In this document: in pieces, positions 1 through 64,000 of the stretch
How the letters are laid out: each line of letters begins with the position of its first letter
Numbering within the stretch: the stretch's first letter is position 1
Virus record (IMG/VR): IMGVR_UViG_3300020577_004796
Coordinates: 1 to 64,000 of that record
Direction: 5' to 3' (one strand)
Origin: a virus
Lineage: Duplodnaviria; Caudoviricetes
Length of the DNA: 64,000 bases
Program-made: the position numbers and the translations under genes
Notes under the pieces: model-generated
The model's input: only the letters and a program-made list of their open reading frames with translations
Told to the model about the DNA's origin: nothing
The model's database searches: none

Positions 1-647
1 AATATGGTATATGATACGCCATTGTTCTGCCAACCTGCAGCAGAGTAGCCTGTACTGGCACCCCCATCTATTTTACCAGTAACTGCTGACATGATACCTA
101 CCATAGTACCCGTACGGGCATTTGAGGTAGAATCTGCTAAAGATAGTGTAGTACCGTTAGGATAATGCCATACTCCCATAAAATTAGAGTCATATGCAGC
201 ACCTGTAGAACCTCCTTGATAAGTTGTTTTGGTTGAATCACCAGTCCATATATAGATAACAGTATTAGCTGATGTAGATAGTGTAGGAACCTTTACCCAA
301 TATTCAACAGTTCCCGTAGTACCATCCCAGCTTACAGTTTCCCAAGATAACATTGTAGTACCTGCGGCATCTGAAGTAAACCATACATCGTAACCACTGG
401 CATTTTCTACTTCTCCAGTAGGATAGGATTTTAAGAATGTATAAGTACCTGATATTAGTACTGTAAAGTTAGTAGAATCAGCAGAACCGCATTTAGTATA
501 ATCTATTGTAATACTACGATGATAAGGTGGGCCTCCTGTAGTAGGATATGATTCTCCATTCCAAGTTTTAACAGTAGCCACAGCATTTCCAATCACTGTT
601 TTCACAGAGGCTGTTGCTGTACCATTTATGGTTTTTACTGTTCCCAT
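1..647 (-). CDS. DUF2341-like / LamG-like virion protein (partial, runs off the window start; not in ORF track)
   Basis: Hand translation from ATG at 647: MGTVKTINGTATASVKT...GYDVWFTSDAAGTTMLSWETVSWDGTTGTVEYWVKVPTLSTSANTVIYIW...YDSNFMGVWHY. The D(V/I)xFT...YWVKVP..L pattern is DUF2341-like. TAATG overlap with the upstream gene. Confidence 0.7.
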   Translation of the reverse strand, partial: MGTVKTINGTATASVKTVIGNAVATVKTWNGESYPTTGGPPYHRSITIDYTKCGSADSTNFTVLISGTYTFLKSYPTGEVENASGYDVWFTSDAAGTTMLSWETVSWDGTTGTVEYWVKVPTLSTSANTVIYIWTGDSTKTTYQGGSTGAAYDSNFMGVWHYPNGTTLSLADSTSNARTGTMVGIMSAVTGKIDGGASTGYSAAGWQNNGVSYTI

Positions 648-2683
648 TAAACTACTGTTATATAATCAGGTGACGGATTCCAATATATGCAATCATCTGT
701 AAGTGCAAATCCTACAACTCTAATAACGTCATCTGTACCAGAAGGTTTTGTTGCTGTTATAGCTCCTGCTGTAGTAGATAGGTATAAAGTAGAACCCGCA
801 GTCCAAGTCCATCCATCATTTCTTACTATACAACCTGGTAAACATACATTTAAAGGACTTGCTGCACTTCCTGCTGCTGTAGCCAAAGCTATCATTCCTC
901 CAGCAGTAGCTGCTGCATCAGCATCAGTAAGTTGCCATGTAGAAGATGAGTCCAGATATACAGCCTCCCATTGAGCTATAGTAGCCCCTGCATTAAGATC
1001 GTTAGTACTGGGTCCACTGTAAGTATCATCAGTGGCTGGTTCCACTTTCATATCAATGGGACCGTCTATCCTAAGAGTATTAGTACCTAAGTCAAGATTA
1101 CCGCCAGCAAGAACTAATTCATTATTAGTCTGGGTAAGAGTAACATCTCCATTATCCCAGTTAATAACACCCCCTTCAGCAAGGAACAGGTCAGAGAATT
1201 GGTTACTGGTACTACCTAGTGGGGCTCCATCATTAGATGTAGGTACCAGAGAAGTAGTTATAGTAGCTGTAGTCAGAACAGGTGATGTAAGAGAAGGGGC
1301 TGTGCTAAATACCAGGTTAGTTGATGTAGTGCCGGTAGCACCTGCTGCTGTATAACCTGTAATGTTGTTGAATAATGTTATAGAAGCTGAAGTACCTCCT
1401 GTCCCTCCTCTACTGACAGCCAATGAACCTGTCCAACCAAGAGTCAAGGAAGCTGCTGTAAGTAACGCTGTTGTAGGAGACCCTCCTAATGTAAGTGTTA
1501 CATTAGTATCATCTACCTTAGTAAGAGCAGTACCTACAGAAGATATTGCAGACCATGTGGCATCTCCTCTAAGAAAAGTACTAGCTGAAGGTGTCCCTGT
1601 TGCTGATATACCTCCTACAGGAAGTCCTGTGCAATTAGTTAATGTTCCTGATGTAGGAGTACCTAACAATGGAGTTACTAATGTAGGTGAAGTAGCAAAT
1701 ACAAGTGAGCCACTTCCGGTTTCATCGGTAACAGCACTTGCTAGATTAGCACTACTAGGAGTAGCAAGAAATGTTGCAACACCTGTTCCTAATCCTGATA
1801 CTCCTGTAGATATAGGTAAGCCTGTACCGTTAGTAAGTGTTACACTAGCTGGTGTACCTAATTCCCAGGCTCCTGGTAAAGTACCAGCAGAAGCAAGTGC
1901 TATTACAGGAGTTGCACCACCTGTAGATGTAATCTGATTAGCTGTTCCAGATACAGATGTAACTGTACCTGTAGCAGGAGCTACCCAACTGGTAATACCT
2001 GAGCCATCTGTAGATAATACATAACCGGATGTTCCTCCATTAATGGGAAGCAACATGGTCCAGTTAGTGGTCATGCCAGGATTAGGGGCCATAGTAGTAG
2101 CAAAAGCATTACCACTATTAAAAAATTTAATACTTCCTTGACCTACAGTTGGTACTCCTAGTATAATACAATTGGCTCCGGCAGTTCCTGTAAATGTTTG
2201 AGAAGCTGTCCACGTATTAGCATGTGTAAGATCTATGTCTATAGTAGGTGTAGTTGTAGGGGAACCTACAGTAATAGTACTTCCAGGGCTACTGATAGAT
2301 GTGACAGTACCAGAACCTGCAGAACCATTAGATGCCGCTGTTAACCTTCCATACGCATCTACAGTAATTGAAGCATTTGTATACGAACCCGCGGTAACTG
2401 CTGTTGTGGCTAAACCTAAAGTTCCTGTAGTTGTTATTGGTCCCCCTGTAAGTTGACCAGATGTAGTAGCTATATTTGTTACAGTTCCTACTCCCCCAGG
2501 AGATAGCCATGTGGTGCCGTTATAATAATATAATAATGAATCAGATGCATTAATAGTCAACATCCCCACGACAGGAGTAGTATAGCTGCTTGTTTCTACG
2601 TTAGGTGCAGCTAATTGTTCTGTTGTAGTTATACGAGGAAAAACATCACCGTAATTATAATGTTGTAAAAATGGTTCCGCCAT
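647..2683 (-). CDS. Tail fibre / long Gly-Ser-Thr-rich virion appendage protein
   Basis: 678 aa, very T/S/G/A-rich, with recurring GTVTS and LVF(A/S)T(S/A)P(T/S)L motifs typical of phage fibres; lies in the structural block. Confidence 0.65.
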   Translation of the reverse strand: MAEPFLQHYNYGDVFPRITTTEQLAAPNVETSSYTTPVVGMLTINASDSLLYYYNGTTWLSPGGVGTVTNIATTSGQLTGGPITTTGTLGLATTAVTAGSYTNASITVDAYGRLTAASNGSAGSGTVTSISSPGSTITVGSPTTTPTIDIDLTHANTWTASQTFTGTAGANCIILGVPTVGQGSIKFFNSGNAFATTMAPNPGMTTNWTMLLPINGGTSGYVLSTDGSGITSWVAPATGTVTSVSGTANQITSTGGATPVIALASAGTLPGAWELGTPASVTLTNGTGLPISTGVSGLGTGVATFLATPSSANLASAVTDETGSGSLVFATSPTLVTPLLGTPTSGTLTNCTGLPVGGISATGTPSASTFLRGDATWSAISSVGTALTKVDDTNVTLTLGGSPTTALLTAASLTLGWTGSLAVSRGGTGGTSASITLFNNITGYTAAGATGTTSTNLVFSTAPSLTSPVLTTATITTSLVPTSNDGAPLGSTSNQFSDLFLAEGGVINWDNGDVTLTQTNNELVLAGGNLDLGTNTLRIDGPIDMKVEPATDDTYSGPSTNDLNAGATIAQWEAVYLDSSSTWQLTDADAAATAGGMIALATAAGSAASPLNVCLPGCIVRNDGWTWTAGSTLYLSTTAGAITATKPSGTDDVIRVVGFALTDDCIYWNPSPDYITVV

Positions 2684-3291
2684 TATGTATAAGCAAATAT
2701 TGTGTAGACTCCACCTAAATCAAACAATAACCCAGTTAAAAGAGTTATAGTCCCCGAAGACTTATCATATGTATATTGTATTGTTCCTTCTGGCCCAGGA
2801 TTTAGGATTCCGTAACCACTTAAAGATAGTTGAATATTATATCCAACTAATGGTGTATAAATAAAAGTTGTATTACCTGCAATGGGTTGTCCAGAAATAC
2901 CAGACGCACTAGAAACACATGTGAAATTAAATGTCTTTATTACAGAACCTGCAGAGGTTGTTACATTAGTGCAGCAATTATTATTACAAACTGAACTAGG
3001 TGGAGCAAACAACCAAGGATTAAATTTAAATAATTCTGGAAACTTTGCACAACCAGAACAACTAGTATACTGTGTTATAACAAATGATGGATTAATCACA
3101 GTTGACCCACTAACACATATGACATTAGAAAGATCTTGATATTTTAAAAGTTGATATTGTAACCAAACTTTTTCTTTAGATTTAACATTACAGTTTAAAT
3201 CAATACCCCAAATACTCTTGTAAGCATCCTTTTTAAAGGTATTACAAAAGTTTTCTATAATATCATAATGATGAGCCTTAAAGTTTTTCAT
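2683..3291 (-). CDS. Hypothetical virion protein, Cys-containing
   Basis: 202 aa ORF translationally coupled to its neighbours in the structural operon. Confidence 0.6.
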   Translation of the reverse strand: MKNFKAHHYDIIENFCNTFKKDAYKSIWGIDLNCNVKSKEKVWLQYQLLKYQDLSNVICVSGSTVINPSFVITQYTSCSGCAKFPELFKFNPWLFAPPSSVCNNNCCTNVTTSAGSVIKTFNFTCVSSASGISGQPIAGNTTFIYTPLVGYNIQLSLSGYGILNPGPEGTIQYTYDKSSGTITLLTGLLFDLGGVYTIFAYT

Positions 3292-3428
3292 TATGGTTTC
3301 TTGGCGTTTTCTTGATTAATTTTTTCTTGAGCTGCTTTTGCGCATGCCGCGCAAGCCTTTTGTCCATTCGAAAGAGTGTGTAACTGACAAGAACATCCTG
3401 GTTGAGTCCCACAAATAGAACATTTCAT
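3291..3428 (-). CDS. Small Cys-rich protein (45 aa; not in ORF track)
   Basis: Hand translation MKCSICGTQPGCSCQLHTLSNGQKACAACAKAAQEKINQENAKKP*; TAATG overlap with the next gene. Confidence 0.6.
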   Translation of the reverse strand: MKCSICGTQPGCSCQLHTLSNGQKACAACAKAAQEKINQENAKKP

Positions 3429-3447
3429 ATTATTGGTTTTTAGTTAG

Positions 3448-4005
3448 TTAACATGAACTACAACCTCTACTGATATTAAGAAGTTGTTTATATGCGTATT
3501 TATACATTTCCATAGCCGTTTCATAATCATGTAAATCTTCACACAAATGTTGTGCCGTTAAAACTTGATTATGAATTAATTGTAATTCTCTAATTAAAAC
3601 TAAATTATCGTTTGAAGGAGAACAAGCTGTGTCGTTAATCCAACATGAAGCTTTATACCATTTATTAAGAAAATGCATTATACGAAACACATTGTACTCT
3701 ACATATACTTTATCGTTGGGGCTAAGTGAATATCTTACATGATATATACCGTCTTGAATTATAGGACAGTTGTCTTCACAACCTAAAGCTTGTATTCCTA
3801 TTTGACATGCGTTTAAAAATAATTCAAACCCAGGTAACAAGCCTTGAATAACGGTAGGCGATGTAAATCCGGGTGGAGTTATTTCTAATGTAAAGCAAGA
3901 ACCAGACGGCGAAGGGGCACCAGCATAAATGCTACTGTCCTCAACTCGAAAGATTCCTTCATTACAATGTTCAGGAAAGTTTAAAAATAATTGATGTTTT
4001 GCCAC
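3448..4005 (-). CDS. Conserved crAss-like structural-module protein
   Basis: 185 aa; position in the tail/neck gene block; resemblance to crAss-like virion proteins is from recall. Confidence 0.55.
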   Translation of the reverse strand: MAKHQLFLNFPEHCNEGIFRVEDSSIYAGAPSPSGSCFTLEITPPGFTSPTVIQGLLPGFELFLNACQIGIQALGCEDNCPIIQDGIYHVRYSLSPNDKVYVEYNVFRIMHFLNKWYKASCWINDTACSPSNDNLVLIRELQLIHNQVLTAQHLCEDLHDYETAMEMYKYAYKQLLNISRGCSSC

Positions 4006-4113
4006 AATCTACTCTATATTAAAAATATACGACATTTTTTTGAATTTTCCAAATTAAACTAAAAACCCCAAGCTTGTATAAACTTGGGGAGTTTTAGATT
4101 AAACTTTAGATGT

Positions 4114-5379
4114 TTAGAATGATTCCAGAGTAACTGGGTTATCAGTTAGAGCTAAACAGTTACTAATGAATCCTGTAAGATTAGTTGTAGCAGTTCCTGT
4201 TGGAACATAAAACACTGTTTCGTACTGAGGGCTATCTACGATAGAAGATGGATTCAAGTTGAAATCTACTGTACGAACCAGATGTATTTCATCGTATAAT
4301 GCTGTTCTTGTTACATTAGCAAGACAAACATCGTCTTCTATAGTTCTGATACGGAACAAATCTATATCATAGCCATCTGCGAAGTTTTCAGTTTTATACC
4401 TACGATAATCAATCCATTCGCGAAGAACTGTTTCACCAGAACCTGTTTTCTGTGCTGGTTCAGTTATGGTAGTAACCATGTTTGGAACAGATGTATTAAT
4501 TGTAGTTGTTACCTGACAAGGGTCAGCTTCCAAACCATCATCCATTCTAAGAGAAGCATAAAGCAACAGTGGCTCAAGCTCGTAGTGATCAGAAGGAGTA
4601 AAGGTACAATTACCAAATACTGTATCTGCGTAAGCAGCTGTAAGTTGTAAACAAGATACTACTGATCCAGGATTAGAAGTGTTTGCTACATAAAGTGTAC
4701 CCAATCCAAGTGATACGTCATATGCAGAGTATGCACGTGTTTTAACACCAGCATCATTCCAATATACAATTGGAGCTAAGAATTGGCTAAGAATTGGATC
4801 TTGCTTAATGTAATCAGACCACTGCAAGTGAACTGTAACAGCATCTACCAATTGACCAGTACAACCGCTTTGGCAATTACCTCCGCAACAACCTGTCCAA
4901 GCCTCAAGATCACGATATAATTCGTGAGCCAGTGTTCTCATTGCTGGAGAACCTTTAGCTTCAACAAGCAGTCTGTAGAAGGTACCACATTGGTATGTAG
5001 GACCTACTTCTGCAGTATCACCAGTTACAGTCTGATCCCAACCAACAGATATTACCATGTTAGTAAGAGCTGATGCTGACTTCTTCCAGAAGCGAGTTAC
5101 ATTGTTCCATTTAATGGGTTTAGATTTGTCTGATTCCAGCAAACCACCCATTGTGGGGGAAATGTTGTCTACGGTATGGTAAGAACCAACAGCAAAAATT
5201 ATATCTGACTTTGTGGGTGCAAATATAGATGTCCCTAGTATGCTATGGGAAATTGGAAATATACCAACTTCTCCAGCTGTTAGGGTAGCGGTTGTTCCAC
5301 CACTGAGATCGAGTTTGATTGCGCTTGAGGCAATGGCGGGAACGAAAACTTCCCTGAATGCATAAAGTGGATATGCCAT
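4114..5379 (-). CDS. crAss-like virion structural protein
   Basis: 421 aa with codon usage similar to the capsid gene; downstream of MCP as in crAss-like gene order. Confidence 0.55.
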   Translation of the reverse strand: MAYPLYAFREVFVPAIASSAIKLDLSGGTTATLTAGEVGIFPISHSILGTSIFAPTKSDIIFAVGSYHTVDNISPTMGGLLESDKSKPIKWNNVTRFWKKSASALTNMVISVGWDQTVTGDTAEVGPTYQCGTFYRLLVEAKGSPAMRTLAHELYRDLEAWTGCCGGNCQSGCTGQLVDAVTVHLQWSDYIKQDPILSQFLAPIVYWNDAGVKTRAYSAYDVSLGLGTLYVANTSNPGSVVSCLQLTAAYADTVFGNCTFTPSDHYELEPLLLYASLRMDDGLEADPCQVTTTINTSVPNMVTTITEPAQKTGSGETVLREWIDYRRYKTENFADGYDIDLFRIRTIEDDVCLANVTRTALYDEIHLVRTVDFNLNPSSIVDSPQYETVFYVPTGTATTNLTGFISNCLALTDNPVTLESF

Positions 5380-5393
5380 ATTGTTTGTTTATT

Positions 5394-6098
5394 TTAAGTG
5401 TTTATTTGTTCGTTTTGTAAACTTCTTTGTGCGTTATTTTGATCAGCTAAATCAAATGCTATTGTAGCTACTGCGCCGTCTATTATCAATTCTACTATAG
5501 AGTCTTTAAATTCGCATTCAACATTTACTGTAGAAGTTAAACCTGTTTCTGTATCAGTACATCCTAAAAACTGTACTGGTGTGGGTTCTCTATAATAACT
5601 AACTTTGACGTTTTCTATATCAAATTTATTATCTGTATAAATTCTTATAGTATCTCCAAATAAAGTATAGAAAGTTTCTCTCCATTCTAAATTTGGTCTT
5701 TTATTTACATCTTTGAGATCTAAATCTACATTTGATTCTTTTCCAGGGTAAAGGGTTAGCCTAGCTGCCGGGCAGCACCCTTCTTTTTTTCCATCTGCTG
5801 CTATTCTAGAAAACATTAAATAGTCATCTGGAAAAGCACATGATTCAAAATAAAGAGTTTTATCTACAAAAGTGGTTTCCCAAGTAGTAAGTAATTGTTG
5901 TAAATCAGCTTCTAATTGTGAAGAACTCTCTCTGCCTTCTTTCTTTTGATTTAATCCTTCTAATTGCCTACGTGTCCAAGCTCTTAATTCTTTATTAAAA
6001 GCTTCTTGTATTTGCCAGCAAAATAAGTTATCAGCGTCTGCAGAATCGAGCTTATTTAATCTTTGCTTAAATTTTATTTGAATTAGCTCGTTTGTCAT
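5394..6098 (-). CDS. Neck/tail ring (tail tubular-type) protein
   Basis: 234 aa with N-terminal LNKLDS...IQEAFN and C-terminal YYREP...CEF...ELII pattern of crAss-like ring proteins. Confidence 0.55.
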   Translation of the reverse strand: MTNELIQIKFKQRLNKLDSADADNLFCWQIQEAFNKELRAWTRRQLEGLNQKKEGRESSSQLEADLQQLLTTWETTFVDKTLYFESCAFPDDYLMFSRIAADGKKEGCCPAARLTLYPGKESNVDLDLKDVNKRPNLEWRETFYTLFGDTIRIYTDNKFDIENVKVSYYREPTPVQFLGCTDTETGLTSTVNVECEFKDSIVELIIDGAVATIAFDLADQNNAQRSLQNEQINT

Positions 6099-6105
6099 TG
6101 ATTAC

Positions 6106-7143
6106 TTATTGATTCATTTCTCGATCTACTTTCTTTTGTAGTTTATCTAAAATTTCATTATGGATTGGATTCTTTAGAAAAACAAAAGCGTCTTCCATTG
6201 TACGACCCATTACTGCTTGTTCATCTAAGAAATAAATAAATCCGTCTGGCTTTTGATCGACAAATCTAAATGTCTTTGCTATTTTTAGTGTAGCTTTAAT
6301 TTTAATATCTTCTAAACTAAGATTACACAATCCAATAAAAGTTAACGCTGCTTGACGTTTGTTCTTTTCCCAAAGCTCACCATCAATTCCCCTATCTAAG
6401 TTAAAATAGATTACGTCTGCTGGAGTACTTGTTTTATATTGGGTACAATCAGGATCAAATGATATAGCAATTAATCTTAATTTCTCTACATCAGTATCTC
6501 TGAGTCTATCTAATTCAGCTTTCGCTTTATTTACTGTCTTACGTAATTCTGTATTAGTAACTGCTGTTGCTTCTAATTTATCCAGATAAAACTTAGGAGG
6601 AGTTGGTTGTTTTGCTGCATCTTCTAAGGAAGGTGCAATAAGACATTTATACCCACCTGCACGGATTGCTCTTTCTAAGAGAATATCCATATGATTTGAT
6701 AAATCCAAATACTTACCTGACGAATCTAGCTCTATCGTAAAACCTTCTGGATAAGGAATATCTTTACCCCAAAATTCTTCATTAGTAGGAGCCAATAACT
6801 TACACTCTTTCCAGAATTCTTTATTCTTCAAAGAAGGGTCAATGGGATCTCCACCGGTAATCATTTTATGAACCTTGGAAGCAGTTTCTCTAATATCTTT
6901 AATAACTGCATCGCGTTCAGGTCCCGCTGGTATTGCTAAAACTTCTGGGGCATTTTCGTTTAGTCCAGTTAGATAACGTTTAATTCCGTTTTTTTCTATA
7001 AAACCCAAAGGTTCTATTTGAGAAACTCCATCAAAAAGAGACAAGCCATATTGCTCAAGTCCCATGTTTTCTATTCCTGGATTTACGTAGCAACGTATTG
7101 CTAAGCCAGTTCTGCCTATTGATCTAGGTGTTGCTGTTGTCAT
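6106..7143 (-). CDS. Conserved crAss-like protein immediately downstream of the major capsid gene
   Basis: 345 aa, synteny with MCP. Confidence 0.5.
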   Translation of the reverse strand: MTTATPRSIGRTGLAIRCYVNPGIENMGLEQYGLSLFDGVSQIEPLGFIEKNGIKRYLTGLNENAPEVLAIPAGPERDAVIKDIRETASKVHKMITGGDPIDPSLKNKEFWKECKLLAPTNEEFWGKDIPYPEGFTIELDSSGKYLDLSNHMDILLERAIRAGGYKCLIAPSLEDAAKQPTPPKFYLDKLEATAVTNTELRKTVNKAKAELDRLRDTDVEKLRLIAISFDPDCTQYKTSTPADVIYFNLDRGIDGELWEKNKRQAALTFIGLCNLSLEDIKIKATLKIAKTFRFVDQKPDGFIYFLDEQAVMGRTMEDAFVFLKNPIHNEILDKLQKKVDREMNQ

Positions 7144-7368
7144 TAGTTGGTTTTTAGAGATATTAATTTAAGTTAATCTTATTACTTTGTTCTTTTTCGA
7201 GATGTTCTTGAATTTCATATTCCATCTCTTTTGATTTGTAACCTATGTAGTTTCCTAGAACTAATCCAGTAATAAGTGGTATTATTATATACGCAACTAT
7301 CATACTGGATTAGTTTATCTGTTATTAAAAATATACGATTTTATTTTGATTCTACCAAATAAATCTTA

Positions 7369-9009
7369 TTACAGAGAACCACCTGTGATAGGATTCTTCA
7401 TAACTATCTTCAGAACCTTAGTAGGATCTTTTACCCAGATAGCTTTGTGTGGCTGCCTCATGAACACTTTATAACCGAAGTCACCACCTGCAGAAGCAAA
7501 TCCTGAAGTACGACCCATATAATCACAGTTACCGTTAACATACCACCACCTAAGTTGTGAATCCCACTCTTTCTCAAGCAAGAAGATATTATCGTTTGTG
7601 TTATCAGTTATATCAAATATTAAGAAAGAATAAGATGACAGGTTGAAACCATTTATCTTAGGATTCTCTATATCGTTATTATGAACGTTATCAAATGCTG
7701 GGTTTAGTACAAACTGTACGTTTGCCAAGAATGGTATGATAAAGCTTGTGTAAGCATAACCAAAATCAAGATCCATTCCTTTACCAGTAATAGCACCTAT
7801 TTCGGTAGCATTAATAACCAGGCCAGAGTTTACAGCGTATTGTTTGATGGCTTCATTTATGAGTTTCATACCACCCATACCTGTTTGAACCACTATTTTA
7901 CGCATTGGGTCTGGTCCTTTAAATTCAACTTTACCATTATAGAAGTTGAAAAGTTCAGCTTTGAATAAATCCAAAGTAAAGTTACCAAACGTATATATTC
8001 TCTTGTAGTTATTGTCCAGCTGTTTCCAAAGACCAGTTGTAAGACGAGTGTCATCTGCACCACTCATCTGAGTGATACGACCACCTTTACCCCACATCAA
8101 TTGATATTCAATATCATGTGCTACTTGAGCAAGACACTTAGCTTCTATTGCTGTGAGGAAAGTACGACTCAAACGACCTTCTTTTATTTGCTTCTGAGCC
8201 CAAGACATGCCGTTTTTCTTAATCATGTCATCGATAGAAGCAATGGATGGATCAGCACCCCAATCAAGCCATTTCCATATTTCGGTTACTATAACTTCAC
8301 CTTTTGCGGTCATACCATTCTTAGCCATTAAATCGGCTTTACCTGATATTTCAAAAGAACAGTGTGCGTCAGATTGACCAACGAAGTTATAGTATTCACG
8401 ATAACCACCACGAATCTCTCCCAGGTCATTATAGCGTGCGCCATACTCACCTATAGAAGAACCAGCACTAAATATTTTAGTACCAACCGTTAAATAGCTA
8501 TTAGCCAGATATGTGCCAGCTGGGAATACTGCAGAGTTGTTATTTACCAACTTAACTGTATACAACCAAGCGTCGCCTACCTGTATAATTGGTTCAGATG
8601 TAACATACATTTCCAAACCATTATATTTGTCATAAGTTATCAAAGAACCATGACCAAAAGCACGTTTGTTCAATGCTATCTGGAAAGTAGTACCATCAAT
8701 ACCTTTAGTAGTATTAGTTGGCTGAGGATCGTATACTATATACGGAAGCTCTTGTACAATAGGAAGCTGCCATTTCCAACGACCCATGCGATCTTTAACT
8801 TTAATGGTATTTTTACCACCAAAAGATGAAAGTTGATAAATTGGCATTTCTACCTTCTGAACCATAGCCCAAAGATCAACAGGCCCCATGTCATCGGGTG
8901 AGCTGTCTTTAAGTACGTTCATCATGTGAAAACTGTCAATGTTTCCACCGCTTACGCGATAATTTGTATCGCGTAGAAAAATTCCGTTATTTAAACTTGG
9001 TGTTGCCAT
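7369..9009 (-). CDS. Major capsid protein (crAss-like)
   Basis: 546 aa, strong codon bias, portal-scaffold-MCP gene order, C-terminal WVKDPTKVLKI motif. Confidence 0.8.
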   Translation of the reverse strand: MATPSLNNGIFLRDTNYRVSGGNIDSFHMMNVLKDSSPDDMGPVDLWAMVQKVEMPIYQLSSFGGKNTIKVKDRMGRWKWQLPIVQELPYIVYDPQPTNTTKGIDGTTFQIALNKRAFGHGSLITYDKYNGLEMYVTSEPIIQVGDAWLYTVKLVNNNSAVFPAGTYLANSYLTVGTKIFSAGSSIGEYGARYNDLGEIRGGYREYYNFVGQSDAHCSFEISGKADLMAKNGMTAKGEVIVTEIWKWLDWGADPSIASIDDMIKKNGMSWAQKQIKEGRLSRTFLTAIEAKCLAQVAHDIEYQLMWGKGGRITQMSGADDTRLTTGLWKQLDNNYKRIYTFGNFTLDLFKAELFNFYNGKVEFKGPDPMRKIVVQTGMGGMKLINEAIKQYAVNSGLVINATEIGAITGKGMDLDFGYAYTSFIIPFLANVQFVLNPAFDNVHNNDIENPKINGFNLSSYSFLIFDITDNTNDNIFLLEKEWDSQLRWWYVNGNCDYMGRTSGFASAGGDFGYKVFMRQPHKAIWVKDPTKVLKIVMKNPITGGSL

Positions 9010-9026
9010 AATTTTTTATTTTTTAT

Positions 9027-9632
9027 TTAATTTATGTTTATTAAGTTTCTACCCCTATACCAATTTTCTGGTATAGATTCTGTATTTAATATTAGTTTCT
9101 TTTCTTTACCGTTATTTATCCAAATTTTACCAAAAATAGATTTATTTCCTTTATGTGATTCAGACATTCTTTTTTTAGTTTCTAAAGAAGCCTTTTGTCC
9201 TTTTTTGGCAGTTGATCTTCCTTTTCTAGAAATTGACATTTTAAATCTAACTTCTTCTGATCGTTTTCCTTTAGAATATGTATTTCCTAACATTTTACTT
9301 CTGAGTCTCGATTTATCTTCTTTAGTCATTTTACGATAATCTTTATTATCATGACCACCTTTTAATATATTTGCGAGAGTTCCTGTGTTATACTTTATTC
9401 TACCATAATAATCTATTAGTAATATTTCAATTTTATTCGCTTCTTCTAAGCTTAGGTTTTCTGCAATTTTGTACTTTTCTATTTCTCCATTATTTAAAGA
9501 AAATATATTTTTCCAAATACTATTTCTTCTTTTATGATTTATTCTATCAGTACCTTCTTTACCTATACCAATATAGAAAACTTCGTCTTTATCTGGTCTT
9601 ATATGTTTATAAATATAATACCTATTTTCCAT
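9027..9632 (-). CDS. Free-standing GIY-YIG-like (Seg-type) homing endonuclease with NUMOD3 repeats
   Basis: N-terminal YIYKH.RPD..VFYIGIG, ANILKGG, and basic repeats SEEVRFKMS / SLETKKRMSESHKG. Confidence 0.8.
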   Translation of the reverse strand: MENRYYIYKHIRPDKDEVFYIGIGKEGTDRINHKRRNSIWKNIFSLNNGEIEKYKIAENLSLEEANKIEILLIDYYGRIKYNTGTLANILKGGHDNKDYRKMTKEDKSRLRSKMLGNTYSKGKRSEEVRFKMSISRKGRSTAKKGQKASLETKKRMSESHKGNKSIFGKIWINNGKEKKLILNTESIPENWYRGRNLININ

Positions 9633-10903
9633 TATCGTTTAAATATATCCTTACCGGGTTTTGTTATAGTTAATCTTGTTTTACTAGAACTACTTTCTTC
9701 TATTCCAGAAGATGTGCTTGCTCTATTACCTTGTTCTGTTTTTAATTTTTTTACAGTAGATTCTGTATTTGCGTTTTTACCTTTCTGAATAAGTGCATTT
9801 TCATAACCTTCTTCGTCTTCTAATAGCCATAAAACTTTAGCTATTTTACTGTAATTAGGTTCTTGATATTGAAACTTTTCCAAAAGGTGGCCCAATAGGT
9901 TTGTATTTCCGCCACTGATTGATTTATAATTAGCTTCGGTAAGGCCTGCGTATAACGCATTTTGTTTTTTAGAATCTATTTTAAGACCACCTATTTCAGC
10001 AGGCTTTAATACTTCATAAACATTCTGTCTGTATTTTTCAGCAGCCAGCCTTCTTTGTTCATTAATTCTATTCTGCTCTTCTATTTGAAATTGAACAGTT
10101 TGCTCTTGCATTCTATCCAATTTAGGCTTAAGCATCTTAGCTTTTTTATCTATTTGACCTAGATCTTTCCACTCTTCAACTTGTTCCTGTATTTCGGAAG
10201 TTTCCCAGTCTGGATTGGCGTTTCTTAAATATTGTACAACAATTGCTTCTTGATCATTTTCATTCTCAGGATCAAGTGATCTAACTTCTTCAACTCGACC
10301 TAATGCCTGGAAAAGACCCTTTAAGTCTCTACCATTCTTATTTATATAATAATCTGCTGCTAATTGTAATTCTTCCGGTAGTGAATCAAAAAACTGTTGT
10401 GGTATTTCTTCCTTTACTTTGTTTTCTTTGATTTTCACATTCTCATCGATCAGGGCGTGTAAGTCTTTCTTAGACAGTCCGGCTAGATATTCATCTACAG
10501 GAACTTTGTCATCGTAATCATCAAAAGGAACAAATTCTTTTAAATCTATCTTTTCTTTGACATATTCTACGAGGGCATCTTTACTCGTCTTTGCACGTCC
10601 AATGGAAGGATCTTCGTCTGGAACGTTTTCTAAATCTAGAAGCTGATCATTTAAATCAACTGGAATTTCAAACTTTTGCTCTGTTTCTTTTTCTTTTTCT
10701 TCATTTCCTATTGGTGCAGCTACTTCTGTTTTAGTCTTTTCTTCTATTACAGAATCTGTTTTAGGATTAAAGTTATTTAGAGCACTTGTATCAACAACAG
10801 CTCTAGAAAATATAGGAGCGGGCGTTAAAATAGAATTGCCGTCAAGACCTCCAAAATCATTTAAATCTATCTCTACTTCTGATAGAGTATTTACATCTTG
10901 CAT
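9632..10903 (-). CDS. Acidic coiled-coil protein upstream of MCP (scaffold-like)
   Basis: 423 aa, very D/E-rich and helical; occupies the conserved crAss-like slot between portal and MCP. Confidence 0.55.
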   Translation of the reverse strand: MQDVNTLSEVEIDLNDFGGLDGNSILTPAPIFSRAVVDTSALNNFNPKTDSVIEEKTKTEVAAPIGNEEKEKETEQKFEIPVDLNDQLLDLENVPDEDPSIGRAKTSKDALVEYVKEKIDLKEFVPFDDYDDKVPVDEYLAGLSKKDLHALIDENVKIKENKVKEEIPQQFFDSLPEELQLAADYYINKNGRDLKGLFQALGRVEEVRSLDPENENDQEAIVVQYLRNANPDWETSEIQEQVEEWKDLGQIDKKAKMLKPKLDRMQEQTVQFQIEEQNRINEQRRLAAEKYRQNVYEVLKPAEIGGLKIDSKKQNALYAGLTEANYKSISGGNTNLLGHLLEKFQYQEPNYSKIAKVLWLLEDEEGYENALIQKGKNANTESTVKKLKTEQGNRASTSSGIEESSSSKTRLTITKPGKDIFKR

Positions 10904-11043
10904 ACTTATTGGTTTTTATGGGAACTGTCTAGAAATATCGACAGTAAAAATATAATGAAAATATACTTACAAAGTTTAAAAAAAAAGTCGAGCGCGCGAC
11001 TAAGACTATTACGTATTTTTTGCTTTATCTTCTGCTTCAGTTG

Positions 11044-11325
11044 TCATATGAAATCTATTTTATTACTATATATGTCTATAACTTCTTCACCTTCATAAAC
11101 TCTACTAGTTTCTGAATATTGGTTATAATCTTTTAATAATAATATCATTTCTTCTATAGATTTGGTTCCAGTAACGTTACTCGTAAGACTTTCTATGAAT
11201 CTACGTTCTATAAAAAGATACACATCACTATATACCTGATTCCAACATTTCTGAACGATTGCTTCTGAAGCATTTGTTTCTATAAGGCCGCGCTCTATAC
11301 CATCACTAAATAATCTATATATCAT
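11044..11325 (-). CDS. Hypothetical protein
   Basis: 93 aa ORF co-oriented with the operon. Confidence 0.5.
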   Translation of the reverse strand: MIYRLFSDGIERGLIETNASEAIVQKCWNQVYSDVYLFIERRFIESLTSNVTGTKSIEEMILLLKDYNQYSETSRVYEGEEVIDIYSNKIDFI

Positions 11326-11328
11326 AAT

Positions 11329-14070
11329 TTATTTTTTTGCAGCTGGTTTAGGTTTCTGTGCATTTTTCTTTCGTAAAGCCATAAGCTCTTGCCTTGTACG
11401 ATTCTCTTCAGCTCGCACCTTATCTGCTTGCACTTTAAGATTATCTTGCTTTAATTTAGTATCATCAGCATGTTTTTGTCTGTCAAAATTCATTTGTTCT
11501 GTCCACTGTTGCTGACTTTGCATTTGCTCCATAGCATCTTGGAAAGCTCCTTCTGATGCTGCAGCGTCATCTGTTGACGCAGCTCTACCTGCTGACATTA
11601 TTTCAGCTATAAGAATTTTAGCTTGACGATCTTTTTCATTTTGAATGTCTTCGTGAGACCATTCTTTTTCAGCTAAATCTTGCTGCAAAGCAAGTTGCTC
11701 TTCATGTTGGCGTTTTTCCTGTTCTATTTCTGCTTGCCTTTCTTTTTGTTCTCTTTCTTCTATTTGTTTAAGATTGTCATTAAGATCTGCTAAGTTATTT
11801 ATTTGTAGGAGCTTACCCAGGTCAAAGATGGTGGCGCCAGTTGTATTATTATTTAATAATAACTGTTTGATATTAGATAATATTTGACGTGCGTTTACTT
11901 TAACTACAGGATAAACATTAATATCACGTAGAAGAAGCTGTGTGCCATCTATATTAAATACTACTTTTTCATTATTTGTAGTAATATATTGAAGCTGAAC
12001 TGAAGGATTTCTTGATTGATAATATTGAGCTAATTCAGTTCTCATCTGATGAACTCTTGGCATCAAATAATCACAATGCTCTATAAAATGCATTTCAGTT
12101 TGATCATAAGATTTTCTTATAGATTCCTCATATTCTTTTGCACTGGTTTCTTGACCAACAGCTTGTGCCATTCTCTGAGCGTTCATGCCTATTATTTTAT
12201 AACACTGCTGCTCGTAAAAATTAGATATATTAATTCTGGACATTAACCTATCTGTCTGGCTAAGATCCATATGAGTAAAATTATTAAAGTGACCCCCTTG
12301 CATATTCTGCAAAGAAGTATCTAAAGGCAGCATCTGAAAATTCTTCATTGCTAAAAATGCCTTTTGATAGCTATTGGGCCCCCAATCTTCTCCTAAGGAA
12401 TGTTTTGGAAGGGTGTTACCATCTAATAGAACAACCGTTCCTAATTCATCTATAAGAATATCTGCTATTTGGTTACAAACCATATTATAACCAATTTGTG
12501 AGGGTAACATTTTAGCTACCATTGGTACAGATACGGTATTTCTATCACCGAATACACAACCTTCTACTGGCAATTTAACTCCATAAAGATTGTCATCTCC
12601 TTTAAATTGAAACGGAAGCCTACCTGGCTTATTTGTAGTTATACCAATATACATTGGTTGAATACCACCAGGGTTATTCATACCCCACCAAGCAGGTCTA
12701 TTAGGGCCTATTTTAATACCACCCCATACATCATTAATCCAAATCCAATCTATATGTTCTCCATAGATAAGATTATATTTAGACTCTTCTTTATATAAAG
12801 TTGTATCATATTTTGGTTTACAGGTAACTACATAGTTTTCATCAACTATGTCCATTTCTGGAATACCCTGTTCATTTATCTTTGTTAAGTGACCTACTTT
12901 TCTTTGGCTTTTCCAGTAGATGGTGGTTACTCGGAGTAAATAGGATTGCCCAAAATCTTGAAGATCCTCTGAACCCATTAAAATTTCCTGCACAACGTCT
13001 CCATTTCTGTTTGTAACGTCATATTCAGAAACAAATTGGCGATATTGTAAAGACGGCATTTGTGTATTCCAATCATGAGAATGAGTAGAATCATAATAAG
13101 ATCCATCATTTTGCATGTTTCCTAAGAGATAACCAGCTGCTCTAATTGGATAAATTGCTTCTATATTTTTAATTTGGTCAGCAGTCATCAACCACCCATA
13201 TTTATCTACAACATCAGCAGCAGTCATAAGATCGATCATGCCAACATAATTAGCTTGAGAGATCCAACGTCTATCTGGTGATTTATGATAAAAGACTTGA
13301 GGAGGATTCCAAAGTTCTACTTCATAATCATTTTCTTTCATTTTCTGATGCCAGAACTCAGAATCTGTAATAAGTTTGTCAGTAAACCCACGCTCTTCCA
13401 ATTCGTCCATATGAAAGCGTTGGTCATCAACTTGCTTTTGATGCTCTGCCCACTCTACATAAATATTACGATAACCAGTTCTGTAGAACTGTTCCAGGTT
13501 AGGGAGTTGTTTTAGTGCATCTGGTTGTAATTGAGCCTGTGCTTCTGGAGTATTCATATCAACTCCCATTTTAGAGAGTTTCAGTTGAACCTTCATCTCA
13601 GCCTGGGCAAGAAGAATTGATTCTAGCTTTTCAGACTTATCTTGTTCCATTTCAGAAGTAGATATTGGATCTACTGCCTGAAACATTAATTTTGCTTGTC
13701 TTTTAGAAAATTCAGTACGAAATGAATCTATTATTGTTGGAATTAACGGATAAAATTTTAATTCCAGCATTTCTTGAGTATTTTCAGTAAGAGTCTCTAG
13801 CATTTGACTCATATCTGAATTTTCCTCTTTTATATAATCAGATCTTTCTATTATTCCCCTAGCAGCTTTATAGAACTTAAGTAACTTTGGGGCACGACGT
13901 TTCATTTGTTTTATGCCCTGCCATTCCAAAAAGTCCATATTCCAACCCACCCACTGTTCATCCTTCTCTTCAAAAGGTATCATCTGGAGTGGCTGTGTTA
14001 AACTGCCAAGTATATTGTTTTTAGTTTTAGCCCCCTTAAGAAGCGACATTGCGTTTAAAATTTTACTCAT
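11329..14070 (-). CDS. Portal protein (crAss-like)
   Basis: 913 aa with LKFYPLIPTII motif and C-terminal coiled-coil; between terminase and MCP. Confidence 0.8.
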   Translation of the reverse strand: MSKILNAMSLLKGAKTKNNILGSLTQPLQMIPFEEKDEQWVGWNMDFLEWQGIKQMKRRAPKLLKFYKAARGIIERSDYIKEENSDMSQMLETLTENTQEMLELKFYPLIPTIIDSFRTEFSKRQAKLMFQAVDPISTSEMEQDKSEKLESILLAQAEMKVQLKLSKMGVDMNTPEAQAQLQPDALKQLPNLEQFYRTGYRNIYVEWAEHQKQVDDQRFHMDELEERGFTDKLITDSEFWHQKMKENDYEVELWNPPQVFYHKSPDRRWISQANYVGMIDLMTAADVVDKYGWLMTADQIKNIEAIYPIRAAGYLLGNMQNDGSYYDSTHSHDWNTQMPSLQYRQFVSEYDVTNRNGDVVQEILMGSEDLQDFGQSYLLRVTTIYWKSQRKVGHLTKINEQGIPEMDIVDENYVVTCKPKYDTTLYKEESKYNLIYGEHIDWIWINDVWGGIKIGPNRPAWWGMNNPGGIQPMYIGITTNKPGRLPFQFKGDDNLYGVKLPVEGCVFGDRNTVSVPMVAKMLPSQIGYNMVCNQIADILIDELGTVVLLDGNTLPKHSLGEDWGPNSYQKAFLAMKNFQMLPLDTSLQNMQGGHFNNFTHMDLSQTDRLMSRINISNFYEQQCYKIIGMNAQRMAQAVGQETSAKEYEESIRKSYDQTEMHFIEHCDYLMPRVHQMRTELAQYYQSRNPSVQLQYITTNNEKVVFNIDGTQLLLRDINVYPVVKVNARQILSNIKQLLLNNNTTGATIFDLGKLLQINNLADLNDNLKQIEEREQKERQAEIEQEKRQHEEQLALQQDLAEKEWSHEDIQNEKDRQAKILIAEIMSAGRAASTDDAAASEGAFQDAMEQMQSQQQWTEQMNFDRQKHADDTKLKQDNLKVQADKVRAEENRTRQELMALRKKNAQKPKPAAKK

Positions 14071-14740
14071 TTGTTAGCTTTTTAAAATCACTCATATAAA
14101 CAATATTTGTTTTATTTCTACTTTGTCCAGCTAACATAGCATTAAGAGTAGTTCTTTTCATATTTAAATACAAAGCTGCTTCTTTTATATTTTTAAATAT
14201 TTTATTTGTTTTTGTATCTATAACTTGTTTTGAAACAACATTTTTTAATTTTTGCATTCCTTCTTCTGAAAACTGTCTTTTTTGTCCAGTTATCGCTTTT
14301 TTCATTTTTTCTATTCTTTCTTTAGAATGCTTTTTTCCTAACTGTACATTTCTATTAATTTCCTTATGCCATTCTGGCAATGGTTTCCCAAAATTTGGAT
14401 TATTTTCTCCAGACAAAGAAAGGGATCGTTTTAATCTCGTATATGTAGATTGAACAACTCCTAAAACTCCCTCTCCACCATCTGTTAAATTACATAAAGT
14501 TCCGGTTCCTGTATTTATTCTACCAATTCTTTCTATTAATTCTACTTCTATTTTACACGCTTCTTCCCATGTTAAATTGTCATATATTATATTAATAATA
14601 TAATCTGGATTTCTTTTTACAATAGCTTGCCATAATTTATTTCTCCCCTTTGTAGTATAAGCTCTTTTTATAGTTTTTCCTATACCAACGTAAAAAATTT
14701 CATTTTTATCTGGTCTTATATGTTGATATACTATAGCCAT
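14063..14740 (-). CDS. Free-standing GIY-YIG-like homing endonuclease (NUMOD3 plus C-terminal NUMOD1-like)
   Basis: VYQHIRPDKNEIFYVGIGK, CNLTDGGEG, HSKERIEKM, F.NIKEAALYL. Confidence 0.8.
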   Translation of the reverse strand: MAIVYQHIRPDKNEIFYVGIGKTIKRAYTTKGRNKLWQAIVKRNPDYIINIIYDNLTWEEACKIEVELIERIGRINTGTGTLCNLTDGGEGVLGVVQSTYTRLKRSLSLSGENNPNFGKPLPEWHKEINRNVQLGKKHSKERIEKMKKAITGQKRQFSEEGMQKLKNVVSKQVIDTKTNKIFKNIKEAALYLNMKRTTLNAMLAGQSRNKTNIVYMSDFKKLTNE

Positions 14741-14742
14741 CG

Positions 14743-16947
14743 TTATCTGTAATGTTTAAATGGCGAACCCTTTGAATAAGGATTAGCCTTTTTAGGACCT
14801 GTCGGACCAGTCCCATACAAGAAGTTACGAAAATTATCTGAACTTTCCAAATTTTTCTCTTCTTTTTCTACTTTTCTGTGAAATCCCAGGTTAGCCTGTT
14901 GAATTTTAGCAAAAGTAACCAACGCACAATAAGCTACAATTCGGTCATAGTTTCCCTTACCGTCTTCATAAGCCATCATTTCTCTAAGCAGCATTATATC
15001 AGGAATTCGTTCTATACCATATGTATTTTTAACAACAATTTGGGTATCTTGCTTATAGACCGTATCTAAAACTTCCTTAAGATATTCAATTCCGTAGCCT
15101 AATAGGTGATTCCAAACAGGAACTGAATTCTTCCAACCATACTCTTGATAAGTTTCAGATTGACCCTTCATATCTTTATTAAATACCAAGAGCTGAGATC
15201 TTGGCACCAACATATGTTGTTTTTTCTGATTTATCATATGTGTTATAAAGTTTGACTTATTTGCTTCCACAATAGTCCAAGCGTTATAAAGATCTATTAA
15301 CATCTCAGCTCTATCATGAGTTTTATTAATATCATCAAATCTACCGCACCACCAAGCTACTATCTTATCACCTTCTAATCTATTTTCTATTTTCTTATCT
15401 AATCCAATTTTAGTTACTTCTGTAGTTGCTTTATAGATATATATAGAAAATAATGAATCTGAAGTACTAGTTTTACCACTGTCAACGGGATCGACGCTAG
15501 CATAATAAGTTCCCCAATCAATTCTTCCTTCTGGTGGACGTTCGTGTATACAAACAACCCCCTCTTTATTTTCCATTCCCCTTTTTATTGGGAAATCTAT
15601 TATTGGTAGATCGTTAGTTCTTTTGATTTCTACTTTCCCCTTATCATCTCTTTCTAACTTTACATGCTCAATTGGATATTCTTTATCTTCAATTCTTTTA
15701 ATTTGTTTGCTGACCAGGTGCATGGGGAACACTGATTCATTTCTATAAGCAAAAGCTTCATGTATGTTAATTGGTTTCTGAGAAATTCTAAGTTGATAAA
15801 GCGATGCACTCAGTTCCTTTTTCCATACAAGGCGTTCTTCTGCGATAGCTTTTAATGATTCTTCTACTAAAGAATTACCATACTTATCTATATATGGAGG
15901 CATTGACCATTGTTCTGGTATAAATAATCCAGATTTTCCTAGGGTTCCTTTCTCGTCCAGAAGGTTGGTGTCCACTGGGTATATACCGTGTGCTTCCGGA
16001 TAAAGCATCATTTGCTTCAAAGGCTGACACTTAGCAAGATCACCTACGGAACCAGCAGCTATAAATAATCCAGTAGTTATCATACCACTGGATAAGGCTG
16101 GTCTAATAAATTCATAAGTTGTGTCCATTTTTGGAGCTATACCAGCTTCTTCATGATAAAATATAGTGGTTGAACCACCTACACCAGACGTAGGATCATT
16201 TTCAAAAGAGTAACCAGTTATTGTGGAGTCATTACCAATATAAATCTCTTTACCATCAACTGTACCCTTAGCTCGTTGTTGCCATGTCAAAGTTTTATCA
16301 GGATCGCATCCTCTATACCAACCAGTGTTTCTGTTTAGAACCTTTCTGTATTCATTAAGAAATTTCCAGTCACCTTTTTCATTGATATAGTCTTTAAGAG
16401 AAGCGCCTATTTTTAAAGTAGCTCCCTCTTCAAACCAGAATTGATTTATAATCTTAGCCAGGTGAAAGTAGGAGGAACCAATTTGTCGTTTCTTTAACAA
16501 CGCCACGTGTGTGTAGTGTAGCTCTGCTAAGTGTTCATATAATGCTATATGATAGTGGGTGTCCCATATTTCTGGAAAAAAGAAACCCTTCTTGGCTTTA
16601 TCGTATATTTTAAGAAAGTTAATCCAAAAATAATAATCCCTGGTTAAGTACCAAGTTTTACCATTATTGTTGAATATTACTCCTTTTCTACATTTATCTT
16701 TTTCTTGTTTACCCCAATAATGAAGATAGTCCCTAGAATTGAGTGGGTCTTTAGTATAAAGTCCATCTATGGCAAATCTTCTAGCCTGTTCATTGAATTT
16801 TTCAATAGTTTCGTCAAATGCATATTGGCCGGGCTCCTTGAATAGCGATTTAACGAATTCCTTGTACTCTTCTCTGTCATTAAATACAGTAGTAGTCCAT
16901 TGGCCTTCAGTCCAAGTTGGTATCTCTATATAGGGCTCTAAATTCAT
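14743..16947 (-). CDS. terL: Terminase large subunit
   Basis: 734 aa; LKKRQIGSSY Walker A region, FYHEEAG Walker B, nuclease ASVDPVD and C-terminal NYDRIVA. Confidence 0.9.
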   Translation of the reverse strand: MNLEPYIEIPTWTEGQWTTTVFNDREEYKEFVKSLFKEPGQYAFDETIEKFNEQARRFAIDGLYTKDPLNSRDYLHYWGKQEKDKCRKGVIFNNNGKTWYLTRDYYFWINFLKIYDKAKKGFFFPEIWDTHYHIALYEHLAELHYTHVALLKKRQIGSSYFHLAKIINQFWFEEGATLKIGASLKDYINEKGDWKFLNEYRKVLNRNTGWYRGCDPDKTLTWQQRAKGTVDGKEIYIGNDSTITGYSFENDPTSGVGGSTTIFYHEEAGIAPKMDTTYEFIRPALSSGMITTGLFIAAGSVGDLAKCQPLKQMMLYPEAHGIYPVDTNLLDEKGTLGKSGLFIPEQWSMPPYIDKYGNSLVEESLKAIAEERLVWKKELSASLYQLRISQKPINIHEAFAYRNESVFPMHLVSKQIKRIEDKEYPIEHVKLERDDKGKVEIKRTNDLPIIDFPIKRGMENKEGVVCIHERPPEGRIDWGTYYASVDPVDSGKTSTSDSLFSIYIYKATTEVTKIGLDKKIENRLEGDKIVAWWCGRFDDINKTHDRAEMLIDLYNAWTIVEANKSNFITHMINQKKQHMLVPRSQLLVFNKDMKGQSETYQEYGWKNSVPVWNHLLGYGIEYLKEVLDTVYKQDTQIVVKNTYGIERIPDIMLLREMMAYEDGKGNYDRIVAYCALVTFAKIQQANLGFHRKVEKEEKNLESSDNFRNFLYGTGPTGPKKANPYSKGSPFKHYR

Positions 16948-17618
16948 TTCTTATTTTTACTGTAAACTTCTAATATTTCGTTTACTATTTCGTCTCGATG
17001 ATTTTCTAATAATGTAACAATAGCGTAATCCTTAACGTATCTCATATTATCACATATAAAGTCAAAACCTGAATTCTTTTCGTCTTTTAAATCTATCTGA
17101 TCAGTATCTCCACAAAAAATAAGTTTAGATCCTTTACACAAACGAGTTTGTAAAAGTTTAAGCTGTCTATGTGTAAGATTCTGTGATTCATCTATAACAG
17201 CTACACAATTTTTAAGATTGCGACCGCGCATGAGGCCTACTGGTATAATTCTTATACGATCTTCTTTTATTAAATTATCTATTGATTCTTTTCCATAAAG
17301 ATCATACAGGGCGTCTTGTAAGGGGGCAATATAAGGTTCAAGCTTAGAATCAATTCCACCTGGTAAAATACCAACCTCTTCCCCTGCTGTTACTATAGAT
17401 CTAGATAAGATGATTCTATCTATTTCTTTATGAAACAACATGTCCAGAGCAACTTGAATGGCAACCATTGTTTTACCTGATCCTGCCATCCCTCTAAGCA
17501 CAGTAACTTTATTTGCTAATATTTGTTCCTTTGCTTCTCGTTGTTCCTTATTTAATTCTATTCTAAAATGAATTGGATTTTTTGTTACTTTTACTTTTCT
17601 TTTAGGTGTTTGTTCCAT
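16944..17618 (-). CDS. phoH: PhoH-family ATPase
   Basis: GMAGSGKT Walker A, MRGRN, VIDESQN, GDTDQID, NHR motifs. Confidence 0.92.
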   Translation of the reverse strand: MEQTPKRKVKVTKNPIHFRIELNKEQREAKEQILANKVTVLRGMAGSGKTMVAIQVALDMLFHKEIDRIILSRSIVTAGEEVGILPGGIDSKLEPYIAPLQDALYDLYGKESIDNLIKEDRIRIIPVGLMRGRNLKNCVAVIDESQNLTHRQLKLLQTRLCKGSKLIFCGDTDQIDLKDEKNSGFDFICDNMRYVKDYAIVTLLENHRDEIVNEILEVYSKNKK

Positions 17619-18188
17619 TTATATTTGTTTTGAATGAATCCAGTAATTTTGATTTAAAAAGTTATATGTGTTTGTTGTGTATTCTGTTGCTATCCAACTT
17701 AAAATAGTATCATCCGCAACTGATATATTTTTATTTACAAAGTCTTCTGTTAATTCGTATACTTTTTCATAAGTTAATACTTTTTGTAAAAGTTCGCTTT
17801 TAAATATTAATAACTGACCAGAGAAGTGACGTTTATTATTATCATCCTGTATTCCACCAAAATCGAACTCGTGTTCTAAGGGATTTTTTAAAATCTGAAT
17901 ATCGGAATCAACTATAACAACATATTTATAGTTTCTTATTTTAATTTCTTTTAATTTTTTAATGTAAGGAATTACATTACCTCTACCCCCATAATTATCA
18001 TAGCTGGGGTGATACCACATGTTGAATTCAGAATCTCCAAATGTATTATAATCATCATCTTCTGCAAATATAATTATTTCTATATTTGGAATTTTTTCTA
18101 AGAACGATTTATGACATCTTAACGCAATCAGTTCATCTCTTTTACAAACTCTAATTATTATTAAGTTTTTCATATTTAATTGATCCAT
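17619..18188 (-). CDS. Glycosyltransferase-like protein (GT-A fold)
   Basis: VIVDSDI DxD motif followed by FSGQLLIF; in sugar gene cluster. Confidence 0.55.
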   Translation of the reverse strand: MDQLNMKNLIIIRVCKRDELIALRCHKSFLEKIPNIEIIIFAEDDDYNTFGDSEFNMWYHPSYDNYGGRGNVIPYIKKLKEIKIRNYKYVVIVDSDIQILKNPLEHEFDFGGIQDDNNKRHFSGQLLIFKSELLQKVLTYEKVYELTEDFVNKNISVADDTILSWIATEYTTNTYNFLNQNYWIHSKQI

Positions 18189-18775
18189 TCAATTCTTGTT
18201 TCTAATAAAACACCACCTAATTGCATTTTATTAAACTTAGTAACATCTATAGAATTTGATACTAAAGCTGCACAAGCTCCTTTTGTGTTCACATTCAATC
18301 TATACTTAAATAAGTGCCAAATTTTATCTAATTTATAATCACCCGCTCCTACTGCTTCAGTATCGTGTATTACTATTAAAGGAACTTTGTTACTTATTTT
18401 TTCAATCAATTCCCAGCGTTCTTCTCCAGGTGAATGGTCAACCAGACAAATATCAATATTATCTATTGATTCAATAATTGAATATGGAGTTCTATCACAT
18501 ATTAATTTGTGATTATTTGATTCCATGAATTTATATTTATCCAGCCACTCTTGACTATAATCATAAGAAATAAGATTTCTGTTATTATTTACTAAACAGT
18601 GAAGATGTGATGTACTCCCGTCACCGCAACCCAATTCTACTATAGCGCCTTCTTTTAAAATATTACAAGCTAGATATAATAAAGATCTATGATTGCACCA
18701 GTTTAAAATGCCATTTAAAAAACCACAATTGTCTTCTTTTTCTATTTGGTTTAACCAATCTTGAGTAAATTCCAT
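18176..18775 (-). CDS. Class I SAM-dependent methyltransferase-like protein
   Basis: IVELGCGDGST motif I; CLVDH and IVIHDTE strands. Confidence 0.65.
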   Translation of the reverse strand: MEFTQDWLNQIEKEDNCGFLNGILNWCNHRSLLYLACNILKEGAIVELGCGDGSTSHLHCLVNNNRNLISYDYSQEWLDKYKFMESNNHKLICDRTPYSIIESIDNIDICLVDHSPGEERWELIEKISNKVPLIVIHDTEAVGAGDYKLDKIWHLFKYRLNVNTKGACAALVSNSIDVTKFNKMQLGGVLLETRIEWIN

Positions 18776-19575
18776 TATAAATTAAATATTTTTTTAAAAC
18801 TTAATTTGTAGTTATCAATCCATTTCCAATCTACTTCTGGATAAATTGAAGTACACATATCTACCAATCTATCGGTTCCTGCGTCTCCCCAGGCTTCTCC
18901 AGAGAGGTGGCAATCATGGATTTGAACTTTTGGCTTTATCCAATTATATCTATCCCATCTTCCTAATGGTAACCCACTATTTCCTGGATCAGTTCCACGA
19001 TGTATGAAATTAACAGAATGAAAACCCTGAAGAGTTCTAAGCTTACCAGTAAGTATATCTTGATCACATCCCCAAGCAATGTACCAGTCTCCAGCTTCTT
19101 TGCGAGCAAATGTTTCTAAATCCGCATCCACATTAAAAGGAGCAAATAACTCTTTCCATTTTTTTACTGGCATTCCTACATAACACATTGGAATTTGACT
19201 AAAGCCTGTTAAATCATACCCAAACGAATTTACTTTATCATAATCTCTATTGAGAAAGTCAGAAGCTATAAACATGTCTGCATCTGACATAATACAATAA
19301 TCATCATCAGGATAATCCTTAGCCATATACATTCTTTCACATTGTGTATATAATGCTTTATTTTGTGTAGTAGAAACTTTATTTATATGTTTAAAATCAA
19401 ACTTTACATCAAGATCTAATAATGTCCTAATGATTAACTCAGATTGTTCGCTGTTTACATTGTTAAACACAATATAAGGAATCCACCCTTGAATGGACCA
19501 ACTTTTACATACAAATGGTAATAAATATAAATAGCTGGGGTTATCGTCTACAGCTAGCATTACTCGTTTAGTCAT
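18775..19575 (-). CDS. Putative glycosyltransferase-like protein
   Basis: IMSDADMF DxD motif, WGCDQDILT; cluster context. Confidence 0.5.
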   Translation of the reverse strand: MTKRVMLAVDDNPSYLYLLPFVCKSWSIQGWIPYIVFNNVNSEQSELIIRTLLDLDVKFDFKHINKVSTTQNKALYTQCERMYMAKDYPDDDYCIMSDADMFIASDFLNRDYDKVNSFGYDLTGFSQIPMCYVGMPVKKWKELFAPFNVDADLETFARKEAGDWYIAWGCDQDILTGKLRTLQGFHSVNFIHRGTDPGNSGLPLGRWDRYNWIKPKVQIHDCHLSGEAWGDAGTDRLVDMCTSIYPEVDWKWIDNYKLSFKKIFNL

Positions 19576-20446
19576 TATTTTCTTTTTTTAACATTTCTGA
19601 AGTTATGTGCCAATAAAATATATCTGGATATTTACGTTCTATCTGTTCAAAATATTCAGAGTTCTTTTCGTGTTTTTGTAAAAACTTAAGAACTGGTTCC
19701 ATTATAAATCCAGCTTGACCAATATGATTAACTAAAATATTAGTTTCCCTCATAGCAGGGGGGATATCTTCTACAGTAATATCTTGAATGTAATTAAAAC
19801 AATCGCCTCTAAATGATTGAGGTAGGCCAAGTACGTAATGCTCAGTCATAGATTTTGATACTCTTGGTAAAACAACTTGATTAAGAAAAGTCTGATCACT
19901 ACCTTTCTGGGAAAGATTTATTGTTTTATCGAGTTCTAGCATTCTTTCAAATGTTCTGACTTCTAAACACTTCCTTAGTTCATTTGTTTGAAAGCCTATC
20001 ATTCCACCCATAAGTGGTATTCCATGCGATGTGCTATCAGTTATAGCATGCGCTACTCTACCATTTTTTATCCAATAATCAACAGCTTGACGTTCTCTAT
20101 AGGTTGGTAAGGAATCAATGTCCCTGCAAATAATTCTATCGTATTTTTGAACTCCTTCAGTATCTTGTAAAAACACAGGAACCATTCTAAATAACATCAT
20201 CTCACATAATGGTTTTCTAGGCATTACTGAAATATTAAGAGTTCTCCTGTTTACATGATAGTCAAAGAATTCTTTATAAGGAGAATTATATGTTTGCTCG
20301 TCCAGGGTAAGGTGCATTATCCACTGTGGGAACAATAATTTATACATTCTTAGATTTAAAGAAAGATAGCGTATGTAACTTTTAAAATCATAACAGTTAT
20401 CATAACTAGCGTCATATCCAAATAAAGCTTGTGATATACAATTCAT
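19568..20446 (-). CDS. Putative glycosyltransferase-like protein
   Basis: MLFRM.P, ICRDIDS DxD, RERQAV..W, LMGGMIG and DQTFL motifs. Confidence 0.5.
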   Translation of the reverse strand: MNCISQALFGYDASYDNCYDFKSYIRYLSLNLRMYKLLFPQWIMHLTLDEQTYNSPYKEFFDYHVNRRTLNISVMPRKPLCEMMLFRMVPVFLQDTEGVQKYDRIICRDIDSLPTYRERQAVDYWIKNGRVAHAITDSTSHGIPLMGGMIGFQTNELRKCLEVRTFERMLELDKTINLSQKGSDQTFLNQVVLPRVSKSMTEHYVLGLPQSFRGDCFNYIQDITVEDIPPAMRETNILVNHIGQAGFIMEPVLKFLQKHEKNSEYFEQIERKYPDIFYWHITSEMLKKENND

Positions 20447-20447
20447 A

Positions 20448-20996
20448 TTATTTATTACTTATATATTTATAGTGATATAATGTTGGTTCAATCCAAATTT
20501 CTTTTTTTAAGAGTTTACTCTTACAAATCTGCATAGCCCAATCTGTATCTTCTCCAAAGTTCTTTTCTGGAAATTTAAACTGTTTAGCTATTTCTGATTT
20601 TATTACATTTAAATGATTTGGCGGCCTATAATATATCCCATCTTTTTCAAAGTATGAATCGTATCTTATGGAATGTATAAAGGTTTTTGCATCAGCTCCA
20701 TTAGTAGTTATCTCACCAGTTAATGAGCAACAATCTGGACCATGTTTTATTGCATCTAAAACAAGTTCTATATAATTATCACAAACATCGTCATCGTCAT
20801 CTATGAAGCATAAATACTTACCTTCGGCTTTTTCTAAGAGTTTATTTCTTTTTTCTCCTACAGAAACATCATCACCACCAGCAACTATTATTTCCACTTC
20901 CTTAGTATTTTTCATTTGACCTTTTAATTTACTTAAAAGTTCAAGCAGAACAAGTTGCCTCTTTTTTAAACTACAAATTAATATAGATAATAGCAT
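20448..20996 (-). CDS. GT2-family glycosyltransferase
   Basis: LSILICS, GEKRNKLL..AEGKYLCFIDDDD, GEDTDW. Confidence 0.85.
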   Translation of the reverse strand: MLLSILICSLKKRQLVLLELLSKLKGQMKNTKEVEIIVAGGDDVSVGEKRNKLLEKAEGKYLCFIDDDDDVCDNYIELVLDAIKHGPDCCSLTGEITTNGADAKTFIHSIRYDSYFEKDGIYYRPPNHLNVIKSEIAKQFKFPEKNFGEDTDWAMQICKSKLLKKEIWIEPTLYHYKYISNK

Positions 20997-21676
20997 TATA
21001 TTAAACCCTCTTTATATTCGTTTACAAAATTTACTAAATCAAAGTTCTTAAGCTTACGTTCATGAAAAAGAGTTTCACCTTGCTTCCAAGTAAGATCATT
21101 TTTTATATTAATCTCGTCCTTTTTCATACCACCCACTATGTAATGATTATGCTTAAATAATAAATCTAAACTAATACATCTATCTAACATATAAGCAACA
21201 CTTGACATTTCTGAATCACAGAACATATGCGAGTACCCTGGAAAGTAAATATATCCAAATCTATTATAATACTCTCTATCCATTATTGGAATTGTTATGA
21301 TAAATGGTTGTATACCATCTTTTACCTTTACTATAAAATCCTTTTTATCATGTAAAAAAGCGTATAATAAACGATCCCAATGACTGGGGCAATCAAAATC
21401 ATCTGATACAACAATAAGTAAATCTCCAGTAGATATCATTGCTGCATTATTGATAGCTTGTATTGCTGTTTTATTATCTGAAACTAATACCTGTATATTT
21501 GGAAAATTTCTAGAAAATATCTTTTTATATTCTTCTACATAAGGATCAGTTTCGTCAATGCTTAAAATATATTCTATTTCTATAGAAGGGTCAGTAGCTC
21601 TGTTGAGCCAAATTAAAGCAGTCTTTAGAGCCATTGAAACTCTTTGCCTAGACGGATGCAGTAGTGATATTTTCAT
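20996..21676 (-). CDS. GT2-like glycosyltransferase
   Basis: [33 protein letters not shown]. Confidence 0.7.
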
Positions 21677-22562
21677 TTATTAATTTTTGTAACCCATCTC
21701 GTAAACTAATTTTATGTTTCCAACCCAGGTTGTTTATTTTTGTACAATCTAACACTTTCCTAAAAGTACCATCTGGCATGGAGGTGTCAGGTTCTATTTT
21801 TCCAGTAAAATTAGTTAGTTGTGCTATGATACTAGCTAATTCTAAAATACTATACTCTTCCCCGGTTCCAACATTTATTGTTTCTGATTCATTATAATTC
21901 TCCATTAAAAATAAACAGGCATTAGCTAAATCATCAACGTGCATGAACTCTCGCATGGGGGCTCCCGTACCCCATATTACACCTATGCCTTCTCTGAATT
22001 TACGTATTAATGCTGGTATAACATGTGAGTTGTTTAGATTATAATTATCATTAGGACCATATAGATTACAAGGCATTGCACTTATAAAATTACATCCATA
22101 CTGTTCTTTATAATACTGACACATTTTTATACCACTTATCTTGGCCAGGGCATAGGCTTCGTTTGTTGATTCTAATTCACCAGTAAGAAGATATTCTTCT
22201 TTTATTGGTTGCATACAATGCTTTGGATAAATACAGCTTGACCCTAAGAATAATAATTTTTTTACTCCAAAAGACCTAGCTGCTTCTATAACATTATTTT
22301 GAATCTGTAAGTTGTCATAAAGAAAACTAGCTTTCTTTTTTGAATTTGCCAAGATTCCACCAACTCTAGCTGCTACTAAAAATACATAATCAGGTTGGTA
22401 CTGTTGAAAAAACTTTCTTACATCATACTGCCTACGCAAATCGCAAATGTTACTATTAAATCCTATAATGTTGGTAAATCCCTCTTTTTTTAATTCCCTC
22501 TCCAAAGCAGAGCCTACCATTCCGTATCTTCCTGCGATGAAGATTTTACTATTTTTTTCCAT
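21648..22562 (-). CDS. fcl: GDP-L-fucose synthase
   Basis: [31 protein letters not shown] (YxxxK), [25 protein letters not shown]. Confidence 0.95.
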
Positions 22563-23566
22563 TTAATATCTACTTGTATCATTTCTTTTATAATAGCCTT
22601 TAAATCATATTTTGGCTTCCATCCTAATATCTTTCTTGCTTTAGTTGAATCGCCTATTAATAAATCAACTTCAGTAGGTCGAAAATATACAGGATCAACT
22701 TTAACTAAAACAGTGCCATCTTCAGAGTCTATTCCTATTTCATCTAAACCAGAGCCTATGAATTTTAAATTAATTCCTACTTCTTTAAAGGCCATTTTAC
22801 AAAAATCTCTAACTGTAGTGGTTATGCCAGTTGCAATAACATAGTCATCTGGGGTATCCTGCTGCAACATTAACCATGCAGCTTCCATATAATCCCTAGT
22901 GTGCCCCCAGTCTCGTTGAGCATCTAGGTTTCCTAATCTTATAACTTCACCTCGTCCAATGGCCCTTGTTATTTTTCTAGTAACGAATGTTTCGCCTCTA
23001 GTTGGACCCTCGTGATTAAAAAGTATACCATTACAAGCGAACATGTTATAAGCTTCTCTGTAATTTTTTGTAATCCAATAACCAAATGTTTTAGCTACAC
23101 CATATGGAGATCTTGGATAAAAAGCTGTTGTTTCTGTTTGTGGAACTTCTTGTACTTTTCCGTACATTTCAGAAGAACTGGCTTGGTAATATTTTATTTC
23201 ATTCATTCTACCAGAATTTCTTATAGCTTCTAAAAGTCTAACGGTTCCTGTAGCTATTACATCTGTAGTATATTCTGGAATTTCAAATGAAACTTGCACA
23301 TGACTCATTGCGGCTAAATTATATATTTCATCTGGCTTTGTTTCCTGGATCAGCCTAAAAAGAGAAGCCCCATCAGTCATATCTCCATAATGTAAATGGA
23401 AGTCTTTATTATTAAATACACTGTCTATTCTATCAGTATTTATTAAAGAAGTTCTTCTTTTTACTCCGTGTACAATGTAATTCTTTTCCAGGAGAAGTGT
23501 GGCTAAAGTAGCGCCATCCATTCCGGTAACTCCTGTAATTAAAGCAACTTTTTGTTTTCCTTCCAT
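22514..23566 (-). CDS. gmd: GDP-mannose 4,6-dehydratase
   Basis: [59 protein letters not shown]. Confidence 0.97.
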
Positions 23567-24234
23567 TTTTTATAATGTCCTGCTGTGGTACTAATCACAG
23601 AATCTGCATGTTTAAAATAATATTGTTCCTCTTCAGTTAGGTTATTCCAATCTTGATACCAAGGTTGATGCTTACAAGTAAATTCTCCAGCTATTCTAAG
23701 CGCAGTATAATCATAATCTCTTTTTGGATCAATTACACAAAAAGTTGTATCTACTGGAGCTACATATAATTCTTTTCCCTTATAAGGTACTGGCTTTAGC
23801 CAATATTTAGTTTCTATAGTTTTTATTAATTTTGTTAACTCTGTATCTGGTAAATCACTTATATCTATAGCTAGTCCTATTTTTTTTATAGCAGAATGTT
23901 TAATAATATCAATCATTTCTTCTATAAACCCATATGGAGTGTATGGGTTTAAAATTATATCGGAATCAGTATAAACTATCCAGTCATTATTTCTAAAACG
24001 TTCTATTATATTTTCTTCCCAAAGAGCGCGGTGACCTTTAGTGGAATCCGAATGTATTACTTTAATAATCTCATTAGCTTCCATATAAGTATACCATTCA
24101 ATTAACTCTGGATATGTACTATTCATATCTAAAATATAAATATTATTATAACCTCTGTCAATTAAATCAAGAACTAACTGCCTAGTTGTAGTTAGAAGGT
24201 TTTTATTATTGATTATGATTGGTATATTAAACAT
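23539..24234 (-). CDS. GT2-like glycosyltransferase
   Basis: [24 protein letters not shown] DxD, A.VDTTF. Confidence 0.65.
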
Positions 24235-24235
24235 C

Positions 24236-24829
24236 TTAATTATGTATAGTTAAACATTTATTTATTTTGCGAATCGATTTAATTAATCCTGATTTTAAAA
24301 GATCTCTTACAAACATTCCATCTGCACAAAATTCTTCTGGTTTATTTATTCCAACTTTTCTAGCTATTTCTGTGCGAACTCTAAAATTTCCCCAATCCAT
24401 TCTACCTATACTTGGGTGTGTATCTATTATTCCACCATAACCAAAAATATGATTTATACCATTAAAATATAAAAAATCTTCATTATGATTAGTCATTTCT
24501 TCTACTGCTGTGGGTATCCAATAATCATGTGCGCTAGACTGAATAACATATTCTGTATCTATTAAATTATTAAGAGCGTCAATTCTATTATAACAACCCC
24601 AAGCTTCTGTGTTAATTAAACTTTCAACATAAACAATTCTGGAATCTTTAAAACTTTCTACAATACTTCTTGCCAATTTATCTGTACCATTATGGTAAAT
24701 AATAGTTTTCCAACTAGAATTTGTTTGTGATAACAAAGAACCTATATAAGAATATACACCAGTATAATCTTTGAACATAGGAGCAACAAACGTTACTTTT
24801 GATTCTTCCGATTTTTGTATCTTTTGCAT
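24236..24829 (-). CDS. GT2-like glycosyltransferase
   Basis: VTFVAP, WGCYNR..AL, EYVI...HDYW, ADGMFV. Confidence 0.65.
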   Translation of the reverse strand: MQKIQKSEESKVTFVAPMFKDYTGVYSYIGSLLSQTNSSWKTIIYHNGTDKLARSIVESFKDSRIVYVESLINTEAWGCYNRIDALNNLIDTEYVIQSSAHDYWIPTAVEEMTNHNEDFLYFNGINHIFGYGGIIDTHPSIGRMDWGNFRVRTEIARKVGINKPEEFCADGMFVRDLLKSGLIKSIRKINKCLTIHN

Positions 24830-25359
24830 TCTGGTAATCTTCGTTTAACAATGTTACATAAATTTGCACATGATAAATTATATTTATTTGCTATTTCTTT
24901 TGTAGATAATTCTAAATTTAAATAATCTATTTTTAACTTTTCAATAAATTCATCACTATATCTTAAATTTGGACGTCCTATATCTCGAATTATGCCTAAC
25001 TCTTTTTCCAAACTTCTTACTCTTTTCATTCCTTCGGATATCTTACTTTTAGATTCCTGGGAGTGCTTTCCACCCTTACCACCTTCTTTAATATTTAACA
25101 TTTCATAACCTAAATCTTTAAAAGCAGCTATAAAATTAATTTCTAATTTATCTAATATTTCTTGAGTTATATCTTTCGACAATTCTATTAAATTATCATA
25201 TTTGTGATTTAATCCGCCATATTTTAATAATGATTTTTGAAGCAGTGGTTGATAAGGGCAATATTCTCTTTTATAATCACTTATTCTATGATCTATATCC
25301 CAAGACTGTCCAATATAAATTTTACCAGAGGGCGATTCTATTTTATAAATTCCTATCAT
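24793..25359 (-). CDS. GIY-YIG homing endonuclease (NUMOD3)
   Basis: MIGIYKI.SPSGKIYIGQS, LNIKEGG, HSQESKSKIS. Confidence 0.85.
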   Translation of the reverse strand: MIGIYKIESPSGKIYIGQSWDIDHRISDYKREYCPYQPLLQKSLLKYGGLNHKYDNLIELSKDITQEILDKLEINFIAAFKDLGYEMLNIKEGGKGGKHSQESKSKISEGMKRVRSLEKELGIIRDIGRPNLRYSDEFIEKLKIDYLNLELSTKEIANKYNLSCANLCNIVKRRLPECKRYKNRKNQK

Positions 25360-25844
25360 ATTAGTTTATAAAGGTCTACTTGTTTTTCTCCTACTTTAAA
25401 TACACCTACGGGATTGCATCTTAATCCATCGTAATTCATGTCTTTTATTGAGCCTGTATCAAATATATGGTACTGATCCAGGTTAGGGAGGCGATTTTCT
25501 TTTGAGAGTTCTTTTAAATTTTGTATTTTAAAAGCTTTGGATTGTATTACAGAACAATTAATAAATAAGTCTGGAGTTATATCTAAAAATTCATTTTGCT
25601 TAGCTAAGACTACACAATCTGTAGGTATATTTTTCCAGCAATTATTTTTCCATTCATCTGTTGTTTGCCACCAAAACTTCTTTATTTGGCAATTATGTTC
25701 TTTAGCTATTTCTAAAGTTTTATCTTTAGAATCTTTATCAAAAATATAAATGGTAGCTATAGGAATTCTTTCTTTATACCAACTTATCCAGGATAAGAGG
25801 GTTGCTTCATTGTTTTCAGTTTTTGTAAAGATGCTTACTCTCAT
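25356..25844 (-). CDS. Short GT2-like protein
   Basis: NEATLL.WI.WY, IYIFDKDS.DKT N-terminal GT2 pattern; only 162 aa. Confidence 0.45.
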   Translation of the reverse strand: MRVSIFTKTENNEATLLSWISWYKERIPIATIYIFDKDSKDKTLEIAKEHNCQIKKFWWQTTDEWKNNCWKNIPTDCVVLAKQNEFLDITPDLFINCSVIQSKAFKIQNLKELSKENRLPNLDQYHIFDTGSIKDMNYDGLRCNPVGVFKVGEKQVDLYKLI

Positions 25845-26356
25845 TATACTTGTGAAATAAATTTATCGCCTCTTATATTAATTTTTACATCTTCCATAAA
25901 CGCTTTGTAACCTTTGTTATAATTTTCGTATAATCCGTTTATTTCTTTAAGCGCCTTCATGTAATCTGTCATAGAGCCATCTTTACCTGAATCTGGTATA
26001 GTTTCATCAATAAAAGTACTTATTTTATCTATACCTATTTTAAGAGATCTCCAGATTCTTGCGCTAGGCATATCAAACATTTCTCTACATCTATCCAATG
26101 CTACCTGGATAAGAGGATCATCTAAACTAAAATCAATATCTAAATCAGAAAGAATTGATGCCTCCCTATCTTCTTCCCGCATTGCTAAATAAGGATTATC
26201 ATCTGGATTCCAAGAACAAGTATATTGTAAGTAAGCAAATATCTTTAGATACTTCTTAGGATACTTCTTCATGATATCATTAAGATAGTTAATTGTAAAG
26301 CAATGCGCGGTCGGCACTACTTTTTCATTACTTATGTCAAATAATTTTATATACAT
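25844..26356 (-). CDS. Conserved crAss-like helical protein (possible small terminase subunit)
   Basis: 170 aa, KLFDI....V.P and YL pattern; the function is inference only. Confidence 0.4.
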   Translation of the reverse strand: MYIKLFDISNEKVVPTAHCFTINYLNDIMKKYPKKYLKIFAYLQYTCSWNPDDNPYLAMREEDREASILSDLDIDFSLDDPLIQVALDRCREMFDMPSARIWRSLKIGIDKISTFIDETIPDSGKDGSMTDYMKALKEINGLYENYNKGYKAFMEDVKINIRGDKFISQV

Positions 26357-26574
26357 TATAGTTGAGTTGCTATTAAGACAAACTTATTTTTTACGTACTT
26401 AAAAAATTTAACATCTTCAATGACAAACTTGTACCCCAAATAATCAGATTGTTCGCCAATAAACATTTGTGTAAGTTCCTCTTGATCATAAGGTAGACAA
26501 TTTTCATCTAGATCTATTACCCATATATCACCTTCACTTTTGATACTTACTTGTTCTCGTATGATTTCTCTCAT
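26356..26574 (-). CDS. Hypothetical protein
   Basis: 72 aa, coupled in operon. Confidence 0.5.
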   Translation of the reverse strand: MREIIREQVSIKSEGDIWVIDLDENCLPYDQEELTQMFIGEQSDYLGYKFVIEDVKFFKYVKNKFVLIATQL

Positions 26575-26716
26575 TTTTGCTTCTTTAGTTGGAGTAAAAG
26601 ATTACTCATTTCTTTTAAAATTTTTATTGTACTATTTATGTTTTTATTATTAAGTTCTTCTATGTTGTTTAGTTTCTCGTTTAATTTTTCTAATTTTTCT
26701 ATTGTTTCTTCTCTTG

Positions 26717-27799
26717 TCATTTAGTTATAAGCTTAGAAAATACATTGTATCTTTTACTTGCCCAGGTATGGATGTCGTAATTCTCTTTCATGTATTCTGC
26801 AATTTTTTTACCCCACACTTTTATTTCTTCTGGATTTTTTAAACAGAATTTTATATTATTGTACCAGTCGCCCCACATTATAGGAAGATGCTCGAGCTCA
26901 GTGTAAGGTTCTACTTTTGAAACAATACATGGTAATTCCCTAGTAGCCGCCTCTATAATCTTAAGTACACTCTTATGTCTATTAAATTCATTATAAACTA
27001 ATGGAACTAAAACAACATCAGCTTGATCGTAGAAAGACATATGTTCTTGTACAGGCTTTGTATCTAATATTTGATAGGAATCTGTTCTTTTAAAGATACT
27101 AGCCATCCGGTCCCATTGACAATGTTTGCCGCCTTTTAAAGGATTAAATCCAGCCAGCGTAAATAAGGCATGATCTTTAATCCATTTATCACCACCAATT
27201 CTGTCAAATTTGTTTTTAAGTTCAAGAACATCTTGATAATGCGTAGAGCCACCAGCATAAAGAAAATTAGTTTTGTTTAGATATCTTATGCCGGAGTATA
27301 ATTCATCTGGTTTGTAATGGACCTGACCAAAAGGGACAGCGTTAAACATTACTAAACAATTTTTATTAAGATTTAACTCTTCTACTTTTTTAGCTATGGA
27401 ATTAGTAGCTGTAAATACAACATCAGCTAATTTTATTATTTCTTGTATTTTAAGATTGTGCCCTTGCTTGTACCATAAATCATGTACAGGATGCACTGAA
27501 CTCATTTCCCAATAGTCATCTAAATCAACTACTATCTTTACACCAGCTGCTTTTTTTTCCTGTAACCAATTTAAATCTTCTGTTTGAAGAGACCCGTTAA
27601 AGAATATAATGTCTGGTTCAAAAGCATCTATCTCTGGGACTGTGCCAGCTATGTGAGTATCAGTTTCTCTTATAAATGTACCTTTAGGATAAAACAATTT
27701 TACAGAATCATCCGTACTCCAAGACATATATTCTAAAGGAAGTAATATTCTATAAAAAGAACATCCATTATAAGGTTTAACTAAAGCTGCTACTCTCAC
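26717..27799 (-). CDS. GT-B fold (GT4-like) glycosyltransferase
   Basis: GCSFYRILLP, VVDLDDYW, NAVP, YAGGSTH..D, FN..KS.LKIIEAA, IVSKV.PY. Confidence 0.85.
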   Translation of the reverse strand: MRVAALVKPYNGCSFYRILLPLEYMSWSTDDSVKLFYPKGTFIRETDTHIAGTVPEIDAFEPDIIFFNGSLQTEDLNWLQEKKAAGVKIVVDLDDYWEMSSVHPVHDLWYKQGHNLKIQEIIKLADVVFTATNSIAKKVEELNLNKNCLVMFNAVPFGQVHYKPDELYSGIRYLNKTNFLYAGGSTHYQDVLELKNKFDRIGGDKWIKDHALFTLAGFNPLKGGKHCQWDRMASIFKRTDSYQILDTKPVQEHMSFYDQADVVLVPLVYNEFNRHKSVLKIIEAATRELPCIVSKVEPYTELEHLPIMWGDWYNNIKFCLKNPEEIKVWGKKIAEYMKENYDIHTWASKRYNVFSKLITK

Positions 27800-28593
27800 T
27801 TAATATATTTTAAAATTAATTCTACTTCTTTCTTTAAGTATGGTATTTGATATTTATCTACCCTTTCTACTATAGGATCACCATTAGCATCTCTAGCTAT
27901 TTGTTTATTACCCAATCTATCACGATCTACTTCTTTGAAAATGATATGATTTAATATTAAACTTCCTGGCTTTAACTTAGGATTATGTCTAAGTATAATA
28001 TACATATAAAGACTTAACTGTATATTATATAAACTTAACTTACAATCAGAAAGATGACTTAAAGGTTTTAAAAGTTTTTTCTCTTTACCATCCCAACTAA
28101 CATATCCTTTCGTGGTTAATTCTTTATTAGTTTTAAAGTCTGTTATGTTAACTTTGTTATTCCTAACTTCTACTAAATCAGACTGACCACATATTCCGTA
28201 AGAGTGTAAATAACAGAAGTGTTCTGGATAAACGTGATTGTTTTCTAATTTCTGCTCTGGAGCATATTTAATATCATCCAAAAGAATAGGCTTAACTACG
28301 TGAATTATATCCCCTTCTTTTTCTATTGAATTTATTTCACAAATTAATTTTTCCTGTTGAGCATGATACCAATTGCCCAAATCTTTAGCTGTAGTACTTA
28401 TATCATCCCAAGCTTTAAGTATCTCCTCTTGAGTCATCCCGTACCACTTAGACTTCTTATTCTTAGAAGACTTTAAAGCGATTGCTGGACCATCAAATGG
28501 TTCTTGAAAAAGCTTAGTAAGCTGAGTTACTGATTTCCATTCAGTCCCATCATCTGATGAATATTTATGATCTTTATCTGTAAATTTTACCAT
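27796..28593 (-). CDS. PD-(D/E)XK exonuclease
   Basis: SVTQL, ICGQSDLV, ITDFKT, YNIQLSLY. Confidence 0.8.
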   Translation of the reverse strand: MVKFTDKDHKYSSDDGTEWKSVTQLTKLFQEPFDGPAIALKSSKNKKSKWYGMTQEEILKAWDDISTTAKDLGNWYHAQQEKLICEINSIEKEGDIIHVVKPILLDDIKYAPEQKLENNHVYPEHFCYLHSYGICGQSDLVEVRNNKVNITDFKTNKELTTKGYVSWDGKEKKLLKPLSHLSDCKLSLYNIQLSLYMYIILRHNPKLKPGSLILNHIIFKEVDRDRLGNKQIARDANGDPIVERVDKYQIPYLKKEVELILKYIK

Positions 28594-28895
28594 TATATAT
28601 CTTTAACTTCCCAAAGAGGCTCTTGTCCTATATCTTTTAAAGAACAATAACTATCTTTACTTGCACATTTTGCTTTTAACGCACAACCACATTGACCACA
28701 TGTTTCTTGACCAGGTAAGAATGCCTTTTCTGATGTTCCTTTTTCATCGTAAAATCCACACTTATTAGATCTACAAATTTTAATTCTTTCAGCCGCCATC
28801 CTCTTCACTGGATCAGACCCAAAATATTTATTCCACCACCCCTGAACTATCTTTGCTCTGTTCTTCCAAGCGTATTTGAGCTGCTCTGTATTCAT
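28593..28895 (-). CDS. Small Zn-finger-like protein
   Basis: C..NKC, C..CGC, K......C. Confidence 0.55.
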   Translation of the reverse strand: MNTEQLKYAWKNRAKIVQGWWNKYFGSDPVKRMAAERIKICRSNKCGFYDEKGTSEKAFLPGQETCGQCGCALKAKCASKDSYCSLKDIGQEPLWEVKDI

Positions 28896-29256
28896 GTTGT
28901 TTTTGTATTGTTGCTGTTCTTTTATCTTTTCTTTGTTGAATCTTTATTTTATTCCTTGCTATTCTTTCCAGTTGCTCTTCTACATTTCTTAGAATAGAAG
29001 TTTTTCGAATCCCTTCTGGCCACTTTAAAATAGATTCTTTCATTTCTAAAAAATCTCTTTCTTTGTGGTCTAAGACACGCTCTTTTAAATAAAAGTTACC
29101 CATTTTTTCTACTTGAATACAAGGCTCTTCCATTTCAGAAAGCTTTTGTCGTAATTCTTTATAGTAAAAAGCTACAACAATTTCACAAGTTTTTTCTTTG
29201 AAACCAGTTAATTCAGCTGTTTTTGGTATTAGAGTTTTAGCCTTAATTGGTTTCAT
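28828..29256 (-). CDS. HU/IHF-like DNA-binding protein
   Basis: LIPKTAE.TG..E..CE.VV..YY..L, IQVEKMGNF. Confidence 0.55.
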   Translation of the reverse strand: MKPIKAKTLIPKTAELTGFKEKTCEIVVAFYYKELRQKLSEMEEPCIQVEKMGNFYLKERVLDHKERDFLEMKESILKWPEGIRKTSILRNVEEQLERIARNKIKIQQRKDKRTATIQKQHEYRAAQIRLEEQSKDSSGVVE

Positions 29257-29662
29257 AACAAAGTAATTGTAAATCTAAAAGAGTTCCGTTTTCAATATGA
29301 ACCCCCAAATTTTTTGAGAGACTTATTAAATGTTTATCCGATTTTATTATAAAACCTAAATCTACTAATTTACCAACAGAGTTCCTAGCAGATTGTTCTG
29401 AACTAAAGATATATTTGTTTTTAATATTAGAATCATCTAATCCTAACTGCAACTGTCTCGTATACCAAGTAGATTCTGTCTTAGTTAAAAGTTTACAAAA
29501 CGCAGCTAATTCTATACGATCAAGTAAAGCTAAGACGACTAAACTATCTAAAGAAGTTTCAGTCAAAACAATCCCAGACAGAGTCGACCAAATTTGTATT
29601 TGTATTCGGACGAACTCTGTTCTGGAAAGCTTCTTTTTAACTTGTACTTGTTTTACTTTCAT
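29243..29662 (-). CDS. Hypothetical protein (possible winged helix)
   Basis: 139 aa, SARNSVGKLVDLGFI pattern. Confidence 0.45.
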   Translation of the reverse strand: MKVKQVQVKKKLSRTEFVRIQIQIWSTLSGIVLTETSLDSLVVLALLDRIELAAFCKLLTKTESTWYTRQLQLGLDDSNIKNKYIFSSEQSARNSVGKLVDLGFIIKSDKHLISLSKNLGVHIENGTLLDLQLLCYETN

Positions 29663-29913
29663 TAAGCTGTTGTTTCTTGCGAGGCCATTGCAGCCTCTGC
29701 TTCTTTTTTCATTTCTTCGATATCTGAGGGAGCTGGAGATCCTTGTGGTTTACCAAACTCGTCCTGAAACATCTTTGTTATTTTAATTTCATTATACTTT
29801 TCAAGAACTTGTTTTGTTATTAATTCTTGAAGTTTTGTTTGCAATTCTTGATATTCAATTGCTTCCTTAAGCTGAGTTATAGCTTGCTCTCTTGTTATTT
29901 CTGTTTGTTCCAT
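29662..29913 (-). CDS. Hypothetical coiled-coil protein
   Basis: 83 aa, coupled in operon. Confidence 0.55.
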   Translation of the reverse strand: MEQTEITREQAITQLKEAIEYQELQTKLQELITKQVLEKYNEIKITKMFQDEFGKPQGSPAPSDIEEMKKEAEAAMASQETTA

Positions 29914-29954
29914 AATAAAATATACAACTTTTTTTTGAATTAAACAAATTTTAG

Positions 29955-30314
29955 TTAAACTTTTTTAGTTTCTTTTATTTTATGGAAGTCATTCCACTTC
30001 TTTGCAAAACGGTCCAAATTACCTATAATAGATAACTGAAGGCCATCTGAAAGACAAAGATCAACTGAATCCATTGCTGGGTTTTCTGGGTTCTCGGCCA
30101 ACTCTTCTAAAGAAGAAGTTTCTATAGCAGCTATGAACTTTGAAGGATCTATTAGTATCCTAGAAGGATATGCTTTAGGTACTGACTTCGCATCCATTTC
30201 TAGATCTCTTTTCCATTCGTCACCTTCCTGGGGCTCTTCTTCCTGTGACTTTAAATAATCTCGGTACTCTTTTCCTAGGTAAGTTCTAATTTCTAATTCA
30301 AGTAGTTTACTCAC
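29955..30314 (-). CDS. Hypothetical protein
   Basis: 119 aa, downstream of a Bacteroidota-type promoter. Confidence 0.55.
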   Translation of the reverse strand: MSKLLELEIRTYLGKEYRDYLKSQEEEPQEGDEWKRDLEMDAKSVPKAYPSRILIDPSKFIAAIETSSLEELAENPENPAMDSVDLCLSDGLQLSIIGNLDRFAKKWNDFHKIKETKKV

Positions 30315-30344
30315 TTTCTTTAATTTTAATGTTCATTTATAATA

Positions 30345-30376
30345 CAAAGGTACGACAATATATTGATATTTCCAAA
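30345..30376 (-). promoter_or_regulatory. Bacteroidota primary-sigma promoter
   Basis: Minus strand TTTG-N20-TACCTTTG, matching the -33 TTTG / -7 TAnnTTTG consensus. Confidence 0.75.
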
Positions 30377-30748
30377 CTTTTTATGTTTAATTTTTAAGAT
30401 TTATTGTCTTAACCAGGGATAGCAAATTCTACCACTAGCTTTGGTAATGAAAGGAGGTAAGAAAAAACAAGTTATCCCCCTTCCCCCTTAAGGAAGATAA
30501 CTTATAAGTTCTTACACTAGCTCAGTATAAAGTTAAGTTAGGCTCAAAAGGCACACAAGTTTTCGAAAGTACTCAGTTGATTTAAAAGATTCATTGATCT
30601 CGGTCCTACTAGAGGTTCGATATGCCTGAATACTCGTTACAAAAAGCTATTAGACGAGAAATAAAATACCCCAGAGGAGTCAGGCCACTCCAACTGGGGT
30701 AAGACACTTTCGTGTCAAATGTCTTTAATGGGGCCTGCCATATATTTA

Positions 30749-30780
30749 CAAAGGTACGAAACCTTTATGATTTTACCAAA
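30749..30780 (-). promoter_or_regulatory. Bacteroidota primary-sigma promoter
   Basis: Minus strand TTTG-N20-TACCTTTG. Confidence 0.7.
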
Positions 30781-30790
30781 TTTATTTTTG

Positions 30791-30861
30791 CACGGATAGA
30801 ATGAATCGAACACTCGTTAAAGGTTTTGGAGGCCCTTGTACTGCCACTGTACGATATCCGT
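30791..30861 (-). tRNA. trnW: tRNA-Trp (CCA)
   Basis: ACGGATA/TATCCGT acceptor, GTAC D-stem, loop CT-CCA-AA, GAGTG-TTCGATT-CATTC T arm; no encoded CCA end. Confidence 0.9.
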
Positions 30862-30969
30862 AAATAAGATAAGAAAACTAGCGTCTGGTTCAAACAGAGC
30901 TCACGCCGATATTCACTAGACTAATCTAGCTAGCCCCTGCTATAGAAGGTCCTTCTAGCTTTCTTATTG

Positions 30970-31043
30970 TTGCGGCGGCTGGCTACGATCCAGCGATCTT
31001 GTGGTTATGAGCCACACGAGATAGTCCCCTTCTCCACGCCACA
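30970..31043 (-). tRNA. trnM: tRNA with CAT anticodon (Met/fMet-like)
   Basis: TGTGGCG/CGCCGCA acceptor, GAGA/TCTC D-stem, TGTGG-CTCATAA-CCACA, GCTGG/CCAGC T-stem with atypical loop ATCGTAG. Confidence 0.8.
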
Positions 31044-31094
31044 ATGTACTAATAATATACTAACTTATTTTTAATCTAACAAATATTTGTTTTT

Positions 31095-31340
31095 CTAATA
31101 CCTAGGTTCTGCTTTATTCTGTAAAAGAAAATCCCCAAAAGCAGCAAAGAATTCGTGCTCATCATCTATCTGGATCAGCTCTCCTATCTGTTTAAAAGTC
31201 ATTCCACCCAAATTAGGATTAAGGGCCATATCCCTAGCATCTTTACATCTAATCTTCCAATCCTGCTCTCTAGGTGCCCTTTCTTGACCTTCCTGGGCCC
31301 CTTCCTGCCCTTCTATCTGTTCTTCTATACTATTCTCCAT
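31095..31340 (-). CDS. Hypothetical protein
   Basis: 81 aa, overlaps the upstream 80-aa ORF. Confidence 0.55.
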   Translation of the reverse strand: MENSIEEQIEGQEGAQEGQERAPREQDWKIRCKDARDMALNPNLGGMTFKQIGELIQIDDEHEFFAAFGDFLLQNKAEPRY

Positions 31341-31572
31341 ATAAATTATCTTTTAAAGCTTTCTCAAACATTTTCATACCTTCTTCTCCAGTGAATACGC
31401 TAGGATGTCCAGGAATTCTAATCTCATATCCCCAATTGCCATGATCTATTATTCTAGGGTATTCTTCTTTTAATATTTTTAAAACCGTTGCTTCAATTTG
31501 CTCTTTTGTGATTTTCTCTATAATTCTCTTTTTCTTTTTAAATGAAGAGAAATTTAAAAACTTTTTTTTCAT
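31330..31572 (-). CDS. Hypothetical protein
   Basis: 80 aa, first gene of the minus-strand block. Confidence 0.5.
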   Translation of the reverse strand: MKKKFLNFSSFKKKKRIIEKITKEQIEATVLKILKEEYPRIIDHGNWGYEIRIPGHPSVFTGEEGMKMFEKALKDNLYGE

Positions 31573-32027
31573 ATTATTATTTTTTCACACCTTTGCCGCC
31601 CCTACCTGTTAAAAGATAACTAATAGCATAGGTACAAACAATAAAGACAATTAAATCTGGTATGTATCTCATATAACAAAGATACAACAAATAATCCATT
31701 TAACCAAATAAAGTTTCGTAATAAAACTAATTTTTTGTTATTTGTTACGTAAAAATATTTTTTATAAAATTTTTCTAGGAAAAAATTGACTGGATTAGTG
31801 AGGCTTAAAACTTTATATAATATTTTTTGTACAGAAATTCGAGTGTTAGAACTAACCCTAGTAGACATCCCTCTGTTTGTTTCGGGGGCAAGTACCCCCC
31901 GTACAAGTATCTCGTGTTGCGTTTCACGTAACACCTCATCTTGTTTCGTCTTCATGTTTTGTATTTCTCTTATTATACAACAGGTGCGTGACTACCTGTC
32001 TAAAACAAAGTGTCGCTCTCGTGCGTT

Positions 32028-32669
32028 ATGAAACAACCACGTATTGTATTGTTGACCCGTTTGACGGGCAGTTCTCTCGCTAAGTTCCCATCTGTAGCAT
32101 GGATTAACGGCGACAGGACAAAGATTGCTTCCATAGAGAAGAATCTTCGTGACCAAATCCTTGAGGTTGCGGGTATTGAGAAGGGCGATGACCTTGCCCA
32201 ATTGTCTTCGGACGCTCAACACGTAAACATCTACGCTTTGATAGGTACTCGTACCTTGACAGCGCAGGTTGCTACTGATGAGCAGGTTGCCATGAATACT
32301 GGTGCTAATGCGGCTAACAACCCTACAGCAGACCAGTTGGGTCATGTCTTCCCTAATCCGCTGGACGAAAGCCAAATGCTCATCACCGTGGAGCCTTACT
32401 ATCAGGACTTAGTCCTCAAGGTATCGGACACCACAGCAGGTCTCATCGACCAACTGTCAGGTGAAGAGGAATCAGCCGCATGGTCAGCATTCGAAGTGGC
32501 TAATGAAAAGCTTGCCGCTTCATTCACCAAAGCAGTTGCCGCAGAAAGCCTCAAGGCTGAACAGCGTGCTAAGCTTGCTGAACTGAATGCAAAACGTGCA
32601 GCCCTCAAGGCTAAAGAGCTCACAGGCGCTCCTGCACCACAGCCTGAAACCGAAAACGTTGAGGGATAA
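32028..32669 (+). CDS. Unknown GC-rich, codon-biased protein, first gene of the plus-strand block
   Basis: ATG at 32028; C-terminal Ala/Lys coiled-coil; composition distinct from flanks. Confidence 0.75.
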   Translation: MKQPRIVLLTRLTGSSLAKFPSVAWINGDRTKIASIEKNLRDQILEVAGIEKGDDLAQLSSDAQHVNIYALIGTRTLTAQVATDEQVAMNTGANAANNPTADQLGHVFPNPLDESQMLITVEPYYQDLVLKVSDTTAGLIDQLSGEEESAAWSAFEVANEKLAASFTKAVAAESLKAEQRAKLAELNAKRAALKAKELTGAPAPQPETENVEG

Positions 32670-32765
32670 TCTCATCGTTCGGTAAGTTCTTTGAAATATG
32701 ATTGAAGATAATGGACTACATTGTGCCGTAATGGTACCGTGTAGTCCTTATTTTTCTCTCATACG

Positions 32766-32927
32766 CGAATGAGTTTGGTACTATTGGTGCTCCCTTCGGT
32801 CGCTAATTAATAATGCTCGTTCCTCGCGTCCTACCCATTTGGCTGGTCAAGTCCCATCAGCAGAGCGAATGAGTAACGTATGCACGAATGAGTAGTCTAT
32901 TGACGTCCGAACATGACGCGAATGAGT
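32766..32927. repeat. Four copies of CGAATGAGT
   Basis: Exact 9-mers starting at 32766, 32866, 32885, 32919 in non-coding DNA. Confidence 0.85.
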
Positions 32928-33323
32928 AACCTGTCCTACGGGATTTAATCATTTAATAACCAAATTGACCAGTTTAATCATATTTGCATATTATTAGTCA
33001 TCTAGTATATGATTTATCATAGGAACTAGATTGAAAAGTCTCAGTTTACTACTAATAATATGTAATAATGTCTTTATATGATACGTTTAAACACTAACAC
33101 ACATTTCTTATGTTTACCTTTATTCACTCTACACTCAAAAAGTTTGGATTGAGCGACTAAGACTATTATGTGGGTGAAATGTATAAATATACATCCTAAA
33201 ATGTTGCAAGGGCTTAACTTACCCTTCTATCTCTAAGGAGATACTGGTTACAACAAAATATTCAAATCCCAAATGTAATTTTAATTATTTAGAGCGTAAG
33301 TCTACGATACAGGCATTAATACA

Positions 33324-33524
33324 ATGTACGAAGTATTAAAAGAAATAGGAAAAACCAAGGGTATTCTTGGTATCATTGATGCAATCTATGGTGAATCATT
33401 AGCTTCAGCTATGGATGCAGGCTATGATAATCTAACGACAGAACAGAAAGCTACTAACTTTAGAAGGTTATGTGATTATAATGCTGAATCATTTATCAAA
33501 AGACTTAAAGAAGATATTAAATAA
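33324..33524 (+). CDS. Hypothetical protein
   Basis: 66 aa with A-rich leader. Confidence 0.55.
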   Translation: MYEVLKEIGKTKGILGIIDAIYGESLASAMDAGYDNLTTEQKATNFRRLCDYNAESFIKRLKEDIK

Positions 33525-33777
33525 CCTTTGAATACATCCAATATAGATAGTAATGTCTTGAGGATGTGTTCTTATATTGCTTCTTTAGATAAGGGCGGTG
33601 CCAATAATTATAGTTATAAGTATTAGGACACATTAATTATTCGCATCCACCTTATCTAAAGAATTGTAATGCACCACAACTCAGAGGTATAACCAATCCT
33701 CACTGATTATATGAACTAATGGCTCAATGCAGAGTTGACTTGATTCGTACTCAAGATATATCAGTCTTCCCAAGGGA

Positions 33778-33809
33778 TTTGGAATTGTTAATAATAAGTT
33801 GTACCTTTG
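33778..33809 (+). promoter_or_regulatory. Bacteroidota primary-sigma promoter for the GIY-YIG gene
   Basis: TTTG-N20-TACCTTTG ending 5 nt before ATG 33814. Confidence 0.75.
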
Positions 33810-33813
33810 TGGT

Positions 33814-34356
33814 ATGATTTACATATATACAATTACAAGTCCTACGGGAAGGGTTTATGTGGGACAGACCATTAATCCTACAAAGAGAAAACACCTCTAT
33901 AAGTCATTACATTGTAAGACACAATATCTCATTTATAATTCCATATTGAAATATGGCTGGGATGCACATGTGTTTACTGTTATAGCAGAATTACCTATCG
34001 AATATGGAGATGATGCAGAAATAGCATATATTTCCTATTATAGGGCCTATCATACTGATGGTGGACTTAATCTTACTACAGGAGGATTACGCCCTAAAAT
34101 GACTGTAGAAACAAAACAGAAACTATCTGCTGCTATTATGGGAGCAAAGAATGCCAGAGCTAAGAAACTATATCAATATACATTAGATAAACAACTCATT
34201 AAAATATGGGATTGTATGAAATGTATTGAGAGAGAACTTGGTTATGGTACATCTTGGTTATCTATAGCAGCTAAAAATAATAAACAAGCTTACGGCTATC
34301 TATGGTCATATGAACCTCTGCAAGGGCTAGATGAATGGGTAATCTGTTCATGGTAA
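33814..34356 (+). CDS. GIY-YIG homing endonuclease (NUMOD3/NUMOD1)
   Basis: IYIYTITSPTGRVYVGQT, LNLTTGG, TVETKQKLS, LYQYTLD..LIKIW. Confidence 0.85.
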   Translation: MIYIYTITSPTGRVYVGQTINPTKRKHLYKSLHCKTQYLIYNSILKYGWDAHVFTVIAELPIEYGDDAEIAYISYYRAYHTDGGLNLTTGGLRPKMTVETKQKLSAAIMGAKNARAKKLYQYTLDKQLIKIWDCMKCIERELGYGTSWLSIAAKNNKQAYGYLWSYEPLQGLDEWVICSW

Positions 34357-34581
34357 CTCTCAGAGTGTAAAAGCCAGTTACAATAGAGTGCAGAGGGAAA
34401 ATACCTATATATCCTATCTTTTTGTTATAACTTATTGATAATCAATGAATGTATGTCAAGTTTACTTTACATTTTGTAAAGTTTAGTGTACATTTGTAAT
34501 AGACCCTGATCACAATCTTGGTTTATTACCTATTTTCTCTTATCTCTCATTTATTACTAACTATTAATAACTTATAGCATT

Positions 34582-34845
34582 ATGTCACAAGAATATACAA
34601 ATGGATGGATTGGTCTCACTAAATCCAAGTGGACTGAAATGAACAATACTATCTCTAATCAATTACCAGTATTCTGTCGTGTATCTTCAGGATTAGGTTT
34701 ATGTGCTGAAGAAACATTAAGAGCTAATGGTATTCATCCTGACTTTGTTCCTATAGTATTTAAAAGTAATTACTCTACTATAGGTAAACTACTACTAGAA
34801 ATAGAACAAGTTGTTCCTATTACTTATGTAGATATTCCTGATTAA
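34582..34845 (+). CDS. Hypothetical protein
   Basis: 87 aa ORF. Confidence 0.55.
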   Translation: MSQEYTNGWIGLTKSKWTEMNNTISNQLPVFCRVSSGLGLCAEETLRANGIHPDFVPIVFKSNYSTIGKLLLEIEQVVPITYVDIPD

Positions 34846-35501
34846 ATGCATTTATCAATATTTTCATATTAGTTAAAACTCTCATGTTTACCAAGTAAAC
34901 AAAATGCGTATAAACCAGAGTAATGTGATCTTTATGATCTTAAGCCTCTACGGACTATTTGTTTACTATTATTCTATTCTTCTTAAGAATAGTTTGTTCT
35001 TAGGTATAGAATAGATTTCTCATGATTCGATCTCTTATTCTTATGTTTAACTGAAAAATGCAAGGCAGTTCCACACATATATGTATTTCTAGAATACGTA
35101 TAAAACTCTAATAATTAGGTTCTTTAAATCCAGTAAGCGATTAACGCTGGAAGATTTCATCCCTAACATTGTAAAGAGTAAATATATAGATAAGTTAGGC
35201 ATAACTGATTCTATTAACATTGTGTATTATAACTATTTCTTCTTGAGATAGATAGTAGCAGTGGCTGTGATGTGGTAAGAACTAATAAGTATTATATAAA
35301 TAACAGTTATATAATATGAAAATGTTCTGATGCAGATAATGCATAACAAATCAAGATTATCCTAAGGTTCTCATATCTAGACTGGTGTTACCTGGAAGAT
35401 ATGTAATAGCACATGGTTTTGAGAGTCCATGTGCTATTATTTTTACTTATTTTCACACTAATACATAAATGCAAATCATTCACTCATAAAGCAATTTTAT
35501 T

Positions 35502-36098
35502 ATGATACGTTACAAACTCACAGATCAGAACATGAAAACTTATAATGGTTTTCAATGGAAAATAGGTAAGAAAATGATTACTTCTGGTTCAGGAGAATTA
35601 TGTAGTTCAGGATGGCTTCATTGTTATTCCGATCCTAATTTAGCTATTCTTTTCAATCCTATTCATGCAAATATTCAAAATCCAAGACTCTTTAAAGTTG
35701 AATGTGCGGGTTTACATAAAACAGATAAAGGATTAAAGGAAGGATTTACAGAAATGACTATAATAGAAGAAATAACAATTCCAAGTATTTCTTCTATTCA
35801 AAAAATAGAATTTTCTATATATTGTTCTTTACAAGTATATAAAGATTCTAACTATGTTAATTGGGCTAATAATTGGCTAAATAATATAGATCGTTCAGAG
35901 TCAGCAGCACGGACAGCAGCATGGACAGCAGCACGGACAGCAGAGTCAGCAGCATGGACAGCAGCACAGGCAGCACAGGCAGCAGAGTCAGCAGCATGGA
36001 CAGCAGAGTCAGCAGCACAGGCAGCAGAGTCAGCAGCACGGACAGCAGCAATTGATTTTATCTCTATTATTAATAAAGTATTAAATCGTACAAAATGA
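35502..36098 (+). CDS. Phage protein with DUF7666-like N-terminus and Ala/Trp-rich tandem repeats
   Basis: YK......F.W..G...LC..GW.H...P domain followed by SAARTAAWTAA-type repeats. Confidence 0.6.
   Translation: MIRYKLTDQNMKTYNGFQWKIGKKMITSGSGELCSSGWLHCYSDPNLAILFNPIHANIQNPRLFKVECAGLHKTDKGLKEGFTEMTIIEEITIPSISSIQKIEFSIYCSLQVYKDSNYVNWANNWLNNIDRSESAARTAAWTAARTAESAAWTAAQAAQAAESAAWTAESAAQAAESAARTAAIDFISIINKVLNRTK
35896..36050 (+). repeat. Imperfect in-frame CAGCAG-based tandem repeat
   Basis: Units such as CAGAGTCAGCAGCA(T/C)GGACAGCAG repeated several times; GC-rich against AT-rich flanks. Confidence 0.9.
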
Positions 36099-36387
36099 AA
36101 AAGCTCATTAAACTAATGCATTCTCTTACTTGTAAAGTATGTGGATGGCATATAAGACATTGTAAATGTCATTAATTTAATTCTTCAGATAGAATACAAT
36201 GAAAATGTTGCGTTATATGATGCAAATTATTAAATACTTGCATTATTCTATCTAAAGAATTAAATGCATACCAAACCTCAGAGGAGTTATATCCCTCACT
36301 GATTAGACAATAACTTAACACGGTAACAATTCTGTAATGTTTAAACTGATTCAAAAGGATTAAAATGTTTCAGTACATGGTTTTACA

Positions 36388-36503
36388 GGACGAGGAGGAT
36401 GTTGGCTTGAAAGCAGCAATCATTTAAAGAGTGGGATGGCAAATATGTTTTTTCTATTTTTATAGAGATAAATACCCTTTGGCGTAACAGCACACTCCAA
36501 GTT
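36388..36503 (+). ncRNA. 23S rRNA GTPase-associated-centre (H42-H44)-like structured RNA, copy 1
   Basis: GGAG-GATGTTGGCTTGAAAGCAGCAATCATTTAAAGAG-[about 48-nt hairpin insert]-TGGCGTAACAGCACA-CTCC. Confidence 0.8.
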
Positions 36504-36537
36504 AAGTTTAATCAGTCTTTCTCCCAAAGAGTGAGGT

Positions 36538-36673
36538 GTTGTAATGAGATAGGCAGGTCCCCAAAGACGGATAATAATGTAAATTAAAGAAACCGTGTTT
36601 ACTACTAGCTAAGTGATTAGAAACGTAGACTAGCAATAGGTCAGCGGTAAAGAGCATGTATCTCTATTACAAC
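36538..36673 (+). ncRNA. Unclassified multibranch structured RNA candidate
   Basis: Closing stem GTTGTAATGAGATA / TATCTCTATTACAAC; internal CTAA-GTGA-TTAG and CTA-GCAA-TAG GNRA hairpins. Confidence 0.5.
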
Positions 36674-36748
36674 AAGGTATATTGGGTGCTGATAGGAAAG
36701 ACTATCCCTCTTCGGAGGTTATTCAATTCACTCATTAAAACAATACTA

Positions 36749-37087
36749 ATGAAAAAGACATACATATTCAGATATGATACAAAGGATGGTAAATTCTTAG
36801 GCTATCATTATGATAGTTTCTGTACTACAGGTAACAGTGTTATAGAAGCTAAAAGATATCCAATGACTACAGAAGTACTTCCAGAACAAATGAAGACCAT
36901 TCGGGAGAATCTGGAATCATTATGTAAGAGATATACTAATAACATGTTCCATGGGCATCCTGTAGCTGATGTCATACTCTCTGAAGAAGAACTGACAGAG
37001 TCCGTAGAACAACAGTACCCACATACCATGAAATGGGCCAGAATAGAACTGGTAGATGGAGAAATACAAACTGTATCAACTCCTTAA
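36749..37087 (+). CDS. Hypothetical protein
   Basis: Likely start ATG 36749 (MKKTYIFRY) after a CACTCA box. Confidence 0.6.
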   Translation: MKKTYIFRYDTKDGKFLGYHYDSFCTTGNSVIEAKRYPMTTEVLPEQMKTIRENLESLCKRYTNNMFHGHPVADVILSEEELTESVEQQYPHTMKWARIELVDGEIQTVSTP

Positions 37088-37114
37088 TTCACTCACTTTA
37101 AAAACACATCAGGT

Positions 37115-37438
37115 ATGAACGCTAAACAAGAATTCCTAGGACATATAGGAACCCGTATAGTAAAATGTGCTATAATACGAATAGGAGATATATATATGGA
37201 TGAAGATGTAATAACTAACCTATTACCTGTAGGAGCATCTAGTACACAGTCAGAAACATTTCTGCAGAGTATAGATAGAAATTACAATAATGGGTATGGT
37301 ACTCAAGAACTATTTGGTACTATATGGTATACTGATGGTACCTGGTCTAGCAGAGGTGAATATGATGGCAGTGAATGGTGGGAACATCATAAATGCCCGG
37401 ATATACCAAAAGAACTACAACAGAAGCAATATCTATAG
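37115..37438 (+). CDS. Conserved small phage protein
   Basis: 107 aa, Y..GYG.QEL.GTIW..DGTW..R.EYDGSEWW motif. Confidence 0.7.
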   Translation: MNAKQEFLGHIGTRIVKCAIIRIGDIYMDEDVITNLLPVGASSTQSETFLQSIDRNYNNGYGTQELFGTIWYTDGTWSSRGEYDGSEWWEHHKCPDIPKELQQKQYL

Positions 37439-37440
37439 GT

Positions 37441-37635
37441 GGTGTGGTAGAGAATGTTGGCTTGAAAGTAGCCATCATCTAAGGAGTAGGTGAGAACCCT
37501 AAGCACAGTGGCAATCTCTGGTAATGGGAGATATGAAGTGGGCATGGGATAAATTCAAAAGTTGGGTGGATTAAACGCCACTACCTGGTAGTCATTATAC
37601 CAGCCTTTTGGTGTAACAACACACTCTGTCACATC
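37441..37635 (+). ncRNA. 23S rRNA GTPase-associated-centre (H42-H44)-like structured RNA, copy 2
   Basis: 12-bp closing helix GGTGTGGTAGAG/CTCTGTCACATC around AATGTTGGCTTGAAAGTAGCCATCATCTAAGGAG-[about 120-nt insert]-TGGTGTAACAACACA. Confidence 0.8.
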
Positions 37636-37670
37636 ATCTATAGATACTTATAGTAAAACAACAATATCCC

Positions 37671-37803
37671 CCTCTGTAGGGGTAGTGGTAGAAAATGATA
37701 TATAGCAGTTAAGTCAAAGATCCGGAAAATGGCCCATGGAGGTACTAGACACACCTGGTCATCTGCAGTATGGATATATCAGCTACCATTACCTCTACAG
37801 AGG
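37671..37803 (+). ncRNA. Long hairpin / multibranch element
   Basis: 21-bp closing helix CCTCTGTAGGGGTAGTGGTAG / CTACCATTACCTCTACAGAGG (with G-U pairs), plus inner TGATATAT/ATATATCA. Confidence 0.6.
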
Positions 37804-38926
37804 ATTAAGTTAACAACAGTACAGATATTAATACCTTTGTATAACAATCACTCACAAATAAAACAACTAACAAATACCTGTAGAGTATGGTGTAGAACTT
37901 AGAAAGAACTAATAAGTGTGGGTAAAATGCTGTGGCTAATAACCATATACATCATCTCTACAGGTAATATAAAACATTAAAATGGGAAAGAATACTGCAA
38001 GGAATAATCCAGGTAAAGTTAATGGTGATATTGGTCAGGGAGTAAAACGTAAGGACAACCCAGAACTATGGCATAAACTACACGGACATGCTGTAAACTA
38101 TAAAGGTAAAAGACACAATAATGCATTAGGCTCACTATACGGGAAACCTGATAGAGAAGAATATTATAAATACGAATCTGAATAAACACTCTGAAGTAAG
38201 CCTTGTTGTAATAGGTATAAGTATTAGGGTCTCTGATGTAATATTCAGGCTTGTCTAACCTTTTAACAACTATTACAACAGGCTTATGGAAGAGTATTAA
38301 ACAATGACTATTTAAAAAATAACTTATGAGATATAGATTTGATACTTGTTATAATAAACAAAAAACCAGCACATGGCTGCATTTTTATATCTTACCTTCT
38401 ATAGGATTTGAAATGCAAAAACCTAAATTAGCAGCGAGATATTGGGAATTTCATTTTGGCTGGTTATTTTGGAATCTTATTATATCGTTTTAAACAATAT
38501 TAATATGGCTACTAAATTTATAACTCTAAATAGAGCAAAAGACCTTGAAGTAAGTATAGGTTGGCTTTCTAATTATCAAAATAAATCTGGAGAAAAACAT
38601 GTAATTGGTAATTCTTTAGAGGATATAGATGCAGAAGCTACTGAAAAACTTAAACAACTTTCAAAGTTAAATAAAGAACGTGAAAGTTTATTAACTTGGT
38701 TCAAACAATATTGATAACACATAAAAGCAAACAACATGAAAAAGTCAACAATAATACTTGGTATAATATCTCTGATACTGTTCATCTGTAGTGCCATCTA
38801 TGACAGTCCCATACTGTTCATGATAGGGTTCGCTACCTGTATAACAGCATGTCTGATACAGGGATGGGATACATGGTCAGCAGGAGATGATGAAGAATAA
38901 GTTCACTCACTAAAAATAAAAACATT

Positions 38927-39235
38927 ATGACACCAATACAACAGAAAATAGAAGAATACCGGGAGTGGCTACAGGAAGAAGTTAGAGTACGGAAAGGAGC
39001 TATTAATATGGGAGCAGCAATGATGGGAATGGGATATGAAGATGCCCTGCAGAAACTAGACACTATGTTCCCCGTGGAACATACATCAGAAGAACCTACA
39101 ATGTCAGACCTCATCATGGATACTGTAGATATACCGGTAGATGATGGACCTATAGAAGAAGAATGGGCTCGTAAAGACATAAAACAGGAACTGGGTATAG
39201 CAGATGAAACTGATAATATCTATCCAAAACACTAA
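38927..39235 (+). CDS. Hypothetical protein
   Basis: 102 aa after a CACTCA box. Confidence 0.6.
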   Translation: MTPIQQKIEEYREWLQEEVRVRKGAINMGAAMMGMGYEDALQKLDTMFPVEHTSEEPTMSDLIMDTVDIPVDDGPIEEEWARKDIKQELGIADETDNIYPKH

Positions 39236-39250
39236 ATCAAAACAACATAT

Positions 39251-40645
39251 ATGGAACAGAACAAAGCAGGACCTAATGGTCTCCCAACAGAGTATCAGAT
39301 ATACATCAGTGATGATAACTCAGAAGAAGGAAAAGAACTAATAAATAATAAAGCTGCTACTAAAGGTCATAGTCATGGAAGACATCGAACATATGGATCT
39401 TCTGGATACTATCATATCAAGGAGAATATGTGGTTCTACTATGGTACCAAGAGAACTGATATAGCAGAGATATCCTATGAAGACTGGAAGAAAGCTCTCA
39501 CTGAACCATCTACAGGTTATAAGGTAGGAGACTGGATCACTATACTGAATGGTGGCTGTAGGGTAGGCCCAGGAATGCAAGGGCATAAACTAGTAGGTAA
39601 TAGTTATCAGATATCATCAGTAGACCGGCAAACTCCTACAGAGTGGAAATACACATTAGAGGGAAATCCTGTCCAAACATCAGCAATAGTATGGGATAAA
39701 GCTACTATGGGTAGTCAACCCTACATCAGGCCGGCAGCACCTGAAGAAATAGCTAAGGCTACCGGTATACCTCTACCAACAGAGAGTAAAGAATGGGTAC
39801 CAAAAGTAGGTGAGTGGGTAGTGACAACCTCTACAGAATACAACTATACTGAGAATGGAGAAACAGGTAAAGTAGGTACAGTATACCAGGTACAGGAGGT
39901 GCTAAAAGATAAAGCTGGAGACTGGTACAGAAGAACTAAAGGGGCTACTGATGGTGCTAAAGTAATATCTCTCAGACCAGCCACTTCAGAAGAAATCAGA
40001 AAAGCTCAATCTAAGAATGGTAAGGAATGGGTATGTACTAGTGAAGATGGGGTGGAGTTGTATGATGGGAATATGGGATATTGGACCGAGTTAAAAGAAG
40101 GTACCTGGAAATGGTGTACTACCTGCCATATAAGTAAAGCACATATAGCAAAAGGTTGTAGTCTAACTACAGGAAACTTCAAAGTATTCTCCACAGAACA
40201 AGCAGCTAAAGAATGGATAAGCCGTCAAAGTACATCAGGGGAATGTAGGGAACCATGGTCACCAATACCGGTAACTGATGGACAAGTAAGAAACACTGCC
40301 AAAATAGGACAGAATGCAACATGTAGAGCAGGAAACTATAAAGGGCAATGGGGTGAAATAGTGAAAATGGATAAAGGGTTCTGGTATGACCTAAAAATGA
40401 AAGATGAAGAAGTAGTAACATGTTATCCATCAGAAATAGAAGAAATAAGAGTAAACAAATCAATAATCAATTCACAAACAAAAACCAAAACAAACAGTTA
40501 TGGGAACATCACGGAGAGCGACGCAGACAGCGTCAGAGCAATTAAATTATCGTCAATTACGCGAACAGTCGGACGATCAACTGAAGGACCAGCAGTTGCA
40601 ATACGACGTAAGAAGCAACCTAAACGGGTTGTCAGAGTATATTAA
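39251..40645 (+). CDS. Multi-module early protein with repeated SH3/KOW-like units
   Basis: Repeated KVG(D/E)W(I/V) modules and RPA(A/T).EEI.KA linkers. Confidence 0.65.
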   Translation: MEQNKAGPNGLPTEYQIYISDDNSEEGKELINNKAATKGHSHGRHRTYGSSGYYHIKENMWFYYGTKRTDIAEISYEDWKKALTEPSTGYKVGDWITILNGGCRVGPGMQGHKLVGNSYQISSVDRQTPTEWKYTLEGNPVQTSAIVWDKATMGSQPYIRPAAPEEIAKATGIPLPTESKEWVPKVGEWVVTTSTEYNYTENGETGKVGTVYQVQEVLKDKAGDWYRRTKGATDGAKVISLRPATSEEIRKAQSKNGKEWVCTSEDGVELYDGNMGYWTELKEGTWKWCTTCHISKAHIAKGCSLTTGNFKVFSTEQAAKEWISRQSTSGECREPWSPIPVTDGQVRNTAKIGQNATCRAGNYKGQWGEIVKMDKGFWYDLKMKDEEVVTCYPSEIEEIRVNKSIINSQTKTKTNSYGNITESDADSVRAIKLSSITRTVGRSTEGPAVAIRRKKQPKRVVRVY

Positions 40646-40835
40646 CAAGACTTCGCGTGAACTCGATGAAGCCAAGAAAAATCTTCAAAACGAATACAGA
40701 CGTGAGAAGATCGACTGGGAAATAGTTGCACAATGTAAGGACGCTATTAGCGATCTGGAAGCCGGCCTTGCGTCTTTGAAAGAAGACCGCCAAATGCTCT
40801 TTCCTGATTGGAAAGAAGTAGCTACTGAAGACTAA
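40500..40835 (+). CDS. Coiled-coil protein overlapping the 3' end of the upstream gene
   Basis: 111 aa, strong codon bias, A-rich leader before ATG 40500. Confidence 0.7.
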   Translation: MGTSRRATQTASEQLNYRQLREQSDDQLKDQQLQYDVRSNLNGLSEYINKTSRELDEAKKNLQNEYRREKIDWEIVAQCKDAISDLEAGLASLKEDRQMLFPDWKEVATED

Positions 40836-40934
40836 TGAAGCTCGGGCCACAGTGCCTCCGAATGTAGCCAAAGGGTAGATATACTCTGCGGCTACATTCA
40901 TCTTTTTAATGTTTAAATCTTTTATAAATAAAAC

Positions 40935-41310
40935 GGGCCCGAAAGGCAATCGACTTGCAATATTAAGAGCAACAGACATGCAGGGAAGGTGTGTTGACCA
41001 CTAATACACGCACAACAACAAATGCTAAAGTTAGCAAAAGCGCTATGACCTTTGGTCGTACTCGCACGATTGATGTTACTTCTTTCGCCCGCCCACGTGG
41101 CCTGGCGTTTGCAGCCTAACACCACTTCTGGTGAGAAGTAAACACACCAAAAACTGTTTTGAAATCTCAGTAAAGGATACCTTGACGTTGGAAGTAGATG
41201 TAAAGTATGCATAACTTCATAGTTTGATAGAACAATAAACTGATCTAAAGCATGTGAAAAGACTGTATTATTAAATTGTAAACACGTTCGTTCGAATCGA
41301 ACCGGGTCCA
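40935..41310 (+). ncRNA. ssrA: tmRNA (one-piece)
   Basis: 5' GGGCCCGAAAGGCAATCGAC; 3' GTTCG-TTCGAAT-CGAAC-CGGGTCC-A; G3-U70 alanine determinant; tag ORF 41024-41119 ends LAFAA*. Confidence 0.93.
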
Positions 41311-41376
41311 CGAATCCACAATAAATTTGGCGAGTCCACTTTTATTAAGAAATTCAGCCAAGTAAGAATGGCGCCA

Positions 41377-41415
41377 GGAGGAGTGCTGAATTAGGCAGTA
41401 TCTCCTCCTTTTTTT
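41377..41415 (+). terminator. Intrinsic terminator downstream of tmRNA
   Basis: AGGAGGAG/CTCCTCCT stem followed by a T run. Confidence 0.6.
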
Positions 41416-41753
41416 AACTCACTTAAAACTTATTTTATGTCACTCATTCTAAAATTACTTTTAAGCATTTGTATATTAATACTTCCGTGCTGCTTTAAAT
41501 TACCTGTACAACAAATAGTAAATTTAGAACTATGTTCTTTATTTATTAATATTTGTTTGTTTATAGTAGTTCCTACAAAAAGGAAACCTAAATCACGTAT
41601 GTATATTCATTATTTATATTTTACTGACGGAGATATAATACGTATAGAAAGTAAAGATTCGCGTCCAATAACAGCTTATCTTTCAAGTTCTAAATACTTT
41701 CCACATAAAGAAGTTTACGATACATATACTTTATAATCTTTAAAATTAATTTT

Positions 41754-41993
41754 ATGTGGTTATACACGCACGGGGAAGATGGTTTTGAAATAGGACCATT
41801 TGATGCTTTTACTAGAGCTGCTGCTATAAAAGCTGTACATTTAGCGATAAAGGAAGAGTTTGAGCCTGAATCAAAATCGTACGTTAAAATGCTTATCCAG
41901 GAGTTTAGGGAGAATCCTACATATCTACGGAAACTAAGTAAAGAACAACAAGAAAATATCAAACGAAACTATAATTTTTTGAGAGGTATGTAA
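41754..41993 (+). CDS. Hypothetical protein
   Basis: 79 aa ORF. Confidence 0.55.
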   Translation: MWLYTHGEDGFEIGPFDAFTRAAAIKAVHLAIKEEFEPESKSYVKMLIQEFRENPTYLRKLSKEQQENIKRNYNFLRGM

Positions 41994-42570
41994 ATGATGC
42001 TTATATGCAGACAGGATGAGTTAGACGTCTAGCTAATGTCAACAATATTTTCCGCTTTAAAGGTATAACCGTAATTATGGCACCTCTCATTTTTATTCAC
42101 TCACAAACTCACTGTTATGTATACTTCAAAAGTTAATTATTTAAAAACACTACCCATAGGGGATTTCATTATCTTTTGTTTATTATGTTTTCTTTCTTAC
42201 ATATGTGTAATACTATATTTAATCTTGTTTCATGAAGATATTTTTGGCAAGCTATTTGTAAATATAAAAAACTGGCTCAAAAAACCAATTTGGTAACTTA
42301 AACTTATTCATATGTTTGTACTCGAAGGATCTCCGTTGCTTCTTAATCTAATTATTTACAATACTTATAAAATTAGATTTGGATCAAAAATTAATTATGA
42401 GCTTTATTATGAGCTTATGAATCAAATAATAACTTAACCAGGTATGTGAGTGGATGCTATCAACCTAGGCCGTTTAAAGGGTACAGAGACAACTAGCAAA
42501 TAAATAATCGACCACCACATACCTGGATAAGAACTCAAAACATTTAACTCACTCAAAAAATCATTTTGAT

Positions 42571-42825
42571 ATGTACAACAATTATTTAATATACATAATG
42601 GGGTTCATAGTTGCTTTTCTAATAACAAGGTCTATTGCAAAAGTAATAGTGAAAGACATGGAAGGATCTGCTGCAAATCCAGGATGGGGGGCACTAACAG
42701 CTAGAGTTCTCCTTTCTTTTGGTAGTTGGATTACTGTTTTTAGTAGTTTGATAATGATAATAGTTTATTTAATTTATAAATTTATCGAAAATAAAAAAAT
42801 AGGTGATCCACCTAGCTGGCTATAA
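42571..42825 (+). CDS. Small two-TM membrane protein
   Basis: Two hydrophobic segments. Confidence 0.6.
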   Translation: MYNNYLIYIMGFIVAFLITRSIAKVIVKDMEGSAANPGWGALTARVLLSFGSWITVFSSLIMIIVYLIYKFIENKKIGDPPSWL

Positions 42826-44277
42826 CTAATTTTTAACCATTTCAAATTATTTCATATGATACGCTCAATATCAATAATCGCACTTACGTTGGTAATAATA
42901 ATATTTATCATAGGAGTTGGTGCGTTTATAAGTTCAAGACCAGATCCCCCAAGAAAGCCAAATATTGTCACTAACAAATACTTTACTTCACGTAACAATT
43001 ATCCATTAATTTGCCAATACGAAGCAACAAATATTTATGGTTACACTGAAGATTCGTGTGATAAGTACGATGTAGGTGACACATTAAAAACTTTTAAATA
43101 AAAAACATGCCTAAAACAAAAAATTGGTTACAAGAACACATCGGAAAGAATATTCAGATAATTAAATCTGATGAATCAGATATTATTACTGTCTTAGACG
43201 AAGAACACGTAGAGATCTTGTTTAACCAACAAGATACTTATGTATATGAGGAGATCGGTCCCATCAATGTAACAATCGTAGAAGATGCTTCAGAAATAAT
43301 ACAAGAAGAATCTTTTGCGGATCAATGGTTAGACAATCAAGCTAATAAGTATTAATGCACCTTATACGTTATTGGTTCAAAAAAACTGAATTTGAACGAA
43401 TGATAAACGATTGCCATCGCTATGATTTGTTTCACAGACGCAGAATTTATACATTTTGGGGTAAAAGAAAAACATATTAAAGTATAGTAGGGGGTCCAGG
43501 AACATGTAAGAGTGTACAATGTATGCCTTTGTATCGTAAACCCTCTACTACATATTTTATCACTCACTCAAATCAAACATATGATACTCATAGCAATAAT
43601 AGAAATGCCTGAAGAACACCAAAATCTTTCAAGAACTGTTATGGTATTTGGTGAAATCGAGTTACAAGCGCAAGAAGAAACAGTGGATGCTGAAGTAGAA
43701 GTAATCTCTTCGTGTCCATTACAATAAACTTTATCAAAATCTATATGGGTTGTGAGGAATCCCATTTTATATAAAAACTCTCTCTAACGAAAAAACCAAG
43801 ATATACGTTAGATTGTTTGCAGCACTTGGGCGCCTCTTGCGTGAGATCTTTAACGTGAAGAGAAGATGCGTTGCGCGAAAAGCTATATGCATTATGCGAT
43901 TCGTTTATAGAAGAGCTGGTCCAGAAAGATGGTTTGGGTTAACCCCCGAATCCTGGACCAGTTTTTTATTACTTACTCATTAAATATTATTTATTAACCA
44001 TAAAAAACAACTCAAATGAAACACTTGCTGTCACGCACACATTTGCCCAGAATTAAAGCTTTCACTTTCACACATAAAGGAAGTGACCCAGAAGTATTGG
44101 ATATTGTTGTTTATGCAAGTAATGCACAAGCTGCAGCTCATAAACTAAAAGTTCCTGCCGGAAGAAAAAAAGAAGATTACAAATTAAAGCCCGATGAAAC
44201 TGTCAAAGAAGAAAAAGAGAAAACTGTTCAAACTCTTAGTTAATCAACTCATTTTTAACAAATATTAAATTGATTTT

Positions 44278-44757
44278 ATGAAATTAAATGTAAATTCTTG
44301 GTATGGTAGGCTTTATTTGTCTACTTATGGTAAAGACAACACAGATACTTTACCAAATAATATATGTTCATTCTTTTGGCCATTACTCTTTGCCATAATA
44401 CTGTTTCCTTTATGTTGGCCGGGCCACGTAATAAATCTATTCACACCTAAAACTATGAATAGAACAAACGCTTTACAAACTGCTTTCCATTTACCAGCTT
44501 CTTTGTTTTTTGGAATACTTATAGCTTTGACAATGAATATCAAACAAATGGATTTGATGCGACTTTATTTGTATGGATTTATGGCGTTCGTATTTTTTTT
44601 CTTTTTTATTTTTGCTTTAGCTTTTGCTTGTTTTTATATTTCAGATAAAATAAAAGAAAGGCGCCCACTCACCCCTAAGAAAGTTAATCCGATTGTAGCC
44701 GGGTTTAGAGCCATTAAAGGTAAATATTGCACCCCCGTTACCTGGGAAAGAAAATAA
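44278..44757 (+). CDS. Membrane protein
   Basis: Three hydrophobic segments; NNICSFFWPL motif. Confidence 0.65.
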   Translation: MKLNVNSWYGRLYLSTYGKDNTDTLPNNICSFFWPLLFAIILFPLCWPGHVINLFTPKTMNRTNALQTAFHLPASLFFGILIALTMNIKQMDLMRLYLYGFMAFVFFFFFIFALAFACFYISDKIKERRPLTPKKVNPIVAGFRAIKGKYCTPVTWERK

Positions 44758-46467
44758 TTAACTCACATTAAACTTAAAAGCGTATGAAACTCCTTTGCGT
44801 TTTATTAATAACATTACCTTACTTATATTTTGCTTTCCAAGCCATAAGAAGGTTGGTGATACCTAAAAAGACTAATTTAACAGCTAAGCAATATTCTGAA
44901 GAAGTTGCTTTTCAAGCAGCTGTGGAAACAGTATGTGGTGCAGCCTGTTTTTTGGGATTCATACTGCTTTTTCTGTTTATTTAACTTATCCAGGATGACG
45001 GGGAGATTCCAACAACGCTTTGATTGTACATAAAGAGGCGGAGGGCTCCCCATCTAACTGGTATTACTCACACTCAACTGTTAGGTTATGCTCACAAACA
45101 CACTCGAAACACTCATTCAATCAAAAAATCCAACTAATGGTTCAAAACTTTGGTATATTCTTGAATTTAACAATCAATTAGCTGGTAAAATAACACCAGA
45201 AGTTAAAATCCAAGGGGATTGTTTTATACCATTAGGCTCTTATGTATGTGGAAAATGCATCCTTAAAGATGTAACAATTCCTTATAATACCGGAATAATA
45301 AGTCTTTCTGTACATAAAGAGCATGACAAAGTCGGTAAAATAGGTGATTTTGAATTGGTCAAAGACTTCAGAATCGCACGAGGAGTTTATGTTTCTGGAT
45401 TAATTCGTAAATCAGATCACGAATATATGAACGCTCGTATTATTTTAGGGTATGATTTATGTGTGTATAACAGAAATCATACTTCTAAACAAACCTACAA
45501 AAAAATACAGAAACAAAAACTTTGAGCCTGTAACCTATAAACTCTATCACTCTTTAAATTTGCAAGTATGAATGAAACTATAAAGAAATTAGAAAATGAT
45601 TTTGAGGTACAGTCTTTAGAAATCCTTGAACAAAAAGAAAGCATACTTGCTGATTCTTATTGGCAAAATCTAGCTTGGTTTAAAGAAATATGCAGATCAA
45701 AATCATTTAAAAGATTAAAGCAAGCTAAGGCTGTCGAGAAAATAAGAAATGAATGGATCGAAGTACAACAACAAATTATTTTACTCAAAAAACAAACTCA
45801 ATGAAAAGAAATCCATTACCGTTTATTATCATATACATGCTACTTTTAGCAGTATTTTTTGTTATGTCAGCAAAGTCATGTCCGGGCCAAAGCTTTGGAT
45901 TTAACACTGACACCTATCGTAAAGTATGTGTATCAGAGGAGCCAATTCCTTTATTTAACGTATTTGTAAACGATTCTTTGTGTGTTGAAGCCATAGAATT
46001 AACCACTGATAATTTGAAAGAATTATCTAATATGGAAAAACATTACCTAGTTACTACAGACGGAATAGCTGTTTGTCTTTACAGAAATAGATATTGTATA
46101 TTTCTGCCTGATACAAAAACTAAGTATGTTGTAACTTCCTTTCAAAATAAACCTGTTAATTATCATCTTGTGTGGTTTATCCAGGAGATAAGGAAGTGGC
46201 GCGCTCTAAATAATTCCATCACTTCAAATTAAATAAAATGAAAAAGCATTATTTAGCGACATCTGTGTTTACTACACAGCAAAAAGTTCTAAGGGGGGAA
46301 GATCTGGAAGAAATTATAGATTTACCTAAACCATGTAAAGAATTTAAATCCGTAGCAGCGCTTCAATTAATGAATTTTCATTTTGTATCTACTGAAGAAA
46401 TTCTTAATCCCTGGGCAAGAACTATTGCTGATCAGCATTTTCGTAACATTCATCTAAACTAAAACTC

Positions 46468-46851
46468 ATGCATAAAAAACTTTTAATACTTTTTGGAGTA
46501 TTGTTATTATTTTCTTCTTGTGAAGAAGCAAGTAAATTTAAAGTAACAATATATGCAAACAAGCACGGTACTTTTTGCGAATACTTAGTTGATTCTGCAA
46601 AAATGGTTGGGAACCGTTATGTGTTTAAATATAAAGATAGACATTGTAACTATCCTCAGCAAACAGAAGAAACTACTAATTGGGTTACACCCGCATCTGG
46701 TACAAATACACATGTTGAAGTTAGACCACCATTGGAAGAACAACTAACTAAACAAACAGAAGAACGTAAGAAAATACTTAGTTTTCTTATGGCGTTAGGC
46801 TGTGGAGTGACTCTTATTTTTATTTCACGTTCTTTAAAAAAAATTTTATAA
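46468..46851 (+). CDS. Putative lipoprotein with C-terminal TM segment
   Basis: MHKKLLILFGVLLLFSS-C lipobox-type signal. Confidence 0.6.
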   Translation: MHKKLLILFGVLLLFSSCEEASKFKVTIYANKHGTFCEYLVDSAKMVGNRYVFKYKDRHCNYPQQTEETTNWVTPASGTNTHVEVRPPLEEQLTKQTEERKKILSFLMALGCGVTLIFISRSLKKIL

Positions 46852-47043
46852 TGCTACAGTCAATAATTTTCTTTTTTGCATTATTAAGTAGTTTCACGGG
46901 TATTTTTGGCATAGCATTAATATCAAACGATAAAAAAGATAAACGCCTTGTATTGTTAGGTGTAATATCTCTTTTAACCTGCTGGTTATTATAGAGTTAT
47001 TTTTATCATATTTCTTAACAATTCACTAAACCAACAAAAAAAA

Positions 47044-47931
47044 ATGAAACAAAAAACGATTCAATTAGACAAAGAGCTTGAAATGATAGCTCAAAATGAC
47101 GAAAAAGCGTTTGAACCTTTGCAAGAAGTAAAACTTCTTTTGGCCGGAGATCATCAACAAGATGTTAACTTGATGCGGAGCCTTGCTGGTAATTCTAAAC
47201 TTATCCAGCAGGAGAAGATTGTTGGTGCCCAGTTAGAACTCGAAAGGTTCAACAGCCAATATGGTAAAACTTTTACTATAGATCAAATCAAAGCTTTGGC
47301 TGTAAAATATCACCTGCGCTTTTTGCATTCTACTAAATTTAAGGGAGACATGGATATCCAGGTTATCTCTAAAGTAAAAGAGTTTGCAAAAGAATACGAA
47401 GTCTCCTGCCTGGACGAGCATAGCCTCGGAACAAAATTCTTTATTATGGCACCGGCCGAATCTTTTCATATGACAACACGTTCTTTGAAAAGTGTTCGTG
47501 CCCAGGAAAAAGAAGAAGCTCGTAGGAAGCTTATGCTGGAGCGTGATCCTATTCTTTTCTATAAGATAGATCAAAAGCATTATCGCATGATCCACAAATG
47601 GGGCCGTGATCTCACAGCATCGAGAGCCACTATGGGCTGGTATTGGAAGAACTTCAAGAATTACTCTAAAGCAAACAGAATTGCGGTAGGTATTCTGTTT
47701 GTTCTTTCTGCTATTCTGATGAATGTCAAGTTATCAACATTGTCAGAAACAGAAACATTCCAGAAGTATTTCAATAGCGGATTGGTTTTCAGTTTCGCTA
47801 ATCTATTACTATTGTTAGTAATGGGCCTTGTTTTGGCTTTCCGTTTAGGTCGCGTTCAAAAAGAAGGTGAGCCTCGTGAAGCTTTATTTGGCGAAACCAA
47901 TTGGGATCAGTCTGAATTAATTTTGATGTAA
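47044..47931 (+). CDS. Conserved phage protein with C-terminal TM helices; paralog of 53860..54714
   Basis: KY.L....F.GD, F.I.APA, D..L.Y...Y..I.KWG motifs shared between the two. Confidence 0.65.
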   Translation: MKQKTIQLDKELEMIAQNDEKAFEPLQEVKLLLAGDHQQDVNLMRSLAGNSKLIQQEKIVGAQLELERFNSQYGKTFTIDQIKALAVKYHLRFLHSTKFKGDMDIQVISKVKEFAKEYEVSCLDEHSLGTKFFIMAPAESFHMTTRSLKSVRAQEKEEARRKLMLERDPILFYKIDQKHYRMIHKWGRDLTASRATMGWYWKNFKNYSKANRIAVGILFVLSAILMNVKLSTLSETETFQKYFNSGLVFSFANLLLLLVMGLVLAFRLGRVQKEGEPREALFGETNWDQSELILM

Positions 47932-49155
47932 AAACCGGAACTATAAGTTTTCCTGACAGGAAATGAAAATGTGCTTTCAGTTTAGTGTCAGCAGACTGGG
48001 AGGAGTGATAGATTAAGGTTGAGGGGAGAGACCCGAGATTCTTGATTTCACGATGCATCTAGCGCATTGAAATAAGGCTAACGAATCCAAGCCTTAAAGT
48101 GGATTTAGCTGTGGTATAGGTAATCTTTTTGTAGTTGTGGTTCAATTCCCACTATAATTAGATTGCCTTTACTACAGTTTATTTAAAAAATTATGAAAAA
48201 CGAAGAAAGATTTTTTACAGTGTATCTTTCTAATGATACACAAAGATCAATAAAAGCCAAAAGTCCTGATATTGCTTATATAAGAGTTCTCAGTTTTATC
48301 TTAACCAGAGAGATGGATAATGAAATTCTCTATATTGTAGATGAAAAAGATAAAAAGATTTACTACGATTTAGAGTGGGCTGTTATTATGAACGACGGAG
48401 ATAGCTTAGAAAGAATAAGTGGTAACCCACCAACATACACTGAAAAAGAAGTACTTGAAGCAATTTTAAGTTATTGTAGATATATAGGCAACGTACCTGC
48501 TTCTGCAGAACATTATTTTAACACACAAGTAAAAAAGAAATAAAAATGGGCGATAAGAAAAATTCTCCGTTACGCAACCAAAGAAGAAAGAATGTGGTAG
48601 AAAGACTATCACAACAATTAAAAGATAATGTAAAGTTGGTAAAGCAAGCTGGTACCGACTCCCTTATCCTGGAAGAGCCCTTATCAGAAAATGATAAAAA
48701 AAGAATTCTAACAGAATTATCTACCTTAGAAAGTAGAATAACATATTAAGATCTCATAAAAGGAGAAGTAGCCAGTTATCGTAAGACTGGTGTCTCTGGA
48801 GGGGTTGTGCGATGGTAACGGGTTGGCCGTAAGTAAGAAGGTGAAACAGACGACTTTGTCTCATCGAGGGGACATATACAGCACTTTTAGGGTACGAAGC
48901 GTTATACATCACTGAAAATTGGTCCATACAATTTATAGGAGGAGGGAACTACTTTCTAATCAGTAGTGGTTGAAGTCCACTGTACCCGCTAATAAAAATA
49001 CTGCAATATTGCAATCGTAGCTTAAATTTTCCAAGAGCATGGATACGAGCATAAGAGGACCCACTAACACATAGTCTCGCGACTATAAAGATTATATAGA
49101 AACCAACTATTACAAATCTTAGTAAGAATTTGTAGGGGAATAGTTGGTTTCTTCT

Positions 49156-49761
49156 TCACTTGTTTTTATTTTTACCTCTATAATTACAAGTTTGAGCATG
49201 GCAATTAGGACATAAGATTTCAAGATTTTCTAATGTATGATTAAAACAATTTCCATCTATATGATTTAATTCAATAGGTATTTTTACATTATTCCACATT
49301 TCTAGATTACATTTTTCACATTTATGTTCTTTTACTTTTTCTTTAATTAATCTATTTTTAAGTTTAAATGTGTGATATTGTGGATATTTACCATTTAATA
49401 TATCTTTTAGAGGATAAACTTGCTTGATGTTGGGTTTCTTACTTCCTTTTGATCCCTGATTAGGTTTGTATATGTTAAACTTAATCGCATATTTTTTAAA
49501 AGTATTAAAGTGAAGATTTGTTTTAGAACAAGCTTCACGCATAGTGTTAGAAGCCTCAATTGCATTTTTAATAATCGTTTCGATATTTAATTTATCTGTT
49601 GTAGTCATATATATAATATACGAACAATAATCGAGACTGCCAAATCTACATGTATATGAAACACACTCCAGAAGAATACAAAAAGAAAAAAGAATACGAA
49701 GCTCTTTATAAGAAAATAGGAAAAGATAGAGCTCGTGTTCGTAAAAATAAACGTTGTACAA
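49156..49761 (-). CDS. HNH endonuclease (lone minus-strand gene in the plus-strand block)
   Basis: CEKC..., LNHIDGN..N...NL..LCPNCH; true start likely ATG near 49606. Confidence 0.85.
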   Translation of the reverse strand: MYNVYFYEHELYLFLFSYKELRILFSFCILLECVSYTCRFGSLDYCSYIIYMTTTDKLNIETIIKNAIEASNTMREACSKTNLHFNTFKKYAIKFNIYKPNQGSKGSKKPNIKQVYPLKDILNGKYPQYHTFKLKNRLIKEKVKEHKCEKCNLEMWNNVKIPIELNHIDGNCFNHTLENLEILCPNCHAQTCNYRGKNKNK

Positions 49762-49851
49762 AACGCAGAGATAATTGGAAAAGTAAATATAGCGGAATTT
49801 GTCCTAGATGCGGTAGAAGTAAGTATGGAGATGATTGCTGGTAAATAATTC

Positions 49852-49908
49852 AACGAGGTAGTTCAGTGGTAGAATTTGTGTCGGCGTGTTCGATTCCGCC
49901 CCTCGTTA
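49852..49908 (+). ncRNA. 57-nt tRNA-like RNA lacking the anticodon arm
   Basis: AACGAGG/CCTCGTT acceptor, GTTC-AGTGGTA-GAAT D arm, 7-nt linker, GGCG(T)G-TTCGATT-CCGCC T arm, discriminator A. Confidence 0.75.
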
Positions 49909-50327
49909 CTCACTAATACCATAATATGTTTGTATGGAACAAAATAAGAAGTTTATTGACAGTTAGGAATACTGTCTTTTCCAGAAAAAGGTTATGTGAT
50001 ATATGTCATCAGAATGACGGCCACCACCTGTTACTGGACAAGAAAAGCTTAGCATGTCACATTTGCTGGAATAAATGCAACAAGAACAAGTATAGTTACT
50101 ACGGAAAAAAATGAAATGGAAACCACACAACCTAAAGCAAAGAGATACACAGCAGAAACAAACGAATTACCTTTACAACTTGTCTATGATTTTAAAAAAA
50201 CACCATACGATAAGTTTCTGTTGAATAGAATGAAACGAGATCAGAAAGAAAAAACTTTTCATGGATTTAATCGTGACACTCTTTTGCGAAAACTAAAGGA
50301 GTCTCCAAGATTGTCAAAGTTATTAAA

Positions 50328-50789
50328 ATGATATTTGACACAGATCAAGCCCTCACTAATTATTATCAAAACGCTATAAGTGATTTAGTAAAATCAAATG
50401 CGATCATAAACGATGATCAACATGGTAATAATTTATGGGCTTCTAATACTTATGGCAACACATTCTCATTTAATATAAAATGTGCAGAATCTAAAAATAT
50501 ACAAATAGCAGGCTTTTCTCTTGAAAAAATGCCCAGCTGTGATCGTATTTTACTTTCCACCCATTCCTGGGTAAGTAGAAAATATCAAAAAATAGGTTTA
50601 GGCACACTTTTAAATCAAATGCGAATAGATATAGCCAAAAGATTAGGATACAAAATATTAATGTGTACTAATAGAGAAGATAATATAGCACAACGCAGAA
50701 TTCTCTCAAAAAATGGTTGGAAAGATATTTATACCATGCCTGGAGATAAACTCACAGATAATGTATATTTATCAGTAATCGATTTATAA
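50328..50789 (+). CDS. GNAT-family acetyltransferase-like protein
   Basis: V..KYQKIGLGTLL acetyl-CoA binding motif A; N..Q.RIL.KNGW. Confidence 0.7.
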   Translation: MIFDTDQALTNYYQNAISDLVKSNAIINDDQHGNNLWASNTYGNTFSFNIKCAESKNIQIAGFSLEKMPSCDRILLSTHSWVSRKYQKIGLGTLLNQMRIDIAKRLGYKILMCTNREDNIAQRRILSKNGWKDIYTMPGDKLTDNVYLSVIDL

Positions 50790-50907
50790 GTCTATCATAA
50801 TATCCAAAAGATAGCTTACTTTCATCAGTAGAAATACCAAAGTGAAATACAACGTGGGACGTTCTATTTTGTGGGTACTTATTTAAATAAGTATGATGAA
50901 AGGACAT

Positions 50908-50979
50908 GGTGGCATGATGTAATGGACAGCATGAATCTCTTCTAAAGATTTCGTTCCAGTTCGAACCTGGATGCTACTA
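50908..50979 (+). tRNA. trnR: tRNA-Arg (TCT)
   Basis: GGTGGCA/TGCTACT acceptor, AATCT-CTTCTAA-AGATT anticodon arm, TCCAG-TTCGAAC-CTGGA T arm. Confidence 0.92.
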
Positions 50980-51321
50980 CAAAAATAAATTTGGTAAATT
51001 AATATAATAAGAAGTGTGTGGTAGTAAAATCGAACGCTAGAAAGAGGATAGCATTTACATATGTATCCAGATAGATACATCCGTAGCTGAGAATCTCCAC
51101 TATTCCTTATTATATTTATATTTTTTCACTTATCAAAACTCACGTTATGACAAAACAAAAAGTAATCGAGTTCCTTGAAAGACAAGGAGCCAGATGCCGT
51201 TATTCAGGCAAAGAAAAAACATTGTACATACAGCGCCCATCTTCCTGGACAAGTAATTCAGAGATAGTAATAGGGCAGAAGTATGGTATTCTTCCAGACT
51301 TTCAACTAAAGGAGGTAGAAA

Positions 51322-51765
51322 ATGAATGATTCAAATAAACATGCCTTACAGGAAGACGATACTGCACTTGCTAATCTTAAACAGGAGTTAGAGCGTGTCA
51401 TAATCAAAGTAAACTACCATTTTCAATCAGGATATGAAAGACATGTTAATTTACAAACACCTGAATCAATCTTTCTAAATTTTCTTAAAAAGGAAATAAC
51501 GGTAATACCAGCTGCATTTATCTATAGAATTTGTAAAAAAGATTTTATTTTAACAATGCAAGATGGTTTTGTAACCAATTTATCATTTAATGCTCGTTCA
51601 TATAAATATGATTGGAACAACTTAGATTACCGGCTCAGCTTACTTGCAGCCACAGCAAAAACTTTAGATTACAAACATCTAAAAAGTATTTCTCACACAT
51701 TAGATAAGTTTTATCAAGTAATGTCAAAATCAACTCAAGATATTCAAAATTTTTCATTTAAATAA
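51322..51765 (+). CDS. Hypothetical protein
   Basis: 147 aa in a coupled run of ORFs. Confidence 0.55.
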   Translation: MNDSNKHALQEDDTALANLKQELERVIIKVNYHFQSGYERHVNLQTPESIFLNFLKKEITVIPAAFIYRICKKDFILTMQDGFVTNLSFNARSYKYDWNNLDYRLSLLAATAKTLDYKHLKSISHTLDKFYQVMSKSTQDIQNFSFK

Positions 51766-51774
51766 ACAACTAAA

Positions 51775-52212
51775 ATGTCTACAGAAAACACAGTACAGTC
51801 GCAACAAGATGGCGGCAAAGATGCAAAAAGGTTTGATCAGAACTTAAAAAAGTTCATGTCACTTTTCTCTGGAAAAGCCAATCCCTTCAAAAATAAGATC
51901 CCTAACTCTGAAGTTAGCGGATTTATTGATGAGATGCTTGAAGAAAACCGACAAGAAGTTATCGAGCGTTTCAAAGTAAAAGGAAAAGCACTTATCCTGA
52001 AAAAAGTACAATTCGATAAGTTTGTTAAAGAAGAACAAGCTAAGACGGAAAAGGCTATTCTCGAAAAGAAAAAAGAGTTTTCCAAAGAAATGGAAGCTCT
52101 TTTCCAAGAAATGGAAAGCATCGATGAGTTGGCCAAAGGTGTCGCAGATGTAATTGATGATATAACAACAAATGACTCTGCATCAACAGCTGACAGCGTA
52201 TCTAAAGATTAA
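51775..52212 (+). CDS. Hypothetical coiled-coil protein
   Basis: 145 aa, codon-biased. Confidence 0.65.
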   Translation: MSTENTVQSQQDGGKDAKRFDQNLKKFMSLFSGKANPFKNKIPNSEVSGFIDEMLEENRQEVIERFKVKGKALILKKVQFDKFVKEEQAKTEKAILEKKKEFSKEMEALFQEMESIDELAKGVADVIDDITTNDSASTADSVSKD

Positions 52213-52979
52213 ACAAGAACTAATGGATGACTTAAAAGTACAAGTTTATGATGAAGCGCAAGAACGCGTTGAATACATCTTAAACATACTTACAAAATCA
52301 GAGCTTGTTTTAGTACATGATACAGTTGGTGAATGTAACCCAGACATCATCAAAACTGAAAAGGAAAAGTTGGAAATTGCCAAAGATATAGCTCAATGTG
52401 TTTTAGAAGAAGAAATCTTGAGTTATGGCTGGATTCAGCAAATTCTATTTTGGAAGAAATTCAAAAGATTAAACAATGTTTGGGAAGTATTAAACAATGG
52501 TTAAAAAAGAACATATTATACTCAAGGAACCAAATGTTGGGGATTTTGTATTATATGAAAAGTGGAATCCAGTTAGAAAAAGATTACACACCGATGTAGG
52601 AGTAGTAGGAAGGGAATATTACGGAAATGGCCAGTTCATAATCCACGGCGTGCCTAGACCTAAAGATAGTATACTTTTAGTATTAACTTTAGACGGTTAT
52701 TTAGAACAGCAAAATTTACGTAATGTCTCTTCCTCTATTTCTGCGTTACAATCAAAATTCCTATGAGTAAGAAAAACAGAATCAGAACACTATTTTCGGG
52801 AAGTCCACCAAAAAAGAAGCTAACAAAAGAGGAGAAGTGTCGAGCGACACTCGCTTCTCTGGAAGATAAACTAAAGAAAGGGGTTGGTGTTTTACCAGAT
52901 AAGGATATTACAGATTTAAAAAATAAAATCTCTAATTTAGAACACACCCTAGGATTAAGTTACAGTTAGAACTTAACGA

Positions 52980-53381
52980 ATGGAAACTTCTCAAAATGCA
53001 CGTCTACGAGAACGTGCAGAAGCATATCTTACTAATGGTAAGTGGGACCCTTTTAAATCTCAAAGAATAGCTGAGGATTATAAGGAGAAATACATTAACT
53101 TACAAAAACAAAGGAGAAGCAGAAATATAAGAGACTGGATTTTAGAAAATAAAAATGAAATCATAGATTTAAAAGAATTTGAAAGCAATATATCAAAAGT
53201 ATATATTTCAGAAGAAGAAACTATGGTAACAAAAAAACTTTCTCCTTTACAACTCTTTAGGCAACTTCCTAATCCACGCAAACAAATTCGCGAACAAAAC
53301 TTAATTTCTCCTACTCAAGATCGTAAAAAAGTTGATAAAACTCCTTATTATTTAGAACGTAGGGCCATATTAAGTTATTAA
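52980..53381 (+). CDS. Hypothetical protein
   Basis: 133 aa ORF. Confidence 0.5.
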   Translation: METSQNARLRERAEAYLTNGKWDPFKSQRIAEDYKEKYINLQKQRRSRNIRDWILENKNEIIDLKEFESNISKVYISEEETMVTKKLSPLQLFRQLPNPRKQIREQNLISPTQDRKKVDKTPYYLERRAILSY

Positions 53382-53859
53382 AAAATATTTATGGAATACG
53401 GAAAAAAAGATACCGAAATCATAGACTGCAAATGTCCAAATGAGTTTCAAGATAAACGCTACGGTAAAAATCGTAGAGTAGCTAATCATGCTCCCTCCAA
53501 AGGTTCTCAAAAAAATCGTTATAGATGTACTTCTTGTTTAAAAGAAGTAAACGTAAATTAATAACATCCGGGTGAGAATAAGAATAAAAAATTTAAAGGA
53601 CCAATCTAAATCTTCCATTCTTTCCGCAATAATGTTTATATTTAAATCTAATATACATAAAAAGCTAACAGTACGTAGAATGAGAATCTATTTATTGAAA
53701 GCTCAAGTGGTAATAGATGAAGATGAGACAAAAGAATTAATGGATGAGCTATACGAAGACTCAAAAACTAATCCCTGGGTAGATATAAAAAGAGATTTGG
53801 AACTTGGTACTTATTCTTGTGTTTATAGTTTTATTTGATTACATACTAAATTAATTAAA

Positions 53860-54714
53860 ATGTTTTTTAAAAAAAAAGGCAAAAGTAACCCAATGGGTCT
53901 TAGTCCAGAGGATAGGTACTTGAATGACTTATCTCAATTAGAAGCTCTTGAGCTTAAGAAGAGAGAAGAAATTTCACGAAAAGAGGAACAATTAATGCGA
54001 GATCATCCATTAACCTCTTCCGGAAGAATTGTAACTACTCGAGAAAAGCAAAATGCTTTAGTAGAAGAAATACATCAATCTTTTGACTCTGCTTCTGAAG
54101 AAGCACTTAAGGAAGCTCAAAAGATTATTTCTACTATTTCTTTAAATGAAGTAGCATTGCTCAAAAAAGAGCTAGGCTTTACTAGGGCAGCAGGAGTTTT
54201 GGAAAACGAAGGATCTTTAAGAAAAAAACAACGTCTTGAAGAAAAAATACAGATGTTTTCTTATTACCAACAATATTACCCTCAATATAAGTTTATACAA
54301 GAAGACGCTGTAAAAGACTTGTGTATCAAGTATTCACTTGCATTGGGGGACGCATCTCTATACCAAGGGGACATCCCCATGAAAAATCTTCTGGAAATAA
54401 AGAACTTCGATAAGAATTCTATTAAAGAATTTGACCAAGTGTATATTATTTGGTCACATGGGTATGCACGAGCTATATCTAATACTGAATATAACTCAAT
54501 GGTTGCCACTGGTCAATTACTTCGTATGCCACAACAATCTTTTCATATCTGTGCTCCTGCTTCAGAAATGAACATGCAAGGTAAAATACTTGCTAATGGT
54601 TATCAAATAATTGATGCTCTAGTTCTTTATCCAGTAAGGGGTGGTTATATCATCGTAAGCAAATGGGGGAAAGAAGGTGAAGACCCATCTTTAGTAAATG
54701 AAAAAGCTAATTAA
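53860..54714 (+). CDS. Conserved phage protein; paralog of 47044..47931
   Basis: VKDLCIKYSL...YQGDIP, FHICAPA, DALVLY...Y.IVSKWG. Confidence 0.7.
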   Translation: MFFKKKGKSNPMGLSPEDRYLNDLSQLEALELKKREEISRKEEQLMRDHPLTSSGRIVTTREKQNALVEEIHQSFDSASEEALKEAQKIISTISLNEVALLKKELGFTRAAGVLENEGSLRKKQRLEEKIQMFSYYQQYYPQYKFIQEDAVKDLCIKYSLALGDASLYQGDIPMKNLLEIKNFDKNSIKEFDQVYIIWSHGYARAISNTEYNSMVATGQLLRMPQQSFHICAPASEMNMQGKILANGYQIIDALVLYPVRGGYIIVSKWGKEGEDPSLVNEKAN

Positions 54715-55190
54715 AGAAAAACTTAGAGGTGAGTAAGGGACCTTAAAGTAGGTGAGAATCCTACATTTTTATGAAATCTTGGATAAAAAAAATAAAACAG
54801 TATTTTAAAGATAAAGATAATCTGAAGTTTAAGAATAAAATGGAAGTACTTTATAGACAAGAACTGCTTACGCAACCCCATACTTGGGAAATAGGTAATC
54901 TTGATCATGGTAAAGGACGTGCAATTTATGTCTGTTCCAGATGTGAGGAAGCTCATACTATAAAAAGTAATGATTTATTCAACACAGATTCTCATTATCA
55001 AATTTTAAAAAAAACTGTCGGCCCCTGCATTCCAGAAAAACTATCAAATGAACACCTTGAGCTAGGTGGAGAGTCATGAACAAATTTATAAAAAACACTT
55101 TAAAAGCAGTAATAGTTGTTACTGTTCCAGTAGTATTGGTAGGCACTGCCCTATTTCTCCTGGATGAAATAAACTTTAAAAAACAAAAAA

Positions 55191-55703
55191 ATGGAAAGAA
55201 AATCTCCTACTAGAAATCTAGTCGCAGTGAACAGGTCCACTTCTGTTGTAAAATCTACACAAGTAAAACGCGCCGGTAAAATACAAGATTTACCTAAAAT
55301 TCCAGAAAATAAGGAATACAGAGTTATTTTTAACAATGAGATGTCAGAAGTTGAAATAAAACGTGGCTCTAAAGTAATTTGCTCTGCTGCGCTAAGCTTC
55401 GATGATGTAAACTGTTCTTGTGGCATACAAGATGCAGATGGCTTAGGTCAATATGCAAGTATGTTTAAACATTTGGGAGTAAGTTGTCCAAATCGTAAGG
55501 AATTGATAAAAGAAGCACTTCTTTTAAATATACATCATATAAAAGATGAAGAAAATGCAGCTTTTGTTATTGTTTCTAATAACAACCAGAAAGGAAACGA
55601 ATTAATCAACGAAATATGTGATGAAATTTGTATTTCTTGTACTGATTATCGTCCGAACCCTAACATGAACAACGCCACAACCATTCGTGCCTGGTTTATT
55701 TAA
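55191..55703 (+). CDS. Hypothetical protein, tandem paralog 1 (possibly degenerate GNAT-like)
   Basis: SCG, AFVIVSNN, YRPNPN motifs shared with the next gene. Confidence 0.6.
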   Translation: MERKSPTRNLVAVNRSTSVVKSTQVKRAGKIQDLPKIPENKEYRVIFNNEMSEVEIKRGSKVICSAALSFDDVNCSCGIQDADGLGQYASMFKHLGVSCPNRKELIKEALLLNIHHIKDEENAAFVIVSNNNQKGNELINEICDEICISCTDYRPNPNMNNATTIRAWFI

Positions 55704-56267
55704 ATGGAGCCTCGAATATTTAATAGATTCAAGCAGTATCAAACAAATTATGAAAACGTTCACGAACAATTAAGAGAAATAATGAATACACAATCAATAG
55801 CACCCGTTCGTGTAAATCGCGATGGGTCTCCAGATAAGAGATTTAAGGCAAATAAAACCCCTAATCCTGGAACAGCTAATACACAAGAAGTACAAAAAGA
55901 AGCTCCTGAATGGACTTATGCATTAAATGCAAACGGATATACTTTTCAAAATAAAAGTAAAGCAATAATACATACTACTGCGTTATCTATTTCTGGCGCC
56001 TCTATTTCTTGTGGAGTTAGGCAATTAAGTAATGTTAGTAGCTTATCCAGAGCAGTGGCTATAGGTGTGCCAAGGCCACTTGTTATGCAAGCTTTATCTG
56101 AATTCATTGTCAAATGTAAAAAAGATAATAAATCAGCATATTTAATAGTTTCTAATAATGATAGAGCTAAAGAATCAAATGACATGATTAAAGAAATTGC
56201 CGTAACAAAAACAGAATACAGACGCAATCCAAATAGCGGAAATCCTGTATTTGTAGCTGTACTTTAA
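55704..56267 (+). CDS. Hypothetical protein, tandem paralog 2 (possibly degenerate GNAT-like)
   Basis: SCG, AYLIVSNN, YRRNPNSGN. Confidence 0.6.
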   Translation: MEPRIFNRFKQYQTNYENVHEQLREIMNTQSIAPVRVNRDGSPDKRFKANKTPNPGTANTQEVQKEAPEWTYALNANGYTFQNKSKAIIHTTALSISGASISCGVRQLSNVSSLSRAVAIGVPRPLVMQALSEFIVKCKKDNKSAYLIVSNNDRAKESNDMIKEIAVTKTEYRRNPNSGNPVFVAVL

Positions 56268-56271
56268 TAAA

Positions 56272-56303
56272 TTTGGTAGATTGACAGATTTTTAGTATCT
56301 TTG
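56272..56303 (+). promoter_or_regulatory. Bacteroidota primary-sigma promoter
   Basis: TTTG-N20-TATCTTTG upstream of the nin-like/replication genes. Confidence 0.75.
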
Positions 56304-56309
56304 TATTCT

Positions 56310-56681
56310 ATGCAAAGAAAACTAAAAACCTGTTCTGTCTGTGGTAAAGAATGCTACTTATTCTCGCATGGTCGTTGTAAACAATGTGCCGCAAAAGACT
56401 ATAAGAAACCCACCTCTTCTGGGAAAGTAAAACCTATTTCTGATAAGAGAAAAAAAAGATTAGAGAAATATAAAGAAATAAGAGATAAATTCTTAAAAGA
56501 CAACCCCGTATGCATGTTTCCTGGATGTAAGTCCAAAGAAGTAGAATGTCATCATGCTTCAGGAAGAAGTGGAGATTCATTATTTAACGATTTAATAAGT
56601 CTTTGTAGACAACATCATATTTGGGTAGAGACACATCCCAAAGAAGCTAAAGAACTAAATTTATCAAAAACAAGACTATGA
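56310..56681 (+). CDS. Zn-finger / HNH-like (NinG-like) protein
   Basis: C..C...C..C N-terminus, then C....C.....HH..GR......LCR.HH. Confidence 0.65.
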   Translation: MQRKLKTCSVCGKECYLFSHGRCKQCAAKDYKKPTSSGKVKPISDKRKKRLEKYKEIRDKFLKDNPVCMFPGCKSKEVECHHASGRSGDSLFNDLISLCRQHHIWVETHPKEAKELNLSKTRL

Positions 56682-56859
56682 ATAAATATCGCAAACGTAC
56701 ATATATATTAATCTGTTTAATACTATTCATAATCATATTTAGTTATTTATGGTTTACAGATCATGGCGCGCAAATGTCTAGAAAAGATTGGTTGGGTATA
56801 GTACTAATAGAAATAGTAGCTCAACTTGGTATTTTTTATATGGAAAAAGATGAAACTTT

Positions 56860-57177
56860 ATGAGATTTTTCTTAGATAAAAAAGATAAATCTTTACCAGA
56901 AGGGGTTGAGCGCACCCTCACCAACCTGGAAAAGGGAAAATATTTAATAATAATACATTCCCTAGACACAACAACTGAGTCTGTTCTAAGAAGATATTAT
57001 TTCACCTTAGTAGACAACGTTTCTTCATTTTCAGGAGATACAAATCAAGTAATACATACAAGATTCAAGAAACATCAAGAAATAAATAGTACAAAAGATT
57101 TTAAAGTAGAAGATTGGAAAGTATTTATTGATGATTTTAAACAGTATATTTTCTATAAGTTAGATTACTTATTATGA
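56860..57177 (+). CDS. NinB-like protein
   Basis: RYYF.LV..VS..SG.....IH..FK...ST pattern. Confidence 0.5.
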   Translation: MRFFLDKKDKSLPEGVERTLTNLEKGKYLIIIHSLDTTTESVLRRYYFTLVDNVSSFSGDTNQVIHTRFKKHQEINSTKDFKVEDWKVFIDDFKQYIFYKLDYLL

Positions 57178-58202
57178 TTAAAAACATGTTAGAAACAGTA
57201 ATTCCTATGCGGGAATTAAAGAAAGCTGGAGAGGTTGATGTTCCTACAATGGCTCCAGAGGTTAGGTATGATTATCTGACTATCTACGATCAAATGGGTA
57301 AAGTCTTGGCCAGGAGTAACGGGCACGCCATGAATAGTACAATAAGGCTTGTATATCATGGAGTGATGTTTATAGCTACACCAGGGCATGAGGACGCGGA
57401 AATATCCATTGAATTCTTTGGATTATCAGAACAAATAAGCAAAGAAGAAGAATACGCTAATTTACATTTAATACACTGAATATGACACCAGAAAAAAGTG
57501 AGGTAGTAGTAAGCGTTCTAGCTACAATTCTGTTTTTTGTAATTTTATTAATAATATTCAGTACAATTTAACTACATTAAGCGAAAAAGGGTTTGTAGTA
57601 GGTATAAAGACGAGTAACCCTGAGATAATATCAAAACCCCTTAAGACCGCTCTAGATTATACTAATGTAGTTAAACCCCATAAGCCTGGAAAAGAACAAA
57701 AGAATGAACATAACACAAGAAGGAGAAGAACAAGAGAAGATGAAAAAGAAAAGTATAAAAGGAACAACACCCCCTGTTGATCCAAGAACTGACAGAGATT
57801 CAAATAAAAAAGTAAAGAATACTCTCCATGCATTAGGTATGAAGAAGATTGAAGAAGAAATAAAAGCAATACGTAATTCAGACAATGACAACATTTAATA
57901 GGAATAAACTTGTTTGTCAAAAAATGGAAGACCTTCTAGAAACAATAAAAGAAGCTAATGAAGATAACACTTGGAAAAGAGGGCAGCTATACTGTATAAT
58001 TGAAATCTTAGAAGACGAAATGGATGATATAGAACTAAAGGGGGTAGAAGGTTGAAAAATAAAAAGGAAACAGTTGTTATTCTTGTTGAAGAACTTGTTA
58101 GAGATAGTAAATTCTTACAATGTCTATATCGCGCTGGTATAGATAAATGGGAAGGATTTGAAGTAGCTCGTAAAGAATTTTTACAAAAAGAAAAGGAGGT
58201 GA

Positions 58203-61088
58203 ATGACGGATAAATTACAATTATATGATTGGGAGTGTGTCTTGGGATACGCTTGTGTTACTTTTTTATCTTATAAAACAGGTAAACATAAAGTATTTGA
58301 GATAGATGATGATGTAGGAATATCTCAGAGAGATGCGTTAGTGGATTTTATCCAGGGAAAAATGTTGGTTGGTTACAATAGCTTAACCTTCGATAATCTC
58401 TTAACTAACTATTGTATTAAACATAAGAATGTTAGAGCTGCTGATCTTTACGAATTAACTAGTAGAATTATCAACGGCCAAAAGAATAATCCTGATTTCA
58501 ATCTATACAAAGAATTTAGTAATTATCTAAACTCCGCAGATTATGAATCTATAGATTTAATGAGACTCTTATTTTCAAAGAAATTAAGAGTTTCTTTGAA
58601 AGAATTAGAATGTTCTTTAAATTATGTTTCAGTACAGGAGTTTTTGCATCCATTTAATATAACTTTAGATAAACATCAAAAAGAAGAACTTAAAGAGTAT
58701 AACTTAGTAGACTGTAAAGCTACAAAGCTAGTCTTAGATCGTTCTATGGAAAGTTTAAGATTACGTAGATGGGTTCAAGAAGAGTATGGAATAGATACTT
58801 TTTCTATGGATGGTGTAACTTTAGGTGCAAAGATATTAGAAACTGAATATTATAAAGCTACTGGAGATACAAAATTTACTAAATTAAGAACGGTTCGAGA
58901 TTTTATCAAAATTAAAGATGTTATATTACCATTTATAAAATTTGAAACTGAACCATTTAAAGAAGTTTTAAACGTTTATAAATCTCATACGTGGTATTCT
59001 AAAGATTTTGATGAAGAACTTTTTAAAGATAATAGTCTTTTATATGAGCCTTTAATAAAAGGATTTAAATTTAAGTTTAGTTTAGGTGGCGCCCATGGCT
59101 ACACTCAACCTAATGTATGGGAAAGTAATAGTGAATATGACATCATAAGTGTCGACGTAAATTAAACCTCTGCGTCGTAACCTTGTTAATTGCTGGAAAA
59201 CTAATTAAATAGTAGATGAGTAAAATAGATGAGTAGTGTAGGCTGTTATCATTTGGTATAAAGGCACCTCGAATCTACTATTTATATGTCAATCAGCAGC
59301 CGAGCCTCGTAAGAGGAAGGTTCAGAGACTATCGAAAACACGTAATAATATACGGAAGTGAGTAGAGTAGGAGGAAACTCCGAAACACAAGGCAATTCAA
59401 AATAAATTTGGTAAATTGGATAATATGTTGTATATTTTAAGGATAATACCTTAAATATGCAATATAACAGAAAAAGAGATTTAGGGAAATGCGGAATTTA
59501 TCTTATAAGAAATAAGATAAACAATAAAATATATATAGGAAAAGCAAAATGTATAGATCGTAGAATAAAACAGCATATTACACTGCTTAATCGAAAATCT
59601 AAAGACGAAAACCCACATTTAATTAATGCTTGGCATAAATATGGAAAAGATGCTTTTGAATATATAGTTTTAGAATATCTTGATTTTAATGAAGAACAAA
59701 TAAAAGAGCGAGAATGTTTTTGGATAACTCATTTAAACGCACTAGATCCGAAAGTAGGATATAATCTTAGATTAGATTCTTCCACAGGAATGATAACTTC
59801 TGAAGAAACAAAATTAAAATTAAGAGAATCCAGAAATAAACGATCTATTAAATTTCCTGAATTAAATAAAAAAGTAGGGGAAATAACTAGAGAGTTTTGG
59901 AAAAATAACCCAGAAGCGAGAGAACAGATGAGTAAAAATGTTAAATTAGCAAAGCAAAAAAAGTATAGATATTTGCAATATGACAAAGAAATGAATCTTA
60001 TTCAAATTTGGGATACCGTTGAAGAAATCCTAAAAATAAATCCGAATTACAAATGGCAAAATATATATGCAGCATCGAATGGTAATAAACCAACAATGTA
60101 TGGTTATATATGGCGTAAAGAATTGAAGATATAGTCCGACACTCTTAGAAATAAGAGATTACAGACCCGAGAGGGTTTCTATCCTAGTCAAATGATTGAA
60201 TATCTATTTTTTCCTGAACATTTAAATAAAGAAGTATTACGAGATATATTTATAAAGATAGGAGAGCGAAGAAACGTAGCTAAGAAGGCTGGAGATATGG
60301 TTGTAAGTGATACTCTAAAGTTAGCTAGAAATGGCCCTTATGGGCTTTTAGGCTCACAATACAGCTGGTTATTTGATCATAAAGCTAGGTTATCTATTTG
60401 TGCTAATGGTCAGCTAATGTTAGCGATGTTAGTAGAAAAATTCTTCCAAAATAATATAAAACTCCTAGATATAAATACAGATGGTACTTACATTTATTTG
60501 CATAAATCTCAAAGAAATAAATTTCAAGAAATCATAAAGTGGTGGGAAGATTTAACAAAGATGAAGATGGAGCAAACTAAATTTGAAAAGATTTGGTTTT
60601 TAAATACAGCTGATTACTTTGGAACTTACTACAAAAAAGATAAACTTGAAACAAAATGTAAAGGTATATTCTTAGAAAAAGTTGAACTAGGAAAAGGAAT
60701 GGAATTTCCTATAATAGCTGAAGCGGTTAAGAATTATTTTTTAAATAATGTTTCTATTGAAGATACTATTTATGGATGTAAAGATATACTTAAATTTTGT
60801 GCTTACAGAAAATTAAAAAAAGGAACACAGTGTTTTCATAACTTAAAAGAACAACAAAGAGTAAATAGATTTTTTGCATGTCTAGGAGGGGCATATTTAT
60901 ATTCAAGATCTAAAGACGAAAAAACAGGAAAAATAAGAATAACTAATATGTTAAAGAGTAGTGGGGTTGAATTACTCAATTTTGTGGATAATAAAAAAAT
61001 AGAAGAAAGGAGAATTAATTTTGGTTTTTATCTTTCAAGTGCGCGTAAAATAATGCATACTATTGAAGGAGATCCAAAGCTCTTCTAG
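58203..61088 (+). CDS. polB: Family B DNA polymerase, two exons (58203-59158 and 60170-61088), about 624 aa spliced
   Basis: Exonuclease YDWE and GYNSLTFD; motif A rebuilt by splicing as SVDVEGFYPS; motif B KLARNGPYG; motif C NTDG. Confidence 0.9.
59407..59438 (+). promoter_or_regulatory. Intron-internal promoter for the homing endonuclease
   Basis: TTTG-N20-TATATTTT variant of the Bacteroidota consensus, upstream of ATG 59457. Confidence 0.55.
59457..60134 (+). CDS. Intron-encoded GIY-YIG homing endonuclease (C-terminal NUMOD1)
   Basis: CGIYLIRNKINNKIYIGKA, GYNL, QYD.EMNLIQIW; its stop codon lies within intron element S. Confidence 0.9.
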   Translation: MQYNRKRDLGKCGIYLIRNKINNKIYIGKAKCIDRRIKQHITLLNRKSKDENPHLINAWHKYGKDAFEYIVLEYLDFNEEQIKERECFWITHLNALDPKVGYNLRLDSSTGMITSEETKLKLRESRNKRSIKFPELNKKVGEITREFWKNNPEAREQMSKNVKLAKQKKYRYLQYDKEMNLIQIWDTVEEILKINPNYKWQNIYAASNGNKPTMYGYIWRKELKI

Positions 61089-61106
61089 TGTAGAGAAAAG
61101 TGAAAT

Positions 61107-61811
61107 ATGATAAAAGAAGAACAAGGAGAAATTAAGTTAAGTTTTGGAAAAGAAGTAATTCAGCGTTTAAGAGAATATGATATAGGTGCTGCTCATATGG
61201 GAAGTGCTGCTATAATTCTCTTGGGATTATTTAATGACGAATTAGATATTTTAGATGAATTAGATGGTAATAATCGAGATAAAGGAGCGTTAACTTTACA
61301 AAAACAATTAGAACGTAAAGGACTCCTACTTCCTGGTGAAGAAAATAATTTTGTCTTATCCAGAAGGGGCGGGGAGTTAGCTACTTTTATAATGTCTCAA
61401 CAAGATCAACTTTTAGAAAAACAAATCGAATATGTAGATAAAGAAACTGGTGAAGTAATAGAAGTAAAAGACTGGTTGAAGGAGTTTAATCATATATTTC
61501 CAAGTTCTAATGATCAACATAGGCATTTGAGATCAGATTCTGGGACAATACAAAGAAAAATGACTAAATTTCAAGAATTACATCCATTTGATAAGGAGGT
61601 AATTTTAGAAGCAACCCGTTTATATATTTCTGAACAAGAACAAAGTCCTGAAGGGCACCGATTCACTGTAAATTCTAGTAATTTTATAGGTAGATTTGAT
61701 AAACAAGGTCGTGAAGAGTCTAGTGATTTAGCTGCTTTATGTGAAAGAGTTTTAGAAGAACGTAAAAATCCTCAAAGCAAGTATGATAGTAGATTTTTAG
61801 ATACTGCATAA
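61107..61811 (+). CDS. Replication-module protein (possible helicase loader)
   Basis: Between polB and helicase; N-terminal wHTH-like and C-terminal F...FP...R..F pattern; function inferred. Confidence 0.45.
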   Translation: MIKEEQGEIKLSFGKEVIQRLREYDIGAAHMGSAAIILLGLFNDELDILDELDGNNRDKGALTLQKQLERKGLLLPGEENNFVLSRRGGELATFIMSQQDQLLEKQIEYVDKETGEVIEVKDWLKEFNHIFPSSNDQHRHLRSDSGTIQRKMTKFQELHPFDKEVILEATRLYISEQEQSPEGHRFTVNSSNFIGRFDKQGREESSDLAALCERVLEERKNPQSKYDSRFLDTA

Positions 61812-62136
61812 TATGAAATACAAAGTAATGACAAATGAACCAGTAGAAAATTGGTCTGAAACACAACTTGTTGATTATTTAGTTAATAATGGTATCTTAA
61901 AATTAGACTTTATTCGTGCTAAACAATTATCAGATTACCAAATGATTAAATTAATTAAAGAAGAACAAGAAAGTGTTAGAAGAAGAAATAGCGATAATGT
62001 TTGCTAGATGGATTAATCTTAGCTATTATCAAGATGATGTAGATAATGATTTATGGCATCCTTTAGATGATTCTAGTGAAGAATGGACAACAAAACAATT
62101 ATTTGATCAATTTATAAATGAGTAGAGGAGGTAAGC

Positions 62137-63198
62137 TTGTTATATGATAGGACAATAAAAGAGATACTTGAGAAGAAGAAAAGAAAAGAAGAGGGTAAAT
62201 TTAACGGTGTACCATTTTGTTTCGATCGCTATTCCGAGTATTTTGATAGCTTAGATAAAGGTATGTATTTAGGCATACTTGGTGGCACTGGTGTGGGTAA
62301 ATCATCGTTAAAACATCATATGATTTATTCTATAATGGATTTTTCTACTAAAAACGACTATCCTGTAATGATTCTAGATTTTTCTTTAGAAGATCCAGAA
62401 ACGGAAGTTTGTAAAAAAAGAATGATCCACTATCTCTGGAAAAGACACAAAGTAGATTTAAATTTAAAGTACTTAAATTCGAGAGATCGACCTTTAGATG
62501 ATAAATATACAGATCTTATCCAGAAGGATGAGTTATTTTGGAGGAAATTTGAAAGTTCTGTTGCTGTTATAAATAACTGCACGACTCCAAATGAAATTCA
62601 TACAATGTGTGAAAAAGCATATGAAAAATATGGTGATTCGAGGCATTATTTTGTTTTTGTAGATAACTATGCTAATATCTGTAAAGATGAGCACGATTTA
62701 ACAGAGTGGGCGGCAACTCGTCGCTGGAGTCGTAATATAGCCCGTTTAAGGCTGTGTAAGACGCTTAACATGACAGTTATAGGTATACTACAGCAAAATC
62801 TGGAAACCGAACAGAATGCCATGAGGAATGCAGGAAAAGGCTCATTACTATCTATTGAACCAAATATGTCTAGTATAGGTGATAATCGCGTAATAGCTAG
62901 AGATTTATATTGCTTATTAGCTTTATGGTCTCCTTGGCGATACGAGATAGAACAATATCCTTATTCTGGCGCATATAATGTTAAGGTTTTGAGAGATAGA
63001 TTTAGAAGTTTATTAATGCTTAAAAATAATCACGGTCCAATTGCTCCCCGATTGGGATTACTTTTTGACGGTAAACATGAAATATTTGAAGAAATGCCTC
63101 CCGTAGAAGATAAAGAAGCATTAGATAAATTATACACTAAAATTTTAAACGAAGAAAAGCAAAAGAAAATGAAAAATCCCACCTTCTGGGAAAGCTAA
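62137..63198 (+). CDS. DnaB-like replicative helicase (SF4)
   Basis: GGTGVGKS Walker A, FSLED, VFVDN, IGILQQN, KNNHG. Confidence 0.85.
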   Translation: MLYDRTIKEILEKKKRKEEGKFNGVPFCFDRYSEYFDSLDKGMYLGILGGTGVGKSSLKHHMIYSIMDFSTKNDYPVMILDFSLEDPETEVCKKRMIHYLWKRHKVDLNLKYLNSRDRPLDDKYTDLIQKDELFWRKFESSVAVINNCTTPNEIHTMCEKAYEKYGDSRHYFVFVDNYANICKDEHDLTEWAATRRWSRNIARLRLCKTLNMTVIGILQQNLETEQNAMRNAGKGSLLSIEPNMSSIGDNRVIARDLYCLLALWSPWRYEIEQYPYSGAYNVKVLRDRFRSLLMLKNNHGPIAPRLGLLFDGKHEIFEEMPPVEDKEALDKLYTKILNEEKQKKMKNPTFWES

Positions 63199-63199
63199 C

Positions 63200-63496
63200 A
63201 TGGAAATAAAGAAAAACAAGATTTATGCATCAGGACCAAGTTTAGAATTAGGTAGATTTAAAACAATTGAAGATTTACGAGAAGAATTAGCTAAGCCAGA
63301 GTACAAAAATGAACACATTATTGATCCGTGGTATAGCGAAGATGAATCTGGATTCAGTACTCATGTATACAGAGAAGAAACAGACGAAGAGTACTTAAAA
63401 AGATGTGAAGAACATAATAAAAGAATCGCACAACAAGAACAGTATGAGTATGAGAATTTTTTAAAATTAAAAGAAAAATATGAGAAAAAAGATTAG
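63200..63496 (+). CDS. Hypothetical protein
   Basis: 98 aa ORF coupled to the helicase. Confidence 0.6.
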   Translation: MEIKKNKIYASGPSLELGRFKTIEDLREELAKPEYKNEHIIDPWYSEDESGFSTHVYREETDEEYLKRCEEHNKRIAQQEQYEYENFLKLKEKYEKKD

Positions 63497-63586
63497 GTAG
63501 ATTGAGAAAATAATCGTAACTTTGTAGAAGATGAGTGAAAAAGTGAAAATGAAAAACAAAAGGAGGAAGATATCGGAAAGGTAGCA

Positions 63587-64000
63587 ATGGTGCTCGGATC
63601 GAGCAAATCAGGTAAAACAACAAGTATAAGGACATTAGATCCAACGAAAACAATAGTGTTTAGTCCCTTGGCAAAAGGATTGCCATTTGAAGGAAGCTCT
63701 AAACATTATACGGTATGGGATAAAGAAAAGAATCCCAAAGGTAACATTATAAGAACATCAAGTTCAAAAGCTATAGTACAATGGTTGAAGCATATAAGTA
63801 ATTCTTTACCAGATGTGAATGTGGCAATAGTTGATGATAATACGTTTGTTACCGCAAAAGAATTAGATCGTCGTAGAGATGAACGTACGTATGATAAATT
63901 TAATGACATTGCTCATGACTTTTTAGAATTAGCAGAAGTAGCTAATTCTTTAAGAACTGATTTAAATGTTTATATTTTACATCATACTACAACAGATGGT
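63587..64000 (+). CDS. AAA ATPase (AAA_24/Sak4-like), partial; not in ORF track
   Basis: Hand translation MVLGSSKSGKTTSIRTLDP...AIVDDNTF...DKFNDIA...YILHHT. Confidence 0.8.
   Translation, partial: MVLGSSKSGKTTSIRTLDPTKTIVFSPLAKGLPFEGSSKHYTVWDKEKNPKGNIIRTSSSKAIVQWLKHISNSLPDVNVAIVDDNTFVTAKELDRRRDERTYDKFNDIAHDFLELAEVANSLRTDLNVYILHHTTTDG

What the first reader, a model, noticed from the sequence alone, without database searches (positions are those of the whole stretch)
36388..36503. Second GTPase-centre mimic with a different insert at the same site (copy 1)
The 5' half GGATGTTGGCTTGAAAGCAGCAATCATTTAAAGA matches the recalled E. coli 23S segment at 31 of 34 positions, and the 3' half GCGTAACAGCACACT at 13 of 15. 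A hairpin of about 48 nt (GGGAT...ATACCC with inner TTTCTAT/ATAGAGA) interrupts it at the same point as in copy 2, but its sequence is unrelated. Both copies share the GAAA form of the 1067 loop. Two diverged copies with position-matched variable inserts suggest an RNA family with a conserved core and a swappable module.
Basis: partly seen in the sequence, partly recalled or inferred. Interest (0 to 1): 0.82.

Follow-up and report, generated by a model that had tools for sequence, protein, structure and literature searches.

The report
Phage copy of ribosome's GTPase centre
This crAss-like phage encodes a small RNA that copies the part of 23S ribosomal RNA that binds protein uL11, with an extra hairpin inserted. 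It belongs to a large phage RNA family that I could not find described and that probably works off the ribosome as an imitation of that site.

Summary
It is split by a 45-nt hairpin plus a UUUG linker. A second, diverged copy lies at 37435-37641.

It is neither an rRNA gene nor an assembly chimera. A covariance model built only from 20 other phage sequences finds both copies full-length (82 bits, E about 1e-27). Real 23S rRNA scores about 45 bits.

I collected 107 elements from viral contigs. The family also occurs in cultured jumbo phages (Cronobacter GAP32, Xanthomonas XacN1, Aeromonas 4_4572). Every regular member has an extra helix between U1090 and G1091, and the rRNA's U1101 is changed to A. 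The helices and the 1082-1086 tertiary pair covary strongly. Most members lie inside phage tRNA arrays; this phage's copies do not.

Rfam 15 has no such family, and nine literature searches found no description. The scan has met this family before, in at least 43 other genomes.

The most likely mechanism is inferred, not shown: a stable free RNA that folds like the GTPase-associated centre and binds host uL11. The physiological effect is open.

The parts
36389..36503 (+). Copy 1, whole element (GAC-like RNA, minimal member of the family)
   Evidence: Model R1, built without window sequences, matches 36389-36507 full-length at 82.4 bits, E 1.2e-27. Sequence.
36389..36397 (+). 5' strand of the closing helix (H42-top equivalent, 1047-1055). 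It pairs with 36495-36503: 4 bp GGAG/CUCC, a 2x2 internal loop, then 3 bp.
   Evidence: Fold. In the family this helix varies in sequence but is 79-100% paired, and all 9 pairs show compensatory changes.
36399..36423 (+). H43 equivalent (A1057-U1081) with the 1067 loop. G1067 = 36409, A1068 = 36410. There is a G1062.A1076 mismatch (A at 36418).
   Evidence: Numbered against E. coli 23S. 1058-1080 and 1057-1081 covary in the family. A1076 recurs in 8/85 members.
36424..36428 (+). The 1082-1086 turn (U1082...A1086 tertiary pair)
   Evidence: In the family this pair is U-A 45, C-G 25, A-U 13, i.e. 98% complementary. Copy 2 has the C-G form.
36429..36432 (+). G1087 A1088 G1089 U1090 (lower H44, 5' strand). 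G1087 pairs with C1102 (36493) and U1090 with A1101 (36492).
   Evidence: GC 45/45 and UA 45/45 in alignment A1. rRNA has U at 1101.
36433..36477 (+). Family-specific inserted helix. Here it is a 45-nt A/U-rich hairpin, among the shortest in the family.
   Evidence: Its 4 basal pairs (columns 45-48 with 293-296) all covary in 45 sequences. Insert lengths.
36478..36481 (+). UUUG linker between the insert and G1091
   Evidence: UUU is invariant and the G is nearly invariant in A1.
36482..36493 (+). Upper H44 with the 1095 loop (G1091-C1102; A1095 = 36486; loop GUAACA), then A1103 and C1104
   Evidence: 13/15 match to E. coli. 1092-1099 is C-G here and U-A in copy 2, matching 1072 C versus U.
37435..37641 (+). 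Copy 2 of the same family: an 18-bp closing stem, the core, a 119-nt insert (37488-37606) and a UUUG linker (37607-37610)
   Evidence: R1 matches at 82.3 bits, E 1.4e-27. Fold z-score -3.9. It differs from copy 1 at 8/55 core positions.

Best explanation
Copy 1 is an intact, minimal member of a large phage-borne family of non-coding RNAs. These RNAs reproduce the GTPase-associated centre of bacterial 23S rRNA (top of H42, H43, H44; E. coli 1051-1108), including its tertiary-contact nucleotides. They add one helix between U1090 and G1091.

Shown: the RNA architecture is under selection, the element is a phage gene rather than rRNA, and it normally sits in tRNA arrays, where processing of the flanking tRNAs would release it.

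Inferred: it is made as a stable free RNA, folds like the rRNA domain, and binds the C-terminal domain of host uL11 off the ribosome. It would then be a decoy or sponge for uL11, and possibly for whatever else reads that surface.

Open: the downstream effect. Candidates include blunting uL11-dependent RelA activation or changing the uL11 content of ribosomes.

My confidence is about 0.95 that it is a real member of this structured RNA family. It is about 0.55 that uL11 binding is the core of its function.
For: (1) Family membership. CM R1 was built from 20 other phage sequences. It finds only the two window copies, both full-length, at 82.4 and 82.3 bits. Cultured-phage members score 86-91 bits, and real 23S GAC only 44-46 bits.

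(2) Selection on the fold. In 45 sequences, 92.9% of cells are paired versus 69.7% in shuffles. The covariation score is 0.592 versus 0.144, with 0/500 shuffles as high, and slid controls give 0.11-0.19. 19 of 26 pairs show compensatory changes. The tertiary pair 1082-1086 switches among U-A, C-G and A-U. Residue 1072 switches together with the 1092-1099 pair.

(3) The uL11 surface is kept. The nucleotides listed as the L11 C-terminal-domain surface are 1058-1060, 1062-1065, 1075-1083 and 1088 (PMC1802607). They are invariant, nearly invariant or covarying in the family. The insertion point 1090/1091 lies outside that list.

(4) The loop positions that face the factors and the L11 N-terminal domain on the ribosome are relaxed. 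Residue 1067 is A 67, G 14, C 3, U 1; residue 1068 is A in 24/85; residue 1070 is G in 12/85. In one isolate the prophage copy has G1067 while the host 23S has A.

(5) It behaves like a stable-RNA gene. 70/105 loci have tRNAs within 4 kb, all on the same strand. 55 have one within 500 nt, often abutting the closing stem on both sides. No neighbouring protein is conserved (at most 5/105 loci).

(6) The partner must be host-encoded. There is no L11 homologue in this record or in 42 phage records that carry the element, 23 of them at least 90% complete.

(7) The GAC architecture is 9-24 kcal/mol above the nearest-neighbour MFE in all 45 members. It is 5 kcal/mol above in the E. coli 58-mer. This fits a fold that needs tertiary, ion or protein stabilisation, as established for the rRNA domain.
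Against: There is no evidence of expression for this element. No binding was or could be tested here.

Copy 1 has a weak closing stem (4+3 bp) and a G1062.A1076 mismatch. Its MFE is not better than shuffles (z -1.5). Its GAC-model fold is 18 kcal/mol above the MFE, at the high end of the family.

The window copies are not in a tRNA array, so their release and ends are unknown.

A sponge would have to compete with tens of thousands of ribosomes for uL11. The universal extra helix is not explained by uL11 binding. A long-insert subfamily carries a sarcin-ricin-loop-like hairpin, which points to translation factors rather than uL11 alone.

Conservation of the core is partly inflated because members were collected with core patterns.
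Confidence: 0.55

Rival explanations
1. Decoy for a host defence or competitor toxin that recognises the GTPase-associated centre (an rRNA-modifying or rRNA-cleaving enzyme, or a thiopeptide-type ligand). The phage RNA would soak it up and protect the ribosomes.
For: It sits in tRNA arrays, which are discussed as counter-defence against tRNA-targeting nucleases (PMC12803027 abstract). The rRNA surface is copied almost exactly, including A1095 (84/85) and the tertiary core. The family is spread over phages of many host phyla. From my own knowledge, a Photorhabdus Rhs toxin (Tre23) is reported to ADP-ribosylate 23S rRNA in H44.
Against: I know of no anti-phage system that targets H43/H44. The exposed 1067-1070 loop is relaxed, which is unexpected if that loop were the target. 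No defence or anti-defence gene is linked to the element.
Confidence: 0.15
2. Mimic of the factor-binding site. The RNA, with or without bound uL11, engages translational GTPases (EF-G, EF-Tu complexes, IF2, RF3) or RelA off the ribosome.
For: Long-insert members L003, L148 and L214 (and L184, more loosely) carry an AGUACGAGAGGA-type hairpin with its own flanking stem. This resembles the sarcin-ricin loop, the second rRNA element of the factor site. From my own knowledge, isolated SRL and GAC oligoribonucleotides bind EF-G (Munishkin and Wool 1997).
Against: Only 3-4 of 85 regular members have the SRL-like hairpin. Shuffles alone give 0.87 hits on average. The window copies have none. Residues 1067-1070, which meet the factors, are the least conserved part of the core.
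Confidence: 0.12
3. Carrier-and-cargo RNA. The compact GAC fold (perhaps protected by uL11) is only a stabilising scaffold, and the variable insert is the functional part.
For: Inserts vary from 44 to about 370 nt and are mostly unrelated. The two window copies have unrelated inserts at the same site. In this phage, neighbouring elements also have long closing stems around unrelated interiors.
Against: The shortest inserts (44-48 nt; copy 1 is a plain A/U hairpin) leave little room for a cargo function. The core, not the insert, is what selection conserves. 19/85 inserts share one hairpin at a fixed distance from the 3' end, which suggests a structural role.
Confidence: 0.1
4. Cis-acting leader, as in ribosomal-protein operons. 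uL11 or uL10 binding would regulate translation of the downstream phage ORF.
For: In this window both copies lie upstream of + strand ORFs (36656/36749-37087 and 37729-37902).
Against: The distance to the next start is at least 150 nt. In most members the downstream neighbour is a tRNA, not an ORF. No downstream gene is conserved. There is no match to any Rfam leader family.
Confidence: 0.04
5. Accidentally captured rRNA fragment, pseudogene or assembly chimera with no function.
For: It is very similar to 23S rRNA.
Against: Independent contigs span the element and its flanks. Over 100 diverse phages and several cultured phage genomes carry it. Compensatory changes occur in every helix. The family-specific U1101A change and insert are never seen in rRNA. 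The record contains no rRNA gene.
Confidence: 0.02

Closest known systems
GTPase-associated centre of bacterial 23S rRNA (top of H42, H43, H44; E. coli 1051-1108; the 58-nt uL11- and thiostrepton-binding domain)
   Same: The sequence is nearly identical (31/34 and 13/15 to E. coli). The helices are the same. The tertiary-signature nucleotides are the same: U1060, A1077, A1088, G1071, the 1072/1092-1099 triple and the 1082-1086 pair. The rRNA domain is recognised by the family model at 44-46 bits.
   Different: It is a free-standing gene of 115 nt in a phage, not part of a 2.9-kb rRNA. It has an extra helix plus a UUUG linker between U1090 and G1091. Residue 1101 is A instead of U, which gives a U1090-A1101 pair. 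The 1067-1070 loop is relaxed. The closing stem has arbitrary sequence.
rRNA-mimicking leaders of ribosomal-protein operons (for example the rplJL/L10 leader, Rfam L10_leader)
   Same: Both are RNAs outside the ribosome that imitate an r-protein binding site of the same rRNA region.
   Different: Those leaders act in cis in the mRNA of r-protein genes, resemble the rRNA only loosely, and are cellular. This RNA copies the rRNA almost letter for letter, stands among tRNA genes or small phage ORFs, and matches no Rfam leader.
Stable RNAs encoded in phage tRNA clusters (tRNAs, tmRNA, T4 rnaC/rnaD 'species 1 and 2')
   Same: The family's usual genomic niche and the presumed route of release are the same: co-transcription with tRNAs and processing.
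   Different: There is no sequence or structural similarity to T4 rnaC/rnaD. It imitates rRNA, not tRNA. In this window the copies are not in a tRNA array.
Protein-sequestering decoy RNAs (6S RNA for RNA polymerase, CsrB/RsmZ for CsrA); comparison from my own knowledge
   Same: The proposed mode of action is the same: an RNA that imitates the natural nucleic-acid ligand of a protein and titrates it.
   Different: The target is different, the origin is different (derived from rRNA) and it is phage-encoded. Sequestration has not been shown here.

Membership tests
   82.4 bits, E 1.2e-27, model positions 1-175, window 36389-36507. Cultured-phage members score 86-91 bits and rRNA 44-46 bits.
   Copy 1 has the helix at 36433-36477, UUUG at 36478-36481 and A1101 at 36492. 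U-A is 45/45 in the family and the basal pairs of the helix covary.
   All are present in copy 1.
   There is no tRNA within 4 kb of copy 1. The nearest are at 30790-31043 on the minus strand. 35/105 other loci also lack a tRNA within 4 kb.
23S rRNA gene or gene fragment (Rfam LSU_rRNA_bacteria RF02541) | Continuity with the rest of 23S rRNA and an uninterrupted H44 | tested here: not met
   RF02541 has no match at E <= 0.001 in the 73-kb record. The flanks are phage DNA. H44 is interrupted, and 1101 is A rather than U.
uL11-binding RNAs (functional class of the 58-nt rRNA domain) | Nucleotides of the L11 C-terminal-domain surface (1058-1060, 1062-1065, 1075-1083, 1088) and the tertiary fold are kept | tested here: inconclusive
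   By sequence they are kept, except C1076A in copy 1. The fold is supported by covariation only.
uL11-binding RNAs (functional class of the 58-nt rRNA domain) | Measured binding of uL11 | not testable with these tools
   The complex predictor takes no RNA. A binding assay is needed.
Ribosomal-protein operon leaders (L10_leader and relatives) | Match to the family model and a position in the 5' UTR of an r-protein gene | tested here: not met
   There are no Rfam matches at gathering score or at E <= 5. The downstream ORFs have no r-protein domains.
T4-type rnaC/rnaD stable RNAs | Sequence or model similarity | tested here: not met
   The T4 tRNA region has no GAC motif and no R1 match better than E 0.4.

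The most novel reading that the evidence does not exclude
Large phages of many hosts carry a free-standing, rRNA-derived 'mini stalk base'. It would assemble with host uL11 (and in long-insert members also present a sarcin-ricin-loop copy). The result would be an off-ribosome imitation of the translation-factor docking site. The phage would use it to capture or divert a host factor that reads this site: RelA and the stringent response, a translational GTPase, or a ribosome-targeting defence enzyme. This phage would carry two specialised versions.
Probability: 0.2. Interest if true: 0.95.

Novelty: categorically new. Interest (0 to 1): 0.85.

Why it matters
Phages are known to carry tRNAs, tmRNA and a few ribosomal proteins. 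A stand-alone gene that copies a functional domain of ribosomal RNA would be a new class of viral translation-related RNA.

The family is widespread. It is in more than 100 large phage contigs, in cultured jumbo phages of Cronobacter, Serratia, Erwinia, Xanthomonas, Pseudomonas and Aeromonas, and in crAss-like phages such as this one. It is unannotated and under clear structural selection.

The imitated domain is one of the best-studied RNA-protein modules (uL11, thiostrepton, EF-G, RelA). The hypotheses are therefore directly testable with existing reagents and cultured phage-host pairs. A positive result would reveal a new way for phages to manipulate, or protect, the host ribosome's factor-binding site.

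Tried and rejected
- **Rfam 15.** No family covers the element, in the window at gathering score and at E <= 5, or in 16 family loci.
- **Megablast.** Window 34000-40000 against GenBank phages gave no match.
- **Literature.** Nine full-text searches found no description. The library holds only open-licence PMC papers and bioRxiv.
- **Expression.** No RNA holder is listed among the sequencing runs. The 'RNA-Seq' metagenome runs are probably DNA and are contigs only, so there is no evidence either way.
- **Promoter and terminator scan.** At chance level for promoters and uninformative.
- **Conserved neighbouring protein.** None. The flanking ORFs are hypothetical: DUF7666, phrog_3972 and a GIY-YIG endonuclease 2 kb upstream.
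- **Phage-encoded uL11.** None in this record or in 42 carrier records.
- **T4 rnaC/rnaD as relatives.** Rejected.
- **Inserts versus the E. coli rrn operon.** No similarity, and the CACCCC..GGUAAGG hairpin is not rRNA-like.
- **Does residue 1067 track the host rRNA?** Bacteroidota 23S often has G1067. However, an isolate with A1067 carries a prophage copy with G1067, and one contig carries both forms. Rejected as a host signature.
- **Minimum-free-energy folding.** It does not recover the GAC architecture for any member, nor fully for the rRNA 58-mer. It is therefore not usable for or against.
- **Genome-contig scan.** 74 hits, of which about 46 are chance matches inside protein genes.

Full report
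**Observation.** I fetched a real E. coli 23S rRNA gene and counted matches. The 5' half hits the 23S genes of all 5426 E. coli genomes held. A 20-mer of the core occurs twice in the window, at 36398 and 37453, with none expected by chance. Between the two rRNA-like halves lie a 45-nt hairpin (36433-36477) and a UUUG linker (36478-36481). Copy 2 (37435-37641) has an unrelated 119-nt insert at the same junction. Real bacterial 23S usually reads GAGUGCGUAA here (Bacteroidota 23S). The insertion point is therefore between U1090 and G1091.

**Not rRNA, not a chimera.** The window is part of a 73-kb IMG/VR virus record. It encodes a major head protein, portal and terminase, and its head protein is distantly crAss-like. 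The record has no LSU rRNA match. One contig of run X1 spans 36300-37750 without a difference. A 258-nt contig from a different study (X2) spans copy 1 with both flanks, also without a difference.

**A large family.** They yielded 107 distinct elements whose two halves lie 78-415 nt apart. None is contiguous as in rRNA. About 30 more lie in genome contigs. Most of these are MAG contigs full of tRNA genes, and three are isolates of gut Clostridia. The other 46 or so hits of that scan were chance matches in protein genes. Cultured phages carry the element in unannotated gaps: Cronobacter GAP32, Xanthomonas XacN1, XaC1 and XbC2, Serratia BF, the Erwinia pEa_SNUABM phages, Pseudomonas pf16 and Milchi, Aeromonas 4_4572 and Paenibacillus Pd_22F.

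A covariance model built from 20 members, without window sequences, gives these scores:

| Target | Score (bits) |
|---|---|
| Window copy 1 | 82.4 (E about 1e-27) |
| Window copy 2 | 82.3 (E about 1e-27) |
| GAP32 | 91.4 |
| XacN1 | 88.4 |
| Aeromonas 4_4572 | 86.3 |
| Real 23S GAC (E. coli, two Bacteroidota) | 43.7-45.9 |

The model finds nothing else in the window. The scan has met this family before, in at least 43 other genomes.

**Architecture and selection.** I numbered 85 regular members by E. coli positions.
- 1058-1080 is U-A 39, G-C 23, A-U 18.
- 1057-1081 is A-U 77, C-G 7.
- The tertiary pair 1082-1086 is U-A 45, C-G 25, A-U 13.
- The closing helix has arbitrary sequence but is 79-100% paired.
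- C1072 goes with C1092-G1099 in 82 members. U1072 goes with U-A in window copy 2 and in L004.

On a 45-sequence MAFFT alignment, my structure has 92.9% of cells paired versus 69.7% in shuffles. The covariation score is 0.592 versus 0.144 (0/500 shuffles as high) and 0.11-0.19 when partners are slid. 19 of 26 pairs show compensatory changes. These include all four basal pairs of the inserted helix.

Two features set the family apart from rRNA. One is the helix plus UUUG between U1090 and G1091. The other is A at 1101, where rRNA has U, which makes a U1090-A1101 pair in 45/45 sequences. H44 thus becomes a three-way junction.

Copy 1 has all signature nucleotides. Its peculiarities are a short closing stem (4+3 bp), a G1062.A1076 mismatch (A1076 recurs in 8/85) and one of the shortest inserts.

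**Context.** In 70 of 105 loci there are tRNA genes within 4 kb, all on the element's strand. In 55 loci a tRNA lies within 500 nt, often abutting the closing stem on both sides. No neighbouring protein family recurs in more than 5 loci. The element therefore behaves like one more stable-RNA gene of the phage tRNA array.

This window is atypical. Both copies lie among small + strand ORFs of unknown function. Copy 2 and the next element downstream have 18- and 21-bp closing stems. Two full copies in one genome are unusual: of 23 near-complete carrier genomes, one has two separate full copies. The two window copies differ at 8 of 55 core positions, which is the family median. They are not a recent duplication.

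**Mechanism.** The L11 C-terminal domain contacts 1058-1060, 1062-1065, 1075-1083 and 1088 (PMC1802607). These positions are invariant, nearly so, or covary in the family, and the insertion point lies outside them. The positions that on the ribosome face the factors, thiostrepton and the L11 N-terminal domain are the least constrained part of the core. Residue 1067 is A 67, G 14, C 3, U 1, and residue 1068 is A in 24/85. Residue 1067 does not follow the host. An isolate with A1067 in its own 23S carries a prophage copy with G1067, and one contig holds both forms. So the shared 'GAAA' of the window copies (8/112 members) is not diagnostic, although Bacteroidota 23S often has G1067.

None of 42 carrier phage records, nor this one, encodes an L11 homologue. 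Any uL11 partner is therefore the host's. Nearest-neighbour energies place the GAC architecture 9-24 kcal/mol above the MFE in every member (copy 1: 18) and 5 kcal/mol above in the rRNA 58-mer. This fits a fold that depends on tertiary contacts, ions and protein, as is established for the rRNA domain.

My best reading is a stable free RNA that folds like the GAC and binds host uL11 off the ribosome. Binding and its consequence are inferred.

**Inserts.** Most are unrelated to each other. 19/85 share a hairpin, CACC-CCNNAANNGG-UAAGG, exactly 15 nt from the insert's 3' end (14 in one), with a covarying third pair. It has no counterpart in the E. coli rrn operon. This keeps a factor-site-mimic reading alive for that subtype. 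The window copies have neither motif.

**Rivals.** The alternatives, in descending order of my confidence, are:
- a decoy for a GAC-targeting defence or toxin;
- a factor-binding-site mimic;
- a scaffold for a cargo insert;
- a cis-acting leader;
- a functionless rRNA relic.

The last is refuted by covariation and distribution. The leader idea fails because the downstream neighbour is usually a tRNA.

**Known relatives and novelty.** The closest known object is the rRNA domain itself. Ribosomal-protein leaders share the principle of rRNA mimicry, but they act in cis, are cellular and resemble rRNA only loosely. T4 rnaC/rnaD share the niche but not the sequence. Rfam 15 has no family for the element, and nine literature searches found nothing. 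Within those limits this is an undescribed class of phage RNA.

**Limits.** Members were gathered with core patterns, which inflates core conservation. No RNA data exist for this element. Function has not been tested.

Noticed in passing
window 37435-37641: Copy 2 of the same family has an 18-bp closing stem containing G-U pairs. It carries the alternative tertiary covariants: U1072 with U1092-A1099, and C1082-G1086. Its fold z-score is -3.9.
   Followed up: partly
window 37671-37803: Directly after copy 2 there is another strongly structured element with a 21-bp closing stem (z -5.6; 0/200 shuffles fold as well). It overlaps the start of a 57-aa ORF and has no Rfam match. It suggests tandem stem-enclosed RNA cassettes in this phage.
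   Followed up: partly
window 40935-41311: ARAGORN calls a tmRNA here (tag AQQQMLKLAKAL). The Rfam tmRNA model gives no match, even at E <= 5. Its status is uncertain.
   Followed up: no
window 33799-34356: An ORF with GIY-YIG and NUMOD3 motifs that matches homing-endonuclease PHROGs (E 2.5e-17). It lies in the same early-region block as the RNA elements.
   Followed up: no
window 48108-48178: A hairpin that matches the mir-196 model below threshold (34.7 bits, E 1.6e-4). It is certainly not a miRNA, but it is a well-formed long hairpin.
   Followed up: no
L003, L148, L214, L184 (long-insert family members): The insert contains a sarcin-ricin-loop-like hairpin (AGUACGAGAGGA with its own flanking stem) at a homologous position, followed by AAUUAAG.
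   Followed up: partly
19 of 85 family inserts, e.g. L176, L201, L131, L087: A conserved hairpin, CACC-CCNNAANNGG-UAAGG, lies 15 nt (14 in one member) before the end of the insert, with a covarying third base pair. It has no counterpart in the E. coli rrn operon.
   Followed up: partly
L098, L128, L157, L158, L175, L180, L181, L194, L198, L221, L226, L067: Some family members appear to carry a second insertion, or a replacement, in the 1077-1087 segment after GCAGCCA. This is a further variable site.
   Followed up: no
L308, L309 and about 65 other listed Bacteroidota 23S genes: Many Bacteroidota 23S rRNAs have G at position 1067 (CUUGGAAGC) instead of the usual A.
   Followed up: partly
G339 (record of L165), 18369-18529 and 192055-192230: This is the only one of 23 near-complete carrier phage genomes with two separate full-length copies of the element, as in this window.
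   Followed up: no

Follow-up and report, generated by a model that had tools for sequence, protein, structure and literature searches.

The window, a 64,000-nt stretch of DNA (positions 1 to 64,000 of the IMG/VR virus record IMGVR_UViG_3300020577_004796), carries late genes, those for the portal and the major head protein among them, on the minus strand to approximately 30 kb, and small genes on the plus strand from approximately 32 kb. Two copies of a structured RNA element lie on the plus strand: copy 1 at 36390-36502 and copy 2, a 195-nt RNA gene, at 37441-37635. Copy 2 begins 3 nt past the stop codon of a 107-aa gene that matches phrog_3972 (E = 4e-23). Downstream of it are three more structured elements with long closing stems and, 3.3 kb away, a tmRNA-like gene (detected with ARAGORN; 41.7 bits in Rfam, against a threshold of 47). 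Besides phrog_3972, the only informative Pfam or PHROG matches among the neighbors in the window are a GIY-YIG homing endonuclease and DUF7666; the open reading frames downstream of copy 2 have no Pfam or PHROG match to a ribosomal protein. A scan for sigma-70 promoters around the copies returned 14 promoter-like sites, compared with 14.4 in shuffled sequence, and a scan for terminator-like sites returned 4, compared with 1.3, the sole plus-strand site falling inside the insert of copy 2. The flanks are phage genes and not rRNA, as the earlier note on this DNA had maintained: the virus record (73 kb in IMG/VR, estimated to be 61% complete) holds no 23S or other LSU rRNA gene, and Rfam 15 gave no LSU match at either copy and nothing at all between 36000 and 38200, even at E-values up to 10. 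In a T5-like phage, the gap that follows the homologue of the gene upstream of copy 2 was considered as a further site, and it does not hold a member of the family described below.

Copy 2 has the secondary structure of the GTPase-associated centre (GAC), the domain of 23S rRNA (H42-H44) where protein uL11 binds and translation GTPases make contact, and for which E. coli positions 1051-1108 constitute the minimal fragment that binds uL11 and thiostrepton. Its 5′ half (37453-37487) corresponds to 23S positions 1056-1090, matching true 23S without gaps and placed by covariance-model alignment as well, and contains H43 with the 1065-1073 loop, the 1082-1086 mini-hairpin (here C..G), G1087, A1088, G1089 and U1090. 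The 3′ half (37611-37623) corresponds to positions 1091-1103, that is, the top of H44 and the 1093-1098 loop; within it U1092 pairs with A1099, and A1101 pairs with U1090 of the other half. The halves are separated by an accessory domain of 119 nt (37488-37606), which has a closing helix of its own (37488-37490 with 37604-37606) and several hairpins inside, and by a UUUG linker (37607-37610) that leads from the insert helix to G1091. H42 is replaced by a closing helix whose 5′ strand (37441-37452) is of non-rRNA sequence and pairs with 37624-37635; position 37624, equivalent to C1104, pairs with 37452, equivalent to G1055. This helix, which the earlier note had described as a 12-bp non-rRNA stem, is indeed 12 bp long and unbroken, with 10 Watson-Crick and 2 G-U pairs, and it is present in the minimum free energy (MFE) fold of copy 2 (-61.3 kcal/mol, z = -2.7). 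The same note had put an insert of approximately 120 nt between 1089 and 1090. The domain is there, at 119 nt, but the site is between U1090 and G1091, and the UUUG linker comes with it. Two of the four helices proposed inside it are hairpins in the predicted fold (approximately 37511-37533 and 37585-37603), whereas the other two, while plausible, are absent from the MFE structure.

With insert and linker removed, the halves of copy 2 align to true 23S positions 1056-1104 without a gap, and are identical to it at 37 of 49 positions for a 23S of the E. coli type (L039) and at 39 of 49 for one of the Firmicute type (L050); the earlier note's alignment with E. coli 23S at about 1056-1104 is thereby upheld. 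The pattern of the H43 core occurs twice in the 64-kb window, compared with 0.01 occurrences expected. Copy 2 shares with the 23S GAC the contacts that give the domain its tertiary structure: U1060-A1088, the triples of G1071 and 1072, the 1082-1086 mini-hairpin, and A1084/A1085. In the ribosome, C1072 pairs with C1092 and hydrogen-bonds to G1099, and the U1082-A1086 mini-hairpin is closed by a single trans Watson-Crick pair, the equivalent of which in Haloarcula marismortui is C-G (PMC2952862). Copy 2 has U-A at 1092-1099 and C and G at 1082 and 1086, as the earlier note had seen in calling both changes compensatory; it also has U at 1072, which that note did not list and which completes a U/U-A triple. 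The U/U-A and C-G states are those of archaeal and eukaryotic rRNAs. Every known GAC tertiary contact is either retained or compensated in copy 2. Where copy 2 departs from the 23S GAC is in being encoded by a phage outside any rRNA gene, in having exchanged H42 for an unrelated perfect helix, in its insert and UUUG linker at 1090/1091, in having A instead of U at 1101, and in having GA at 1067/1068 instead of the universal AG.

Copy 1 is the smaller element: its insert domain measures 45 nt, and its closing helix is short and interrupted. Its covariants are of the bacterial type (C1072, C1092-G1099, U1082/A1086), and it is identical to Firmicute-type 23S at 44 of 49 positions. The copies differ from each other at 7 of 53 core positions (1056, 1072, 1076, 1082, 1086, 1092 and 1099), and five of these seven make up the two tertiary sets: 1072/1092/1099, which is CCG in copy 1 and UUA in copy 2, and 1082/1086, which is U-A in copy 1 and C-G in copy 2. 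Both have G1067 and A1068 in place of the A and G of rRNA, a combination found in only 5 of 77 members of the family (among the matches listed). The core of each copy is closer to the element of some other phage than to the other copy in this genome. Five other carrier genomes have one copy each, so that two copies per genome is unusual. Contigs from four RNA runs matched the stretch only in short pieces, and their deep pile at 36396-36433 is true 23S rRNA of other organisms.

The two copies belong to a large family. Scanning IMG/VR for an exact pattern that included the H43 core gave 43 loci, one of them a real 23S gene and the rest all of the split design; a looser 5′ pattern and an independent pattern for the 3′ half gave approximately 120 or more loci each, and after de-duplication there are at least 154 distinct loci, all in phages and all with the same split design. 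A covariance model, R1, was built from 13 members with short inserts (174 positions, 23 pairs). Copy 2 scores 114.4 bits with R1 over model positions 1-174 (E about 3e-27, these E-values being rough), a score that is partly so by construction because copy 2 is one of the 13 seeds; copy 1 scores 98 bits, and the model has no other match in the virus record. Approximately 80 members outside the seed set score 56-125 bits, while one true 23S locus reaches only 51. The covariance-model search of phage sequences for a split GAC that the earlier note had called for thus returned many phage homologues.

What these homologues preserve is pairing. Across 85 distinct sequences, in an alignment biased towards R1's own structure, 93.2% of the paired cells are complementary, compared with 68.5% in shuffles that ignore relatedness, and the covariation score is 0.559, compared with 0.136 when shuffled and no more than 0.16 if pairing partners are shifted by 1-3 columns. 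Double changes occur at each modelled pair of the closing helix (nine) and of the insert helix (four). Among 77 distinct strong members (matches listed), the triple 1072/1092/1099 is CCG in 67, UUA in 9 and CUA in 1; the pair 1082/1086 is U-A in 47, C-G in 23, A-U in 3 and something else in 4; and U1090 faces A1101 in 74 and G1101 in 3. Within the helices, 1058-1080 occurs as U-A, G-C, A-U and C-G, 1057-1081 as A-U or C-G, 1064-1074 as C-G or A-U, and 1092-1099 as C-G or U-A.

Because part of the 5′ half was set in advance by the first two retrieval patterns, the counts were redone on 102 distinct elements retrieved by the 3′ half (here, too, among the matches listed). In that sample, 1082/1086 is complementary in 99 of 102 elements when 61.8 would be expected, a value reached in none of 2000 shuffles, and 1058-1080 is complementary in 100 of 102 when 45.2 would be expected; 1057-1081 changes from A-U to C-G nine times, and 1064-1074 from C-G to A-U six times. 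G1059, U1060, G1063, G1071, C1075, A1077, A1084/85 and A1088 are nearly invariant, whereas A1067 is kept in only 85% of these elements and G1068 in 75%, position 1067 being G, C or U in the other 15%. The invariance of G1071, U1060 and A1088 fits their tertiary contacts and is uninformative for covariation. Covariation is strong throughout the helices and at the two tertiary sets alike.

One alternative is that the element has no RNA function of its own and is either a relic of host 23S rDNA that recombined into the phage or a leader that acts in cis on the gene that follows. The high identity to 23S and the position of copy 2, immediately past the upstream stop codon and ahead of small open reading frames, could be read in this way. 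Yet the helix that flanks the core has a sequence foreign to rRNA and covaries among the members; the differences between the copies are compensatory; the members, at least 154 of them, are spread among unrelated phages, mostly beside tRNA genes; and neither a ribosomal protein gene downstream nor an Rfam match to the L10 leader is found at copy 2. Moreover, the cores in phages of gammaproteobacteria differ from the 23S of their hosts at 1088-1090 and often also at 1058/1080 and 1061, so that these members are not recent captures of host rDNA. The covariation contradicts the idea of a relic or leader, which we regard as very improbable indeed. These observations support the proposal, which the earlier note had advanced as selection on the fold, that copy 2 mimics the uL11-binding domain as a free-standing element whose structure is maintained by selection, and is not a decaying fragment of rRNA.

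Members of the family are usually found near tRNA genes. Among the 154 matches listed, a tRNA on the same strand lies within 50 nt of the element in 56, within 500 nt in 85, and within 2 kb in 95 (62%); of 858 tRNAs present at these loci, 855 share the strand of the element, and several members exactly span the gap between two tRNAs. Neither copy in this window, in contrast, belongs to a tRNA array: the tRNAs closest to them are encoded at 30.8-31.0 kb, on the minus strand, and at 50.9 kb, and the closest same-strand tRNA is 13 kb distant. A tRNA-array location is therefore typical of the family and not obligatory. There is no recurring neighboring protein family in the 154 loci listed, the biggest cluster being present in 9. 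Cultured carriers include the Pseudomonas phages pf16 (in which the element lies between tRNA-Asn and tRNA-Pro), UNO-G1W1, Astolliot and Milchi; Aeromonas phage 4_4572, Serratia phage BF and Cronobacter phage GAP32; Erwinia phages of the pEa_SNUABM group and Kaldavass; and the Xanthomonas phages XacN1, XbC2 and XaC1. In all of these the elements are unannotated or lie under calls for hypothetical proteins.

Relatives also occur outside phages. When prokaryotes were scanned with one genome for each species, at least 120 loci came up, and these were sorted by blastn against real 23S; among the matches listed, 25 are true rRNA genes and 96 are free-standing copies. Of the latter, 29 have the split phage design and are on contigs binned with various bacteria, and 67 have no insert (both counts again among the matches listed). 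The titles seen for the insert-free copies are mostly those of filamentous cyanobacteria (Nostoc, Calothrix, Anabaena, Microcoleus, Moorena, Leptolyngbya). These copies have the U/U-A triple, retain U1101 and possess their own covarying closing helix; 41 of the 67 listed have a same-strand tRNA within 1 kb. The Rfam LSU models match only 70-84 nt of them, at 55-59 bits, which reaches the LSU threshold, so that annotators may label such copies as fragments of 23S. The long tRNA array of Anabaena is induced when translation is impaired and helps the cell survive, and the report that established this does not mention the element (PMC8421152). Like the arrays of phages, the long tRNA arrays of cyanobacteria are mobile arrays of tRNA genes with GAC copies inside or beside them; unlike those arrays, they are chromosomal or plasmid-borne, and their GAC copy is insert-free and has U1101. 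Copy 2 is probably the gene of a stable, structured non-coding RNA that belongs to a large family of GAC copies of mobile tRNA arrays.

The insert of the phage elements is always located between U1090 and G1091, and every phage member has both an insert and a UUU(G/A) linker; among the 77 strong members listed, the linker has UUU in 76-77 and ends with G in 69 and with A in 8. In the insert helix the initial four pairs covary, and the first of them is G-C in 43 of the members listed, A-U in 23 and U-A in 10. Beyond this helix, the inserts (23-310 nt among the matches listed) have no common content; the shortest are plain hairpins, and one sub-module is common to 23 of the 77 listed. If insert and linker are deleted, the usual bacterial junction is restored exactly, no base being gained or lost. 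This exactness, together with the constancy of the U before the insert, the G or A that ends the linker in the matches listed, and the ability of the insert ends to pair with each other, could mean that the insert is cut, for example by RNase III in the insert helix, or spliced out, so that the active form would be a two-piece or a re-joined GAC; RNase III is known to cut the intervening sequences of 23S rRNA. Two observations make this quite improbable in our estimation. A self-splicing intron is far larger than inserts of 23-100 nt, and Rfam finds neither a group I or group II intron nor a self-cleaving ribozyme at the insert of copy 2. In addition, the A at 1101, where rRNA has U, pairs with U1090, as though adapted to a permanent three-way junction.

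Alternatively, the insert could be the part that matters, with the GAC serving as a compact, nuclease-resistant handle, perhaps decorated with uL11, for a variable domain that carries a phage-specific function. That every phage member has its insert at one site with a conserved junction, that the inserts are long, structured and lineage-specific (with the sub-module common to a subset of those listed), and that three more long-stem elements follow copy 2 would all be in keeping with such an arrangement. We nevertheless find it improbable: an insert can be as small as a 23-nt hairpin, the cyanobacterial relatives dispense with it, and the GAC core, with both tertiary sets, is held far more tightly than a scaffold would need to be.

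Instead, we lean, if only slightly, towards the possibility that the RNA acts as a decoy for uL11, a stable molecule that presents a putative uL11-binding surface off the ribosome and acts in trans. According to this proposal, the element would be transcribed together with the plus-strand early genes and then excised as a stable RNA. In most relatives the element abuts tRNAs, and so the cutting may be performed there by tRNA-processing enzymes. Free in the cytoplasm, the RNA would display, off the ribosome, the face of the stalk base to which uL11 binds. The likeliest direct partner would be host uL11, through its C-terminal RNA-binding domain; that domain recognizes the folded shape of the GAC. 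A search of five carrier genomes for a uL11-domain gene found none, from which we infer that the partner is a host protein rather than a phage protein. Given such a capture, we speculate that the RNA might be a sponge, pulling uL11 off ribosomes and so blunting the activation of RelA and other uL11-dependent steps, or alternatively that the complex of uL11 and RNA might be a false target for a reader of the stalk base. A plain sponge for uL11 does not explain the obligatory insert and UUU(G/A) linker.

The pattern of conservation bears on what the partner might be. The variable bases (1067, 1068, 1096 and 1097) belong to the face of the domain that meets translation factors and thiostrepton and not to the fold. 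A1067 is needed for tight binding of thiostrepton and is contacted by EF-G; because position 1067 varies in the family and is G in both copies of this window, the partner appears to need no such contact with A1067, and the G1067 of the two copies speaks against contact of a thiostrepton or factor type at this position. Conservation cannot, on the other hand, single out uL11, because most of the conserved bases are needed for the fold itself. Another possibility is that the RNA is a decoy for another binder of the stalk base, with or without uL11, and shields ribosomes from it; such a binder could be a toxin or a host immune effector directed against H43/H44, a translational GTPase, a factor of the RelA type, or an antibiotic of the thiopeptide type. 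The company that the element keeps is suggestive in this regard: it travels with tRNAs and a tmRNA-like gene, and phage tRNAs are thought to replace or out-compete the targets of host nucleases. Likewise, insert-free copies occur in the class of arrays whose one studied member responds to translation inhibitors, and A1095 is kept in 74 of the 77 members listed, copy 2 included. Set against these points, we know of no effector that is aimed at H43/H44, the base at 1067 differs from that of rRNA in both copies and in a portion of the family, and none of the 77 inserts, those of both copies included, contains the bulged-G/GNRA motif of the sarcin-ricin loop, so that the whole factor-binding site is not rebuilt. 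On balance we think such a binder unlikely, though deserving of more weight than the readings in which the insert is removed or does all the work.

Several known systems resemble this family in part. The leaders of ribosomal protein operons, such as the L10(L12)4 site in the rplJL leader (L10_leader in Rfam) and the L1 site in the mRNA of the L11 operon, are also mimics of rRNA sites outside the ribosome. Those leaders, however, are partial mimics that act in cis in the mRNAs of ribosomal proteins, while copy 2 is a nearly complete domain among phage genes and tRNAs. Species 1 and 2 RNAs of bacteriophage T4 (rnaC and rnaD) are, like the present family, stable RNAs other than tRNAs in a phage tRNA array, from which they are presumably released by tRNA-processing enzymes; they are not members of it, as R1 run with its filters off has no credible match in T4 between 69.5 and 74.5 kb. 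There is precedent for an RNA decoy in phage phiTE, which produces a pseudo-ToxI RNA (PMC3475682). In that case, as with the phage tRNAs that replace nuclease-cut tRNAs, a phage copy substitutes for the original RNA; what is copied here differs in being a functional domain of rRNA, with no target or defense system known. To our knowledge, no natural RNA outside the ribosome reproduces a whole functional rRNA domain. Neither Rfam 15 nor a search of the open-access and bioRxiv literature turned up a GAC mimic of phages or tRNA arrays, and we could not find a previous description of the split GAC-mimic RNAs as a family. What the present analysis adds is the occurrence of two tertiary states in one genome, an instance outside the tRNA arrays, the exact site of the insert and its linker, a less biased conservation profile anchored on the 3′ half, and the insert-free relatives in cyanobacteria.

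It is tempting to bring the phage and cyanobacterial elements under one explanation. Copies of the stalk base might generally accompany mobile tRNA arrays as accessories, whether in phages or in the long arrays of cyanobacteria, and might act in trans as a switch on the translation-stress circuits of the cell by capturing uL11 or a reader of the uL11-rRNA surface, thereby uncoupling ribosomes from RelA and the stringent response or disarming an immune effector aimed at the GAC. The insert of the phage members would then be a second binding module specific to each lineage, and the two copies in the present genome would be paralogues that do not recombine or that are tuned to different partners. 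We put this forward tentatively, as a scheme that we doubt will hold in its entirety.

The isolated complex of the GAC with uL11 is among the best-studied of RNA folds, and the phages would in effect supply a natural series of GAC variants for structural biology, with both states of the base triple, which in this genome stand side by side, and with a tolerated three-way junction in H44. Recognition of the family would also improve annotation, in that its members now pass without a name or beneath spurious calls for hypothetical proteins. If our interpretation is correct, these elements constitute a new class of viral non-coding RNA with at least 154 distinct members and relatives in cyanobacteria; carriers among the phages of Pseudomonas, Serratia, Cronobacter, Aeromonas, Erwinia and Xanthomonas can be cultured, and the existence of the class would point to a manipulation of translation or of the stringent response that has gone unrecognized.

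Copy 2 of the GAC mimic, an RNA gene modelled on the GTPase-associated centre of 23S rRNA (window 37441-37635, plus strand), lies among several other genes and structured elements in the early block. Immediately downstream are three plus-strand elements (37671-37803, 37875-37966 and 38196-38287; fold z-scores -6.2, -4.9 and -3.8), each with a large interior closed by a long, almost perfect stem, which bracket a small ORF (37982-38185); they could be further stable RNAs, or signals for processing. Directly upstream is a phrog_3972 gene of 107 aa (37115-37438, plus strand), to which genes of T5-like, Klebsiella and Pectobacterium phages show 76-81% DNA identity over about 100 nt. The homologue in Escherichia phage DaisyDussoix is found within a tRNA array (L341:1625-1972), and the 450-nt unannotated gap that follows it contains no GAC mimic. 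The block also holds a GIY-YIG/NUMOD3 homing-endonuclease-like gene (33799-34356, plus strand), a type often carried in phage tRNA regions. Farther downstream of copy 2 lies a tmRNA-like gene (40935-41313, plus strand), called by ARAGORN with an unusual tag; it scores 41.7 bits (E = 4e-15) with the Rfam tmRNA model, below that model's gathering score, 47.

Copy 1 seems to be missing from a relative of the window phage, because a contig from sequencing run X16 runs up to 36305, continues with 40 unrelated letters where the copy would be, and resumes at 36507, thereby lacking window 36306-36506; this is a single contig of low depth.

Of the 77 extra domains inserted in the phage mimics, 23 contain a shared, conserved hairpin module, which has a GNRA-type loop together with a UAAGG bulge and is located in the 3' part of the insert, immediately ahead of the closing strand (e.g., L049:2620-2680; also L054, L051, L012, L034 and L004). 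T4 rnaD contains a string loosely like this module, a resemblance that may be coincidence.

Hypothetical-protein CDSs are annotated across the RNA element in the Kaldavass and Milchi records and, on the opposite strand, in Pseudomonas phage UNO-G1W1 (L054:2072-2179); all are probably spurious. Near the end of the Paenibacillus phage Pd_22F record, an insert-free segment (L050:2367-2436) has exactly the design of true Firmicute 23S and is flanked by rRNA-like sequence; the record here probably contains genuine rDNA and not a mimic. On bacterial contigs of Acidithiobacillus sp. (L282, chromosomal) and Nitrospira (L239 and L264), the 5' half of the mimic is present and no 3' half occurs within 1.5 kb, so that either the insert is very long or the copies are truncated; these loci could lie within prophages.

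Free-standing GAC copies without the insert occur in chromosomes, mainly of filamentous cyanobacteria, 67 among the matches listed from the prokaryote scan (L221-L340): Calothrix NIES-22 (L245:5582-5650), Moorena 3L (L226:3177-3259), Leptolyngbya PCC 7375 (L224:~1200-1290) and about 64 further loci. They have the U/U-A triple (positions 1072/1092/1099) and a conserved, extended closing helix of their own. Since Rfam LSU models score them slightly above threshold (55-59 bits across 70-84 nt), annotators may label these copies 23S fragments. A same-strand tRNA lies within 1 kb of 41 of the 67 among the matches listed, and the cyanobacterial copies therefore probably belong to long tRNA arrays.

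Follow-up and report, generated by a model that had tools for sequence, protein, structure and literature searches.

A tRNA-like gene lacking the anticodon arm in a variable tRNA slot of AT-rich phage DNA

The plant mitochondrial t-elements and mascRNA, located at the 3′ end of MALAT1, are tRNA-like, experimentally processed and conserved. The stable RNAs C and D of phage T4 (species 1 and 2), YrlA and the tRNA-like domain of tmRNA also derive from tRNA or mimic it and perform no anticodon decoding. What RNase P, RNase Z and the CCA-adding enzyme recognise in a tRNA is the elbow and the acceptor/T helix rather than the anticodon arm, and mimicry of tRNA by long non-coding RNAs for RNase P has been mentioned (PMC4810234). 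In phage T4, the homing endonuclease SegB is encoded in the tRNA cluster, recognises the T-loop motif GGTTCRANTCC within tRNA genes and causes related phages to have their tRNA region replaced (PMC2330249). Homing endonuclease genes often mark exchange boundaries in phages (PMC10448857). Our literature search turned up no report of phage tRNA genes without an anticodon.

The DNA analysed here, called the window below, is a 64,000-nt stretch (GC ~33%) of an IMG/VR record of 73 kb that is ~61% complete. The genes for the large terminase, portal and major head protein share one of its strands, and the early genes occupy the opposite one. At 49852-49908 on the plus strand lies an anticodon-armless tRNA-like gene of 57 nt with no encoded CCA. 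On balance we lean towards seeing this element as a relic: a tRNA gene damaged by a deletion, in a tRNA slot that varies and has a homing endonuclease gene at its side.

Compared with a canonical tRNA (RF00005), the element is alike in its acceptor stem, its D arm with G18 and G19, its UUCGAUU T loop, the sequence GUGUC and the discriminator A; it differs in the absent anticodon stem-loop, an extra U in the T stem and the inability to decode, and ARAGORN makes no call at 49852-49908. It resembles phage tRNA pseudogenes in its clear tRNA descent with the decoding part lost, and the defective state is unconserved at its slot, which holds an intact tRNA-Gln in the related phage G001. With the T4 and T5 tRNA regions that contain free-standing homing endonucleases (SegB; PMC2330249) the window shares an endonuclease among tRNA genes, a tRNA content that varies between close relatives and exchange boundaries at tRNA genes. 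It differs from them in that the endonuclease is of the HNH type and lies on the opposite strand, the adjacent tRNA is truncated, and the homing role is here read from the genes alone. Like the t-elements and mascRNA, the element is a non-decoding tRNA-shaped module and a candidate recruiter of RNase P, RNase Z and CCA addition, but it is not conserved and is known from sequence alone. It is far smaller than T4 RNA C or D, and, in comparison with YrlA (RF02553), it has neither an Rfam match nor a Ro-binding stem, its acceptor end being open. Nor is it a fragment of a tmRNA: the pair C3-G70 in place of G3:U70, from which the initial annotation had drawn this conclusion, is indeed there, the 57 nt are contiguous, a mRNA-like domain is absent, and Rfam gives no tmRNA match.

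Structure and detection of the element

The acceptor stem (5′ strand 49852-49858, AACGAGG; 3′ strand 49901-49907, CCTCGTT) consists of 7/7 Watson-Crick pairs, with the discriminator A at 49908. U8 and A9 (TA, 49859-49860) are followed by a canonical D arm (49861-49875, GTTC AGTGGTA GAAT) with the loop AGUGGUA and four pairs, one of them G-U. The linker TTGTGTC (49876-49882) leads to the T arm, which is made up of the 5′ strand (49883-49888, GGCG(T)G), the loop (49889-49895, TTCGATT), closed by the pair G53-C61, and the 3′ strand (49896-49900, CCGCC). The conserved bases U8, A14, G18, G19, A21, U54, U55, C56, A58 and C48 are all kept, as is G53-C61. By both the sequence and the Rfam full-model alignment, the acceptor stem, D arm and T loop are intact, as had been noticed at the outset. 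The length of the D-to-T link, 7 nt, is likewise as first described, about that left by the removal of a 17-nt anticodon arm. Its last five nucleotides (GUGUC) resemble a normal variable loop, so that essentially just the 17-nt anticodon stem-loop is absent, that is, the anticodon stem (5 bp) and the 7-nt loop that presents the anticodon. The element is the top half of a tRNA whose anticodon is lost and for which decoding is impossible, in agreement with the initial annotation.

One feature had been overlooked. For the T stem to have its five pairs, the U at 49887 must bulge out. A T stem of this form is rare: among 94 phage tRNAs of normal length found with a control pattern of the same D and T loops, one has it. 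The bulge is the sole lesion beyond the loss of the arm, every stem pair of this single allele being intact. The full tRNAs closest to the element carry CAT or Thr anticodons, in a biased sample that does not decide the parent isotype.

When the isolated element is presented to Rfam, RF00005 matches with 32.3 bits against a gathering score of 29 (E 1.1e-5). The match covers the full model, with just 3 nt in place of the 18 positions of the anticodon arm and one extra nucleotide in the T stem, and no family besides tRNA appears at E up to 10. Rfam passes over long stretches do not report the element, owing to speed filters, and the same passes also overlooked the genuine tRNA-Arg or tRNA-Met. 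Over the whole window, at gathering and E-value thresholds, tRNA-Trp alone was reported, whereas tRNA-Arg, tRNA-Met and the armless element were missed; in a local scan tRNA-Arg reaches 51.7 bits. Standard tRNA finders and filtered Rfam scans thus overlook such genes, and small RNA genes in AT-rich phage DNA require local rescans.

A covariance model built from armless examples (R1) gives the element 60.6 bits, the sole such match within the window. A strict top-half scanner found 0 armless-like matches in 7.1 Mb of shuffled phage sequence, so the element is not a product of chance. The same covariance model also gives a weak match of 16.4 bits (E 0.011) to a 50-nt hairpin at 7263-7312 (plus strand), just 3′ of the major head gene. 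This hairpin has a D-arm-like AGTGGTA and is probably a terminator-like stem.

The absence of the arm might be ascribed to an assembly or sequencing artefact. This was addressed at the level of contigs, by comparing those of four public runs (X1, X2, X3 and X4) over 49300-50500; no RNA run was found to contain the locus. The contig of X1, the run from which the window probably derives, is identical to the window here. X2 (freshwater) spans 49716-49984 and X3 (wastewater) spans 49660-50092, and neither of these Logan contigs has an indel or a substitution inside the element. X2 and X3 stem from a different study than X1. An identical, indel-free junction in three assemblies from two studies makes an artefact very unlikely, and we practically discount it: the deletion is genuine DNA.

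Occupants of the slot in related phages

The complete genome G001 (126 kb), reached via a 295-aa neighbour gene, has an early region collinear with the window. It contains homologues of the genes at 45753, 47044, 48193, ORF62 (49926-50114), 51147 and 51322 onward, with the order kept. ORF62, on the plus strand, encodes a small four-cysteine (zinc-ribbon-like) protein and starts 17 nt after the armless element. It is 42% identical to its G001 homologue, with the cysteine pattern kept, and a protein search with ORF62 returned no candidates. In G001 the ORF62 homologue is preceded, at a distance of 25 nt, by a full tRNA-Gln(TTG) (15434-15504), which thus occupies the same slot as the armless element. 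The two sequences are unrelated, so that the occupants were replaced rather than simply diverged. A tRNA-Arg(TCT) is found somewhat downstream of the ORF62 homologue in G001, as in the window, where this intact gene (50908-50980, plus strand) is ~1 kb 3′ of the element and 167 nt from the next ORF.

The relative represented by X4 shows 21 differences over 49908-50192 (~93% identity), and its homology to the window breaks precisely at the discriminator base (49908). Directly before the break, 30 bases (...ATGAG TTCAACT CTCGT TTCGGGC) show a T arm and an acceptor 3′ strand that both differ from those of the window element. By these alignments, the slot upstream of ORF62 is variable, with three different occupants in three related phages (that of the window, G001 and X4), and the armless state is not conserved at the locus. 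The initial annotation had considered jointly that relatives might carry a full tRNA here and that the deletion might be an assembly error. The former turned out to be the case, and the latter did not.

The annotation had also pointed to related phages as a place where the same deletion could recur. However, no homologue of the element was found in 28 related phage records (G001, G002 and 26 linked by the large terminase at 53-61% identity), nor in IMG/VR or JGI contigs by pattern scans. Pattern scans for the X4-type tRNA 3′ end and for a conserved ORF62 stretch gave no matches in IMG/VR or JGI metagenome contigs, and the bulged T-arm pattern gave just three chance matches in JGI contigs, in GC-rich coding DNA.

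The left flank of the slot in the window, consisting of ORF64, the HNH endonuclease gene and ~400 nt of non-coding DNA, is not common to G001. ORF64 (49650-49844, plus strand) encodes a small Lys/Arg-rich protein (64 aa) that bears a CPRC motif at the C terminus; the ORF stops 7 nt before the element and is absent from G001. The ~400 nt at 48750-49155, between a small plus-strand gene and the 3′ end of the HNH gene, contain no convincing ORF. They are partly GC-richer and include a long hairpin at 49098-49152; the stretch has no Rfam family match and folds no better than shuffled sequence.

The slot conserves a tRNA shape upstream of ORF62 and not an identity (Gln in G001, another type in X4, armless here). 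This would be compatible with a top half kept as RNA-processing punctuation, in which cleavage by RNase P and at the 3′ end of the tRNA shape would separate the messages on either side and set a short ORF62 leader, the anticodon being dispensable. Each of the four early-region tRNAs of G001 is separated by 7-25 nt from the ORF start that follows; the armless element has 17 nt between its end and ORF62, and 7 nt between the ORF64 stop and its own start. Elbow and acceptor/T helix are what the processing enzymes recognise, and tRNA mimicry serves other RNAs in end maturation (PMC4810234). On the other hand, tight spacing is equally given by genome compaction, many relatives have no tRNA-like element at equivalent places, and the tRNA-Arg of the window is separated by 167 nt from its next ORF. 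We regard punctuation, whose support comes from position, as the main functional alternative for this element, though a rather unlikely one.

Neighbouring genes and homing endonucleases

The HNH homing endonuclease gene (49156-49608, minus strand) starts 244 nt from the element and belongs to PHROG HNH families (E 2.7e-26). Its closest relatives at the DNA level are in T5-like Salmonella phages and in jumbo Yersinia, Erwinia and Salmonella phages. That of phage Kenya-K16 is flanked by tRNA-Ala and tRNA-Leu, and that of phage fHe-Yen9-04 is 31 nt from tRNA-Leu, which places this HNH family beside tRNA genes. The window has two further free-standing genes of the homing-endonuclease type, one with a NUMOD3 motif (33799-34356, plus strand) and one of the GIY-YIG type (59457-60134, plus strand), the latter being 66% identical to its G001 counterpart. 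The three genes together point to a mosaic early region. The variable slot, the homology break at the tRNA end and the tRNA-associated endonuclease fit a locus churned by homing and repair, in which a truncated tRNA gene is an expected by-product.

A related possibility is that the lesion matters at the level of DNA. The deletion and/or the T-stem insertion would then be a scar or immunity allele that makes the phage's own copy uncleavable by the HNH enzyme, whose target would be a tRNA gene in this slot, with the RNA shape irrelevant. The proximity of the HNH gene is in line with this, as is the location of its family next to tRNA genes in other phages. Given that SegB recognises GGTTCRANTCC, one may speculate about the SegB-type motif GGTTCGATTCC, which the inserted T at 49887 turns into TGTTCGATTCC here. 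A locus in another phage with the same bulged T stem (L011, see below) has a NUMOD4-like endonuclease ORF ~270 nt upstream. Yet the association is based on two cases, and L003 contains the same element as L011 without the endonuclease. An immunity allele therefore seems improbable to us.

The window also encodes a GNAT protein (50328-50789) that has generic weak GNAT matches only, and a connection of it with aminoacyl-tRNA chemistry was dropped for this reason. Besides the query itself, a search with this protein recovered a single distant relative, in GC-rich phage contigs that have no tRNA close by, and no related loci were found via GNAT.

The initial annotation preferred a decoy for factors or toxins that bind the tRNA end or elbow. 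More broadly, the element could be a dedicated non-decoding tRNA mimic, acting as a decoy or inhibitor of acceptor-end or elbow factors, such as toxins modifying the CCA end, or as a non-ribosomal amino-acid carrier, and immune to anticodon nucleases. The intact elbow and acceptor helix would suit such a role, and the armless class recurs in other phages. Nevertheless, we found no positive support for the decoy. The armless state is not conserved at the locus, and no tRNA-directed enzyme, toxin or tRNA-repair gene was detected near the element, the adjoining GNAT being generic. As far as can be read from its sequence, the acceptor stem has no known anticodon-independent identity set (no G3:U70, G-1 or long variable arm). 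A stoichiometric decoy would presumably have to compete with the entire host tRNA pool, and an RNA without the anticodon arm would not be bound by anticodon nucleases and so could not be a decoy for them. We consider a dedicated mimic to be a poor candidate.

Armless look-alikes in other phages and the origin of the element

A pattern with fixed D and T loops and only a short gap between them revealed 11 further IMG/VR loci with reduced or missing anticodon arms, several of which score 37-56 bits with the Rfam tRNA model. In eleven elements of this kind 97% of stem positions are paired, with many double changes, although these may predate the deletions. The slot between terL and portal in ~40-kb phages (L138-L217) was compared over 80 loci, 47 of which have no tRNA-like element there. 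The others hold a full 72-nt tRNA-Lys(TTT) (17 loci) or tRNA-Ile(TAT) (2 loci), an armless version of 58 nt (8 loci) or 59 nt (1 locus), a degenerate-arm version of 67 nt (2 loci) or an expanded version of 88 nt with a non-canonical arm (3 loci). Examples are L145 2434-2505, L162 2422-2479, L168 2385-2472, L188 2302-2368 and L173 2422-2479. The top half is intact in every variant, from full to armless, degenerate and expanded, which could reflect selection on it and would be favourable to the punctuation role. In two of the 58-nt copies, however, the G19-C56 elbow pair is broken by C56A; this points to decay, and it would weaken the elbow recognition on which punctuation relies. The copies within each type come from nearly identical strains and are uninformative on selection.

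Homologous 68-nt tRNA look-alikes, in which a tiny palindromic hairpin replaces the anticodon arm, are present at L003 10038-10105 and L011 6478-6545. They differ by three substitutions, every one of which (3/3) is in the linker; that the stems are unchanged is a weak sign of constraint. The bulged-U T stem is common to the window element and to this unrelated armless pair. A second armless look-alike from the terminase clade of the window (G007:C1:103670-103731, minus strand, the same as L332) is 62 nt long and belongs to a 120-kb phage. It has a perfect T arm, a weak D arm and a 1:72 mismatch, its gene context differs from that of the window element, and a tRNA-Arg(TCT) is found 1.37 kb downstream of it. 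The locus L315 2947-3006 (minus strand) is grouped with it. The evidence from the look-alikes is mixed, with hints of both constraint and decay.

Phages may keep anticodon-less tRNA top halves as working RNAs, either as RNase P/RNase Z punctuation of early operons or as mimics directed at host factors of the acceptor end or elbow, and the present element may be among them; its arm would then have been lost since only the upper half matters. We hold this general proposal to be doubtful, though deserving of consideration.

The reading as a deletion relic supposes an internal deletion that removed the anticodon hairpin from a tRNA gene in a slot with replaceable occupants and a flanking endonuclease gene, leaving an RNA that cannot decode. 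If the element is transcribed with the flanking early genes, RNase P, 3′ processing and the CCA-adding enzyme should, by their substrate rules, still act on it. Since these enzymes read the top half and not the anticodon arm, its excision is probable in that case, and the RNA would be cut from the early transcript like the intact tRNAs of the same slot in relatives. That the element derives from a tRNA, has lost decoding, bears a genuine deletion and sits in a variable slot follows from the sequences; that it is transcribed and processed in this way and is not under selection we infer. The rare T-stem bulge, the turnover of the slot, the lack of homologues and the C56A decay in an analogous slot support a relic, and we have seen no evidence of a dedicated new function. 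The deletion pseudogene that the initial annotation had offered as the alternative thus becomes the better-supported reading, leaving aside how recent the deletion is.

Several observations do not sit easily with a relic. All stem pairs (16/16) and every base of tertiary contact are intact, and the connector, with its variable-loop-like GUGUC, is neater than one would expect of a neutral relic, barring a recent deletion. Other phages repeatedly have armless look-alikes whose stems differ yet are intact, and in the L003/L011 pair the substitutions are confined to the linker and the bulged-U T stem is found again. Moreover, phage genomes generally purge useless DNA.

If the element is a relic only, it documents the turnover of phage tRNA slots, with three occupants at one intergenic position in near relatives. 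A top half kept for a reason would represent a cheap general phage device for transcript processing or for engaging host factors that bind tRNA. The element is of moderate interest alone and of greater interest as an instance of a recurrent phage pattern.

Some minor features of the window may be added. The exact motif AATAAATTTGG occurs at 30776-30786 (minus strand), 41320-41330 and 50984-50994 (both plus strand), and also at 56266 and 59401 (plus strand). It contains TAAATTTG, a Bacteroidota-type -7 promoter box, and these promoter-like boxes may point to a host among the Bacteroidota. Of the five exact copies in the window, three follow the tRNA-Trp, the ARAGORN tmRNA and the tRNA-Arg within ~10 nt, and the motif is absent at the armless element. 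The candidate tmRNA called by ARAGORN (40935-41311, plus strand; tag AQQQMLKLAKAL*) has a good T arm at its 3′ end and ends in ...GGGTCCA; Rfam over 36300-41400, which includes this stretch, gave no match at E up to 1. Another motif, WMCTCAY (mostly AACTCAC or TACTCAC), is not enriched in the whole window (55 matches vs. ~65 expected), but 12 plus-strand copies are clustered at 41416-51143, and one copy, which starts at 49907, overlaps the armless element by its final two bases.
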